A stretch of 64,000 bases of DNA, taken from Malacoraja senta. Its lineage: Eukaryota. Below the pieces are notes generated by a model. The model searched no databases and had not been told where the DNA came from. It worked only from the letters and a program-made list of their open reading frames with translations. The stretch lies in the NCBI GenBank assembly GCA_038087875.1, contig CM075989.1, forward strand, positions 930,001 to 994,000, given 5' to 3'. Made by a program: the position numbers and the translations under genes. This document shows positions 1-64,000 of the stretch, in pieces. How positions within the stretch are numbered: position 1 is the first letter of the stretch; each line of letters starts with the position of its first letter.

Positions 1-1395
1 TTCTAGTTTTTGTATCTACTGCCCGACGGAGGACAAAAATGCGTGTTTTTTTTTAAAAGATATTGAAGATGGTTGTGAAAGATTGCAGCAGGATCTGGAT
101 CGATTGGTCAGGGGGGCTGAGGAATGGTTGGTGGAATGTAATACAGAGAAGTGTGAGGTTTTGCATTTTGGGACGTCTAACAAGGGCAAGACCAAACAGC
201 TAATGGTAGGCATCTGCGGAGTGTTGTGGAGCAGATGGATCTGGGAGTGTGGATGCATGGTTCCTTGAAGGTCGAGTCGCACGGAGATCAAGTGGTCAAA
301 GAGGCATTTGGAACATTGGCCTTCATCAGTCAGAGTATTGAGTATAGAAGTTGGGAGGTCGTGTTGCAGTTGTATAAGACGTTGGTAAGACTGCATTTAG
401 AATGCAGACACAAATGCTGGAGAAACTCAGCGGGTGAGGCAGCATCTATGGAGCGAAGGAAATAGGCAACGTTTCGGGCCGAAACTCTTCTTCAGACTGA
501 TGTGAGGGTGGGGAGGGGGGGAGGGGGGGCTCCGCATTTAGGATATAGTGTTCAGTTCTGAGCACTGTGTATTAGGAAATAAATTGTCAAGCATGAAAAG
601 GTTCAGCGAAGATTTACGAGGATGTTGCCAGCAGTAGAGGGTGTGAGCTATAGGGAGAGGTTGAGTAGGCTGTGTCTCTATTCCTTGGAACGTAGGAGGA
701 TGAGAGGTGATCTTATTAGAGGTGTATAAAATCATGAGCGGAACAGATCGGAGATGCACAAAGACTCATGTCCAGAGTAGGGGAATCGAGGACCACAGGA
801 CATAGGTTCAAGGTGAAGGGGGAAAAAATAATAGGACACTTTTTCACACAAAGGGTGGTGGGTGTAAGGAACTGGCTGCCAGAAGAGATAGTTGAGGCTG
901 GGATTATCCCAACGTTTAAGATCCCAATCTCTGCATCAGAGGGCGGTGGAGGCAGGTTATCTGGATGCTTTCAAGAGGGAGCTAGATAGGGCTCTTAAAA
1001 ATAGCGGAGTCAGGGGATATGGGGAGAAGGCAGGAACGGGGTACTGATTGGGGATGATCGGTCATGATCACATTGAATGACGGTGCTGGCTCGAAGGGCC
1101 GAATGGCTTACTCCTACACCTATTGTCTATTGTCTATTTTTTAAGGAACAAGTAGACAGGTACATGGATAAACACAAAAGCTGGAGTAACTCAGCGGGAC
1201 AGGCAGCATGTCTGGAGAGAAGGAATGGGTGACGTTTCAGGTCGAGACCCTTCTTCAGACATGGATAGGACAGGTTTGGAGGAATATGGACCAAGCGCAG
1301 GCAGGTGATACTAATGTAGCTGGGACATGTTGGCTGGTGTGGGCATGTTGGGAGGAACAGCTTGTTTCCACACTGTATCACTCTATGACTCTATG
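1..1395 (+). mobile_element. Patchwork of decayed CR1 LINE 3' fragments, with a younger CR1 3' end (about 925-1138) and Penelope-type mini-units nested inside
   Basis: ORF pieces LQQDLDRL..KCEVLHFG, YKTLVRLHLEC and FFTQRVVGVRNWLP are CR1 RT/C-terminal motifs; tails are (ctattgt)n and (ctatga)n. Confidence 0.85.
1171..1258 (-). mobile_element. 88-bp Penelope pLTR-derived insertion containing a minimal hammerhead-like motif
   Basis: Minus strand reads CTGAAGAAGGGTCTCGACCTGAAACGTC; flanked by the direct repeat ACATGGATA (1162-1170 and 1259-1267). Confidence 0.75.
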
Positions 1396-3931
1396 ACTAA
1401 GAGGGTATTTCATCAGGGTGAAATTGGTCCGTGATTATGTTGGCTGCTTTCTGAGGCAGCATGTAGATGGAGTGGATGGATGGGTGTCTGGTCTGCGTGA
1501 TGGAATTGGCCACGTCCACAACTCGTTGCAATTTCTTGACTTCTTGAGCTGACCTGCTGGCCAACTAAGCTGTGATGCGGCCAGATAGGATACTTCCTGC
1601 AACCGTCTAAGTTGGTAAGAGTAATTGGAGAGGTGCCAATTGTCTTCTGACGAAGTAGAGGATTTAATGTGCTTGACCTTACTTGATGTAAGACTATCAA
1701 CAAAAGTCATTTTTTGGATGCAGAAAGTAGTTCGCCAGACAGACTCAGCAGACGATGCAAACATTCCAAATTGAAATTGTTAAATGAATTGAATGGAGCA
1801 GAGCATGAACATTCCAGAACTTGATCAACATTTTGTACCGATAGAACAACACTTCCCCATCCTGCAGAATCAGGCATCTCTCACACGGACTCAACAACCC
1901 GGTTATCTCCGTTGCACGGGAAACACTTTTGACATGGTGATTCAGACTTATGCAGATAAGTCTGAAACTGGGAAATGTGAAGCGAAGTCCGCATTTTACC
2001 ACAAATGCCACCAGATGAGACTAGAAATGGAACCTACTGAACGGTTCCTGCACATTAATTAAATCTTCCAAGTTCCAGATATCTTCAGCTCAATGAAGGT
2101 AAAACCAGTATCGATAATCATTGCTCGACAAAGTTGAGTCCAAAACCATTATTTGTTTGCATGTGGTTCTACCACAATCAGATCAGGCAAAAGAGGATGT
2201 CTTTATGGACCCACGCAAGAGTCTCTGCATAAACAGTTGAATCCTTTGTGGAACTCATAGATTCATTGAGTCATACAGTATTGAAACGTCCAATGGCCCA
2301 ACTTGCCCATGCCGACCAAGGTGTCCCATCTTAGTTAGTTTCAGTTGCCTGCTTGTAGCCCATATCCCTGTAAACCTTTCCTATCCTTATGCCAGTCGAA
2401 GTGTCTTTTAAATACGTTTACAGTGCCAGCCACTACTACCTCATTTGCAAGCTCGTTCCATAGAGCCACTACCCTTTGTGCAAAAAAGTTATCCCTCAGT
2501 TCCTATTAAATAATGCCCATCTCTGTGTCGTTTGGTTTTTGATTCCCTTACCCTGGGTAAAAAGACTTGGCATCTATTCACCTCATGATTTCAAACACAT
2601 CTACAAGATTGTCGCTCAACCTCTTGTGCTCCAAGGAATAACACGTTCGCTCGCCCAAATTCATCCTGTAGCTCAGGCCCTCAAGTCCTGACAACATTCT
2701 CACCAATCTTCTCTTCATTTTTTTTTTGCTTAATAACATCCTTCCTATAGAATGGTGACCAGAACTGAACACGTGCTCAAAATGTGGCCTCAACAATGCC
2801 ATGTACAACTATAACATAACGTCCTACTTCTACATTGAAAATCCTGACTGATGAAGGCTAATGTACTGAAAGTCTTATTTACTACCCGTGGAATTACCTT
2901 CCTCGAACTGTGTACCTTTATTCTTGGTTACTTCTGCTTAACAACACCACCCATGCCCCTACAACTCGCTGACAACGCCCTGTCATGGTGTAACTTCCCA
3001 AAATGCAGCACCTCAGAATTATCTGCATTAAACTCCATTGACCATACCGCAGGCGTCTTGCCCAGCTGATCAGGAGACGGCTCTAGTTTTCAAAACCACC
3101 TTCACTATGTATGATACCAACTACTTTAGTGTCATCTGCAAACTTACTAATCATGATGTGTACATTCTCATCCAAATCGCTGATATAAACCACAAACAGC
3201 AATGGGCCCAGCACTGATCGACGAGGCGCATCACTTGTCACAGGCCACCAGTCCAAAAACAACCACCTGCTTGCTTTCATGAAGCTAATTCTATATCTAT
3301 TTAGCGAGCTCTCCCTGGATCGCACGCAATCTAACTTTACTACCATGCCAAACCTTATCAAATACATTGCTGAGCTCCATAGTGACAACGTCTACAGCCC
3401 TGTCCTTCAGGTTACTTTCTCATAAAACGCAACCAATTACATAAAACGCGAAGTTCCACTTACAAAACGTTGCTGATTATCCCTAATCAGTCCTAGTCTA
3501 TCGCAACACATATATATCTCATCCCCCCACCCCCAATCCTCTCCAGTAGCTGACCGACCACATGTTTTCGGCTCATTGATCTATAGTTTCCCGGTTTCTT
3601 CTTGCAGCCCCTCTTAAACAGCGTCCATGAGCCAACCTTGAGACATTCGGCGCCTCACCGTGTCTAAGGATGATTCATATATCTGTGCCAGAACACTCGC
3701 AATTTCTTCTCTAGCTTCCCACAGCATCGTCGGACATATCCAATCCGGCCCGTGAGATTTATCTATCTTGAACTAACCATGTTGATTTCGTACAATATAA
3801 TCTGAAATGGCTATAATCTTCCATGAATGTTTTTATTCCTGGGCCATGCTGCAGCGTTTGAAAATCATATATTTGATAGTGTGTCATTTTGAGGGTATCT
3901 GTGAGTTTATTTCCTCGGCATGAACATATGT
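1262..3931. repeat. Duplicated block, copy 1 (GPCR upstream region, including an old minus-strand CR1 at about 2260-3770)
   Basis: Colinear and highly similar to 58535-61891, including shared junctions between different repeats and non-repeat sequence. Confidence 0.95.
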
Positions 3932-4243
3932 CCCACAATGGCTATCTACAACCATGCAGCCACGAGTGGTGGAAGGGCTGAGCATTTAGTATCATGTTGC
4001 TGAATGCAGCAGTGCGATTGCAAGGTGCATGCAAGGTGACGTGGAGAGATGGGTCTGATCGCGTTTGAAATGGTTACCCCATTACAGGAAGAATCTGGTG
4101 TGATTCGATTTGCAGTATTCGGGATTTAGCAATTAAATTCCCGAACTGAAACAATTTGTTCCAACTCGATTATCGTCATATGTTTTTCACATTTACTTTT
4201 AACAAAAACAAGGTCTTAATTTCCCCGTGGAGATCGGAAAGAA

Positions 4244-4250
4244 TATAAAA
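4244..4250 (+). promoter_or_regulatory. Candidate TATA box of the GPCR gene
   Basis: TATAAAA about 80 nt upstream of the exon 1 ATG (4332). Confidence 0.5.
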
Positions 4251-4331
4251 AGCTCTGGAGATACATGGCTTCAAGATTTCATTCGGTGAGATTACTCGCA
4301 GTCTAAAGGGACACGTTGCTTCACATACAGG

Positions 4332-4398
4332 ATGGTGTACAATTATTACAACGTCGACAAAGTACTGTACGTGATCATTGCTGTCATTGGAGTTCCCG
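4332..4398 (+). CDS. GPR139/GPR142-like class A GPCR, exon 1 (MVYNYYNVDKVLYVIIAVIGVP + 1 nt)
   Basis: ATG in good context (aggATGg); hydrophobic first half of TM1; donor CCCG|gtaagt. The phase-1 join to the acceptor at 10288/10289 restores IGVPVNIVAIVILSR. Confidence 0.85.
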
Positions 4399-4589
4399 GT
4401 AAGTCAGGACAACAATACGTGTGGAACTGTGCGAATTCATTGAGAGGGCATCGCGAGCACAGCTAAAGAAACAATTCGTTGCTGTCTTCAGATGTGAGAT
4501 ATAAATAATTTTCCCAGATACGTGAGGGAACTTCTTCTGAAAACGAGAATTGAAAGGAAATCACCATTCCCATTAAATGAGACAGTCGT

Positions 4590-4940
4590 AAATGAGATAT
4601 GAAATTCCTGAATTAGTCAGTTACGTTCGATGATGGAATGATTCCTGCAGATTAGGCAACCCGACAATTTAATGAAAGAGGGGGGGGGGTGGGGAGAATA
4701 GGGCTTACAGACTGTTAGCCTAACATTAGTTATGTGCAACATTGTACAGTTGTTTATATAGATGTGAAAATGAAACGAGTAATATACATCAAAGTAAACG
4801 AGGATGCAAGAAATGGAGATCGCTTTTGCGAAATCTACTGAAAGTCGGGCTGCCTAATCTGCTGGAATCATTCCATCATCCAACGTTCATAAGGAAGAAC
4901 TCGTGAAACTCACTAATTGGAATTTCAAAAAGTCTCATCC
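4590..4940. repeat. Old MITE-like inverted repeat in the GPCR intron
   Basis: acgttcgatgatggaatgattcctgcagattaggcaacccgac (about 4623-4665) pairs with gtcgggctgcctaatctgctggaatcattccatcatccaacgt (about 4844-4886), with weaker extension outward. Confidence 0.6.
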
Positions 4941-6318
4941 GAGGGATTTTGTGTGTAAATTAAAGCACCTCGGAGTTCGGGTAATATGTTAGCTTGAATT
5001 GGCAATTGGTAGCAGAGTGGAATCAGTGATTAGATTTAAGTTTACCATTGTTATGTGTACCGAGGCACAGTGAAAAATTTAGTTTTGCATGCTAACTAAA
5101 AATATCATGTAATACTGTACATAAATATAATCAAGTCAAAGTTAAGTGCAATAAATAGAGCAAGGGAAGACACAAATTTCAGAATATAGCTCAGAGCATT
5201 GTAACAGAGCATTCAGAGCACAGATTAAATTATATTTGGAATATTTTTGGAGGACCAAGAACCAAGAAACCAAGAAACATATCCGTTTCAAGGCATAGTT
5301 GGCAATGGGTAGAGGTGAATCGTATGCCTATGGAATCGTGGCTTATGGAAAGACAATTCAGAAGCCTGGTAACAGAGGTGAAGAACTGTTCCTGAATCTG
5401 CTGGTAGCGCTTTCAAGCTTCGTACCTTCTGTCCAACGAGAGCTGCCTCAATTGGGAGGTATTAACGGCAAGGATGGATTGGACAAACTTCGATTGTTTT
5501 CTCTGGAACGAACGAGGTTGATCTGATAGAAAAATATATAATTATGGGAGGCATAGATAGAGTAGAGAGTCAGAATCTTTTCCCAGCGTGGAATGTCGAA
5601 AACTGTAGGGCATAGGTTTAAGATAAGAGAAGTAAAGTTTACAGATGTGGAGGGCGTCTTTTTTTTAATTATACTGCACACTAGGGTGGTTGGTGCCTAG
5701 AATGCGCTACCAAGGGTGATGGTGGCGGCAGATACGATAGTGGACTTTAAGAAGCTTTTAGATAGCACATGCACATGGAGGGAATTGAGGATATTGATCA
5801 TGTGGAACCAGATGAGATGACTTTATCTTGACAGCATGTTGGCTGCAGACTTTATGTGCTATAGGGGCTATTTCTTTGTTGTTCCTTTATATGTTCCATG
5901 AAACTGGGCGGAAAGTGAATTCTGAGGTAGTTGAAGCAAGCTGGCAAGACTTTGGAGACAAACTGGTGATGCAATGTTTAGTTTATAGAAAAATGAATGG
6001 CATAGGATTTTCATTGCCACAATTTGTTGGGAAGCGTTGACACTTTAATTGGTTGAAGTGTCTTCCTATGCTAGTAAATAATGTTACAACTGCAAGTGCA
6101 TCAAAGCCGTTAGGGGGACAAGTAGCCCGTGGGACTTCAACACATTGAATTTGTATTGCTGTGATGAGGATTTCCTACTGCAATATTTTTAGGCTATGGT
6201 GAAAACTTACCTGGAGTCAAAGGGGAGATCAAGGTTCAAGATTCAGATGTACCGGAGAGGGAGAGCGATCTGAATACGGGGGGTTTGTCATACTTTATTC
6301 TTGTCATACTCGTCATAC

Positions 6319-6914
6319 TTCTGCAGTTGTACAGAGCCCTAGTGAGACCACACCTGGAGTATTGTGTGCAGTTTTGATCCCCTAATTTGAGGAAGGACAT
6401 TCTTGCTATTGAGGGAGTGCAGCGTAGGTTTACAAGGTTAATTCCAGGGATGGCGGGACTGTCATATGCTGAGAGAATGGAGCAGCTGGGCTTGTACACT
6501 CTAGAGTTTAGAAGGATGAGAGGGTTTCTCATTGAAACATATAAGAATGTTAAGGGCTTGGACACGCTAGAGGCAGGAAACATGTTCCTGATGTTGGGGG
6601 AGTCCAGAACCAGGGGCCACAGTTTAAGAATAAGGAATAAGCCATTTAGAACGGAGACGAGGAAACACTTTTTCTCACAGAGAGTAGTGAGTCTGTGGAA
6701 TTCTCTGCCTCAGAGGGCGGTGGAGGCAGGTTCTCCGGATGTTTTCAAGAGAGAGCTAGATAGGGCTCTTAATAATAGCGGAGTCAGGGTATATGCGGAG
6801 AAGGCAGGAATGGGGTACTGATTGGGGATGATCAGCCATGATCACATTGAATGGCGGTGCTCGCTCGAAGGGCCAAATGGCCTACTCCTGCACCTATAGT
6901 CTATTGTCTATTGT
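6319..6914 (+). mobile_element. 5'-truncated CR1 LINE 3' end
   Basis: LYRALVRPHLEYCVQF..RKDILAIEGVQRRFTRLIPGM; (ctattgt)n tail. Confidence 0.9.
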
Positions 6915-6944
6915 TTATGCGATTGGGTGGATAATGCCCGTATT

Positions 6945-8263
6945 CACCTACCAGAGTCTGCCTTATTGAAGGTACATAATGACCTACTCCTCACCGTTGA
7001 CTCCGGCGACTGTGCAATCCTGCTCCTTCTTGACCTCAGCACAGCATATGATACTGTTGACCACAGCAACCTAAGTGACCGTCTCCGGTACGGGGTTGGT
7101 ATTGATGTCACTGCCCTGAACTGGTTCATCTCCTACCTCAAAGGTAGGAGTTTCTCCTCCCCAGCTAATCTCTGCTGTGGGGTTCCACAAGGTTCCATCC
7201 TTGACCCCATTCTCTTCTCCCTGTATATGCTCCCCTTAGGTCAAGTCATTGAAAGGCACGGCATTTCCTTCCATTGCTACGCAGATGATACACAACTCTA
7301 TCTCCCGCTGAAGCCCCAAAACCAATCAAATGTGCTTAACCTTACCCACTCCCTCGAGGATATAAAGTGTTGGATGGCCCAGAACTTCCTCCAACTAAAT
7401 TAGAGTAAGTCTGAGGTCATCCTTCTCGGCCCCTCGGACTCAATCAAAATGATAGCAGGCAGCCTTGGAAGCCTTACCCCACTACTCCAACCTCTCGTCA
7501 GAAACCTTGGCGTGATATTTGACTCAGCACTGAAATTTGACAAACAAGTCAATGCCGTGGTAAAAGCTAGCTTCTTTCAGCATCGGACGATAGCTAAAAT
7601 AAAACAATTCCTCCAGTTTGATGAACTCGAAAAGATCATCCACACATTTATCTCCTCCCGCCTAGATTACTGCAACTCCCTTTACACTGGCATCAGCCAA
7701 TCTTCCCTGTCCCGCCTGCAACTGGTCCAAAACGCCGCAGCGAGACTCCTGACGGGCACCCGAAAAAGGGACCACATCACCCCGATCCTGGCCTCTCTCC
7801 CCTGGCTCCCTGTGCGGTTCCGTATACATTTCAAGATCCTCCTCTATGTCTACAATGCCCTCAATGGGCTTGCCCCCACCTACATCAAAAGTCTTCTCAC
7901 CCACCACTCCACCTCCAGGTCCCTCAGATCGGCCGACTTGGGGTTGCTGAATATCCCGCGGTCTAGGCATAAGCTCAGGGGCGACCGCGCCTTTGCGGTT
8001 GCAGCCCCTAGACTGTGGAACAGCATCCCCTTTCCCATCAGAACTGCCCCCTCCATCGACTCTTTTAAGTCAAGACTAAAAACGTATCTATACTCCCAAG
8101 CCTTTCTTGACGTCCTCTGAGTGAGGGCTACATGTATATATGTATGTAGTTTGTTTGTTTATACTATTCTTATAACAAATGTAAAGCACTTTGGCCAACG
8201 AGAGTTGTTTTTTAAATGTGCTATATAAATAAATGTGACTTGACTTGACTTGACTTGACTTGA
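6945..8263 (+). mobile_element. 5'-truncated L2 LINE (RT and C-terminal region)
   Basis: LLDLSTAYDTVDH, GVPQGSIL, HCYADDTQLY, SRLDYCNSLY, QNAAARLL; AATAAA followed by a (TTGAC)n tail; one stop at 7401. Confidence 0.92.
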
Positions 8264-8621
8264 GTGTAGAAGCACAGAGGATATCTCATTGGAATAGTGT
8301 ATGGAATAGCGGAGGCAGTGGCCATGCGGTTCTGGTTCTGTTCATTACTCCGAATAGTTCGGAAGTAGGGAATTAACTGGAGGACACCAAGAGAACCGGT
8401 GACGGTATGCCTCTTGTTGCCTAAATTAGCTCGCCGAGGTGGGTCATGAGCTGGAGAATGCCCAGTGAATCCGAAGCTGTTTATTGTTGCTGAGTGTTCA
8501 TGCAGGTGAGACTTGCCTTATAACTGCCCCCGTCTCCTGCTGAATACTGCAGATCAAGTGCAATCCACCTGAAGCTCTTCCCGTCTCCTTTCAGACACGG
8601 AGCTTCCAGGAGCACGTTATA

Positions 8622-9935
8622 CACAAAATGTAGGAGTAACTTAGCGGGTCAGACTTTTCTCCATAAGGAATAGGTGACGTTTCGGGTGTACCCTTCTTCA
8701 GAGTGAGAGTCAGGGGAAAGGGAAACGTAAGATATAGACGGTGATGTAGAGATATATAGACAAATGAACGAAAGATATGTAAAATGTAACGGTGATAAAG
8801 GAAACAGGCCATTGTTCGCTGTTTGTTAGGTGAGAACAAGTACAGGCAATGAGACTCAACAAGACGACATTGAAGCTGGTACAATGTGGGTAGGGGAGGG
8901 ATGGAGAGAGAGGGAATGCAGGGGTCACTTGTAGTTAGATAAATCAATATCATACCACTGGGATGTAAGCTAGCCAGGCGAAATATGAGTTGCTGTTCCT
9001 CCAATTTGCGTGTTGCCTCACTGACAATGGAGGAGGCCTAGGACAGAAAGGTCAGTGTGCGAATGGGAGGGGGAGTTAAAGTGCTGAGCAACAGGGAGAT
9101 CAGGTAGGTTAAGGCGGACTGAGCGGAGGTGTTCAGCGAATAGATCGCCCAGTCTACGTTTCGTCTCGCCAATGTATAATGATACACACATTGAACAACG
9201 GATACATTAGATGAGGTTGGAGGAGATGCAAGTGACCCTCTGTCTAACCTGAAGGAACTGTCGGGGTCCCTAGACAGAGTCGAGGGAGAAGGTTTAGGAC
9301 ATGTGTTGCAGCTCCTGGGGAAGGGGTGGTTTGGGTGGGAAGGGACGAGTTAACCAGGGATTTGTGGAGGAAACGGAAAGGGGTGGGGATGGGAAGATGT
9401 GACTGGTAGTGGGATCCCGTTGGACTTCGCGAAATGTCGGATGATCATGTGTTGTATGCGACGGCTGATGGGGAGACAGTGTCCCCCTAGTCCTTACTTT
9501 TGTCAGAGTGAAGCGAAACGCAAATTGGAGGAACAGCATCTCATAATTCGCGTGGGCAGCTTAAGGCCAAGTGATGTGAATATTGATCCCTCTAACTTCA
9601 AATAAACCCCGTATTCTTTCTCTCTCCTTCGCCCCCCCCCCACCCAAGTCGCACCAGCTTCTCGTGTTCCCCCTAAAAAACAGCGAACAATGGCCTGTTT
9701 ACTTTAGCATCGTTACTTTTTTGCATATCTTTCATGCATTTGTTCAATATCTCTCTACATCACCGTCTATATCTCTCGTTTCCCCTCTCCCCTAACTCTC
9801 AGTCTGAACAAGGGTCTCGACCCGAAACGTCACCTATTCCATTTCTCCAGTGATGCTGTCTGACCCGCTAAGTTACTCCAGCTTTTTGTTTCTAACTTCG
9901 ATTTAAACCAGCATCTGCAGTTTCCTCCGACACAT
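8622..9935. mobile_element. Penelope-like element: minus-strand GIY-YIG/3' part (about 8622-9470) and an inverted plus-strand 3' end/pLTR (about 9505-9935)
   Basis: C-terminal peptide KLEEQ(Q/H)LIFRL.SL.PS on both strands; hammerhead-like units at about 8674-8701 (-) and 9803-9831 (+). Confidence 0.85.
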
Positions 9936-10288
9936 CAATAACAGACCCGGGTTAAATGTGTAAATAGGTTGTCAGCATGGATAGAGATTTGAACGCGCCA
10001 TGTCTTGTCCATTAATTCATCCATTAATTAATTAATTAATTAATTAATTAATTCATTCATTCTCCTCCTAGGAACACAATATTACTCGGGGCCATTATCC
10101 TCGTCCTTCCAAATCTTTCTTTTCACACCAAAGGGCCAGACTCTTGGACAAGTGGGGCTGTGTTTGGGATAGTATTTAAATTGACTCGAATCTGACCTTA
10201 ACTATTTTGCCCGACAATATTGAGCCTGTGGTCAACTCATTGATTACGAGTTGAGCCATGTGCATTGTCCTCCCTTCTCTTTCCGCAG

Positions 10289-11196
10289 TGAATATCGTGG
10301 CGATTGTGATCCTGTCCCGGGGAAAGTGCGGCCTCTCCACCTGCACCACTCGCTACCTGGTGGCCATGGCAGCCGGCGATCTACTGGTCATCATCAACGA
10401 GGTCATTTTGTTTCGTATCAACATACATTATTTCCCGTGGTGTTTCCTGCATCTCACCCCCATTTGCAGCCTCACCCAGATACTGACCAACTCATCCACA
10501 AACCTTTCTGTCTGGTTTACCGTCGCTTTCACTTTCGATCGATTTGTTGCCATATGCTCCCAGAAACTGAAAACAAAATATTGCAATGGGAAAATATCGG
10601 CCGTGATTATATCCGTAATCAGCATTTTCATCTGTCTGAAAAATGTTCCCCATTACTTCACTCAGGAAGCTTGGATAATCATCGACAATGTACCGTGGGG
10701 CTGCCGTCTGAGGGCATATATTTCCCAACAAGTCGTGTGGTTGGCATGGGACTGGTTCGCCACTTTCTTATCTCCGTTGCTCCCTTTCGCTATAATCCTA
10801 CTGCTCAACGCTCTGACAGTCCGCCACATTTTGGTGGCCAACAGGGCCCGTAATCGTCTGATGGGTCAGAACAAGGGGGAGAGCCGCAGTGACCCGGAGA
10901 TGGAGAGCAGGAGGAGGTCTATCATTTTACTTTTCGCTCTCTCTGCTACCTTCATACTGCTCTGGCTAACGACCGTGATAAACTTCTTCTATTCTCAGGC
11001 CAAAGGACCAGGAAGAGAAGGGAACGATGCGGAATTTATCTTTAACAATGTCGGCCATTTGTTGAGAAATCTCAGCTGCTGCACGAACACGTTTATTTAC
11101 GCGGCGACCCAGACCAAATTCAGGGAGGAGGTGAAGAATGCGGTGACATATCCGGTCACCGCCGGGCTCCGCTTCTTTAGGAAGGTTAACCATTGA
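10289..11196 (+). CDS. GPR139/GPR142-like class A GPCR, exon 2 (rest of TM1 to C-terminus; spliced protein 324 aa)
   Basis: Polypyrimidine tract and ttccgcag acceptor. Uninterrupted ORF with the remaining TM helices: YLVAMAAGDLL (TM2), FTFDRFVAIC (TM3), LLPF..ILLLN (TM5), DPEMESRRRSIILL, SCCTNTFIY (TM7), TQTKFREE (helix 8). Confidence 0.93.
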
Positions 11197-11242
11197 TCGC
11201 GGTGCTGGGTAGCTGCGCTGGGTCCGGTCTTGCCCCCTGCCT

Positions 11243-11570
11243 CTGCCGTGTGGCCCATTGCTGGTCACTGCCCAGAGCTCCGTGCTGAGACCATTACAGC
11301 GCCCACTTCTGCCGTGTAGCCCATTGCTGGTCACTGCCCAGAGCTCCGTGCTGAGACCATTACAGTGCCCGCTTCTGCCGTGTAGCCCATTGATGGCACT
11401 GCCCAGAGCTCCGTGCTGAGACCATTACAGCGCCCACTCCCGCCGTGTGCCCATTGCTGGTCACTGCCCAGAGCTCCGTGCTGAGACCATTACAGTGCCC
11501 GCTTCTGCCGTGTAGCCCATTGCTGGTCGCTGCCCAGAGCTCAATGCTCAGACCATTACAGCGCCCGCTC
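11243..11570. repeat. Minisatellite, about 5 copies of a 65-66 bp unit just after the GPCR stop codon
   Basis: cccattgctggtcactgcccagagctccgtgctgagaccattacag recurs at about 11254, 11320, 11386, 11450 and 11516. Confidence 0.95.
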
Positions 11571-11584
11571 CCACACGCACACAA

Positions 11585-12027
11585 AACAAGTTAGGTCTTT
11601 ATTCTTTGGAGCGCAGAAGGTTAAGAGGGGACTTGATAGAGGTCTTTAAAATTATGAGCGGGTTAGACAGAGTTGACGTGGATAAGCTTTTTCCATTGAG
11701 AGTAGGGAACAAGGGGACATGACTTGAGAATTAAGGGACAGAAGTTTAGGGGTAACATTAGGGGGAACTTCTTTACTCAGAGAGTGGTAGCTGTGTGGAA
11801 TGAGCTTCCAGTGGAAGTGGTGGAGGCTGGTTCGATTTTATCCTTTAAAAATAGATTGGATGTGTATATGGACGGGAAAGGAATGGAGGGTTATGGTCTG
11901 AGTGCAGGTAGATGGGACTAGGGGGAAGTCTTTAAAAAAAAAAAAACATTAAAAAAATGCTCGGCACGGAGTTGAAGGGCCGAGATGGCCTGTTTCCGTG
12001 CTGTAATGGTTATATGGTTATATGGTT
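11585..12027 (+). mobile_element. CR1 3' end, same subfamily as 35730-37310
   Basis: RGNFFTQRVVAVWNELPVEVVEAGSILSFKN; (tatatggt)n tail. Confidence 0.9.
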
Positions 12028-13387
12028 TCCAACCAGGACCTGAGGACAATGAATTGGACCTCTGAACCCGGCCGCTGATCCTCTCTTCTCAATGAGGAAA
12101 CCATTCACCACAAAGACCCATGGTGTCATAGACCCAGAGGAAATATGTCAAGGCCCTTTGGCACACTGTGCTCGGGCCCAGCATCCTTTGCCTATCGATG
12201 CTAATTCCCGTCCGTAACCCGGCTATCACGAGTCCATACCTGGGCGTTCCAGATGCTTTCCTGAATTGGTTTTAAACAAGTGAGAGTTGCGCATTCTACC
12301 ACATTGAGATGCTCTCTTCCCAGAGTTTATATAGCCTTGGGGTAAAAAGATGTTAAACTTAAACCAGTTCTTAATCGTCCATCACTTACAATAGCCGTAC
12401 GCATGTTGTTACAAATACTTCCATAGAAGGGGAAATTAATATGCACTTTTTCTCTGCGCCAATTAGTTTTACATAGTTCAAGTAGCTGACTCGCAAACCC
12501 TGTCCACATGAAGGGAAACAAACATGTCCAACAATCGATGTTCACAACACAACTGTTCCATCCCAGGCTAACCTGCTGCTGAATCTCTTCTGCCTCTTTT
12601 CCACAATCCACACATCCTGCCTCTCTACTGACATTCAGGATTACACGCAGGCCTTCTCGTAGATGAACTGAGGCCCACGCCTATTTCAATTTTAGAGGCC
12701 TCCAAATCAAGATCCCTTGAAGCAGACAGGCATGAGGCTCAAGCCAATTGGTACTCGTTGCCCCCCCCCCCCTGACACGGCCTGACTGCACGTAGCTCTC
12801 CTGATAAACACAATCTTTGCACAGTTTTGCTCTTAACTAACTGCTCTTAACTATTCCATGTCCGGCTAAAGGAAGACAAATAGCCTTACTTGATAGAAAT
12901 ATGTGACAGTATGAAAGGCGTCGATAGCGTAGACATTCTGAACCCTTTTCCCAGGGTGGAAATGTTAAAGGGTGGAGGACATGGCTTTAAGGTAAGATGG
13001 AAACAGAATAATGGGGCACACAGTGCCTCGAACGCACTGCCAGGGGGTGGTGATGGACACAGACACGATAGTGGCATTTAAGAGCATTTTAGATAGGCAC
13101 CTGGATGTGTTGGGAATGGAGGAGTCCGCATCATGTGTGGGCAGATGAGGGCAGCTTATTTAGTAATGCGGGTCGATTCCTGTGCTGTACATGTCTATAT
13201 TCTATGTATTAATTTCACGTCAGCCTGTGCGAATGCTTGGAGATGCCCCTGTTCCTCAATAAGAATTTAGCAAATGATTGACTTAGTATTGCACCCCACA
13301 ACCTGAAAATCCACTTATCATAACTAATCTTACTTTTTCATTCATATTCTACAGCTGAGGTCGGACCTCCTCATCATTATATGGCAA

Positions 13388-13597
13388 AGAACTGCAGATG
13401 CTGGTTTACTTCGAAGATAGACACAAAAACGGTAGTGATTCAGTGGCTCAGACAGCATTTCTGGAGAAAAGGAATAGGCGACGTTTCTGGTCGAGACCAC
13501 GTCAATCTGAAGAAGGGTCTCGACCCGAAACGTCACCTATTCCCTTTGTCCGGAAACGCTGCCTGGCCCGCTGGGTTACTCCGGCATTTTGTTTCTA
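13388..13597. mobile_element. Head-to-head pair of Penelope pLTR/hammerhead mini-units
   Basis: Minus-strand unit at about 13388-13499 and plus-strand unit containing CTGAAGAAGGGTCTCGACCCGAAACGTC at 13507-13534. Confidence 0.75.
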
Positions 13598-14699
13598 TCC
13601 TCTTCATCATTACCATATTTCATGTCATCTGCGAATGTTTAAATTCGCCAGATTAATTAGTCAATGCCCTCAATGTGCACAACCTTTAGGAAAAGGTCCA
13701 GTGCTGTTCCCTGGGATGTTTGATATTTGTTACACGTACAGGGCGGGGATCTCCACCACACATTGTCCTGGACAGTCACATCCTGGCACCCAATTAGTTT
13801 CAGATTTAAACTAAAACTTTAGCCTGAATTCCATTGGGCAAATTGTGAAAGGTTTCATTAAAATTCATCAAACAACGTTCTTTCCACAATTGCACACACA
13901 TAACAATCAACTTTGTTACACAAGATCTCCAGTTAAAAGCCATGCAAACCACTGCTGTTCAAACCATCCCTGGTGAACTCCTGCCTCTGCAAGTGCAGAT
14001 TTAGCCATGTCATCGCACTTTTCGCCATTATATAATGCCTTCCTATTGCTTTTAGATTACCAGGTCTGTCATTGCGTTGCTTATAACAGCTGTGTTTTTG
14101 TAATACAGAGCACCTTTGCTTTCCTCTGTTATGATCTCAGAGGTTTTTAAATTTTCCGTCTGGGCCGCCGCAGTAACCTTGCTCCCTCACGAAAGTAAGG
14201 CATGCATACTATCAGATGCCCGGATTTGGCCAGCATGATGAAGCCAAACATAATATTTTTATGCTACATTTTCCAGAATTACACCCTCCCCTCCCCCCTC
14301 GCCCCCTCCCAGCTCTCCCCCCTCCCCCACCCCACGTCCCCGTCTCCTCTCGTCCCTCCCCCCCCCCCCCCCTTGTCCATCGTCCCCCACCACATTTCCG
14401 TCTAATAATACACTTGAAACCGGGGAGATATATTCACTTGCCACGTTCCCCGCTAGCGGGCGCTACACTTACCCGGCCAACTAACATCAAGCCGTCAGCT
14501 CTATTCCTGCCCTTTCTTCATCAAATTAAGAGGTTGCCAGCAACACTAAATATACTCAGTTAGCTCTTGTTGTTTTATTTATCACATTTTGCCATTTATG
14601 AATTAAACAATCAGTACTCGATTTTGTGAGAACTTTAAGGTTCCTTGTATGTTTTGCCTTGGCTTTCTGCCACACAGTGTGTGGAGTGTCCAGCCAGGG

Positions 14700-16760
14700 T
14701 AAGACTTGTATTGGAAATCACCTTGTCCATGTAAATGGTGTTTCAGTAGGAGAACATTTTGGGAACAGTGATACGGACTCCTTAACCTCCCCGATAGCTA
14801 TGGATAAGGATAAGCCCGGACCTCGTGGAAAATGCTAAATGGAGTAGCTGACAGTAGCATTGATAAGAATGAGCGGGGGAGAGTAATTGGGAGCTGTTGT
14901 ATTGGGTGTGTCTACATCTGACATAAGGTATTTTACAGGCAGCCAATCAGAAGATATGACCATCATGTCCTGTGAGGAAGACGAGGAAAGCAAAATTAGG
15001 GATTCATGATGCTACTAATTTCGTAAAGAAGTAAAATGATCAACATGGATTGATTAGGAAGCTCTTATCGGACATTGCCCTTAAGGAATATACAGCAAAC
15101 AGAAGCGAAATTAAACAGGGAATCGTGGTATTAAAGGGGCATGGAATGTCTTTGGCGATGATTAAAGAGAATCCCAAGGCATTTTTTGTATACATCAAAA
15201 ACAATAAGATGCGGGAGAGGGTGGGATGTAGACAAGAAATGGAGCCAGGTTTAGTGGGCGAGATAATAAACATATACACCGATATACACCAAGGCAAATG
15301 ACATGGAGGATTGCAGGGTCAGGGAAGGACAGGCTGATATTTAATCTAGAACTTATTAATTTCAAGAAGGAGGTGCTGGACTGAAGTCCTACAAACTTGA
15401 TTGAGGTTTTTTTGTGAGAGTGATGAACTTATTGTTGAGAATAGGATAGTGCATGTTGTCGACCTGGACTTTGTTAAAGTTTTCGACAAGGTCCCTGGTG
15501 GTGGGCTGATCTGGCAAATTAACACCTCTGTGATCTATGCAAATGTATCCAAAATTGGGTAGGACATTGATGAGAAAGTATAATGTTGAGATGTGTTTTT
15601 CAGACTGACGGTCTGCGACCACAGGTGTGCTGCAACGATCAGTTTTGAGATATGCGTTGCTAGTGATATCAATAAATAATTTGGACCAAAATATAGATGT
15701 GCTCGTTAGTAAGTTTGCAGAGATACAACATTTAAAGAAGTTATGATAGTGAGGAAGTTTGACAAAGTATTGATCAGAATATGGACCGGTTGGTAAATGG
15801 GCAGATAAATGCAGTTTAACCCCCGACAAGTATGAAATGTTTCACTTTGGGATATCAAATGTAATGAGGAGTTGCGTAATAAAGGGCTGTGGATCGTTGA
15901 TGTACAGAGTCATCTGGTGGTGCACATCCAATGCTCCTTGAAAGTTGCAAAACGGTGCTAAAGAAGGATTCCTTGCCCCCGGCGATCGGGGTGCTGAGTA
16001 TAAAAAGCGGGAGGTCACGATGCAGCTGTATACGTCTTTGGTCAGACCACATTTGGCGTTTTGTGCGCAGTTCTGGTCGCTACTGTCCCACGGTACGAGT
16101 TCATTCAAAGAGCTCTCCCGAGTTAAAACAAAAAATCAAACTCGTGGTAAGCACGGAGAATGAACGTAGCGGGTACGTCGGAGCACGGGGACGTCTCTTA
16201 CCGGCTCGTAACGCGAACGGCAGGTACTCGGGAAGACTCGCTAACGGCAGGTAAGCACGTAAAGACTCGTGAAGATTTTTCAACATGTTGAAAAATGTCC
16301 ACGAGAGCCCCGAGTACCGACGAGTGGCCATTACCGCAAATCTCCGAGTTCGAATCAGGGCAAACTCGGGAGAGCTCTTGGAATGAACTCGTACCGTTGG
16401 ACAGGGTTTTTAGTACAGAAAGTGATTGCAGGTCTGTAAATGATACAGAAGAGATTCACCAGAATGTTACCTGATTTAAAGAGTATTATATAGAAGAAAG
16501 TGATCTGACAAAGTTGGCTAGTTTTCTCCGGAACAACGGAGATAGAGTGGCAACCTGATACAAGAATATAAAACTGCGAAATATAGGGTGTGAGGCAGTC
16601 ACAAACATTTTCACAGCATGGCACTGAAAAATAGTACGGTACAGCTTGAAGGTGAATATGGAAAGATTCAAGGTGATTTCTGACGCACGTTTGCATACAC
16701 AGAGAGGGGACTCTCGGGGAAGTGATGGGGCAAGAGAAGACAACACGTCTACTGTCACTT
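14700..16760 (+). mobile_element. Old, highly decayed CR1 LINE
   Basis: Remnants such as IKENPKAFFVYIKNNK, EYKKREVTMQLYTSLVRPHLAFCAQFWS and QKRFTRML. Confidence 0.75.
16083..16406. mobile_element. MITE with about 42-bp TIRs (PIF/Harbinger-like ends) inserted in the old CR1
   Basis: ctgtcccacggtacgagttcattcaaagagctctcccgagtt pairs with aactcgggagagctcttggaatgaactcgtaccgttggacag; internal palindrome tttttcaacatgttgaaaaa. Confidence 0.85.
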
Positions 16761-17227
16761 AACAGGGTGGGAATGGAGGGAAACAGGCCATGTGTGGGCA
16801 GACAAGGTCACTTTGGTTTGGCGTCATAGTTCGTCACCTACATTGTGTACAAACTGCCCGATCCTGCGCTGAGTTGTTCTATACTCTATGCTCCATGTTC
16901 TCCAAAGAAGTCCCCGCTACCTGGTGGCCATGGAAGTGGCGGGTGTTTCGGGCGGTTTACTGCCCAGATGATGAACAAGATTCATGGACTGATGTGTCAC
17001 ACCACTTTTCCCCATATGCCCGTTTATAATATCACCACACAGTCACATTCTGTTCTCTCTGGTTCACAGTCACTGTTATCTTTCGTTGATTTCTGATCAT
17101 GTGATGCCAGAAGCAAACAAAAACATTGCACCGAGGGAACAGCGCTTGCGATTCTGGAGACACTACGCTCAGTTGTTTAAATAACATGTTTTTGTATGTC
17201 AAGCCTTCGGGTGAAAATTCAGCCTTA

Positions 17228-17965
17228 ATTTAAACCTTGGGTAGACACAAATTGCTCGAATAACGCAGCGGGACAGGCAGCATCTCTGGAGAAAGGAATG
17301 GGGGACGTTTTGGGTCGAGACCCTTCTTTAGACTGATGTCAGGGGAGGGGCGGGACAGAGATAGAATGTAGTCGGAGGCAGTAAGACTAGTGGGAGAACT
17401 AGGGAGGGGGTGGGGATGGAGAGAGAGGGCAACCAAGGGCTATTTGAAGTTAGAGAAGTCAATGTTCATACTGCTGGGGTGTAAGCTGCCCAAGAGGCCT
17501 AGGACAGGAAGATCAGATTGTTAATGGGAGGGGGAGTTAACGTGCTGAGCAACCAGGAGATCAGGTAGGTTACGGCGGACTGAGCGGAGGTGTTCAGCGA
17601 AACGATCGCCGAGCCTGTGCTTGGTTTCGCCGATGTACAGCAGTTGATATCTGGAACAGCTGATACAGTAGACGAGGTTGGAGGAGGTGCAAGTGAACTT
17701 CTGCCTCGCCTGGAAAGGCTGTCGTGGTCCTTGGATGGAATCGAGGGGGGGGGGGGTAAAGGGACAGATGTTGTATGTCATGCGGTTGCAAGGGAAAGTA
17801 CCTGGGGAGGGGTTGGTTTGGGTGGGAAGGGACGAGTTGACCAGCGAGTTGCGGAGGGAACAGTCGCTGCAGAAAGCGAAAAGGGGTGGAGATTGGAAGA
17901 TGTGACCAGTAGTGGGATCCCGTTGGAGGTGGCGGAAATGTTGGGGGATTATATGGCGTATGCAA
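17228..17965 (-). mobile_element. Penelope-like element 3' part (GIY-YIG endonuclease and pLTR)
   Basis: FTCTSSNLVYCISCSRYQLLYIGETKHRLGDRFAEHLRSV; degenerate hammerhead unit at about 17303-17331. Confidence 0.9.
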
Positions 17966-17972
17966 TGTCTGA

Positions 17973-18172
17973 CAGAAACATAGAAACATAGAAAATAAGT
18001 GCAGGAGTAGGCCATTCTGATCATCCACAATCAGTACCCGTTCCTGCCTTCTCCACATATCCCTTGATTCCGTGAGCCCTAAGAGCTCTATCTAACTCTC
18101 TTTTGAATGCATTTTGAGGCAGAGAATTCCACAAATTCACAACTTGCTGGGTGAAAAAGTTGTTACTCATCT
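17973..18172 (-). mobile_element. CR1 3' tail, interrupted by the ERV LTR
   Basis: (catagaaa)n tail and CR1 3' UTR like the one at 22561; the sequence stops abruptly at the LTR. Confidence 0.8.
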
Positions 18173-18942
18173 TGTAAATACGCTCTTATAAGCTTCCCCC
18201 CAGTCTAGTTCAGTCAAAAATGCACTCAAGCACTGTAACAACTAATATTTATTTTTAGATTGAACAGCACATTCCCCTATATGATACCTAAACCACAGCA
18301 GGTCTCTGCCTGGCCAAGCCCTTCAGCCTTGTGCAAGTAGACACACTCCAAAAGGTCACGCTGTCCCAAGCGCTCTTCCAGAAGGTCGACAAAGGACCTC
18401 ATGGGGGCTGCCTTTTATAGGTCCCCGAACCTTGAGTGGCCGAACTACATAGGGGCGGTCTCTTTACAATCCAATCAAACATATTAATTACAGCAATATA
18501 TTATTGACAGTTCCCCAAACCAATAACAGAATCTCCCATACATAGTTTCTAGGAGAAGCTTCTGGAAGAAGCTAACATAACTTGAGTAATGCAACAATTA
18601 CCCTGGAATTCAAAACAACCCTGCCAGGGCTTAACACTTTGGCCAATCGACAAACAGCAGGGTAACTGTCTAGCAACATTATTTACAATATTTACAATGC
18701 TTCAGCAGTAGTCTAATCATATCAATCCATTTAAATTTGTTTGCAGAGTTTCTATACATTTTATCAATTATGAGGAAATGAGGAGAGCACCTGGATCCTT
18801 GACCATCCTGCATATCATTCTGAGGCTCAGACTAATCGGCACCATCCAAAGCCTGTAATTTTTCACTGACAAAAGTTAAGCAATTCTGACAAATGCAGGG
18901 ATCCTCCATTTTATGGTGTCTTTAATTTGGTCAATATTAACA
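18173..18942 (-). mobile_element. 3' LTR (770 bp) of an ERV
   Basis: Ends TGTAAATA...TATTAACA; minus-strand TATAAAAG (about 18412-18419) and AATAAA (about 18248-18253); PPT AAAATGGGGGAA at 18943-18954. Confidence 0.85.
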
Positions 18943-21283
18943 TTCCCCCATTTTATCATTTATGATAACCCTCATCATTAATGATAACCCAAAATACAAT
19001 AACGACTGTTTCACTCTAACAAATGTCCTAACAAAAAGATGCTGATGTATTTTCCCAGAATTCCATCAAGCTTCCCGAGTTTTCGAGGGCAGAGCTTCAT
19101 GATTCCCGTCTGATGAGTCTTCATCTCCCGAATTTTCATGGGCGTGAATCCCAACCATCAATCTTGATAGTTCATCTGTGCTTGATCCATAATAGAGCCT
19201 ATAGTTCCTAAGAGAACTTGGGATGAAGTAAGTTAGCGATCCATACTTTCACATGCTTTTATAATGATGGAACCCATGCATTCCTTTCATCCACTGTCAA
19301 CAAAAGGCCTTTCTCTGTATACTATTCCTATTCTGTGATACAATCCTTCCCATACTATGATCAATGTTAACATGTAGTCAGTTATCTCCGCAGTAACGTG
19401 GTTTCCAATGTACTCCTAATGAAGGTTCCTCATATGAATTTCAACGGGGTTCAGTCCAAATTTCCCTACATGCGTGACTCTTATCCAAAACAACAATGGG
19501 GAATGCTTCAATTAAGCCAAATTCAGTCTCAGCCTTTAATTTACTATTTTGAGTTTCAGGGTCTGTCTTACTCATTTCCAATCCACAGCTTATGGTCGAT
19601 AAGCACAATTCAATCCAATTGCTGGGGAATTCCCAGCTATTTAATTTCATCAATTTATTTCCATATGTTGTGGATCATTATTTTGAATCAAGCCAATTAA
19701 GAATGCCGAATCTAGGGACAATTTTCTTTACACCTTGATAATATTAGCCGCTTTATTATCAAAGGTTAGATAAATTTTGATCCACTGGTCACATACATCG
19801 ACTCTGACAACAAGTACCCACTCCCCTGGTACTTCTTCCAACCTAATCAACTCTTTTTCTAGTGTGTTGAACAGACTCACAGGCAATAGGGAGTCTTCCT
19901 TATAACTAGTCTCCTCCTATCAATGAGTAACTTTCTGGATGGTTAGTATCGACCTCTCCGAGGGGAACTCGTCATTTGAAATTTCAGTCCACCTCATCAT
20001 CCTACACCACCACCTTAAGTTTCCAGGGCATTTCCGTCTGTTAAAACCACACCGTAATTTCTGATATCTACTAGGGTCTGTCCTTTTCTTGATAATCGCT
20101 AAACAGTTCCGTCCCATCTCCGATTGTTCTCTTATGGGTGAGACAAGAAAAGATGTCAAGTCAATAATCAATTCTCCAATTATTTATTTTTAAACTATAT
20201 CCCATAAGTCATTTCCAAATATTAAATTTTTAAAGTCGTGAATCCTACCTCACAATTAATCAAAATTTAGGCGCAAAGTAGGTGTCCCCAAACCACAGAG
20301 GAGTTTTCATCCCCAGATTTCCATATTCAGTTAACTCTTTTAAATTGGAGCTTGCCTCAATGGTCTCCAGAGGCCGTCTGTATTTCTTCAAATTTCTGAG
20401 ATGTCGTTCTTCCCCTTTCACTGGTGTCAAATATCATTTTATGTTGGTAAGGTTGGACACTAGGGTAAGTATGTCTTCTTTCTCAAATTTGCAGGAGCAG
20501 GAAGACCACTATGAGGAGCAGTCTTCTTTTCTATTGGCCTTTCCAGGGTTGTGAACGTTAAAGGGACAGGACAGTATCACTTCTTTCTCTCTGTTGGTCT
20601 CTGTCTCTGGGGAGCTAATTGGATGGAAATGATGGTTACACATCCTACCTGAGCTGTGTCTTCTGCCCGTTTTTGAGGGTCCACATATTCTTTTACCTCA
20701 CTCCCCAGATAGTGGCGTGTCATAAGCAGTACTGTCTTGAAGGCACAACAACTCAACAAAAAGTTATTAAACGAGTTTACACTGGCTCCTATTCCTCACT
20801 CCTACACATCCTGCGCAACAGATTCCTTTCTTCCTTTCCCTAGTGCCAATCTGAGTTCCTTTCATCTTTGTCTTTTGACACCAGCTGCTTTGCCTTTTTC
20901 CTTAGTTTCTTTATTGGCCCTTGATTTCTCCTCCACTCTGCTATATTCTGTCTTCTGGACGGGCACTCTTTACTCCAATTACTTAATTCTGTATAGATAT
21001 AACAAGCTCCAAAATTTACAGTGTTCTTTGCTTTCAGGTGCTTCTCCTGGCAGTTATAGAATTGCTTACAATCCCCTATTTTATGATCTTCCATCTTAAT
21101 TATAAAGATACCCCCAATTCCTTCATTTTGGTAAATTACTTGAGTGGTTCCAAGGGTAGGGGACATGTTACTCTGTCCATAACTTCTGGACTGGTAGGTG
21201 TGTCAGGATTGTGAGAACAGGTTTGTTTGCGAAAAAGGTGTTTGTCTTATTGGTTCCTGACATTCTGGCCAGCTCTCTCGGTA

Positions 21284-24200
21284 TTATCTAGGACCCAAGA
21301 AGTCTCCTGTATTAAAAGACCTCTTATAATTTCTTGGATCTTGGATGTTTTTATATCCTCTAGGATCCTGAATATCTCCATGACCCTGGAAGTTCTTTCC
21401 CCGAACCCTTCGTCCCACTCGCTCCCTTGTCGGGCAGGCTCGGCTCCAATGTCCCATTCCCCCACAAGTATAACGTTGAGTGGGTAATGTTGTTGGATTT
21501 ATTTTACCACTTGGTCCCAGTAGAATTGGTTCTAAAATGGGAGTATAATTGTAATAATGACCTGGATATTCTGGGACTCTAATTTTCCCCATTCCATTCT
21601 TGGCTAACATGTGAGGACTCCATGGTCCTGAGTCAGAGTTTGGTCCCTCCCTCTTGACCATATATTCAGTTCTTCTTCCAGTTACAGGATAATCTTCCTG
21701 TTTTTCTACCATCCTTCCAATGGTGCCTCACAGCTCTAGCCATTTGACTAGTGCAATTCTCAGATCAGTCCCTGTTATTAGTATTAATTGAGTCAGCTAC
21801 TGTAGTGGGGAGACAATTCAATACGATAGCACAATATTGAGGGGAACTTACTCCGTTTTGATAATTTAAGCCACCTGCTTGGTCCATGTACAATCTTGAG
21901 AATCGTTCTAAAAATTCATCTGCTCCCTCTCCCTTTTTTGGTTTTATCTCCAGGATTCTTGTTAAATCAATTGGCTTCTGAAGGATGTTTGCAAGGGCCG
22001 TTAAAACAGCCTCTTCTCTTGCACTATCATCCACTATTATGTTTGCCAATGCTTCATGTGCCGGATGTCCCAGGGCTGCTAGAAATTTGGTGTTTTCAGC
22101 TGGAGTAATTATTTGTTGTATCGTCGCCATAGATCTTGGGAGTCTGCATGGTATACACGCATTGTAGTTCTTCAATAATCCACAAAGGCAGCAGGTGACT
22201 TCTTTCTATCAGGGATTTTATTTAACACTGCTATTATTTCGTGGGGCTTCCAGGGAGTATGGACATCTATGGTGCGGGGATTACATACACCTACTGCGCT
22301 GGTCGAATCAAAGGCAAGATTCAGCACTTCCCTGACTGGGAACTGTCTATGGGATATCTGTTCAGTTTGTATACTTCCTGTCACATCAAAATCTATCTCG
22401 GTATCTTCAATTACTGTCTCACCCTCAGATGAACCTTCCTCCTCACTGGGGGGGGGGGGGGGTTTCACGGTACATTCTAAATGATTTGTTCCTTTTTCAT
22501 GCTACTCGTCTAATCCATCTAGGTTGAGGGTCGCAAAAATCTTCCGGTGGTTGCACTATATAGAAACATAGAAACATAGAAAATAGGTGCAGGAGTAGGC
22601 CATTCGGCCATTCAATATGATCTTTGCTGATCATCCAAGTCAGTATCCTGTACCTGCCCTCTCCATATATGATCCCATTAGCCACAAGGGCCACATCTAA
22701 CGCACTCTTACATATAGCCAATGAACTGGCCTCAACTACCTTCTGTGGCAGAGAATTCCAGAGATTCACCACTCTCTGTGTGAAAAATGTTTTTCTCATC
22801 TCGGTCCTAAAAGATTTCCCCCTTATCCTTAAACTGTGACCCCTTGTCCTGGACTTCCCCAGCATCGGGAACAATCTTCCTGCATCGAGCCTGTCCAACC
22901 CCTTAAGAATGTTGTAAGTTTCTTTAAGATCCCCCCCTAAATTCTAGCGAGTACAAGCCGAGTCTATCCAGTCTTTCTTCATATGAAAGTCCTGACATCC
23001 CAGGAATCAGTCTAGTGAACCTTCTCTGTACTCCCTCTATGGCAAGAATGTCTTTCCTCAGATTTGGAGACAAAAACTGTACGCAATATTCCAGGTGTGG
23101 TCTCACCAAGACTCTGTACAACTGCTGTAGAACCTCCCTGCTCCTATACTCAAATCCTTTTGCTATGTATGCTAACATACCATTCGCTTTCTTCACTGCC
23201 TGCTGCACCTGCATGCCTACTTTCAATGACTGGTGTACCATGATACCCAGGTCTCGTTGCATCTCCCCTTTTCCTAACCGGCCACCATTCAGATAATAGT
23301 CTACTTTCCTGTTTTTGCCACCAAAGTGGATAACCTCACATTTATCCACATTATACTGCATCAGCCATGCATTTGCCCACTCACCCAGCCTATCCAAGTC
23401 ACCTTGCAGCCTCCTAGCATCCTCCTCACAGCTAACACTGCCCCCCAGCTTCGTGTCATCCGCAAACTTGGAGATGTTGCATTCAATTGCCTCGTCCAAA
23501 TCATTAATATATATTGTAAATAGCTGGGGTCCCAGCACTGAGCCTTGCGGTACCCCACTGTTTAATGCCTGCCATTCTGAAAAGGACCCGTTTACTCCTC
23601 CTCTTTGCTTCCTGTTTGCCAGCCAGTTCTCTATCCACATAAATACTGAACCCCCAATACCATGTGCTTTAAGTTTGTATACTAATCTCCTATGTGGGAC
23701 CTTGTCGAATGCCTTCTGAAAGTCCAGATATAAAACATCCACTGGTTCTCCCTTATCCACTCTACTAGTTACATCCTCGAAAAATTCTATAAGATTCGTC
23801 AGACATGATTTACCTTTCGTAAATCCATGCTGACTTTGTCCAATGATTTCACCACTTTCCAATTGTGCTGCTATCCCATCTTTAATAACTGACTCTAGCA
23901 GTTTCCCCACTACCGATGTTAGACTAACTGGTCTGTAATTCCCCATTTTCTCTCTCCCTCCCTTTCTAAAAAGTGGGGTTACATTAGCTACCCTCCAATC
24001 CTCAGGAACTACTCCAGAATCTAAAGAGTTTTGAAAATTATCACTAATGCATCCACTATTTCTGGAGCTACTTCCTTAAGTACTCTGGGATGCAGCCTAT
24101 CTGGCCCTGGGGATTTATCGGCCTTTAATCCATTCAATTTACCTAACACCACTTCCTGGCTAACCTGGATTTCACTCAGTTCCTCCATCTCATTTGACCC

Positions 24201-26360
24201 GCGGTCCCCTGCTATTTCCGGCAGATTATTTATGTCTTCCTAAGTGAAGACAGAACCAAAGTAGTTATTCAATTGATCCGCCATATCCTTGGTCCTCATG
24301 ATCAATTCACCTGTTTCTGACTGCAAGGGACCTACATTTGTTTTAACTAATCTTCTTCTTTTCACATATCTATAAAAACCTTTGCAGTCAGTTTTTATGT
24401 TCCCTGCCAGTTTTCTTTCGTAATCTATTTTCCCTTTCCTAATTAAGCCCTTTGTCCTCCTCTGCTTGTCTCTGAATTTCTCCCAGTCCTCTGGTACGCT
24501 GCTTTTTCTGGCTAATTTGTATGCTTCATCTTTTGTTTTGATACTATCGCTGATTTCCCTTGTTATCCACATATGCACTACCTTCCCTGATTTATTCTTT
24601 TGCCAAACTGGGATGAACAATTGTTGTAGTTCATCCAGCCGTCTTAAATGTCTTCCATTGCATATCCACCGTCAACCATTTAAGAATCAAATGCCAGTCT
24701 ATCTTAGCCAATTCACGTCTCATTCCCTCAAAATTACCTTTCTTTAAGTTCAGGACCCTTGTTTCTGAATTAACAATGTCACTCTGCATCCTAATGAAGA
24801 ACTCAACCATATTATGGTCACTCTTGCCCAAGGGGCCACGCACAACAAGACTGCTAACTAACCCTTCCTCATTACTCAATACCCAGTCTAGAATAGCCTG
24901 CTCTCTCATTGGTTCCTCTACATGTTGGTTTAGAAAACTATCCCGCATATATTCCAAGAAATCCTCTTCCTCAGCACCCCTGCCAATTTGATTCACCCAA
25001 TTTATATGTAGATTGAAGTCACCCATTATAACTGTTTTATCTTTGTTGCATGCATTTCTAATTTCCTGTTTGATGCCATCCCCAAATCCACTACTACTGT
25101 TAGGTGGCCTGTACACAACTCCCACTAGCGTTTTCTGCCCCTTAGTGTTTCGCAGCTCTACCCATATCGATTCCACATCCTCCAAGCTAATGTCCTTCCT
25201 TTCTATTGCGTTAAACTCCTCTCTAACCAGCAACGCTACCCCACCTCCTTTTCCTTTCTGTCTATCCCTCCTGAATATTGAATATCCCTGGATGTTCAGC
25301 TCCCAGCCTTGGTCACCCTGGAGCCATGTCTCCGTGATCCCAACTATATCATAATCATTAATTGCTATCTGCACATTCAACATCCACCTTATTACGAATG
25401 CTCCTTGCATTGAGACACAAAGCCTTCAGGCTTGTTTTTACAACGCTCTTACCCCTTATACAATTATGTTGAAAAGTGGCCCTTTTTGATTTTTGCCCTG
25501 GATTTGTCTGCCTGCCACTTTTACTTTTCACCTTGCGACCTATTGCTTCTACCCTCATTTTACACCCCTCTGTTTCTCTGCTCACACATTTAAGAAACCC
25601 ACCACCTCTTATTCTCTGTTTATTATCTTTTTCTTCTTTCCTCCCTACATGTTGGGTCTGAGTGCTTCCCTTCTCTGCCTCCTGCCTCACACACTGTCTA
25701 CTAGCTTTCTCTATTTGAGTCCCTCCACCCCAACCATTCTAGTTTAAAGTCTCCCCAGTAGCCTTTGCAAATCTCCCCGCCAGGATATTGGTCCCCCTCG
25801 GGTTCAAGTGCAACCCGTCCTTTTTGTACAGGTCGCACCTTCCCCAAAAGAGGTCCCAATGATCCAGAAACTTGAATCCCTGCCCTCTGCACCAGTCCTT
25901 CAGCCACACATTTATCCTCCACCTCGCTCCATTCCTACTCTCACTGTCGCGTGCCACAGGCAGTAATCCTGAGATTGTTACCTTTGCGGTCCTTCTCCTT
26001 AACTCTCCTCCTAACTCCCTAAATTCTCCTTTCAGGACCTCTTCTCTTTTTCTACCTATGTCATTGGTACCTATATGTACCACGTATCATACCCATCTTT
26101 TCTTTAAATACCGGGGCTAACCTCTCCTTCTACTCCTGGTACCGTGAGCAACTGGACGATCAATTACTGGTGGAGTGGATAGAGTCAAAGAATCTGGTGC
26201 CCAAGTGGCTGCTGTTCGTAGAGCATGCTCTAAGATTGAATCTGCAGAGGGTGTTATAGGTTCTGCAGGCTCTGGATATTTATTATGGACACAAGTCATA
26301 CAAGGTGTAAGCGAATCCTGGGGAACTCAAGAGGAACATGGTGGGAGCTGCAAATTTCTA
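21284..26360 (-). pseudogene. gag: Gamma/epsilon-type ERV gag, decayed and split by the CR1 at 22561-26083
   Basis: QFPVREV capsid start, HTPWKPHEIIAVLNKIPDRKKSP, MHR-like IKPKKGEGADEFLERFSRLY, and degenerate knuckle RYTCGGMGHWSRACP. Confidence 0.75.
22561..26083 (-). mobile_element. CR1 LINE: 3' part of ORF1 (SGNH/GDSL esterase) and ORF2 (APE-RT) with a few frameshifts/stops
   Basis: HIGTND..DGLHLN esterase; ITETW, GDFN and SDHN in APE; DFQKAFDKVPH, GVPQGSVLGP and FADD in RT; (catagaaa)n tail. Confidence 0.95.
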
Positions 26361-26370
26361 TCCTAAACAC

Positions 26371-26831
26371 AGTAGGGGTTTAATTCCACTTCGGGCCCAA
26401 CTGCCCAAGTGATTCTCTCCCTTGTCGGTGGGTCAAACGGCCACCACTCCACTCGAGCAGTTCCCAAGAGAGAATACACAAAAGGGGTTCCCCTGGGTTC
26501 TAGACCTCGGAAATATGGTGGGATATGACAAAGGGTTGACTTGACCAGAGTGTGCTGATGAGAGAAAACAGAAACCAAGACGGACTCAAAGCAAGTCTAA
26601 AATTTACAGGCTTTATTGAACAAATGAGAAATCGAATCTCACCAACTCTACATAATACGTGACTAAACTTATGCTTTAAACTAAGACTATGGAAAGAAAA
26701 TTATCGGGCATGTCGTAAAAACTTACTTTACACAATTTTAATTACAGATACACCCCCTTTCCTCTTCTTCTCTCAACGTCTATCCTATTTCGGGAATTTC
26801 ACCAGGTCGTCTGGGGTACTTACAGCTAGAT
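26371..26831 (-). mobile_element. 3' LTR of the loki-like provirus, R/U5 part
   Basis: Homologous to 47851-48329 of the solo LTR; AATAAA on the minus strand near 26612-26617. Confidence 0.85.
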
Positions 26832-27861
26832 CTTTATTTTTTAAATTTCAAAATAGACTTTATTCAACTAATAAATATATACAATACGTGAACCGTGCGA
26901 AAAATTTATCCGACATTTTCGGAGGCTATACAAATTGTTCAATGCAGTTAATACATATTTTTTTCCAATTCCACAAATCCGTCCCCCACCCATGCCACTC
27001 ATGTGGCCCCCTGGCATGGGACACCTTCCCTTATTTTGAGGGGCGTCTCCACCATACCGTGCCCCCCATGTCCAACAGCGGAAGGACCCTAGACTGTGGC
27101 CCTCCCCCACCGAGCCTTGGCGTTGGCTGCACCAAGCTTCAGTGCGTCCCTCAGCACGTACTCCTGCAGTCTGCAGCAGGCCAGTCGGCAACATTCCCTG
27201 ACAGACATCTTGCTCTGCTGGGTGGTGAACAACGCTCGTGCAGCCCAAAGAGCATCTTTCACCGAGTTGATGACCCTCCAGCAGCACTCGATGTCAGTCT
27301 CTGAATGTGTCCCTGGGAACAGTCCGTAAATCACAGTCCTCTGTGACGGAGCTGTTCGGGATAAAGCGTTCCAGGGACCCTTGCATACATCTCCATACTC
27401 TTTTTGCAAATCCACACTCTGCAAAGAGGTGGGCAACCGTCTCCTCTCCATAGCAGCCGTCCCGAGCGCAGCGTGCGCTGGCAGTGAGGTTCCGACGGTG
27501 CAGGAAGAATCTGACTGGGAGGGCTCCCCTCACCGCCTGCCAAGCCAGGTCTTGATGCTTGTTGGTGAGTTCTGGCGATGAGGCATTTTGCCAGACAAGC
27601 TGGACAGTCTGCTGTGGGAACCACGCCACCGGATCCATCGAGTCCTTTCCCTGCAGTGCCTGCAGGACATTCCGTGCTGACCACTGCCCAATGGACATGT
27701 GGTCAAAGGTGTTGGTCCGGAAGAACCTTTCCACAGACGACAGATGGGGCGGCAATGTCCAGCTGACTGGCACATTGCGTGGCATCTGCGCCAGGCTCAT
27801 CCTTCGCAACACCGAGGACAGGTAGAACCTCAGCAGGTAGTGACACTTGGTGCCCACGTAC

Positions 27862-28062
27862 CTTGGTTCTACAAATTGTGTTTCTTATTTTCTTTTTGTG
27901 CTTTTGAAATTGAATTCTGTCTTTGATTTGTGTACTGTGGTGTTTATATATTTAATTTATTCCGATAATGTGTTTTGTATTTTTGTTATTCTATGCCTTG
28001 TAAGGTGTCCTTGGGTTTTAGAAAGGCGCCAGTAAATAAAATGATTATTATTATTATTATTA
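27862..28062 (+). mobile_element. Short L2-type 3' end/SINE inserted in Tx1 ORF2
   Basis: taaggtgtccttggg..aaaggcgcc..aataaa followed by an (ATT)n tail; interrupts the Tx1 reading frame. Confidence 0.7.
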
Positions 28063-28490
28063 CACACCGCCTGATGCAGCCACACACAAAGGTGGCCATC
28101 AGGGTGAGGGCGACGTTGGGCACGCTTTTACCCCCGTTGTCTGCTGACTTGTACATTGTGGCCCGTCGCACCCGGTCTATCCTCGACCCACAGATGAACT
28201 GGAAGACGGCCCGGGTGTTCCCTGTGGCGTAGGAGGGAGGGACAGGCCACACTTGCGCCAAGTACAGCAGCCCCGAGAGCACCTCACACCTGATGACCAC
28301 ATTTTTTCCGGTTATGGAGAGGGAGCGTTGCCTCCACAGCTCCAGCTTCTTCCCCACCTTGACTATCCGCTCCAGCCAATTCTTGTTACACGCCTCAGCC
28401 CCCCCGAATCAGATCCCCAGCACCTTCAAGAAGTCAGGCTAGATGGTGAAGGGGACAGAAGTTCGGTCGGGCCAGTTGCCAAAGAGCATG

Positions 28491-28761
28491 TGTTAAAGAA
28501 GGATTTAATATTGGGTATGCCGGTAGATGGCCAGTCGGTACCGATAGTCCGGCTGAGGTCCGAACTGGGAAGTAGGGAACTGGAGCTGGAAGCCATGAGG
28601 TATGAGATGGAGGCGCAGGCATGCCCCGAGGAAGCAGATGTGGCTGTGGTATCCAGCTCCACATGTGTCTGAAGAAGGGTTTCGGCCCGAAACGTTACCT
28701 ATTTCCTTCGCTCCATAGATGCTGCTGCACCCGCTGAGTTTCTCCAGCATTTTTGTGTACC
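28491..28761. mobile_element. 271-bp Penelope-derived insertion (inverted ORF piece and hammerhead unit) in the Tx1 RT
   Basis: 14-bp TSD TGCCAAAGAGCATG (28477-28490 and 28762-28775); minus-strand peptide YHSHICFLGACLRLHLIPHGFQL; plus-strand CTGAAGAAGGGTTTCGGCCCGAAACGTTA at 28669-28697. Confidence 0.85.
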
Positions 28762-31195
28762 TGCCAAAGAGCATGGCTTTGCTCTTCCTGCGGTTCACCC
28801 TGGCTCCCGTGGCCGACTCAAACTGGTCGCAGACACTAATCAGTCTGCGGACCGACCCTGGATCCGAGCAGAAGACAGCGACATCGTCCATGTACAGGGA
28901 GGTTTTGACGAATGCCCCCACTGCCTGGAAATGTCACTCCTCTTATGCTCGCATCCTTCCTGATGGACTCGGCAAAAGGTTCAATACAGCAGACAAACAA
29001 GACAGGAGAGAGAGGGCACCCCTGCCTGACTCCAGACCATACAGGGAAACTGTCTGATTCCCACCCATTGATTTGGACTGCACTACGGATATTGGTGTAG
29101 AGCAGTTTGATCCAAGTTCGGATTCCGTCCCCAAAACCCATTTTGGAGAGCACGTCCCTCATGTACATGTGCGATATCCTGTCGAAGGCCTTCTCCTGGT
29201 CCAAGCTGACTAGTCAGGCATCCACCTGTCTGTCCTGCCCTTAGGCGATGGTGTATCTCAGCAGCGCTAGGCTGTCTGAGATTTTCCTGCCAGGTACAGC
29301 ACAGGTTTGGTCCGGGTGGATCACCTGTCCCAGAGCAGACTTGACCCGGTTGGCGATGGCCTTAGGCAGGATCTTATAATCTACATTCAACAGTGTTATG
29401 GGTCTCCAATCCTTTATGTCCTTCATCTCCCCCTTCTGCTTGTAGATTAGGGTGATGCTGCCCTTCCTCATCGAGTCTGCCATGCTGCTGGCTAGAAGCA
29501 TGTCGTTGTACACTTCCAGCAGGTCCGGGCCCACCCAGTCCCACAGAGCCGAATACAACTCGGCCGGTAAGCCACCGCTTCCGGGAGTTTTACTCGAGTC
29601 AAAGGAACGGATGGAGCCAGTCAGCTCCTCTAGGGTCAGTGGTTGGTCCAGACTCTCCCGCTTGCTTTCCTCCAAGACCTCCGTGATAGACGACAGGAAG
29701 TTCTGTGAGGCGGTGCTGTCTGTGGCCTTTTTGTCGTACAAATCCGTGTAAAAGGATTTGCAGATCCTCAGCATGTCCGTCTGCGAGGATGTTACCGAGC
29801 CGTCCTCCTCTAAGGCTGTTCATCACAGAGCTCCCCCTGTGAACCTTATGGAAGAAGTAACGTGAGCACGTCTCATCCTGCTCCACATGGCGGACCCTGG
29901 ATCGGATGATGATCTTGGAGGATTCAGAGGTAAAGAGCCGAGCTTGCCGGTCCTTCACCTCTCTAAGTTCCTCCCTCACATCCACCCCACTCGACTGCAG
30001 AAGGAGCAGTTGTTACAAATCTGTCTGGAGTTGGCACAATTCCCTCTGACTCTGTCTTGCTCTCTGAACCCCTTTAACTATGAAGAACCTCTTAATGTTC
30101 TCGTTGGTTGCTTCCCACCAGAGTGTCGGGGAGTCAAAGAGGGGCTTCACCGTTCTCCAACATGCAGAGTCCCTCTTTAGCTCCTCAACGTTCTCTGGGG
30201 TCAACAGCTTCATATTTAACTTCCACATCCCCCTGCCTGCCTTCCGGTCCTCCTGTAGGTGACAGGAAGCCTGAAGGAGGCAGTGGTCAGAGAAGAACAC
30301 GGGCGTGAGGTCGGTGTGTCTCACCGTGACGGCCTTCGTCATGAAGACAAAGTCTATCCGGGGTCGGGCTAAACCGTCCGATCTCGACCAGGTGAACTGC
30401 TGCTGGGACCCGCCTGCAGGGTTGCTGAAGGCGTCGTGCAGCTTTGCATCTTTTACCGTCTCCATGAGGAACTTGGACGTACTGTCCAGTCTGTTGTCGG
30501 CACTGCCGGATCGTCCAGCCGCATCAATGATGCAGTTGAAGTCACCGGCCAGAACGAGCTGCCGGGACGTGGCCAGCAGCGATGGGAGCTGCTGGAGAAC
30601 GGCCAGCCGCTCGCTCTGCATGGGTGAGGTATACACATTAATCAGCCAGAGCGGAGAACCACGGTACATAACATCCACCACGGGGAGACGCCCCCCAACC
30701 ACCTCCCTGACCTCAGTGATGGCGAAGTTCCCTCCCCGCAGCAAGATCCCCAGGCCGGAATCGCAACAGTCATTGCCCCCCGACCACACCGACAGTCCGT
30801 GGGGCCACCATCGCGACCACCTCCGATAGCAGCGGAGGTGAGGCAGCCTGCACTCCTGGAGAAAAGTCACATCTGCCTTGACCTTGGCCAGGTACTGCAA
30901 GGTATTAACACATCGCGCAGTGTTCTTTATACTGCGCACGTTTAAAGATGCCATTTTTAGCTCCATTGTCTTTAGAGTTACTGACCATATTTGTGTCCCC
31001 TTATGCCCACTGCTTCGGTGAATTGCCTCAGCTTTCCTGGGCTCAGGAACACGGTGCCGGCATCCTCGATGAGGTGGGTTTCCTGTGGCGTAACCCAAGG
31101 TGTCGTTGGGAGGGGGGCCTACTCGTTCCACCCCCTTCTGGGCGCGCTGCTTCCTCCGTCTCCTGTAGCTAGGGTACGGTGGCTGGTTCTCTGCA

Positions 31196-31370
31196 CCCGG
31201 TCGCCCGGAGCTGGGGCCCATTGGCCTCTGCGCTGCTCCCGGTCGCCCAGAGCTGGGGCCCATTGGCCGCTGCAATGCTCCCGGTCGCCCGGAGCTGGGG
31301 CCCATCGACCGCTGTGATGATCCCGGTCTCCAGGGGCTGGAGCCCCTCGGCCGCTGCTCTGCTCTCGGTC
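31196..31370. repeat. 42-bp (14-aa) coding tandem repeat in the Tx1 ORF1 tail
   Basis: cccggtcgcc/cccggtctcc at 31196, 31238, 31280 and 31322; encodes ANGPQLRATGS-like units. Confidence 0.9.
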
Positions 31371-32720
31371 TCCTGGGGCTGGGGGATGATCGGCGTGGCC
31401 TTCCTCTTTTCCTCCCCTGTTTTCTTCCTCTGCCTCCATCGTTGAGACTTCCCGGTCGCCTCATCCTCCGACGAGGAGAGGTTGCTGCCTTCTGTCAGGG
31501 AGAGAGATCTTTTTTGTAATTTATTTTTGGACTTACCAGCCCTTTCCGACCTCGGCTCCTTCGGCTGATCCCTCTGGTGCTCCTTGTACATCACCGTCGT
31601 CCATTTCTCCTGCTGTTCGCCCTCCTCCATCGACTCTCCCTCCTGGGCAGGGTGCTGGGGTTCTTCTTCAGGCACTTGGTGGCTCGAGGTGGTCGGGCTG
31701 TCCTCGTCCTTGTTCCCCCTTTCCGCTGCAGTCTTGGCAGTGGTGAGGGGTGTCTCACCCACCCTGGGGGTGCTGGCAGCAGCCGCTCTTGTCACCTGTG
31801 CATAGGTGCAGGCTCTTTTAGGGCAGGCCCTGTAAAGGTGGCCTGCCTCCCCGCACAGGTTGCAGTTCTTGCTGGCCTGACAGTCCTTTGTCTCATGGTC
31901 CTCCGTCTTGCAGTTCTTGCAGACAACTGCAGTGCATTGGGCCATCACATGCCCAGGCTTGTTGCATTTCCTGCACAGCCTGGGCTGCCCCACGTAGCTC
32001 ATGTATCCTCGGTTTCCTCCAATTGCGAAAACCGAGGGAGGGTGGAGGAGTGCTCCGTCCTTGTCCACCCTCAGCTTTACCTTGACTTGCCGCTTGCTCG
32101 TCCAGATCCCATGCAGGTCCTTCACGTCCACGCAGCTCCCTGTTCCCTCAATGTAACGGGCAAGGAAGGTGAGGACATCCACTACGGGCACATGTGGGTT
32201 AAACATGTGCACCGTGATCATCCTTTCCTTCTGGGTGGGGAGAGTGAAGAGCGGCTGCACTTTCAGCAGCGACAGCGGAGCTTCATTCCCCTTCTCCCGG
32301 AAGTCGTCCATCAACTTTTGCCAAACCCGTCGGATACTTGAAGGTAACGTCAAAGTATCCGTTACCCGGGAAGTCCTGGAGGCAGTAGATGTCCTTCGCC
32401 TCAAATTTTCAGGCCCCCAGCAAGATCTTCTTCACGAACAGGTCCCGTGAGAAGGGAACCCCCTTGCTGAGGTCTTTAACGCTGATAGGGTATTGCGGAT
32501 ACCCTGTACTCCCGCTCCAGTTGCTGCTGCCATTGTGGCTGAATGAGGTGTTAGGTTGGTTGCCCAACCAGCATAGATCCACCTCTAAGCCCGCAGCCGA
32601 CCGACTCCTCGTCACCGGTCTTTCGATGATTCCCAGTTTTCGATCTGGCATGAACAATAGGCTTCCGATGATAATGGGTTTGCTGAAGTCATGATGCCTC
32701 AGCCTGATCGTTATCCCATC

Positions 32721-33034
32721 ACCTGGATGGGCTCCCATTGTCCCAATGGATGGGTCATCCACGAGGGTGATTGTCTTGCTGCTGGGCTGTTTACCCCCGT
32801 CTGCTGAGGCTCGGTTCCTTTCTTCCTCGGTCCTCTCCGTCCCGGCCTTTCCTGTTCACACCATTCGCATAGTCATGTAATGCCCAGGCCCACAGACAGG
32901 TTTTAAACTGGTTCTTCCTTTGTGGATTGGGATTTTTTCCTTTGCAGCCAGCAAGTCTGTTTTAAAAATGTCCATGGTCCTCATCCCCGAGTTCTTCCAT
33001 AATCTTGGGGAGGATTTGTCCCCAATAACTTACA
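32721..33034 (-). mobile_element. 3' LTR of the loki-like provirus, U3 part
   Basis: Homologous to 48400-48718 and ends AACTTACA; the minus strand has a short purine run (AGGGG) just upstream. Confidence 0.85.
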
Positions 33035-33318
33035 TGCCCCTACGGTACGTCCAAGCTTGCACGGACCGTATCGATTGACAAAGTTAGTGGGCAACTCCTC
33101 CAGTCTCAAGAGTGGTAAACATCCCTGTCGAGATTGTGAAATTATGTACCCCGAAAGACCCCTTAATTGTTAAACTAGACCCTCGAAGCACATTAACTTA
33201 CACTATACACCTTTTACTTTAATCCATCCCACAATCCATACAGTACCATCACGACCGTTTCCTTAAAATGCAGGGTACACAACATATGTACGAAAACCAT
33301 TGCAAGAGTACAAACATT

Positions 33319-34606
33319 TTACAGTGCCGAGGTGTCGTTACAGCTGCATCGAGCGGCTCGATTTACCAGCTGTTGTAATTTGGCCATCCTCCTCCGCCTT
33401 TTAAATTTGCAATTAATAACATAGCAAATACACCACAATTATCATCTGGCAGATGATCAGAACATGGGACACGATGCGGACCCATACTGGAACTACGATC
33501 CAGGACTCCAGGTCCCACGAAGTTGGAGACTTGATTTCTTCGATCTCCCTGGCGATATCCAGTGTCTTTTGTTCCAGGGAGAAGAAGTGTTTGTGCGACA
33601 ACTCGACCGCCGGCAGCAACTCTTTTAATTTTTCCTTCACTGGGGGAATATCATACCCGAAATGGGCCACATAGTTAGATAAGTCCGTTACATTTTCTCG
33701 TACCGAGAAGGATGGGTAATATTCGCTGATGTGCCACATGGACTTCTGCCCTGGGTTTAAAACAGAAGCTGCTGTGTGGTATCGGGCACCACAGCTGTGA
33801 TCCATGCTGATACCGCTGGGCACTTGTGGTGACACAGTACTTCCCGCTGCGTATATACGCCACCTGTGGAGGGACATGGTCTGCCGCCATCGCCTCCATG
33901 GTACAGTTTATAGGCTGTGCCCCAACAGTCCTGAACCCACACTGAGGCCTAGCCTCGGGCCCATGTGCTGGGGACACAGGATTACCTGTGCTCCCCGGCT
34001 CCGACAACCCAAAAGGGCAATGCCTGTCACAGCTTGCTCCCTCATTATGACATAAGGCGGGACCTCCCCGTAGCGAATATGCACCCCCCCACGAACAACT
34101 CCCACGTTCTCCACTCGGTACAGAGGAGCTGGTCATGCCGAGATTCTTACGACCACTCCCATTATGGTGTGATTGGACTTTCCGCAATCCACCGGAACTG
34201 GGTAGGCCTCGGAGGCCACACAAAGCTGACAAGGACTCAAAGTGCTGTTATAAGGGTGTAGCGCTGCTAGGTGCTGGTTGCTTATCCAGGAGGGGACCCA
34301 ACCTTGCCTCAGGTCTTCCAGGTTGCTCCTCCCCTCCCCCAACGACCTCGCACCATACAGCCCACACACCTCATTCTGTGCAGCCTGATCAGATGCATTC
34401 CGGTCCTCTTTAATCAAAGCGTTTATCGTTTTTACATGTGTCTCCAATTGTGCTATGATTTATTTTAGATGTAGAGTCATTGCCACCTCTTCGTGCAGCC
34501 CCAATCCTACCACCGCATTTTTCTCCCCCAGGACCTCGTTGCCACCATCCATACAGCGGGGCTACCCATCAGGAAAACAAAGCAAAACACCTACTTGCCT
34601 CCACAT
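33319..34606 (-). pseudogene. env: env-like gene, F-type fusion glycoprotein remnant (frameshifts, internal deletion)
   Basis: Reconstructed across frames: signal-like MWRQVGVLLCF/MGSPAVWMVA; heptad IIAQLETHVKTINALIKE; NLEDLRQGWVPSWIS; Cys-rich CRSRGAQVILCP..PQCGF..INCTM..GKYCVTT..CPIPHSSFCFKP; heptad LEQKTLDIAREIEEIK; TM VWVRIVSHVLIICQMIIVVYLLC; basic tail CKFKRRRR; NxS/T sequons. Confidence 0.75.
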
Positions 34607-34890
34607 CGCTATCCGCCTCCCTGCACTCCATCACACCCATGGAAGAGTGGCCATCCAGCCGACGGTAGCGGCTACCATCCTAATAATGGCATTCGGGGTT
34701 TTGTCTTTGTCTGTTGTGGTCTACTTTTCCACAGCCAATCGCTTCGATGCAGCCGACGTTCCCATACTGTCCGTCCCTGTACTCCCCTGTATCTATACAA
34801 AACCCTATATCTTATTACTAAACGCTAACTACATCTACTCACACACAAACCAATGCTATATACAACGCCACCCGTCTCCGGGTGGCCAAC

Positions 34891-37800
34891 TCATAACTGG
34901 TCCCCATCACGCTGGGGCCACCCCTCTGGTGGGCCCACCCGTGCAGGCCAGAACTCCTCCTGTCGAGGGGCCTGACTGCCCCTCACCTCCCTTTGCTCTA
35001 CGGGGTTTCGAGATACCCCGACGTTCCCTGCGGAGACTGGGCTCCCTCCAGCCGCACTCCGTAGTGCCCTGTTTCGGCCACTCTCCTTCCCGGCCCTCCT
35101 GTGGCCGGCCCTGGCCCTAGGTTTAATCAGGGATGGAGACCACCTTACTGGGGGTTTAGTGACCCTGTTTCTCCTACGTCTGACCGGGGGTTCCCACACC
35201 AGAGGTGATACCTCCATCTCCTCTGCTTCTGCTAGTTCTGCCTCTCTTAGGCAGTCTATGGTACCTGCCTTCGGAGGGCTGGAATCAGCATCCTTCCCCG
35301 CTGCTTCCAGTCCTCGCCCTGGGACACAGCAAGCTACTTCAGGCTGACTACCTGTGGGCTCGCCTGGCTCTCCTACGGTTTCCACATCAACCCGGGTCTG
35401 TTCTTGATCCTGTTCCCTGACATGTACCCCTTTCTTGCTTTCCCCTGTGCTTGTGGGGTCGAACAATTTACACTGGTTGATGTGGAACCATTTGACTCTA
35501 CGGGGAAGCTGAATGGCATACACCATGGGACTGGCCTTGTCCACTATGTTGTATGGGCATGCATACAAGGGATCGAACACCCCTACCCTAGCATATCTCC
35601 TGACCATTACCTGGTACCCCACTGCCCACGCGCAATGCCTGCGAGGCACCAGCAGTAGCTTGTTTCTTTGGTGCTGGGCCCCCATGTTTCTGGCTACCTG
35701 CCAGTGAACCTGCCTAAGTTGTTCAAATATAACCATATAACCATATAACCATTACAGCACGGAAACAGGCCATCTCGGCCCTTCAAGTCCGCGCTGAACA
35801 ATTTTTTTTAATTTCCACCCCCCCCTTTTTTTTTTCCACTACTTCCTTCCCCCTAGTCCCATCTACCTGCAATCAGACCATACCCCTCCATTCCATTCCC
35901 GTCCATATACCCATCCAATCAATTCTTAAAGGATAAAATCGAACCTGCCTCCACCACTTCCACTGGAAGTTCATTCCACACAGCTACCACTCTCTGAGTA
36001 AAGAAGTTCCCCCTAATGTTACCCCTAAACCTCTGTCCCTTAATTCTTAAGTCATGTCCCCTTCTTTGAATCTTCCCTAATCTCGAAGGGAAAAGCTTAT
36101 CCACGTCCACTCTGTCTAACCCGCTCATAATTTTAAAGACTTCTATCAAGTCCCCTCTTAACCTTCTGCGCTCCAAAGAATAAAGACCTAACTTATTCAA
36201 CATTTCTCTGTAACTTAGTTGCTGAAACCCTGGCAACATTCTAGTAAATCTCCTCTGTACTCTCTCTATTTTGTTGACATCCTTCCTATAATTAGGCGAC
36301 CATAATAGTACTCCATACTCCAGAATTGGCCTCACCAATGCCTTGTACAATTTTAACATTACATCCCAACTTCTATATTCAATGCTCTGATTTATAAAGG
36401 CCAGCACACCAAAAGCTTTCTTTACCACCCTATCTACATGACATTCCACCTTCAGGGAACTATGCAAAGTTATTCCTTGATCCCTTTGTTCAACTGCATT
36501 CCTCAATTCGCTACCATTTACCATGTACGTCCTATTTTGATTTGTCCTGCCGAGATGTAGCACCTCACATTTATCAGCATTAAACTCCATCTGCCATCTT
36601 TCAGCCCACTCTTCCAAATGGCCTAAATCTCTCTGTAGACTTTTAAAATCTACTTCATTATCCACAACACCACCTATCTTAGTATCATCTGCATACTTAC
36701 TAATCCAATTTTCCACACCATCATCCAGATCATTGATGTACATGACAAACAACAGTGGACCCAACACAGACCCCTGAGGCACCCCACTAGTCACCGGCCT
36801 CCAACCTGACAAACACCCATCCACCATTACTCTCTGGCATCTCCCATTCAGCCACTGTTGAATCCATCTTGCTACTCCACCATTAATACCCAACAATTGA
36901 ATCTTCTTAACCAACCTTCCATGAGGAACCTTGTCAAAGGCCTTACTGAAATCCATATAGACAACATCCACTGCTTTACCCTCATCAATTTCCCTAGTAA
37001 CCTCTTCGAAATATTCAAGAAGATTAGTCAAACATGACCTTCCAGGCACAAATCCATGTTGACTGTTTCTAATCAGACCCTGCTTATCCAGATGCTTATA
37101 TATATTATCTCTAAGTATCCTTTCCATTAATTTGCACACCACTGACGTCAAACTAGCAGGTCTATAATTGCTAGGTTTACTCTTAGAACCCTTTTTAAAC
37201 AACGGAACAACATGCGCAGTACGCCAATCCTCCCGCACTATTCCCGTTTCTAATGACATTTGAAATATTTCTGTCATAGCCCCTGCTATTTCTACACTAA
37301 CTTCCCAAAGAGGCTAACTTAGCCTCTTGGCAAACTTGTCCCGGTTCACTTCCCTGAGCTGTCCCTCTTTTAAGGCTGGGACCATAACGTGCATGGGCGT
37401 TCTCATGACCCGGCCCGTCATAAGCTCATGGGGAGAGTACCCCATACTCCTGGACTGGCTGGCCCGAATCCCCATAAGGACCAGGGGTAAAACCTCCACC
37501 CTCCAGTTGGGTGAGCCCCCTGTTTCCTTCCTTATCCTTTCCTTTATTGTCCGGTTCAACTGCTCTGCCGGACCTGAGGACTGGGGGTGGTAGGCCAGAT
37601 GCCACTTGGCCTTGATGCCCAGTATTCTAAGGGTGGACTGCATGACCTGTCCCGTGAAATGGCTCCTCTGATCTGATTCCACGAACTGTGGGAGTCCCCA
37701 CCTGGTGAACACCTCCCTAACCAGGATTTTTGCCATACCCACAGCGGTGGCTGCTCTGCAAGGGAAGGCCTCTACCCATTTTGAGAACACATCCACAAGG

Positions 37801-40664
37801 ACTAAGCAGTACTTGTAACCCCCTTGAGCGGTTGGAAGGGGCCCGATGTAGTCGATTTGAATTGACTGCCATGGCCCCTCCATCCTCCTGATGTGTCCCA
37901 TAGAAACCTTCCTTTTCTGGGGGTCTGGGTTGTTTGCTGCGCAAACCAGACAGCTTGCACAAAAGTCGCGAATGTCTCCCCTGAGCCCTGGCCACCATCC
38001 TGCCATCTCTACTCGCTGCCATGTGGTCTCTGGCCCGGGGTGAACTGCCCCTGGACCCTCATGGGCTAGTTTTAAAAATTCCCTTCTGTACAGGGAAGGC
38101 ACTACCCACTTATCTCCCTTGAATAACATGCCTTCCTTTACTGATATGTCTTTACGCCCATACAGTCCCTCTATCGTCACCTGCCTGCAAATGGCTGCTG
38201 AGGCAGCCTTTAAAATGGGGTCTTGTGCCTGGACCGTGGTCAGGTCCGGGGCCAAAACCACTCCCGCACTCCCCTTTTCTCGAGGCTGCTCCCTGGCTGC
38301 AGCTACCTGTCCTTCCTCATAGGGGTCCCATGCTTTCCCACTCCTGGCTCCTTCTCTGGCCAAGCGATCCGCCCTCTGATTTCCCTCGCCTTGTGGCTCC
38401 GTTTTGGAATGGGCCTTCACCTTATGGATATATCTATCCCCGCCCTTCCCTACGGCTGCTACAATCCTCTCTAATAGGGGTTTAATGGTCAGGGGCTTCC
38501 CGTCCGATGAGGTGTACCCTCGGTGGGACCAGATGGCCAGATATTCCGTGCAGGAATTGCATGTGAACATGCTGTCCGAACATATGGTGTATGGAGGGGG
38601 GAAACGCTTGAGATGGGTGACCACGTACATTACCGCCGCCCACTCGGCCTGCTGGGTGCTTAACGTATGTGGGAGTTTAAGGGTTAGGGTTATCTCTGCC
38701 TCGGTGTCCCATATCCCACAGCCCGTGAGCTTTATGCCCTCGGACACGATACTGGACCCGTCCACGTATATTTCCCTACCAGTGGGATGTAACCCTGCTC
38801 TGTCCAAAGTCCACCTCCCATACCCCTTCCACCGAGCAATGGTGTGGCTCCCCTGGGTACACCAAATTGGCTGAGAGCTTGGGCTCACATAGCCTCTCAA
38901 CCCATAAGGCCATTTGGAAAAGGAGAAGGGTCCAGCGAGTGATCCTCACACTGCTAACGGTCCCATCCTTAATCTCACCGTCCAGCAGCATCTGGGTTGG
39001 GGTATGGTGGGTCAGTGCCCAGTATGTGGCTAGCAGGTGTCGCTCACAGTTTGAATAGGACCTTTCTACCTCTGTGAGGACTCTGGAGGAATACACCACT
39101 GGCCTTAACTTGCCGTGCCGTTCCTAGAGGAGCACTACGCTCAGGCCATCACTGCTTGCGGCTACCTCCAGGAAAAATTCCTCCCTGTAGTCGATGGCTC
39201 CCAGAGCTGGGGCCTTTTGCAGGTCCCGCTTCAAATGGATGAATGCCGACTCGCACTGCTCATCCCACTCCCACTCTACCCCTTTGCGTAGCAGCCGGAG
39301 CAGAGGTGCTGCGGTCGCGGCATAGTCCTCTATAAAGTCTCGGCAATAGCCCGTGACTCCAAGAAATGACCTTGGTACAGGGAGTTCCTGCACTGCCTGC
39401 CTTCTTGCTGTATCGATACCCCTTTCTCCGGCCCTAAGGGTCAGTCCCAAGAACTTTACCTCTTGTAACCCTATCTGTGCCATCTTGGTATTTACTTTTA
39501 AACCGCTCTTACAGAGCAGCTCCAGCAGTTCGTTTATAGGGGCCCATGTTCCTCACTGGTGTCCATGAATAGCAAAATATCATCCACATACTGGACGACC
39601 TTGTGGGGCTCAGTGAATTCCTTTAAACATTCCGCCATACATTGGTGGAAAATGCTGGGGCTATTGTGGAACCCTTGGGGAAGACAGTTCCATGTGTACT
39701 GCTGCCCCTTGAACGTGAAAACAAATTTGTACTGGTCTTCCTTCCTGACCGGGATAGACCAGAAACCGTTTGAGATGTCAAGCACCGTAAATACAGATGC
39801 AGACGCCGGAATTTCCCCTAATAGGGCTGCTACAGCTGCCACAGTTGGTGCGCAAGTCGGAATGTTCTTATTCAGGACCCTATAATCTACCGTGGCCCTC
39901 CATGAATTGTCTGGCTTCCGTACGGGCCAGAGCGGTGAGTTCACGTGGGTGGCTATGGGCCTCAAAACGCCTTGCTTAACCAGTGAACTCAGGGCGACAT
40001 CTAAGTCAGCCTCCGCTTCTCGGGGAAAACTATACTGTTTCTGCGGTCGGGACATGGGATCCCCTTCTATCCTGACCTCTGTTCCTGTGACCCTTCCACA
40101 GTCGTGCTTGTGAGTAGCGAACGTGGCCAAATTTCGCTTAACAAGGCCTTGATACTCTGTCGGGGTCTGCCTCACTAGGGCCTCTACATCGTACCCCTCT
40201 CTGGGCTTCACAACACACAGAGCCCCTCTCTCTGGTGCCCTCTCGATGACCATGACTTTCTTCTCTCTCTCAGCCCCTTCTCCTGCTATGCCCTACAAAC
40301 AGTGGTTCCTCAGGTCCACCAGGGCCTGGTGGGTCACTATAAAGTCAGCGCCTAATATCCCCTTTCCCTCCTGCTCCCAACTCATCAGTACGCACTTCCA
40401 CTGCGCCTGGAGTGCTCCTAATCGAATGGACAAGGGAACAGAGAAATACTCCGTCTTCTCGTTTCCCGTAAAACCGACAAGACTATAGGGCGCCCCACTA
40501 GATAGAGGGGATGTACGGGGATTGTCCGTGTGGACAATGGTACTGGAAGCACCTGTTTCCAGCAGGTAACTCCCGACCACATCCTGGACCTCCATCTTGA
40601 CCCAGGGTTTCCCACATGGGCCATACTCTAACGGGCATAGGAATGTGGGCTGTTTTGCTGGCAG
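34891..40664 (-). pseudogene. pol: pol: protease, RT, degenerate RNase H, second RNase H, integrase with long tail; interrupted by CR1 at 35730-37310
   Basis: LLETGAS (protease, D to E); LDISNGFW, LPQGFHNSP, YVDD; RH1 EVAASSDGLSVVL..VYSSRVLTEVERSYSNCERHLLA; RH2 YVDGSS..QQAE..SDS..KVKAH..GNQRAD; IN H..H..CxxC, QIDYIGPLP, VDVFSKW, SDQ, YHPQSSG. Confidence 0.92.
35730..37310 (-). mobile_element. 5'-truncated young CR1 LINE inserted in the integrase
   Basis: 452-aa open RT with YADD; (accatata)n tail; small inverted duplication at the 5' junction (ccaaagaggctaa/cttagcctcttgg). Confidence 0.95.
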
Positions 40665-42336
40665 TCATAAAGGTGCCGGGGGTGCGGAAACGGGCGCGCC
40701 CTGGCCTGTTGCCATGGCTATCTGTCCGGACCCTCCCGCCTTGGACTGAAATAGGCCAATAGATCTTTTACACCTATTGTTCCCGGCATGGCCGCTCCCT
40801 CCTCCGGGGCTGGGTCTGCTGTTACCGGGGTCCTATCGTCCACTGCTCTACTTGGGTTTCTGCACTCCCTCTTGTAGTGCCCGGGCTTCCCACACCCGTA
40901 GCACACCGGCCTCATCTTGGAAGAGGTCTGGCTGCCTTCCTGTTTCCACTCCCTCCTTTTGGTGGGTGGCGGTACTATACTTTGCACCTTGCCCTTAAAG
41001 GGCTTCTCCTTACTTCTCTCCCCGTTGCGATACGCAAGGTTGAGCTTCCTTTTTACCTCCGCCTCGTTAAGGTTTGGGTCCGCTGGGTCGAACCAGTGCT
41101 CGGCCTTTGCCCTAACTCGCAGGAGGCAATTCGCTACCAGAGTCTTCAGCCAGTGGGCTGTTCTCTCATCTAAATTCCGCCTATCTAAAGGCGTCCCACA
41201 CGCTCCCTCATACACTGACCACAGTCTGTCTGCGAACATGTCCAGGGACTTGGCTACCGGCTCCTTAGTCTCCCCCACCCTGGCGAAAGGACTACCCTGA
41301 TTCAACCTCGTGGCCTCCAGAACCGCCGTCTGTGCCGCTACCCATGTTTCAGGTCTCCCCCTTCCCTGGAGGTCACCGCCTTGCAAAGGTAGGAATCCAG
41401 GGTCATCAGTAGTAGCTTTACCCATTCTACCTCATCGCAATCATTTATGTCGGCCGCCTGCTGCACCTCCATAAAATACAATGACAGGTCTCCTGCCCTG
41501 GTTAACCTGGGAACATGAGCCACCATCCCCCTCAGCACGTGTGCCCCATGGGGAATGATGATATCACTCTCTATGGGCCCCCTATCTGCCTGCCCTACCG
41601 GGGGACCATATTTCCTTTGCCGTACTGGGCACATCTGCCCTACCCGGGGCTGTTGCCCCTTTACCCCCTGCTCTTCCACCATGATCGGTAACCCCACCAC
41701 CTCATGGTATGCTACACATGGCACAGATGCCGCTAACTGAGGGTGCTCTCCCACCCCTCCTTGGGCCTGTCCCTCCCCAGACAACCCAAACCCCACCTGC
41801 CGACCCGGACCTATTCTCGGCGCCTCAGGAGGCGGTCTATTCCCCTTTTCCCCTGGGGAATCATCTGCTGAGGGAAGCCCTCTGCCCCCGAGGGACCCCC
41901 CTGGTCCTACCAGGTGAACCCGTCCCCTAGTCTTCGTCAGAGTCTCCTCCAGCTGCGCTACCCTTGCCTGGCAAGGCCCGTGATCACAATCCCCTAGCTC
42001 GCTACGGGACACCATGTAAGCTGCTTGGATATCTTGGAACTATCCCTCCAGCTCCCTGTACCTCTGTGTACTCTGAGCCAGGAGTTCCTGGGCGTTCCTT
42101 TCCCTCTCCTTTGCCTCTACCACCTGGCATTGGAGGAATTCCTGGGCATTTCTGGGGGATTCCCTAGCCTGCAAGATACACTGCCTGGCTTCACTGAGTT
42201 CCTCATATAGCCCTTCCCCTACTCTAGCGCTTTCCTCAGTGCTGGCCCTAGTTTTTCTCATTTGCTCTTCTAGACTCTCTACCTGTCTCTCCATATTGGC
42301 TACCAGCTGTGATAGGCATGCTAGGCACATTGCCAT
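40665..42336 (-). pseudogene. gag: gag of the loki-like provirus (frameshifted)
   Basis: N-terminal coiled coil (ERQVESLEEQMRK..), capsid-like helical region, CCHC knuckle CYGCGKPGHYKREC, ends PVSAPPAPL-TGA. Confidence 0.8.
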
Positions 42337-42344
42337 TTCCTGCC

Positions 42345-43260
42345 TTTTATTATAACCTTTACTTTCCGTCCATTCTCCCCCTCAAATTGTAGATTAAAAC
42401 ATCATATTATGGTCACTACCTCCTAATGGCTCCTTTACCTCAAGTTCCCTTATCAAATCCAATTCATTCCACAAAACTAAATCCAGAATTGCCTACTCCC
42501 TGCTGGGCTCCAGTACAAGCTGCTCTAAGAATCCATCACGGAGGCACTCCACAAACTCTCTTTCTTGGGGTCCAGTACCAATCTGATTTTCCCAGTCTAC
42601 CTGCATGTTGAAATCTCCCATAACAACCGTAGCATTACCTTTGCGACATTAACTCTTGATTCAACTTGCACCCTATATCCACGCTACTGTCGATAACTCC
42701 CATGAGGGTATTTTTACCCTTACAATTCCTCAGTTCTATCCATACAGACTCTACATCTCCTGATTCAATGTCACCCCTCACAAGGGACTGAATTTCATTC
42801 CTCACCAACAGAGCTACCCCACCCCCCTCTGCCCACCTGTCTGTCTTTTCGATAGGACGTGTACCCTTGAAAATTCAGTTCCCAGCCCTGGTCCTCTTGC
42901 TGTCATGTCTCTGTAATTCCCACAACATCATACTTGCCAATTTCTAACTGAGCCTCAAACTCATCCAGTTTATTTCTTATACTTCGCACATTCATATACG
43001 ATACTTTAACTTCGGTATTCACCTCCCCTCTCACACCGGCCACTATTGGCCCTGACCTTATTCTCTTATCCCTTCTCGAACTTTCCTTCCCATTAATTCA
43101 CTTTATTGTTATCTGCAAACTTACTTTTCATACCTTGTACATTCTCACCCAAATTGCTGTTACAAACCACAAACACCATTGGACCCAGCACCGATCACTG
43201 AGGGACACCACGTGTCAGCCTCACCAGACCTATAAAGGTTTCTATTAATTATTTCCCCAC
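42345..43260 (-). mobile_element. Decayed CR1 fragments (APE N-terminus, then an RT piece)
   Basis: Reverse strand shows NVRSIRNK, VVGITET, GDFN and SDHN remnants. Confidence 0.8.
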
Positions 43261-44225
43261 ACATTAAACCTATGCTCAGTGCAGTAATCCTTCATTATAA
43301 TAGATCATTGGGGGGGAATGGTATCTGTTATTGCCAATTGTACGCTATAACCATGTAAGGTAGTATTGTAAAAGTTGTAGAAACAAACAGCTGCAGTTGC
43401 TGGCGAATACACAAAAGAGAACAAACTCAGCAGGTCAGGTTGCATCTCTGGAGAACATTAAGAGATCATGTTTTAAGTCAAGACCATTTTTCAGAATTGG
43501 TCCAGAACTGGGCCTGGAATGCAGGTGAGTTGATGGTCCCGGCTTGCTGGCAGCCGGGGGAGAGGCGAGGATCAATGGAATCAATGGTCGCAGCCTGCAG
43601 GTGGCCGGGGTGCAGGTAAGGGTTGGCGGTGGGGTGGTGATCGCAGGAACGGGTGTCATGGGTAGCTGGGGGTGGCGTGGGAAGCTGGGTGTGCGGTGGG
43701 GGCAACTAAAGCTGTAAGCGGCAGGGTAGTGGCGTGGGCAGCCGGTGGTGGCATAGGGAAGACGGGGCTGTAACCTGCAGGATATAGGGTGTGGGTAGGG
43801 GGTGGCATGGACAGTCTTTGGTAGGTCCTTGCGCTACAATCCAAATCCATTATAATGAGGTCTGTTAAAGCAAGGGTTTACTGTAGTTCCTGATTCTACT
43901 GCCTTAGGGAAAAGACTCCCTGCATTTACACTATCTATGCCCCTCATCATTGTAGACACCTCTAGACGATCACCCCTCATCCTCCTGCACTACTTGGAAT
44001 GGTACCTGGATGCGGCGCCGACAGACAAGAGGCCGAAGCAAAGAAGCCGAAGCCAAGGAACCGAATAGGAACGAGGCTGAAATGCCAATGAACCGAAAGA
44101 GTCTGAAGACGAAACACCTACTAACTGAAAGGATGGGATGCCTAAATGCAAACTAACCGAAAGGGCAGGACGCCTAAACGCCAACGAACCAAAAGGCTGC
44201 AAAAGATTCCATTTGAACCTCGAGG

Positions 44226-47200
44226 GTACTGATCTCCGGATTGCTACCTGAGCCACGGGCCAAATCGGCGAGGGTACGAAAAATTAAAAAGCTGAATGCG
44301 TGGCTCAAAGACTGGTGTGGGAAAAATGGGTTTGGTTTCTTGGGCCACTGGCACCAGTACTGGGACAGGGGGGATCTGTTCTGTAAGGACGGACTTCACC
44401 TGAACGGTGCTGGGACTGGGGTCCTGGCAAATCATATAACTAGGGCAGTAGAGAGGTCTTTAAACTAAGTAGCGGGGGGGAGGTATCAAGGGGGGTAATA
44501 ACGGCAGGGGTAGAGGAAATAGAGCAGGGTATCAGTGGGGAAACGGAAAATCAAAATGTGACAGGAGGATCCAGAATGTGTGAAGATAAAGCTCTAGATG
44601 TAAAAGGGGCAAAAACAGAAAGGAAGGGTAGTAAAAATCATCTGAAAGTGCTGTATCTAAATGCACGGAGTATTCGAAATAAGATAAATGAATTAACGGT
44701 GCAATTAAGTACATATAGTTATGATATCGTGGCCATTACGGAGACATGGCTGCAAGGGGATCAGGATTGGGAGTTAAATATAGAGGGGTACTCGACAATT
44801 AGAAAAGATAGACAGGAAAGAAAGGGAGGAGGGGTGGCCCTTTTAATAAGGGAGGGAATAACGGCAATAGAGAGGAAGGATATTGCGTTGAAGGATCAGG
44901 ATAGTGAAACAGCTTGGGTACAGATAGAGAATAACAAGGGGAAAAAAACACTAGTGGGTGTAATTTATAGACCTCCAAATAGCTGTGACGCTGTTAGTCA
45001 GAACATAAATCTGCAAATAGTTGACGCATGTAAAAAGGGAACTGCTGTAATCATGGGGGACTTCAATTTTCATATTAATTGGGCAAACCAAACTGGGCAG
45101 GGTAGACTAGAGGAAGAGTTTATAGAATGTATTAGAGACGGGTTCCTAGAACAGTATGTCACAGAACCGACAAGGAGGGAGGCAATCTTGGATCTGGTCC
45201 TGTGTAATGAAGCAGGATTAATTAAAAATGTCATAGTTAGGGACTCGTTGGGAACAAGTGACCACAATATGGTCGAATTCCATATTCAAATAGAAGGGGA
45301 GCAGGTTGAAACTCAGGCTAGGGTACTTAGTCTAAATAAGGGGGATTATGAAGGTATGAGGACTGAGCTGATCAAAGTTGACTGGGATAGCAGACTCAAG
45401 AATAAGACGGTACATGAGCAGTGGTGTACGTTTAAGGATCTACTGTATAACCTTCAAGAAAAATTTATTCCTATGAAGAAAAAAAGGGGTAAGGGAAAGA
45501 ACAGTCAGCCATGGCTCAGTAAAACTATAAAGGATAGTATTCGGCTGAAGGCAAGGGCATATAAGGTAGCTAGAGATAGTGGGAGGGTAGAGGATTGGGA
45601 AGCATTTAAAGGTCAGCAAAAAATAACTAAGAGATTAATTAAGACGGGGAAAATAGACTATGAAAGGAATTTAGCGAACAACATAAAAACTAATAGTAAG
45701 AGTTTTTATAGCTATATAAAAAGAAAAAGGGTGGCTAAGGTGAACGTTGGTCCATTGGAGGGTGAGACTGGAGAGTTGTTGGTGGGGAACATGGAAATGG
45801 CAAAGGCATTAAACGAGTATTTTGTATCAGTCTTCACCATAGAAGACACAAAAAATATTCCAACGCTGGATAAACAGGGGGCGGTAGGAATGGAGGAGCT
45901 AAATACTATTAAGATCACCAAGGAGGTGGTATTAGGGAAATTAATGAGACTGAAGGAGGATAAATCCCCTGGGCCTGATGGATTACATCCAAGGGTCTTG
46001 AGGGAGATAGCGGTGGGGATTGTGGATGCATTGGTGATAATTTTCCAAAACTCCCTGGAGGCAGGAACGGTCCCAGTGGATTGGAAATTGGCCAATGTAA
46101 CACCTATATTTAAAAAAGGAAGTAAACAGAAGGCGGGTAACTATAGACCGGTTAGTCTAACATCGGTGGTGGGTAAAATGTTAGAGACAATTATTAAAGA
46201 AACACTAACGGGGCACTTGGATAGACATGACTTCATCGGACAGAACCAGCATGGTTTTGTGAAGGGGAAGTCCTGTTTAACGAATCTGCTCGAATTCTTT
46301 GAGGAAGTAACAACCCGGGTGGATAAAGGGGAACCGGTGGATGTGGTATACTTGGACTTCCAAAAGGCTTTTGACAAGGTGCCACATAAGAGACTATTGC
46401 TAAAAATAAAAAATTATGGGATTGGGGGTAATATATTAGCATGGGTAGAGGATTGGCTAACAAATAGGAAGCAGAGAGTGGGGATAAATGGTTCATACTC
46501 GGGATGGCAACCGGTAACTAGCGGGGTTCCGCAAGGGTCGGTGCTGGGACCCCAGTTGTTCACAATTTATATAAATGATTTGGAGGAGGGAACCAAGTGT
46601 AATATATCAAAATTTGCGGACGATACAAAAATGGGAGGAAAAGTAGGGGATGAGGAGGATAGGAAGAGTCTGCAAAAGGATATAGATAAGCTAGGTGAGT
46701 GGGCAACAACTTGGCAGATGAAATTTAATACTAATAAATGTGAAGTCATTCACTTTGGGAAAAAAAATGATAGGGCAAGTTATTTTCTAAATGAGGTGGA
46801 GCTGCGTTGTAATGCAACGCAAAGGGATCTAGGGGTAGTAGTACATGAATCACTAAAAGTTAGTATGCAGGTGCAGCAAGCAATCAGGAAGGCCAATGGA
46901 GTTTTGGCCTTTATTGCTAGGGGGATTGAGTATAAAAACACGGAGGTCTTGCTGCAGCTGTACACAGTATTAGTGAGACCACATTTGGAATACTGTGTAC
47001 AGTTCTGGGGTCCATACTTAAGAAAGGATGTACTGGCCCTGGAGGCAGTGCAGCGAAGGTTTACAAGATTAATTCCTGCAATGAGGGGATTGACATATGA
47101 GGAAAGGTTAAGTAGGCTGGAACTCTACTCTTTGGAGTTTAGAAGAATGAGAGGCGATCTCATTGAAACATATAAGATCGTGAGGGGCCTTCATCGGGTG

Positions 47201-47779
47201 GATGCACCGAGGATGTTCCCAATGATCGGGGAAACTAGAACTAGGGGACATAGTTGCAGAATAAGAGGGGGCTCTTTTAAAACTGAGATGAGGAAGAACT
47301 TCTTCACCCAGAGGGTGGTTAATTTATGGAATTCACTGCCCCAGGGAGCAGTGGAAGCAGAAACATTAAATATATTTAAGTCTAAAATAGATGTTTTTTT
47401 AGCTGCCAAGGGGATAAGGGGCTACGGGGAGAGGGCAGGGATATGGACCTAGGTATGGTTAGTATAGTAAGACCTGAGTGATCTCCTGGACAAGTGTCGA
47501 TCGCCTGGATTGGGGTCGGAGAGGAATTTCCCGGATTTTTTTCCCGAATTGGACCTGGGTTTTAATCCGTTTTTTTGCCTCCCCCAGGAGATCACGCGGT
47601 TCTTGGGGTGGAGAGGGGTGATAGCGATATAAAGGGGAGGGTAGTGTCTTGTGTTCTGTGTCTTGTGTCTACTGTTTGTGGGTAAGGGTGTCTGTTTAGT
47701 GTTCAGCCATGAGCGAATGGCGGTGCGGGCTCGATGGGCCTGGTGGTCTACTCTCGCGCCTACTTTCTATGTTTCTATG
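44226..47779 (+). mobile_element. Young CR1 LINE, 5'-truncated within the ORF1 esterase
   Basis: DGLHLN esterase end, complete ORF2, 3' UTR and (tttctatg)n tail. Confidence 0.95.
44558..47452 (+). CDS. Intact CR1 ORF2 (APE endonuclease and reverse transcriptase, about 964 aa; start codon uncertain)
   Basis: YLNARSI, ITETW, GDFN, LDLVL, SDHN; GPDG, DFQKAFDKVPH, GVPQGSVLGP, FADD; no stops or frameshifts. Confidence 0.93.
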   Translation: MTGGSRMCEDKALDVKGAKTERKGSKNHLKVLYLNARSIRNKINELTVQLSTYSYDIVAITETWLQGDQDWELNIEGYSTIRKDRQERKGGGVALLIREGITAIERKDIALKDQDSETAWVQIENNKGKKTLVGVIYRPPNSCDAVSQNINLQIVDACKKGTAVIMGDFNFHINWANQTGQGRLEEEFIECIRDGFLEQYVTEPTRREAILDLVLCNEAGLIKNVIVRDSLGTSDHNMVEFHIQIEGEQVETQARVLSLNKGDYEGMRTELIKVDWDSRLKNKTVHEQWCTFKDLLYNLQEKFIPMKKKRGKGKNSQPWLSKTIKDSIRLKARAYKVARDSGRVEDWEAFKGQQKITKRLIKTGKIDYERNLANNIKTNSKSFYSYIKRKRVAKVNVGPLEGETGELLVGNMEMAKALNEYFVSVFTIEDTKNIPTLDKQGAVGMEELNTIKITKEVVLGKLMRLKEDKSPGPDGLHPRVLREIAVGIVDALVIIFQNSLEAGTVPVDWKLANVTPIFKKGSKQKAGNYRPVSLTSVVGKMLETIIKETLTGHLDRHDFIGQNQHGFVKGKSCLTNLLEFFEEVTTRVDKGEPVDVVYLDFQKAFDKVPHKRLLLKIKNYGIGGNILAWVEDWLTNRKQRVGINGSYSGWQPVTSGVPQGSVLGPQLFTIYINDLEEGTKCNISKFADDTKMGGKVGDEEDRKSLQKDIDKLGEWATTWQMKFNTNKCEVIHFGKKNDRASYFLNEVELRCNATQRDLGVVVHESLKVSMQVQQAIRKANGVLAFIARGIEYKNTEVLLQLYTVLVRPHLEYCVQFWGPYLRKDVLALEAVQRRFTRLIPAMRGLTYEERLSRLELYSLEFRRMRGDLIETYKIVRGLHRVDAPRMFPMIGETRTRGHSCRIRGGSFKTEMRKNFFTQRVVNLWNSLPQGAVEAETLNIFKSKIDVFLAAKGIRGYGERAGIWT

Positions 47780-47850
47780 CATCGCCTAAAAGCAAACTTA
47801 CCGAATGGCTGCTCTGTCGAAACGCCACCTACCAGAAAGGCGGCGGCACC

Positions 47851-48718
47851 TGTAGGGGTTTTGTTCCCTTTGCTCCACTTCGGGCCCAACTGCCCGTGTG
47901 ATTCTCTCCCTTGTTGGTGGGTCAATCGGTCACCACTCCATTCGAGCGGTTCCCAAGAGAGAATACAAAAAAAAAGGGTTCCCCTGAGTTCTAGACCTCG
48001 GAATTATGGTGGGATATGATAAAAGGTTGACTTGACCAGAGCGTGCTGATGAGAGAAAACAGAAACCAAGACGGACTCAAAGCAAGTCTAAATTTACAGG
48101 CTTTATTGAACAAATGAGAAATCGAATCTCACCAACTCTACATAATACGTGACTAAACGTATGCTTTAAACTAAGACTATGGAAAGAAGATTATCGGGCA
48201 TGTCGTAAAAACTTACTTTACACAATTTTAATTACAAATGCTCCCTCCCCCCCCCTTTCCCCTTCTTCTCTCAACCTCTATCCTATTTCAGGAACTTCAC
48301 CAGGTCATCTGGGGTACTTACAGCTAGATTGATGCAGGGTCAGGAGCCGTCCAACAGAGCAGAAAAGAGAGAGAGCTCTTGCATGCCTGTCCCTTTTATA
48401 CCTGGATGGGCTCCCATTGTCCCGATGGATGGGCCATTTACGATGGCGATTGTCTTGTTGCTGCGCTATTTACCCCGTCTGCAGGGCTCGGCTCCTTCCT
48501 TTGTCTTTCCAAGATAATCTCGTTATCTCCATCCCGGCCTTTCCTGTTCTCACCATTCGCATAGTCATGTGGCTGCCCAGGCCCACAGACAGGCTTTGAA
48601 CTTGTGATCCCTTGTTTTTTTTTCCTTTTGCAGCCAGCATGTCTGTTTTAAAATGTCAATTTCCTTATACCCGAGTTCTTCCATAATCCTTTGGAGGATT
48701 TGCCCCCAATAACTTACA
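47851..48718 (-). mobile_element. Solo LTR (868 bp) of the loki-like family
   Basis: TGTAG...TTACA ends; 4-bp TSD CACC (47847-47850 and 48719-48722); minus-strand TATAAAAG near 48393-48400 and AATAAA near 48102-48107. Confidence 0.92.
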
Positions 48719-49526
48719 CACCTACAGGCCAAAGGACCGACTTCCGCTCAACAATAAAGTCCAGTAACGGACTTGACGTTGCCGGGGGTGGTTGGGACTT
48801 GTCAGCAATTGGTCCAGACCCCCCGGTTAGTTTGCATTTAGGCCTCCCATCCTTTCGGTTAGTAGGCGTTTCGTCTTCGGACTCTTTCGGTTCATTGGCG
48901 TTTCGGCCTCATTTCTATTCGGTTCTTTGGCTTCGGCTTCTTGTCTGTCGGCGCCACGTCCGCACATGACTTGGAATAATGTACTGGCCTGCACTTCATC
49001 TCTTTGTCGCTCAGGCCCGTGAGTCCATGCAACATCCTCCTCATTTCCTCTGCACTCTTTGCACCCTTTCCAGCTTAATGACATCTTTCATATAGCAGAG
49101 TGAACATCCTGCTACAATTGCAACCTCACTTGCATTATTTACATCTGTAACATAATGTCCCAATTTCTGATCTCAGTTCCCTGACTGATGAAGACTGAAA
49201 GCCTTCTACATCACCCCAGATACCTGTTTGACCAATTTCAGGGAACTACGTACTTGTTGTCCTTAATCCCTTTGCTCTACAACACTCTCATGACTCTAGT
49301 GCTCACAACAAGTTTTGACTTACCAACTTGCAACACTTATCTGAATTACAATCCATTAGCCATTCCTCAGCCCATTGACCCAGCTGATCAAAATTCCACT
49401 GTAATTCTTGATAAGCATCTTCACAGCCTTTGTTACAAACATATTTTAGTGTCACCTGAAAACATATTATTCATTCCAATATATTCTTATCCAAGTTGAT
49501 GAGAAAGATGAGAAACTGCAATGATG

Positions 49527-50190
49527 CCAAAGGATACAAAGGATACAAAGGACATTTATTATCACACACACCAATTGGTGGAGTGAAATTTGACTTGCCA
49601 TTGCAGCACACAAATAAAGCTAAGACACAACCTTAAATAATTTAACAATAAACATAAAAACCTCCCCCCACAATGGTTCCCACTGTAAGGGAAGGCACAA
49701 AGTCCAGTCCCCATCCCCTTGTACACCCATAGTTGGGCCTTTTGAGGCCTCCACAGTCGCCGCTACGGCGGCCAGATGTTCCAGGTCGTTCTCGCCGGGT
49801 GATGGTGCTCCGGCTTCGGGAGAACCCTCTCATCGGCTTGGGACACCTGGAACAGCCGCTTCCTTACTGGAGACCGCGTCTTCCGAAGCCAACAGGCATC
49901 ACCCGCTCCGCGATAGCGCTCCAGCGCTGTGCCGCCGCCGAAGCTGTGGTTCTGGCCGGTCCCCTCAGGAAACGCCGCTCCAGACCTGTTGGTAGGCCAT
50001 GAGGATGGGTCGAAGATGCTGGCCGGAGAAAAGCCACCCCCCGACCAGGTAGGGACCAGGAAAAGCAGTTTCCCCCTACCCGCCCCCCACATAAAAAAGA
50101 ATAGACCTCCAAACAAAATACTTTTTAACACACTAAAAATAAAAGAACGAAGTGAAAAGACAGACAGCTGCAGGCTGGGCAGCCATACCC
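49527..50190 (-). mobile_element. Non-autonomous LINE-dependent (SINE-like) element
   Basis: Minus strand begins gtatggctgcccagcctgcagctgtctgtc; GC-rich middle; ends AATAAA plus a (tcctttgta)n tail; similar layout to 59113-59923. Confidence 0.6.
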
Positions 50191-51067
50191 AACTGGACAG
50201 TGCCCCCTAGGCAACAAGAGTGTTTTTACCACAATGCCTGTGGTACAATACCAGTCACAGGCCTCTAGTCTGAAAAAAATATTCTTCCACCACCACACTC
50301 TGCTTCTCACCATGAATGCAACTCTATATCCAGTTAGTTACATTACTTAATCATTTATCCTGGTTCCAATCTATCAACATGATCAATTACCCCAAATTGA
50401 TCAAAGGTAGACAAAAGTGCTGGAGAAACTCAGCGGGTGCGGCAGCATTTATGGAGCGAAGGAAATAGGCAACGTTTCGAGCCGAAACCCTTCTGATCAA
50501 TATAGGTCTCTGTGGAATCCAGAATATACAACTCTCATAAGAATGTCAGAGACTGAGGCAGAGTTCGGCTTCTTTCAGCTTCATCATCCACTGAATTCAT
50601 GAACACATTTCACTATCTGCAAAACCACCCACTTTTGTATCATCTGCAAACTTGCTAGTCTTGCCATGTATGTTCTCATCCAAATCATTGATTGAGGTGA
50701 CAAACAGTAACGGGCCCAGCACCGAACCCTGAGGCACACCACTAGTCCCAGGCCTCCAGTCCAAGAAGCAACCTTCCACCATCACCCTCTGCTTCCTTCC
50801 GTTGCCAATTTTCTATCCATTCAGCTATCTCACCTTGGATCTCGTGCAATCTAACCTTCCTTGTTTTTTTGGATTTGCTGCTCTCTAAGTAGCCTCCTCT
50901 ACATTGATGAGGCCAATCGTAGGCCAGGCCGTTGCTTCATCGAACATCATGAGCTGTCCACCTGGGCCAGCAACACACTCTCCTGCTCCATTCTCCTTCC
51001 CATTCCCATGCATGCTCTCTGTCTCTGACTATCTTTAAATTCCACCCTGTCCTCAAATTCACTTAGA

Positions 51068-52035
51068 TGGACACAAAAGGCACAAAAATAAAACAAAGGG
51101 GATGGAGATCAAAGAAAATATAGAATAGATCATTGTTAATGACGAAAAGGCAGCAACAAAGCAAACAGATAAAATGTAAACAAGGACAGTCAGACTAGTC
51201 AGAGAACAGGAAAGAGGGAGGGATGGAGAGAGAGGGCAAGCAAGGGGTACTTGAAGTTGAAGCAGTCAATAGTCATACTGCTATGTGTAAGCTGCCCAAG
51301 CAAAATATGAGGTGTTGTTCCTCCAATTTGCACAGGGCCACACTCTGACAATGGAGGTGGCCCAGGACATAAAGGTCAATATGGGGATGGGAAGGGGAGT
51401 TAAAGTGTTTACCAACCAGGAAATTAGGTAGGTATAGGCAGACTGAGCGGAGGTGTTCAGCAAAACGATCGCTGAGCCTGCGCTTGGTCTCGCTGATAGA
51501 TAGTCCACAGCTGGAACAGAGGATAAAGTAGATGAGGTTAGGTCTCTGACGGTATCTCTGACAGGTCTCTCTCCACATTATTGATCTCTCCATCACTATC
51601 TCAGTAGAAAGTCTATCCCTGGACATCTGCTACAAACCCAATGACTCCCACAGCTACCTTGATTGTATCTCCTCATTCCCTATCTGTTGCAATATTCCAT
51701 CCTTGTTGTGCAGTTTCTCCATCTCTGCCACATCCTCTAAAGCAGAGACATTTCCACACTGAAGTGTCCTTTACCTCACATTGTAAATGGAGCCCTCAAT
51801 CATGTCCCCTCCATTTCCCACATTTCTGCTCTTGGTCCCGTGTCCCAGACAGAACAGGGATAGAGATCCCCTGGTCGTCCCCTCTCAGGCCACGAGACCT
51901 CACAACATTCATCAATTTCAATTTGATTCCACCGCCAGTTGCATCTTCCCGTCTCCATCTCTTTCTTCTTTCTACAGAGTCACTGGGTCACTCACCCATC
52001 AACACTTGTGCCACCCCCAACACAGGCATTCCCTC
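51068..52035. mobile_element. Decayed Penelope-like pieces (minus-strand GIY-YIG end, then plus-strand RT C-terminal piece)
   Basis: ETKRRLSDRFAEHLRSV..KLEEQHLIFCLGSL; YKP.DSHSYLD-like remnant near 51630-51665. Confidence 0.8.
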
Positions 52036-52041
52036 AGCAAC

Positions 52042-54299
52042 CAGGGCCGGATTTACATATAAGCTAGACAAGCTTAAGCTTATGGACTCGAGATCTACGG
52101 GGGCCTACTCACCTCGCTACCTCACCGGACCCGTTGAACCTCGCTGCCCCACCGTTCATCCGCCCACCGGGACCTCCTACTCTTTGCCTGCTGACCCTGG
52201 CCACTCCACCGCCCTCCAGCAGCCATCACCATCGCCTTACCTGCAGCCTGGCCTGAAGCTTCCACGCTGCAGACTCCCACTCCCCTGGGTTTGACTGCGC
52301 TGGGTCCTAGTGCTAGTCAGCCTTCCCTGGTAATCTCAGTGGCTGTTCCACTGGGTCTTCCCCATTCCCCTCATACCATGTGATCCCAGCTCTTCCCCAC
52401 CCACACTACAGTCCTCATACCCTGACCACCCACCACCCCTCCACCAAACATTGCCGTGGCCTCAGTCCACTCACCTGCCTGCCTCCGGCCCCATCCACCA
52501 TCCCGGCCGTGTGTTCACCATCCCCCCTGACCTCCCCCTCTCAGATACCGAACGGTCTGTCCTCAGCAGAGCCCTCACCCAGGGCCAGCCTTAGGAAGTG
52601 CGGGGCCCAATTGGGAACAATTTTGGTGAGCCCCAGATTCCCAGCCAAGGTCTGTAGATTCATAGAAATATAATTAAAGTCTATTATAGACTTTATATCT
52701 CTATGGTAGAATGTAAAGTAATCAAAATGTGCGCTGAAATAGTGCCTGCGACTTAATGGACCAAATAGATCTAAGCTACATTTTAATATATAATTGCACA
52801 CATGTAAGCCTACAAGTAACAAACAAAATGTGTAGATCACCTCTGAAAAGTACATAGTTACAATATCACTTGTTTTAGTGACTGTGAAATGAAAAAAAAA
52901 AGTAATTTAATTAAATACATCCTGGAAAACCAATAACCGTTGGTGAAAAACCAGTCCAGGCATTAAATTTGGGCTTCAGCCCCATCCTACCCTTTGGGCT
53001 TCTACCCCATCCTAACTGTGTGTTAGTTGTCTGTGCGTGATGTGTGTGTGGGAGGGAAGGAGAGAAGGGAGGGAGAGAGGGTGAGAAGGGAGGGAGGGAG
53101 GGAGGGAGGGAGGGAGGGAGGGAGGGAAGTAGAGAAAGGAGGGAGGGAAGGGGAGAAAGAAGGGATGGAGCAAATGAGAGAAGGGAAAAGAGAGAGGAAG
53201 GAGGGAGGGAAGGAGAGAAGCGAGAGAAGGGAGGGAGAGGGCCGGCGGCAGGAGCAGATGCCGGGGTTGGGGCGGACAGGTGTGAGCTGAGGCCGAGGTT
53301 TGTAAACGTTGCTCCAAACCCTGCCCCCCCGTGTATTGTTCACTGCGTCTCCCTGGGGACAGAGAGGGGTGGAGCCGGGGCCGTGTGCGTGAAGCACGGC
53401 TACTGGAGGGGCGGGAACGCTGCCCCGGGACCGTGAGGGAACGACCCACCTCTCCCTCTCCCCCTTCTCCATTCCCCCTCACACCCCCCTCCCCGTCTAC
53501 CCCTTTCTTCCCAGTCCACCCCTCTACTCTCTCTCCGCCCCTCTCTCCCCCCTCCACACGGGGTACATCTACCCGAGCCGAGAGTATATTACTCTGGCGC
53601 GGGGCCCCCTTATTCGCGGGGCCCAATTGGGAGCAATCGGTCCAATCGGCTTAAGGCTGGCCCTGGCCTCACCTTTGTCCCCCTCCGTCCCCACCTCAAT
53701 GAGTTCTGCGCCCGCTGCGATTTTGAGCTCTTCTTCCGTCGCCTCCGCCTCACACCATTCTTCCATGGGAAGGAGTCCTCGCCCCCATTGATGATCCCTT
53801 TTCCCGTCTCGAATTGACCCCCTCCTCTTGGACCCCCCTCATGGCCATTGGTACAATTTGGGGGGTCACCATCCGACGTCGGAACGGGAGAACGGCTTGG
53901 ACTTCCAAATCGGCCACTTCCTACCGGTGACCGCGGCTCCAAAAGTCCACAGGCTGAGCTGGGTGGAGATTCACGCTGGCGGCCCTCAGCAAAGGGATCC
54001 CAGGGCTCTGCGATGTTGAAATCAGCTCCGCAAACCACAGCTCCATGATGTTGAAGCAGCAGGCCCAACACTACAGAGCTTCAGACAGCAATCCAGGTAA
54101 GGCATTGCCCGCTCCGCGGTGAATCCAATATGTATTTTAAAACCAACTGTTTAATGACAACATACAGTAGGATCTAAATGTGTCACGCTGTCACTGTCGG
54201 GTAGTCATGGTCATCTAGTCGTGGGGGTGGGGGATTGGGAGGGGGGGGGGCTCACAAGTGAAATAGCTTAGGGCCTCTCTTCATCTAAATCCGGCCCTG
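52042..54299. mobile_element. hAT-type non-autonomous element carrying Penelope ORF sequence
   Basis: TIRs CAGGGCCGGATTTA / TAAATCCGGCCCTG; no matching TSD; internal peptide SDTERSVLSRALTFVPLRPHLNEF..ELFFRRLRL once the inner element is removed. Confidence 0.75.
52580..53665. mobile_element. Nested hAT non-autonomous element containing a (GGGA)n tract
   Basis: TIRs CAGGGCCAGCCTTA / TAAGGCTGGCCCTG; 8-bp TSD CCCTCACC/GCCTCACC (one mismatch). Confidence 0.9.
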
Positions 54300-57200
54300 C
54301 AGAGATCGCAGGGTGCCGGTTACAACAGTGGACGCAGGGGCAGACCGACGCGGGGAGTGGGTGGACCCGGTAGTGGTAGGTGCTGGAACAGCTGCAACTG
54401 GTGTTGGTTTATACTTGAGCGGCGGGGCATCAGGACCCTGGGATGCCGGACGCCGTTCCTTCACAGGAAGGAGATGTTGACTGTTTGCCTCTATAGGTGA
54501 CACCATCGACTTCGACCAGGTATGAGCGTGGTTCCTTAGAAGGACCGTGAATGTGTCCCAGTTTGGTATGTCCTTTATCTGTTTGCAGTCATACCACTTG
54601 GCCTTGTTTAAGTGGTTTGCTAATCTTATCATAACGTTTCTGCATGTCTCGATTGAACTGTACATGCTTTTGTATTACGGCAGGGGGGCAGGCCTTTGGT
54701 TGTAGCTGTTTCTGAGAGATAGAGTGGAGGGCGTGTCCGGCGGGACATCAGCCGCTGGGCTGGAGAGCCGAGAATGTTATCTCTTGCAATGTTTTGCAGA
54801 TTCAGCAAGTCCAGGTAGACATCAGATTTAGCCAGATAGACACGCTCCGTGAGTTGCTTTGCGCTCCGAGCAGCATGCTCAGCAAATCCATTGGATTGTG
54901 GGTATCCTGGACTGCTGGTGACGTGCTGGAAGTTCCACTGTTTAGCAAAGTCCTTAAACTTTTGGCTGATGAATTGAGTTCCGTTGTCTGTCTGAAGGCG
55001 AACAGGTTCCTGGAAAAGTGAATTCTCAGCTTTTGAATCACAGTTTCAGAAGTGATTGTTGGTCGGAAGTCAAGCTCAAACCAGTTAGAGTATGAGTCCA
55101 CCAGAACAAGGTAGTGTTTCCAGTGCCATTCGAACATGTCGGCAGCCAGTGATGACCATGGTAGAGAGAGAGCTGGCTGGGATAGGAGTGGCTGCTTTTG
55201 CTGATGGGGTGATTGATTGTTGCAGATTGCACACTATTCTGTTTGTTCACATATGTACTTTGTAATCCCGGGCCAGTAGATCATCTCCTTGGCTCGTTTT
55301 AGTGGCTTCCGAGCCAGGGTGGCCTCCGTGGATTTCTTCATAGTACTTGTTTTGTTGGGTTATGGGAATGACCGCCTTGTGACCCTTGACAATTATTCCG
55401 TCCTGTAACACCAGTTCGTCACAGACCAGGAAGTAGTGTCGTATTTCAAGCGGGGTGCTTGACTGCGTGTTTGCCCACCCGTCTCTAATGATGGAGGACA
55501 GCAGCTGTGAGGTTTAGTCTGCAGCTGTGTGTTCGGCAAGGCGGCGCAGGCGATCGGTGGGCACCAACGAGACCGTCAGGACTGAGAATTTGTCCTGCTC
55601 AAACGGGTGTCGTTCGCTGGTGGTGCGTGGAGCTCTGGAGAGCGGATCTGCAATGTGCATGTCTTTACCTTTTTTGTAGACAATGATGAAATCAAACCGT
55701 TGCAGCTGCATCATCATTCGCTGTAGTTGACCTGGGGCAGCATGGATAGGCTTGCTCAGCATGGTAACTAGTGGCTGGTGGTCGGTCTCGACCCTGAAAG
55801 TTTTGCCGAAGATAAAGTCTTTAAATTTTGAGCAGGCAAAAACCACGGCGAGCAGTTCCTTCTCTATCTGAGCATAGTGTTGCTCAGCTTCAGTCAGGGT
55901 GCGTGATGCATAAGAGATGGGCTTCACGTCGCCATCGAAGGATGTTTGTAGGCATGCTGCGCCTAGCCCATACTGGGATGCATTGCAGGTGATAATGATT
56001 GGCAGGTTGAGATTGAAGTACGCCAGTGTAGTTTTAAAGTCTTGAAAGGCCAGCTGGAGTTTTAAAGTCTTGAAAGCTCTTTGGTGTTGCGGGCACCAAG
56101 ACTATGAACTGGCCTTGTGGGCCAGTTGTCGTAGGGGAGCAGAAAGTTCACTGAGGTTGGGAATGAATTTGCCCAGGTAGTTGACCATGCCGAGGAATCA
56201 TTGTAAGCTGGTGACGTCGGTTGGGACTGGCAGCTCATTGATGGCTGCAGTCTTTAGTGGGTCAGGTTTTAATCCATTGCTGGTGAACACATGACCGACG
56301 TAGGTGACTTCGGAGACCCTGAATTTGCTTTTCAGAGGGTTGAGTTTCAGATTAATGTCTCTGGCACGGTTCAGTATCTTTTTTAGGTTGGCATCATGCT
56401 CAGTCACATCGCAACCATATACTAGGATGTCATCAACAATGATGGCACATGGATATTCTGCGAATAGTTGTTCCATTGTGCGCTGAAAGACATCGCTAGC
56501 AGAGTTGTTGCCGAAGGGCATTCTTAAAAACCAGTAGCGGCCGAATGGTGTGGCAAAAGTTGATGGGGCAGATGATGCTCGGTCCAACGGGATTTGCCAG
56601 AAAGAGCTTTTGGCATCGAGGACTGAGAATACCGTTGCATGACCAATCTGTGTCGCTACATCCTCAGTGGTTCTCATCGGATAGTGTTGGCATTTAATTG
56701 CTGTGTTCAAATCTTTAGGATTGATGCAGATGCGTAATTATTTCTTATCCTTTTTTTGTGGTGACGACCATAGTGGAGACCCAGTCCGAGGGTTCACTGA
56801 CCTCAGCAATGACTCCAATAGAGATCATATGCTTGAGCTTAGTGTGTATTTTCTCCCACATGCCATGAGGGACGCGATGAGGCGCACAAACTATTGGGGT
56901 GACCGTATGATCTACCGTGATCTTGTATATCGTAGGCAATTTGCCAAGTTTGTCATCAAATAAGTCTTTATAGTTGGATAGCATCTGTTGTGTTGGTTCC
57001 TCTGTCAAACAGAGTTTGTGGACAGCACGCCCGAAATCAACCAGACCCAGGTCATGGCACGCATTGATGCCAAGCAAAGTTTCTGAGTTTGGTTTGACAA
57101 TGTAGAAGATTAGGTTTTTTGTCTGCTCGTTAACAGTGCACGTTAAATCGGCTTCACCCAGCGGGTGAAGAACTCCCCCCCCCGTAAGCATGTAGGGTTG

Positions 57201-58483
57201 AGGAGTCCTTTTTCATGAGTTCAGCGGTTCTTATCTTGTTGAACTCTTTGAGTGACATAACGTTTACTCAGCTTTGGCATTCAGAGATTTGTTATTGATT
57301 ATCATGGTCACCGCAGGATCCATCAGTTTGCCTGGGGAGCGCAGGTTTAGGGAGATTACGGTAGAGTCAGTGTTTGTGTTATCAGAATCATTCCCGTGGG
57401 AAACATCGTCTTGTTCTTGGGAATCAGAATCAGGCGGCTCTTGTTGAATTTGGTGCAGATTTGTCCTTGAAACAGTGCTCCCACAGGACCGACAACAATT
57501 AGTAAAGTGGTTGAGTTTCTTGCATTTATGCCATACTTTCCCATGGGCAATGCAGAATTGGCGCCCCCTAGAGTGGAAATAGTTGCAGTTTGGGCATCTC
57601 GTGGCAGGCATATTTGGATCTTTGCAGGACGCATTTCAACATTACTGCAGAGAATAATTAGCTAGATTCACATTATGTTGCTGTTGAGGACTTGCGCTGT
57701 CAAAATCAGCTAGTGGGGCTACAGTTTCTTCCATTCGACATGCATGAATGGCTTGCTCTAAAGTCAGTTCAGCATTCCGCAACAATTCAGCTCTTAACTT
57801 GTGGTCGCTCATTCCTCCCACTATTTTATCTCGCACTAGCTCATTTGTCAACTCACCAAATCAGCATCGAGAGCTGATGTGTCTTAGGTCGCTGATAAAT
57901 CGTTCCACAGGCTCGTCAGCCAGTTGCTGTCGGGCAAAAAATCTTGTTCTCTCAAGTATGCGATTCGATGGCAGGTCACACAATTCTCTAACCTTTCTCA
58001 GCAGGATCGCTGGGTTGTCGATAGTCTCAGCTGGCACCACTACCAGACCGTTCCCGTCTAGGTGTGCTGGTGCAAATTCAAAGGAGTTAGCGTGGATCAT
58101 AGCTTCCGGACCCGCTAGATTCAACAGTAGCGATGCCTTTACGTCATTGGGGTCGTTGCGGTGAACAATGCGGATATAATGAGCAGAGTCTCACTCAAAC
58201 ATTCACAAGCGCTCGGCTATATCAGAATCAAACACGAGCGGGCTTGGCTTTCGACAAGAGTTAGCCATGTCGTCAAAATCATTCACAAATAAAAACTGAT
58301 GAACAAAATAAATTGCGGTAAACAGACGCGGGCTAGACCCAATTATCTGACACCATGTAAATACCTTAGTCTCACACAGGTTGATGCATAAGCATCTTTA
58401 TTGTCTAGTTCATCATCACATATGCAGTACATCACACGTTCAGTCTACTGCAGCTACTGCCAGGCAGCAGGCGGGTTTTTACA
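54300..58483 (-). mobile_element. Decayed Ty3/Gypsy (Mag-like) LTR retrotransposon: 5' LTR about 58356-58483, PBS, gag from 58268, pol; 3' LTR missing
   Basis: ACA|TGGTGTCAGA PBS; gag ERTRFFARQQ..RDKIVGG; RT LDAKSSFWQ, RMPFG, IVDD; RH YASRTLTEAEQHYAQIEKELLAV..TDHQPL; IN YLVLVDSYS. Outer LTR end uncertain. Confidence 0.9.
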
Positions 58484-58534
58484 CTATAAATCATATAATT
58501 AGGTGGAGTTATAATTACTAAGCATTCTGATTCT

Positions 58535-61500
58535 TGGATAGGACAGGTTTGGAGGAATATGGACCAAGCGCAGGCAGGTGAGACTAATGTAGCTGGGACA
58601 TGTTGGCTGGTGTGGGCATGTTGGGAGGAACAGCTTGATTCCACAATGTATCACTCTATGACTCTATGACTAAGAGGATATTTCATCAGGGTGAAATTGG
58701 TCCTTGATTATGTTGGCTGCTTTCTGAGGCAGCATGTAGATGGAGTGGATGGATGGGTGTCTGGTCTGCGTGATGGAATTGGCTCCGTCCACAACTCTCT
58801 GCAATTTCTTGACTTCTTGAGCTGACCTGCTGTCCAACTAAGCTGTGATGCGGCCAGATAGGATACTTCCTGCAACCGTCTAAGTTGGTAAGAGTAATTG
58901 GAGAGGTGCCAATCGTCTTCTGACGAAGTAGAGGATTTAATGTGCTTAACCTTACTTGATGTAAGACTATCAACAAAAGTCATTTTTTGGATGCAGAAAG
59001 TAGTTCGCCAGACAGACTCAGCAGACGATGCAAACATTCTAAAGTGGAATTGATAAATGAATTGAATGGAGCAGAGCGTCGGAGCTTGACATTCCAGAAC
59101 TTGATCAACATATTCAAGTCAAGTCAAGTTGAGTCAAGTTTCCTTTATTGTCATTCAGACCTTTCGGTCTGAACGAAATTGTGTTGCCTGCAGTCATACA
59201 CAGAACCAATAATAACAAAACATAAAATAAACACAAATTAAACATCCACCACAGTGAGTTCACCAAGCACACCCTCATTGTGATGGAGGCAAAGTCTTAG
59301 TCTCTGTCTCTTCCCTCCTTGTTCTCACTCTGCGCTGAGGCGATCGATCCAGGCCGAAGATGCCGCCCTCCAGTCCAGCGGACCTCCGTGGTGATGTCGC
59401 CGCCGCCGAAAGCCGGAACGCCGTCTCCGCTGCGAGACTGCCCGCCACAGCATCAGCTCCGGGTCCCGCAATCTCCGCTCCAGGCCGCTGGACCAGCTCC
59501 GGGTCCCGCAATCTCCGCTCCGGACCCCGCTGGACCAGCTCCAGGTCCCGTAGTCTCCGCTCCGGACCCCGCTGTATCAGCTCCAGGCCGCCGCCGAAAG
59601 CCAGAACACCGCATCAGCAAGTCGGGCCACCGCTGCCTCAGCCCCGAAGACGGCCAGCCTCTCGTTGATAAGTCCTGGCTGGCTCTGCCTCCGTAGCCTC
59701 GGGGTCGGTCGCAGGATGGAGGCCGGCAGCTCCGCCATTAGGCCTCATGGCAGACGGAGGCAGGGAAGGGGGATACGACACGAAAAAGTCGCATTCCCCC
59801 GAAGGAGGAGACAGAGGACATGTTTCTCCCCCCCTAACACAACCCAACAAACTAAAACTTAACAAAACAAGACAAAAAAAACCAACAGAAAAAGTAAAAA
59901 CAGACGGACTGCAGGCGAGCCGCACCGATAGAACAACACTTCCCCATCCTGCAGCATCAGGCATCTCTCACACGGACTGAACAACCTGGTTATCTCCGTT
60001 GCACGGGAAACACTTTTGACATTGTGATTCAGACTTATGAAGATAAGTCTGAAACTGGGAAATGTGAAGTGAAGTCCGCATTTTACCACAATTGCCACCA
60101 GATAGACTAGAAATGGAACCTACTGAATGACAATCCAACTACACAAATCCACTGAGTGTACATCACTTGCGTATCGCGGTTCCTGCACATTAATTAAATC
60201 TTCCAAGTTCCAGATATCTTCAGCTCAATGAAGGTAAAACCAGTATCGATAATCATTGCTCGACAAAGTTGAGTCCAAAACCATTATTTGTTTGCATGTG
60301 GTACTACCACAATCAGATCAGGCGAAAGAGGATGTCTTTATGGACCCACGCAAGAGTCTCTGCATAAACAGTTGAATCCAGCCACCACGACCTCCTTTGC
60401 AAGCTAGTTCCATAGAGCCACCACCATTTGAGCAAAAAAGTTGCCCCTCAGTTCCTATTAAATAATGCCCATCTCACCTTAAACCTGTGTGATTTTGTTT
60501 TTGATTCCCTTACCCTGGGTAAAAAGACTTGGCATCTATTCACCTCATGATTTCAAACACATCTATAAGATTGTCGCTCAACCTCTTGTGCTCCAAGGAA
60601 TAACACCTTCGCTTGCCCAAATTCATCCTGTAGCTCAGGCCCTCAAGTCCTGACAACATTCTCACCAATCTTCTCTTCATTTTTTTTTGCTTAATAACAT
60701 CCTTCCTATAGAATGGTGACCAGAACTGAACACGTGCTCAAAATGTTGCCTCAACAATGCCATGTACAACTATAACATAACGTCCTACTTCTACATTGAA
60801 AATCCTGACTGATGAAGGCTAATGTACTGAAAGTCTTATTTACTACCCGTGGAATTACCTTCCTCGAACTGTGTACCTTTATTCTTGGTTACTTCTGCTT
60901 AACAACACAACCCATGCCCCTACAACTCGCTGACAACGTCCTGTCATGGTGTAACTTCCCAAAATGCAGCACCTCAGAATTATCTGCATTAAACTCCATT
61001 GACCATACCGCAGGCGTCTTGCCCAGCTGATCAGGAGACGGCTCTAGTTTTGAAAACCACCTTCACTATGTATGATACCAACTACTTTAGTGTCATCTGC
61101 AAACTTACTAATCATGATGTGTACATTCTCATCCAAATGACTGATATAAACCACAAACAGCAATGGGCCCAGCACTGATCGACGAGGCGCATCACTTGTC
61201 ACATGTCACACACACAAAAACAACCACCTGCTTCCTTTCATGAAGCTAATTCTATATCCATTTAGCGAGCTCTCCCTGGATCGCACGCAATCTAACTTTA
61301 CTACCATGCCAAACCTTATCAAATACATTGCTGAGCTCCATAGTGACAACGTTACAGCCCTGTCCTTCAGGTTACTTTCTCATAAAACGCAACCAATTAC
61401 ATAAAACGCGAAGTTCCACTTACAAAACGTTGCTGATTATCCCTAATCAGTCCTAGTCTATCGCAGCACATGTATATCTCTTCCCCCCACCCCCAATCCT

Positions 61501-61891
61501 CTCCAGTAGCTGACCGACCACATGTTTTCGGCTCATTGATCTATAGTTTCCCGGTTTCTTCTTGCAGCCCCTCTTAAACAGCGACCATGAGCCAACCTTG
61601 AGACATTCGGCGCCTCACCGTGTCTAAGGATGATTCATATATCTGTGCCAGAACACCGGCAATTTCTTCTCTAGCTTCCCACAACATCGTCGGACATATC
61701 CAATCCGCCCCGTGAGATGTATCTATCTTGAACTAACCACGTTGATTTCGTACAATATAATCTGAAACGGCTATAATCTTCCATGAATGTTTTTATTCCT
61801 GGGCCATGCTGCAGCGTTTGAAAAACATATATTTGATAGTGTGTCATTTTGAGGGTATCTGTGACTTTATTTCCTCGGCAGGAACATATGT
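58535..61891. repeat. Duplicated block, copy 2 of the GPCR upstream region
   Basis: Matches 1262-3931; differs by an insertion at 59113-59923, a deletion of about 180 bp and about 50 bp of extra sequence near 60128-60175. Confidence 0.95.
59113..59923 (-). mobile_element. Non-autonomous LINE-dependent element inserted after the duplication
   Basis: Absent from copy 1 (empty site about 1830-1836); minus strand begins gcggctcgcctgcagtccgtctg and ends AATAAA plus (TTGAC)n; internal short GC tandem repeat. Confidence 0.8.
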
Positions 61892-64000
61892 TCCGGAGCA
61901 CCAGCACAGAAAAGGTTCATCTACAACTTCCATCAACTCACCTGCGTCAGGGAAACGGCAGTAATCGGTGCCGTTTCAGACAAGCTGCTTTGGCAGCTGA
62001 AAGCGCTGGCAATTTCGCGATCTCCCGCAGCTGCGGGAGCCCCGGACTTTAAATTTTCCCACGCTGGCTGGAAAACTCCCGACCCGACTGAGGATCCCAG
62101 GTACTGTACCTGGAAACCCCGGGATGACCTCCAGAGCCCACGGGCCGGATTTCCCAGGAACAATGAAGCTGGAGCTGTCGACTTTGAAGGAATCCCCGTT
62201 CTAGCGCAGGTCCGCAGAAACAGCAGGTACAGGAAACTCAGCACCTGGAAACAAAGGGGAAGCCTCCATTGTGTCCGGAAACGTGGCCAACTGGCAGGAC
62301 TTCAGGTCAGACGGAAGCGCAGGGGACTTCGGCCCCCTCTCCCTACTATCCTACTGGCCAACGTACAGTCCCTTGAAAATAAAGTGGAGGACGTAAGGGC
62401 AAGGCTGCTTTACCAAAGGGAGCTGAGGGAATGCTCTGTGTTCTGTTTCACAGAGACATGGCTCACCCCCAGCTCCCCAGACTAAGCGGTCCAGCCTGAA
62501 GGGTTCTCCATCCACCGTATGGACCGTACACTGGCATCTGGGAAAGGGAGAGGAGGGGGCGTCTGCCTCATGGTCAACTCTGCGTGGTGCTCAGACGTGG
62601 CAGTCCTGTCCAACTCCTGCTCTCCACACCTCGAACATCTGGCGGTGAAGTGCCATCCCTTCTACCTCCCAAGGGAATTCACCTCCATCATCCTGACCGC
62701 GGTCTACATCCCACCCCAGGCAGACGTCCGTCTAGCACTGGAGGAGCTGCACGCCGTGGTCAACAAACACCAGACGTCTTACCCCGAGGCGTTCACCACC
62801 ATAGCCGGGGACTTCAATAAGGCAAACCTAAAGAAATCACTCCCTAACTTCCACCAACATGTCTCCTGCTGCACCAGAGGACCAAACACCCTCGACCACT
62901 GCTACACCACCATCAAGAATGCCTATCGCTCTATCCCTCGCCCTCACTTCGGTAAATCCGACCATGCTTCTTCCTGCCTACAGGCAGCAATTAAAGAGCG
63001 CACCCCCAGAGGTGAGGACAGTACAGAGCTGGTCGGGGGGGGGGGCAGAGGAACAACTCCAGGGCTGTTTGGAGCCTGTAGACTGGGCAATGTTCAAGGA
63101 CTCGGCAACGGACCTGAACGAATACGCCACAGTCGTTACAGACTTCATTAAGAAGTGTGTGGAGGACTGCATCCCCACCAAAACCTTCCGAGCGTTTCCC
63201 AATCAGAAACCTTGGATGAACTTTGAGATCCGCACTCTTCTGAAGTCCAGACACCGGGCATTCAAGTCTGATGATACAGTGGCCTACAAGAAGTCCAGAT
63301 ACGACCTTGGTAAGGCCATCAAAAAGGCCAAAAGGGACTTCTGCCCCAAAGTGGAGGATGAGACAGATGTTCGGCAGCTGTGGCGGGGCTTGAATGCAAT
63401 CACCTCCTACAAGGCGAAATCAGGAGGCAGCTCGAATGTCGGCGAAACATCACTCCCTGATGAGCTCAATGCATTTTACGCACGCTTTGATAGGGAGAAC
63501 ACCGATGTGCCTTGCCGATCCCCCATTCGCTGCGATGGTATTTCAGTCTCAGTCACAGAGGCCGACGTCAGGAAATCCTTCAGAGGGGTGAACCCTCGAA
63601 AAGCGCCTGATGGTATACCTGGTCGCGTTCTAAAAACCTGCGCGGACCAACTGGCTGGAGTTTTTACGGACATTTTCAACCTCTCACTTCTGAGGTCTGA
63701 GGTTCCCACCTGCTTCAAAAGGGCATCAATTATACCAGTGCCCAAGAAGAGTAAGGTGACATGCCTCAATGACTATCGACCTGTGGCACTAACGCCTGTG
63801 GTGATGAAGTGCTTTGAGAGGTTGATCATGACGCAGATCAACTCCTACCTCAACAAAAACCTGGACCCACTGCAGTTCGCTTACCGCCACAACAGATCAA
63901 TGGTGGATGCGATCTCGCTGGCCCTCCACTCCGCTCTGGACCACTTGGACAACAAAAACTCATATGTCAGGCTGTTATTCATCGATTACAGCTCGGCATT
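61892..64000 (+). mobile_element. Rex1/Babar-type LINE (APE and start of RT), lightly disrupted, runs off the window
   Basis: LANVQSLENK, CFTETWL, GGGVC, AGDFN, TLDHCY, SDH; LKTCADQLAGVFTDIFNLSL, DYRPVALT, LDPLQFAYR, LFIDYSSA. Confidence 0.92.

Follow-up and report, generated by a model that had tools for sequence, protein, structure and literature searches.

The 64,000-nucleotide stretch of DNA analysed here (the window) very probably holds a dead copy of a multi-copy elasmobranch endogenous retrovirus (ERV) whose reverse transcriptase (RT) falls within the classical retroviruses, likely on the side of snakehead retrovirus (SnRV) and the class III ERVs, and whose env is likely of the F type. 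Six-frame translation and Pfam placed all named parts of the provirus on the minus strand, from 26371 to approximately 42373. Every component of the minus-strand unit described in a first-pass annotation of the window was recovered, namely gag, protease, RT with YVDD, two RNase H domains, integrase, a glycoprotein with a transmembrane (TM) anchor and an LTR.

In the direction of transcription, the copy begins with a 5'-truncated and frameshifted gag remnant (40668..42373, minus strand), which lacks the first ~59 codons and aligns, at 74-86% identity, with residues 60-618 of the gag product of another copy. It retains one CCHC knuckle (Pfam zf-CCHC, 40721-41431, E 7e-5), while its coiled-coil N-terminus drew only weak matches to coiled-coil families in Pfam. 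The adjoining pol segment (37320..40664, minus strand) encodes protease, RT, tether RNase H, second RNase H, and the zinc finger and core of integrase, and is damaged by frameshifts at ~39537 and ~38800 and by two in-frame stops. Its Pfam matches comprise an aspartyl protease at 40296-40664 (E 5e-4, below the curated cut-off), RVT_1 at 39537-40292 (E 3e-25; motifs LPQG and YVDD), RT_RNaseH/RT_RNaseH_2 at 38779-39552 (E 3e-8 to 1e-7), and a second RNase_H (E 9e-18) with Integrase_H2C2 and rve at 37317-38945. When the catalytic positions are located by eye from established motifs, the tether RNase H is degenerate, its catalytic residues replaced, and the second RNase H retains D-E-D-D. Integrase is interrupted at ~35728..37319 (minus strand) by a nested LINE fragment, presumably CR1-like (RVT_1, E 1e-35), which is missing from all ten copies fetched from the genome; one public contig links 35727 directly to 37320. 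Beyond it, 34894..35727 (minus strand) carries the SH3-like C-terminal part of integrase and a long pol tail, matching pol residues 1133-1411 of another copy at 89%; the Pfam match of the SH3-like part is weak (PF24626, E 0.0014, in the frame 34894-35751).

The env remnant (33322..34618, minus strand) preserves the start of the gene and then residues 369-785 of the 785-residue family Env, including the TM anchor, with frame changes and one stop. Some 1.07 kb are gone at ~34535, a segment equivalent to the Ig-like module, the cleavage site and the fusion peptide; because the latter two are deleted, the F-like nature of the protein is unreadable from the window copy alone. A short purine-rich tract (33035..33050, minus strand), a putative plus-strand primer, lies ahead of the 3' LTR in a context equal to that of seven other copies. 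The 3' LTR itself is split. Its inner, U3-side part (32619..33034, minus strand) starts with TG and is 80% identical to the solo LTR described below and 71% to positions 1-372 of another copy's LTR; its outer, U5-side part (26371..26831, minus strand) is 92% identical to the solo LTR over 457 nt and 90% to positions 506-854 of the other copy's LTR. Between the halves sits a nested non-LTR retrotransposon (~26832..32618, minus strand; PF23058, PF00098, PF03372, PF00078, PF13966), which we take to be Tx1-like from its domain make-up. Its ORF1 encodes a ZCCHC3-type RNA-binding domain and zinc knuckles, its ORF2 (APE-RT-zf) is broken, and a 42-bp tandem array (31144-31384) occupies the junction of the two. 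Neither a 5' LTR nor a primer-binding site was found anywhere in the window. The window provirus is thus a dead copy, being 5'-truncated, frameshifted, partly deleted in env and invaded by two LINEs; deletions and the two insertions would have disabled it after its arrival.

A further LTR of the family, bounded exactly by TG...CA, occupies 47851..48718 on the minus strand. It is flanked by a 4-bp target-site duplication of its own and has no primer-binding site beside it, and is thus a separate solo LTR and not the 5' LTR of the window provirus. Other repeats were observed in the window. A CR1-like LINE at 44444-47452 (plus strand) retains an uninterrupted endonuclease-RT frame of 1002 residues, and a more decayed, inverted relative of it lies at ~22743-25447. 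An inverted short repeat of ~130 bp (44032-44196 and 48824-48952, 91% identity) stands on either side of that LINE and the solo LTR. A stretch of ~2.4-3 kb occurs twice, at 1262-3692 and 58535-61652, 57-58 kb apart and 94-99% identical, representing either a recent duplication or a young repeat. Further tandem arrays are found at 11187-11569 (66-bp unit) and 59454-59587 (42-bp unit).

The host was identified through the acetylcholinesterase of the same genome. Among the 120 matches listed, this protein is 87-88% identical to those of sharks, 79-83% to rays, 72% to that of the chimaera Callorhinchus and no more than 72% to those of bony vertebrates, and it falls in an elasmobranch clade with support of 99/99, within which the choice between shark and ray is unresolved. 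The cartilaginous-fish host surmised in the first-pass annotation is therefore upheld and narrowed to an elasmobranch.

The genome contains at least 152 matches to the window RT, from a search in which 150 out of 11685 candidates were scored. Most of them are 88-96% identical to it, and a second subfamily has RTs ~72-77% identical. Ten copies, chosen for having both RT and env matches, were fetched; probed with window sequences, seven had the full LTR-gag-pol-env-LTR arrangement, two were truncated and one belonged to the diverged second subfamily. The layout of the family is an LTR of ~880 bp (TG...CA), a primer-binding site, gag, a TGA codon, pol in the same frame, env and a second LTR, flanked by 4-bp target-site duplications. 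Six of eight LTR pairs were clean, ~880-920 bp long with 4-bp duplications, and differed by K2P distances of 0.0011-0.0132; the remaining two are a complex tandem (0.0024 and 0.0234) and a pair that could be compared over 221 nt only (0.023). The clean pairs correspond to ~0.25-3 Myr at a rate of 2.2e-9 (PMC7947760) or to 2.5-30 Myr at 2.2e-10 (PMC4422223), in a sample biased towards well-kept copies. Near-identical LTR pairs such as these point to recent activity in elasmobranchs.

Two steps of the replication cycle can be proposed from the better copies. Firstly, in eight of eight copies the long frame upstream of pol, which is continuous with the pol frame, closes with a TGA whose next base is C, and Gag-Pol may accordingly be produced by read-through of the TGA. 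Secondly, the primer-binding site is complementary to host tRNA-Arg(TCG): a pattern derived from it matched two places, at one of which ARAGORN predicted tRNA-Arg(tcg), a candidate primer for reverse transcription.

The first-pass annotation had staked its reading on the linkage of env and pol in other copies, and this linkage holds. Among the 29 best other copies, chosen by RT alone, 26 have env behind pol on the same strand: 17 with env within ~8 kb downstream (counted by hand) and nine of the other twelve in fetched DNA. The remaining three are without env within 10 kb. In two copies (L133 and L135) integrase is followed by an LTR, with no env match, possibly marking an env-less sub-lineage.

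The identity of the polymerase decides whether this family is a lokiretrovirus, as had been proposed. Motif B of the window RT reads CLPQGFHNSP, against xPFG in 24 of 24 published Loki RTs; LPQG likewise occurs in the SnRV, foamy, gamma and epsilon rows. An RT phylogeny of the kind that the first-pass annotation had suggested (IQ-TREE, LG+G4; 57 of 126 RT rows, rooted on nine gypsy-type rows) reproduces the published topology, with lokiretroviruses (seven rows, 100/99) sister to retroviruses (41 rows, 100/94), and places the window element inside the latter. The anchors were SnRV (P0008, which matches the paper's row), feline foamy virus (P0097) and WEHV1 (P0085), together with seven lokiretroviral proteins recognised by their signatures, including those of Labeo rohita (P0080) and an eel relative (P0060); alpha-, beta-, gamma-, delta-, lentivirus and Odin RTs are absent from the trees. 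Forcing the element into the loki clade costs 49.65 log units (p-AU 0.0195), a constraint tested after the free trees had been seen, on a grouping named beforehand by the first-pass annotation. A quick tree of 42 rows under a mixture model again keeps lokiretroviruses (99) apart from retroviruses (94), and in an integrase tree of 32 rows, from which CGIN1 itself is absent, the element lies outside the four loki integrases (100/98). The family does not behave as a Ty3/Gypsy element (Metaviridae), for which an RT among the metaviruses and a single active RNase H would be expected: the RT does not fall there, and a second RNase H is present besides the tether.

Within the retroviruses, the element groups with SnRV and with frog and coelacanth proteins labelled 'NYNRIN-like' at 97/90 under LG+G4; under the mixture model it stays with the frog and coelacanth rows (87) and SnRV falls into a polytomy. 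SnRV shares motifs with the window RT and is 41-43% identical to it. SnRV-like (clade Huo, class III) ERVs are known from amphibians, zebrafish, coelacanth and a chimaera (PMC4422223, PMC4977317), and include CmiERV lineage I of the elephant shark (Han 2015, PMC4422223). The window family differs from these in being simple, without accessory ORFs, in an integrase only distantly like that of SnRV, and in an Env tail of ~30 residues compared with 136 in SnRV. The nearest RTs are the 'NYNRIN-like' proteins of frogs, Xenopus and coelacanth (P0003-P0006, P0021, P0025; 45-54% identity), which are also neighbours in tether and integrase but are separated from the window element by a long branch of ~1 change per site. 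We observed that the label 'NYNRIN-like' spans both true lokiretroviral Pol and this LPQG-type retroviral lineage of frogs and coelacanth.

Some features do recall the lokiretroviruses (Wang and Han 2021, PMC7947760), which share the LTR-gag-pol-env-LTR arrangement, the tether and RH, and a NYNRIN/CGIN1-like annotation of integrase, and whose Envs have a signal peptide, RxxR site, fusion peptide, coiled coil and TM, with motifs in equal order. The Gag has a coiled coil, the Env resembles both Loki Envs and F0, the best named RT matches are 'NYNRIN-like', as they would be for a real lokiretrovirus, and integrase scores 232-250 bits with loki integrases against 133 bits with that of SnRV. The dual RNase H, put forward in the first-pass annotation as a loki hallmark, does not discriminate, since all retroviruses possess tether and RH (PMC7947760). 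Against these likenesses stand the LPQG motif of an RT inside Retroviridae proper, where lokiretroviral RTs with xPFG lie outside, the trees and the AU test, and the placement of integrase; moreover, the frog and coelacanth RT matches were not those of the paper's Loki-Rca, -Lch and -Xtr rows (0/3 motif look-ups). No smc gene was seen in the window family, and elasmobranchs are an unreported host class for lokiretroviruses, Fig. S1 of PMC7947760 giving none in six chondrichthyan genomes. A true lokiretrovirus, the first in cartilaginous fish, is thus highly improbable, and because the RT lies inside the classical retroviruses, the extension of the lokiretroviral host range to chondrichthyans is withdrawn with it. 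An F-like env, dual RNase H and a NYNRIN-like annotation are, in combination, insufficient for a lokiretrovirus call.

The family Env comprises 785 residues, including 26 cysteines and nine sequons, and has a hydrophobic peptide after an RQRR site, one TM and a short basic tail; a signal peptide is likely, judged by eye only. RQRR is present in eight of eight env frames and the TM in seven of eight. For residues 230-760, the best Atlas match was Fusion glycoprotein F0/PF00523 (0.93, 202 shared features, with 11 of 30 matches in that set). This score is for part of a protein, to which the error rates of Atlas do not extend, and 4-10 of every 100 shuffled proteins attain 0.9. By eye, the Env and nine Loki Envs share, in order, GP-S/N-G, the cleavage site, F-x-T-G...NS, DLRxGR(I/V)P, a Y-R-x-x-NVG strand and a pre-TM cysteine pattern. 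A search of Pfam gave no PF00523 match at E ≤ 1, one of PDB sequences no meaningful match to F, and the AlphaFold model of Env was of too low confidence (pLDDT 29) to display an F fold. Together, the Atlas match and the likeness to Loki Envs favour the kinship with Mononegavirales-type F proteins proposed in the first-pass annotation, and the env of this family likely encodes a fusion protein of the paramyxo/pneumovirus (measles/RSV) F type. Such an Env would be cleaved by furin and would fuse membranes as those proteins do.

In the eight Loki Envs read with their N-terminus, the F-like part follows soon after the signal peptide (PMC7947760), whereas the window family has ~210 additional residues there. 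Several weak matches suggest that this N-terminal module is probably Ig-like: Pfam Ig_3 at E 0.063 in two of four members, Atlas V-set at 0.89, CRTAM at E 0.18, and CD8-alpha at E 0.75, the last in an alignment that pairs both cysteines and the tryptophan. Its structural model is all-beta (pLDDT 48) and returned no significant match in Foldseek. Because receptor-binding modules can be accommodated at the N-terminus of the F scaffold (PMC11468914), the module may serve attachment.

The third ORF might be a mere passenger, and not a working fusogen, of an LTR element that multiplied within the germ line. High copy number and the three copies without a nearby env would fit such an element, as would the poor AlphaFold model of Env (pLDDT 29). 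Weighing against it, env is open at full length in several copies, and the cleavage site, fusion peptide and TM are retained in both subfamilies as well as in a skate and a sawshark. Furthermore, dN/dS was below 0.5 in 14 of 15 non-independent pairs among six envs picked for long open frames, and 0.08-0.12 between subfamilies, where dS is near saturation; for pol, two pairs within a subfamily had values of 1.7 and 0.59. We regard a passenger ORF as very unlikely. The conservation of env between copies suggests instead that the family spread at least partly through re-infection.

Homologues of the Env were found in a skate, Rhinoraja longicauda, and a sawshark, Pristiophorus japonicus, only (two matches, 7999 candidates scored), by a word-based search to which distant envs are invisible. 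The second-subfamily env is 85-91% identical to the Rhinoraja longicauda protein, which is compatible with a skate host but is not proof of one. The sawshark protein, annotated 'Niban 1-like' (P0020), carries family Env in its first ~250 residues (64% identical) fused to a Niban-like protein, and is either an annotation artefact or an exonised env.

An endogenous foamy-like virus of cartilaginous fish has to be weighed as well, and a study of such a virus has reportedly been published. A Gag with a CCHC knuckle, sharing the frame of pol with a single stop between the two, is unlike that of foamy viruses, which differ from the window family in Gag and in the expression of Pol. In addition, the RT stands apart from feline foamy virus in both trees, which hold two foamy-side rows only, and foamy viruses (Spumaretrovirinae) form a separate RT clade. 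What they share with the window family is an F-like Env, seen by cryo-EM without sequence conservation with F (PMC11468914), and they are the only members of Retroviridae proper that we found in print with one. On balance, we consider a foamy-like identity very unlikely.

If the family is, as we prefer, a classical retrovirus with an F-type Env, the origin of that Env may be read in two ways, each of which we advance tentatively. Env swaps are common in retroviruses, and an SnRV-side retrovirus may have taken a lokiretroviral env once, in the elasmobranch lineage, in which case the frog and coelacanth relatives would have ordinary retroviral envs. The confinement of env homologues to skate and sawshark fits such an event, as does a likeness to Loki Env motifs strong enough to be seen by eye; the reach of the word-based search tempers the former, and the six chondrichthyan genomes mentioned above offer no lokiretroviral donor. 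Both diverged subfamilies (RT identity 72-74%, dS near saturation) carry env, so that any swap must be old, and the F fold of foamy Env (PMC11468914) fits inheritance. The other possible reading is that a deep aquatic branch of true retroviruses, present in sharks, skates and probably frogs and coelacanth, retains an ancestral F-type Env inherited in common with lokiretroviruses and foamy viruses, to which an Ig-like attachment module was added, and that it entered elasmobranch germ lines until recently.

An elasmobranch provirus that combines a classical-retrovirus polymerase with an Ig-extended F-type envelope is the probable outcome of this analysis. We found no published SnRV-side retrovirus with an F-type Env in the literature searched, which lacks most subscription papers, and a vertebrate ERV study has been announced as forthcoming (10.1101/2023.10.26.564294). 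Should the Env of SnRV itself prove F-like, the window family would simply be a member of the SnRV clade. In the literature examined, F-like envelopes are described in lokiretroviruses, outside the classical retroviruses (PMC7947760), and, by structure only, in foamy viruses (PMC11468914). A non-foamy retrovirus nested within Retroviridae whose Env can be recognised as loki/F-type from its sequence would be a third data point, and would make the origin of Env testable by comparing env and RT trees. If the Env is indeed of the F type, this kind of envelope has a wider distribution among retroviruses, and possibly a greater age, than has been documented. Wang and Han set out four scenarios for the origin of retroviral Env and excluded none (PMC7947760); if the ancestral reading is true, the Env of HIV and MLV type would be a later replacement, and the elasmobranch family would help to select among the four.

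Follow-up and report, generated by a model that had tools for sequence, protein, structure and literature searches.

Results

Organisation of the locus

We analysed a window of 64,000 nucleotides of Malacoraja senta DNA (GenBank assembly GCA_038087875.1, contig CM075989.1, positions 930,001 to 994,000), which carries on its minus strand a broken provirus in the order gag, protease, reverse transcriptase (RT), tether, RNase H, integrase, env and probable 3' long terminal repeat (LTR). In window coordinates, the features are:

47851-48718, minus strand: solo LTR of the same family, with TGTA...TACA ends and a 4-bp duplication on both sides
40718-42381, minus strand: broken gag with a coiled coil at the N-terminus and a single CCHC knuckle; a CR1 fragment truncates its 5' end
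40293-40664, minus strand: aspartic protease (PF13650 and PF13975, below the curated cut-off)
39124-40292, minus strand: RT with LPQGF and YVDD motifs, frameshift near 39540
38776-39123, minus strand: tether, i.e. a degenerate RNase H (PF17917, PF17919)
37314-38945, minus strand: RNase H and integrase (H2C2 zinc finger and core)
35731-37270, minus strand: CR1-type LINE inside the integrase, limits approximate
35446-35724, minus strand: C-terminal SH3-like part of the integrase
34538-34606, minus strand: broken 5' remnant of env with the start codon and a probable signal peptide (from the reading; other copies diverge at 34539)
34537-34538, minus strand: deletion junction; relatives have here an Ig-like domain, an F2-like part, a furin site and a fusion peptide, all missing from the window
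33962-34537, minus strand: env piece 1, heptad A, helical core, VPSWIS motif and first beta region, with stops at 34462 and 34135
33711-33953, minus strand: env piece 2 in a shifted frame, Cys-rich beta domain (profile match)
33419-33712, minus strand: env piece 3, heptad B, Trp-rich membrane-proximal stretch and TM helix (profile match)
33319-33417, minus strand: env piece 4 in the third frame, basic cytoplasmic tail and stop
32721-33034, minus strand: probable 3' LTR, first part, 80% identical to the solo copy
26371-26831, minus strand: probable 3' LTR, second part with AATAAA, 92% identical to the solo copy

In gag, zf-CCHC scores above its cut-off, the coiled-coil matches being weak. The probable 3' LTR begins 285 bp past the env stop and is split by a LINE of the Tx1/L1 type, about 5.7 kb long; from its position we infer that it belongs to this provirus. 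The inserted LINE is near full-length (about 32560-26850, minus strand; ORF1 with a ZCCHC3-type domain and knuckles, endonuclease and RT), and at its insertion the LTR lacks about 70 bp including the TATA box. No 5' LTR of the provirus was found within the window, the solo LTR at 48718-47851 being ruled out for this role by the 4-bp duplication on both sides and by the lack of a primer-binding-like TGG start after it. The window is rich in repeats, with many CR1-type LINEs and SINEs. One CR1-type LINE (44444-47452, plus strand) has an unbroken ORF2 of 1002 codons and is thus a young copy. Downstream of the LTR lies a further gag-like remnant of another kind, which has a CCHC knuckle and is cut by a CR1 (22501-21284, minus strand); a Ty3/Gypsy-type LTR-element pol remnant lies at 56794-54842 (minus strand), and repeat copies at 1262-3692 and 58535-61652, about 58 kb apart, are 96-99% identical.

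The env remnant is broken and carries an internal deletion

A preliminary description of this DNA had listed for the env remnant a signal-like start, two heptad repeats, an L..G.VPSWIS motif, a Cys-rich block, a TM helix and a polybasic tail. All of these could be located on the minus strand between 34606 and 33319, not in one frame but spread over three frames with stops. The start codon ATG lies at 34606, and a signal-like start is plausible from the reading, its hydrophobic run continuing in the neighbouring frame. The first heptad (34507-34352) has a modest 57% of hydrophobic a/d positions, the second (33652-33521) has 77%; between them lie the motif in the form LRQGWVPSWIS (34312-34280) and the Cys-rich block (about 34030-33711), followed after the second heptad by the TM helix (about 33475-33419, 19-residue hydropathy peak 2.57) and the polybasic tail at 33417-33319 in the third frame. 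The damage comprises in-frame stops at 34564 (in the frame originally described), 34462 and 34135, three frameshifts and an internal deletion at 34537/34538. A profile built from the relatives only matches this env as three pieces, 34534-33962, 33953-33711 in another frame and 33712-33386. The similarity to the relatives is not due to chance: the alignment to the closest relative scores 376 bits, and P0016 scores 77 bits compared to 29.6 bits for the best of 100 shuffles, being covered over residues 314-702 with 22.6% identity (E 7e-17). The close relative P0041 is 78% identical to piece 1.

The suspicion that an internal deletion joins the signal peptide to the first heptad is supported by two kinds of evidence. 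The tblastn matches of all relatives begin at 34537/34534 and none before, and contigs of other copies in the runs X8 and X19 (two of four) leave the window sequence at 34536 and 34539 with loose ends of up to 255 bases; the other two runs showed no loose end at the junction among the matches listed. Loose ends on both sides of 34536/34539 indicate that other copies hold the missing part, so that the deletion is a property of the window copy or of a sub-family. Measured against P0016 and P0012 its size is about 290-340 codons. As had been noted, no furin site is visible here, RX(R/K)R being absent from the window reading; the site is present in P0003, P0007, P0012, P0013, P0016 and P0026, and both furin site and fusion peptide were found in relatives and are deleted from the window copy. 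Having lost its cleavage site and fusion peptide with about 1 kb of sequence, this copy cannot make a fusogen.

Structure and feature searches point to an F-type fusion protein

The preliminary description had proposed that the order of features matches the F1 subunit of F-type proteins rather than a gamma-type envelope. By sequence, this similarity is not detectable: the window reading has no Pfam or PDB match, 0/27 and 0/5 env relatives match either PF00523 or PF12259, and the family profile searched against the PDB returned coiled coils only (best E 0.049) and no F protein. We therefore relied on the fold of P0016, a natural full-length shark relative modelled with a 29-row alignment (mean pLDDT 58.7, pTM 0.38; residues 40-180 below 50 and the N-terminal 180 unreliable), a single-sequence model of P0003 being too poor for use (pLDDT 34.6). 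The model contains an F-like core of a helical bundle and beta domains I/II. Foldseek against the PDB listed 46 matches, all of which are paramyxo- or pneumovirus F proteins (best E 4.2e-8), and the viral structure library BFVD returned Mononegavirales and baculovirus F, foamy Env and walleye virus Env, with no snakehead retrovirus (SnRV) Env among the matches listed. An unbiased search independent of Foldseek (VIA) placed NDV F (Z 9.4, rmsd 17.9, 351 aligned), hMPV F (Z 8.0, rmsd 6.2, 272 aligned), RSV F (Z 7.7) and foamy Env (8rm0; Z 7.4, rmsd 7.0, 247 aligned) within ranks 1-7, and Nipah postfusion F gave Z 9.1 (rmsd 5.0, 270 aligned); the best rigid fits reach 5.0-5.8 A over about 270 residues. 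TM-scores are 0.25-0.28 and Z values of 7-10 lie near the stated background of the search, so that the assignment is carried by the agreement between methods and by the length of the matches. For P0041, language-model features lie nearest to the Baculo_F (0.94) and Fusion_gly (0.93) clusters, at a recognition value of 1641, which is below the level deemed reliable.

Alternatively, the long helices of a mediocre model might produce these matches spuriously, and the protein might be unrelated to F or a gamma-type envelope; we give this reading a very slim chance and regard it as already largely refuted. It would account for the failure of every sequence method to find F and for the helical bundles which, bar a few F and foamy rows, fill VIA ranks 8 and 11-50. 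Those bundles match over 60-110 residues, whereas the matches to F extend over 250-350 residues and take in the beta domains as well (model residues 188-597), and three structure libraries and an independent feature search concur. The CX6CC motif, reported missing from the start, is absent from the window reading and from 8/8 relatives (9/9 proteins). Profile or structure searches yielding a retroviral TM or no fusion-protein similarity had been named as the outcome speaking against an F-type protein; the profile searches indeed showed no F similarity, while the structure searches gave F matches and no orthoretroviral TM among those listed. The fold searches with P0016 and the features of P0041 thus support the F-type assignment, for the window env indirectly, by way of these relatives.

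As a separate observation, the best BFVD match of the P0016 model is the glycoprotein of the fish filovirus Wenling thamnaconus septentrionalis filovirus (E 2.8e-12). Together with the matches to the walleye epsilonretrovirus Env (E 1.2e-6 and 3.5e-6), this model-based result hints at F-type envelopes being more widespread among fish viruses.

Proposed working of the intact envelope

Judged by the relatives, an intact Env would consist of signal peptide, Ig-like domain, F2-like subunit, furin site, fusion peptide and heptad A, followed by the Cys-rich beta domains, heptad B, the TM helix and the basic tail. For the Ig-like domain, residues 60-200 of P0012 lie near V-set/I-set clusters in the feature search, and P0030 (V-set, E 0.045) and P0046 (Ig_3, E 0.012) give matches below the curated cut-offs. 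By analogy with F proteins, furin cleavage would prime the trimer and free the fusion peptide, the extension of heptad A would insert it into the membrane, and heptad B would zip back onto heptad A, yielding a six-helix bundle. The likely receptor-binding module, at a guess, is the Ig-like domain; according to the accessible part of PMC11468914, class Ib proteins can carry receptor modules at that place.

Env relatives and a candidate host gene in sharks

The searches yielded five and then 29 env relatives from sharks, a skate and frogs, the closest named ones coming from sharks and the skate. The view that intact copies, be they viral or domesticated, are candidate fusogens is upheld, as the search for them found full-length relatives in sharks and a frog, for which the fusogen role is predicted. 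P0016, P0038 and P0039 are full-length ORFs of 739-754 aa in Chiloscyllium, Scyliorhinus and Heterodontus (accessions of the three, in no particular order: XP_072333160, XP_067889054 and GCC29952). They represent three shark orders, are 85-88% identical to each other and form in the env tree a tight clade with short branches, placed with frog proteins and far from the clade of the window. Mobile copies of the env family in different orders reach 68-78% identity, so that 85-88% alone is no proof of domestication; judged from the sequences, the trio is a candidate for a domesticated F-type env gene. The amphibian members P0026, P0037, P0030 and P0034 comprise a Pelodytes protein of 723 aa, a Xenopus tropicalis protein of 519 aa, an X. 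laevis fragment and a protein of 749 aa; P0026 and P0037 are 53% identical, and these members could be active viruses or co-opted genes. P0011, P0014 and P0021 are gene models fusing env pieces to Niban-like, cadherin-like or pol sequence and are probably annotation artefacts. Further loci were scanned, i.e. viral contigs with a pol relative and metagenome contigs with two env relatives, and none was confirmed.

The pol genes appear to combine features of different retrovirus groups

The window RT carries the motif LPQGF, as do snakehead and foamy RTs, while PFGY is found in 22/22 of the lokiretrovirus (Loki) RTs compared (24 published) and the Loki motif is absent from the RT-match proteins inspected (14/17). 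Its best matches are a pol at 72%, frog and coelacanth pols labelled NYNRIN-like at 45-49% and the SnRV Pol at 41%, the nearest named pols of the element being those of frogs and coelacanth. The RT core is 47.6% identical to the snakehead RT compared to about 36% (by eye) for Loki-Lch, and among solved structures foamy RTs match best (133 bits, versus 89 for MLV and 75 for Ty3). In an RT tree of 15 rows, drawn open and without Loki, foamy and ERV-L rows, the window RT groups with the frog and coelacanth pols (support 82/91), with no supported join to SnRV. The integrase core is about 47% identical (by eye) to Loki-Sau versus 37.8% to SnRV; compared with an epsilon-like pol, SnRV scores 28% versus 27% for RNase H and 38% versus 36% for the integrase. 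In one frog pol from this RT group, the sequence continues into the Ig-type env start of the family (48% over 107 aa), so that the pairing of this pol with this env is not confined to the window locus.

Discussion

We consider it very probable that the locus holds a dead provirus of a multi-copy ERV family of cartilaginous fishes, whose env encodes a class Ib (paramyxovirus F-type) glycoprotein and whose pol, of a lineage common to frogs and coelacanth, joins a snakehead/foamy-like RT to a Loki/NYNRIN-like integrase. The kind of Env is already known, and on the model it would work like that of lokiretroviruses, to which the element itself need not belong. An F-type Env is no surprise in kind, since such envelopes on vertebrate LTR elements are already described in the accessible parts of PMC7947760 and PMC11468914.

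Two other placements of the virus have to be weighed against this one. If the element were a divergent lokiretrovirus (lokiortervirus), the range of that group would widen to cartilaginous fishes, and this placement would explain the tether and second RNase H in the window pol, the integrase core nearer to Loki-Sau than to SnRV, the motif order of the Loki Env, which agrees by eye, and the F-type Env, recognised here by fold and features only, PF00523 not being matched. It would also fit the NYNRIN-like label of the best named pols, NYNRIN being a synonym of CGIN1. As far as the text of PMC7947760 was accessible, the Loki integrase groups with CGIN1/NYNRIN, and a Loki screen found 0/6 cartilaginous fish genomes positive. 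The RT speaks against such a placement, with LPQGF instead of PFGY, a core nearer to snakehead than to Loki-Lch and no Loki motif in the matches inspected, as does the Loki-Xtr Env, which is without the Ig-like N-terminal extension. We regard a divergent lokiretrovirus as improbable, and RT motif and similarity suggest that the element is not a plain lokiretrovirus.

A much stronger contender, to which we give somewhat less than an even chance, is an ordinary member of the snakehead-retrovirus-like clade, the Env of which would be F-type throughout and never structurally annotated. In the accessible part of PMC4977317, SnRV-like ERVs are reported in the elephant shark and as the main ERVs of the coelacanth; as they are known there at the RT level, the window element may belong to an already described RT clade with an unannotated Env. 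The identity of the RT cores, a Gag that combines a coiled coil with a single zinc knuckle, the architecture described for SnRV in the accessible part of PMC2717909, and the walleye virus Envs among the fold matches agree with this placement. The RT tree with no supported join to SnRV, the near-equal identities of RNase H and integrase to SnRV and to an epsilon-like pol, and the lack of an SnRV Env among the 29 env matches argue against it. As regards env, an SnRV-like placement is compatible with the dead F-type provirus that we favour.

The lineage is seemingly undescribed. We found no description of its Env or of the shark gene in our search, outside of which lay much subscription literature, including a 2020 co-option survey, and bioRxiv supplements; the lineage's Env is not described in the accessible parts of PMC9040795, PMC12440569, PMC11521997, PMC13709493, bioRxiv 2024.03.17.585361, PMC2717909, PMC8278194, PMC9967133, PMC12583693 and PMC12193657. 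A survey of anamniote Env screened gamma- and beta-type Env only (bioRxiv 2021.11.23.469661, accessible part), and PMC13524379, in the part accessible, announces a separate study of vertebrates.

How retroviral Env arose is under debate. The published view preferred in the accessible part of PMC9040795 is that lokiretroviruses and canonical retroviruses acquired Env separately, and the foamy Env structures place an F-like core within canonical retroviruses (PMC11468914, accessible part). A third lineage with a canonical-type RT and an F-type Env would make an 'F-type first, gamma/beta-type later' order testable by phylogeny. A wider model, possible but as a whole doubtful, is that of an undescribed lineage in sharks, rays, coelacanth and frogs, which combines a canonical-type RT, a Loki-type integrase and an Ig-plus-F envelope, bridges lokiretroviruses and foamy/snakehead viruses with the F-type envelope being ancestral to retroviruses, and one env of which became, by domestication in the ancestor of three shark orders, an intact F-type host gene akin to a syncytin. 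All co-opted vertebrate env genes that the literature names, as far as it was accessible, are of gamma or foamy type; should an intact F-type gene indeed have been retained in different shark orders, it would be a new kind of candidate for co-option. The copy in the window, for its part, is dead.

Comparison with known systems

The following comparison uses the accessible parts of the papers cited. The lokiretrovirus Env (PMC7947760, Wang and Han) is alike in standing after pol on a vertebrate LTR element with tether and RNase H, in its similarity to paramyxo-/pneumovirus F and its RX(K/R)R site, and the integrase of the window element looks Loki-like by eye; the window lineage differs in RT motif and similarity, in the Ig-like N-terminal domain and in its cartilaginous fish hosts. 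Snakehead retrovirus and SnRV-like ERVs share the RT core (47.6%), the LPQGF motif and the Gag architecture, and the clade is alike in its hosts, being reported from sharks, coelacanth and amphibians, whereas RNase H and integrase of SnRV are not specifically close to those of the window; for the Env type of this clade, the searched literature, as far as accessible, holds no description. Errantivirus/Ty3-gypsy F-type Env (PMC13524379) and baculovirus F belong to the same fusogen superfamily, the former being found in invertebrate Metaviridae, in contrast to the retrovirus-like pol of the window. Foamy virus Env, a class Ib fusogen (PMC11468914), has the same F-like core (Z 7.4 to 8rm0), and no solved structures match the window RT better than foamy RTs do. 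Foamy Gag is without a CCHC knuckle (PMC2717909), whereas the window Gag has one, and the foamy receptor domain is inserted between the subunits (PMC11468914), whereas the extra domain of the window family is N-terminal and Ig-like.
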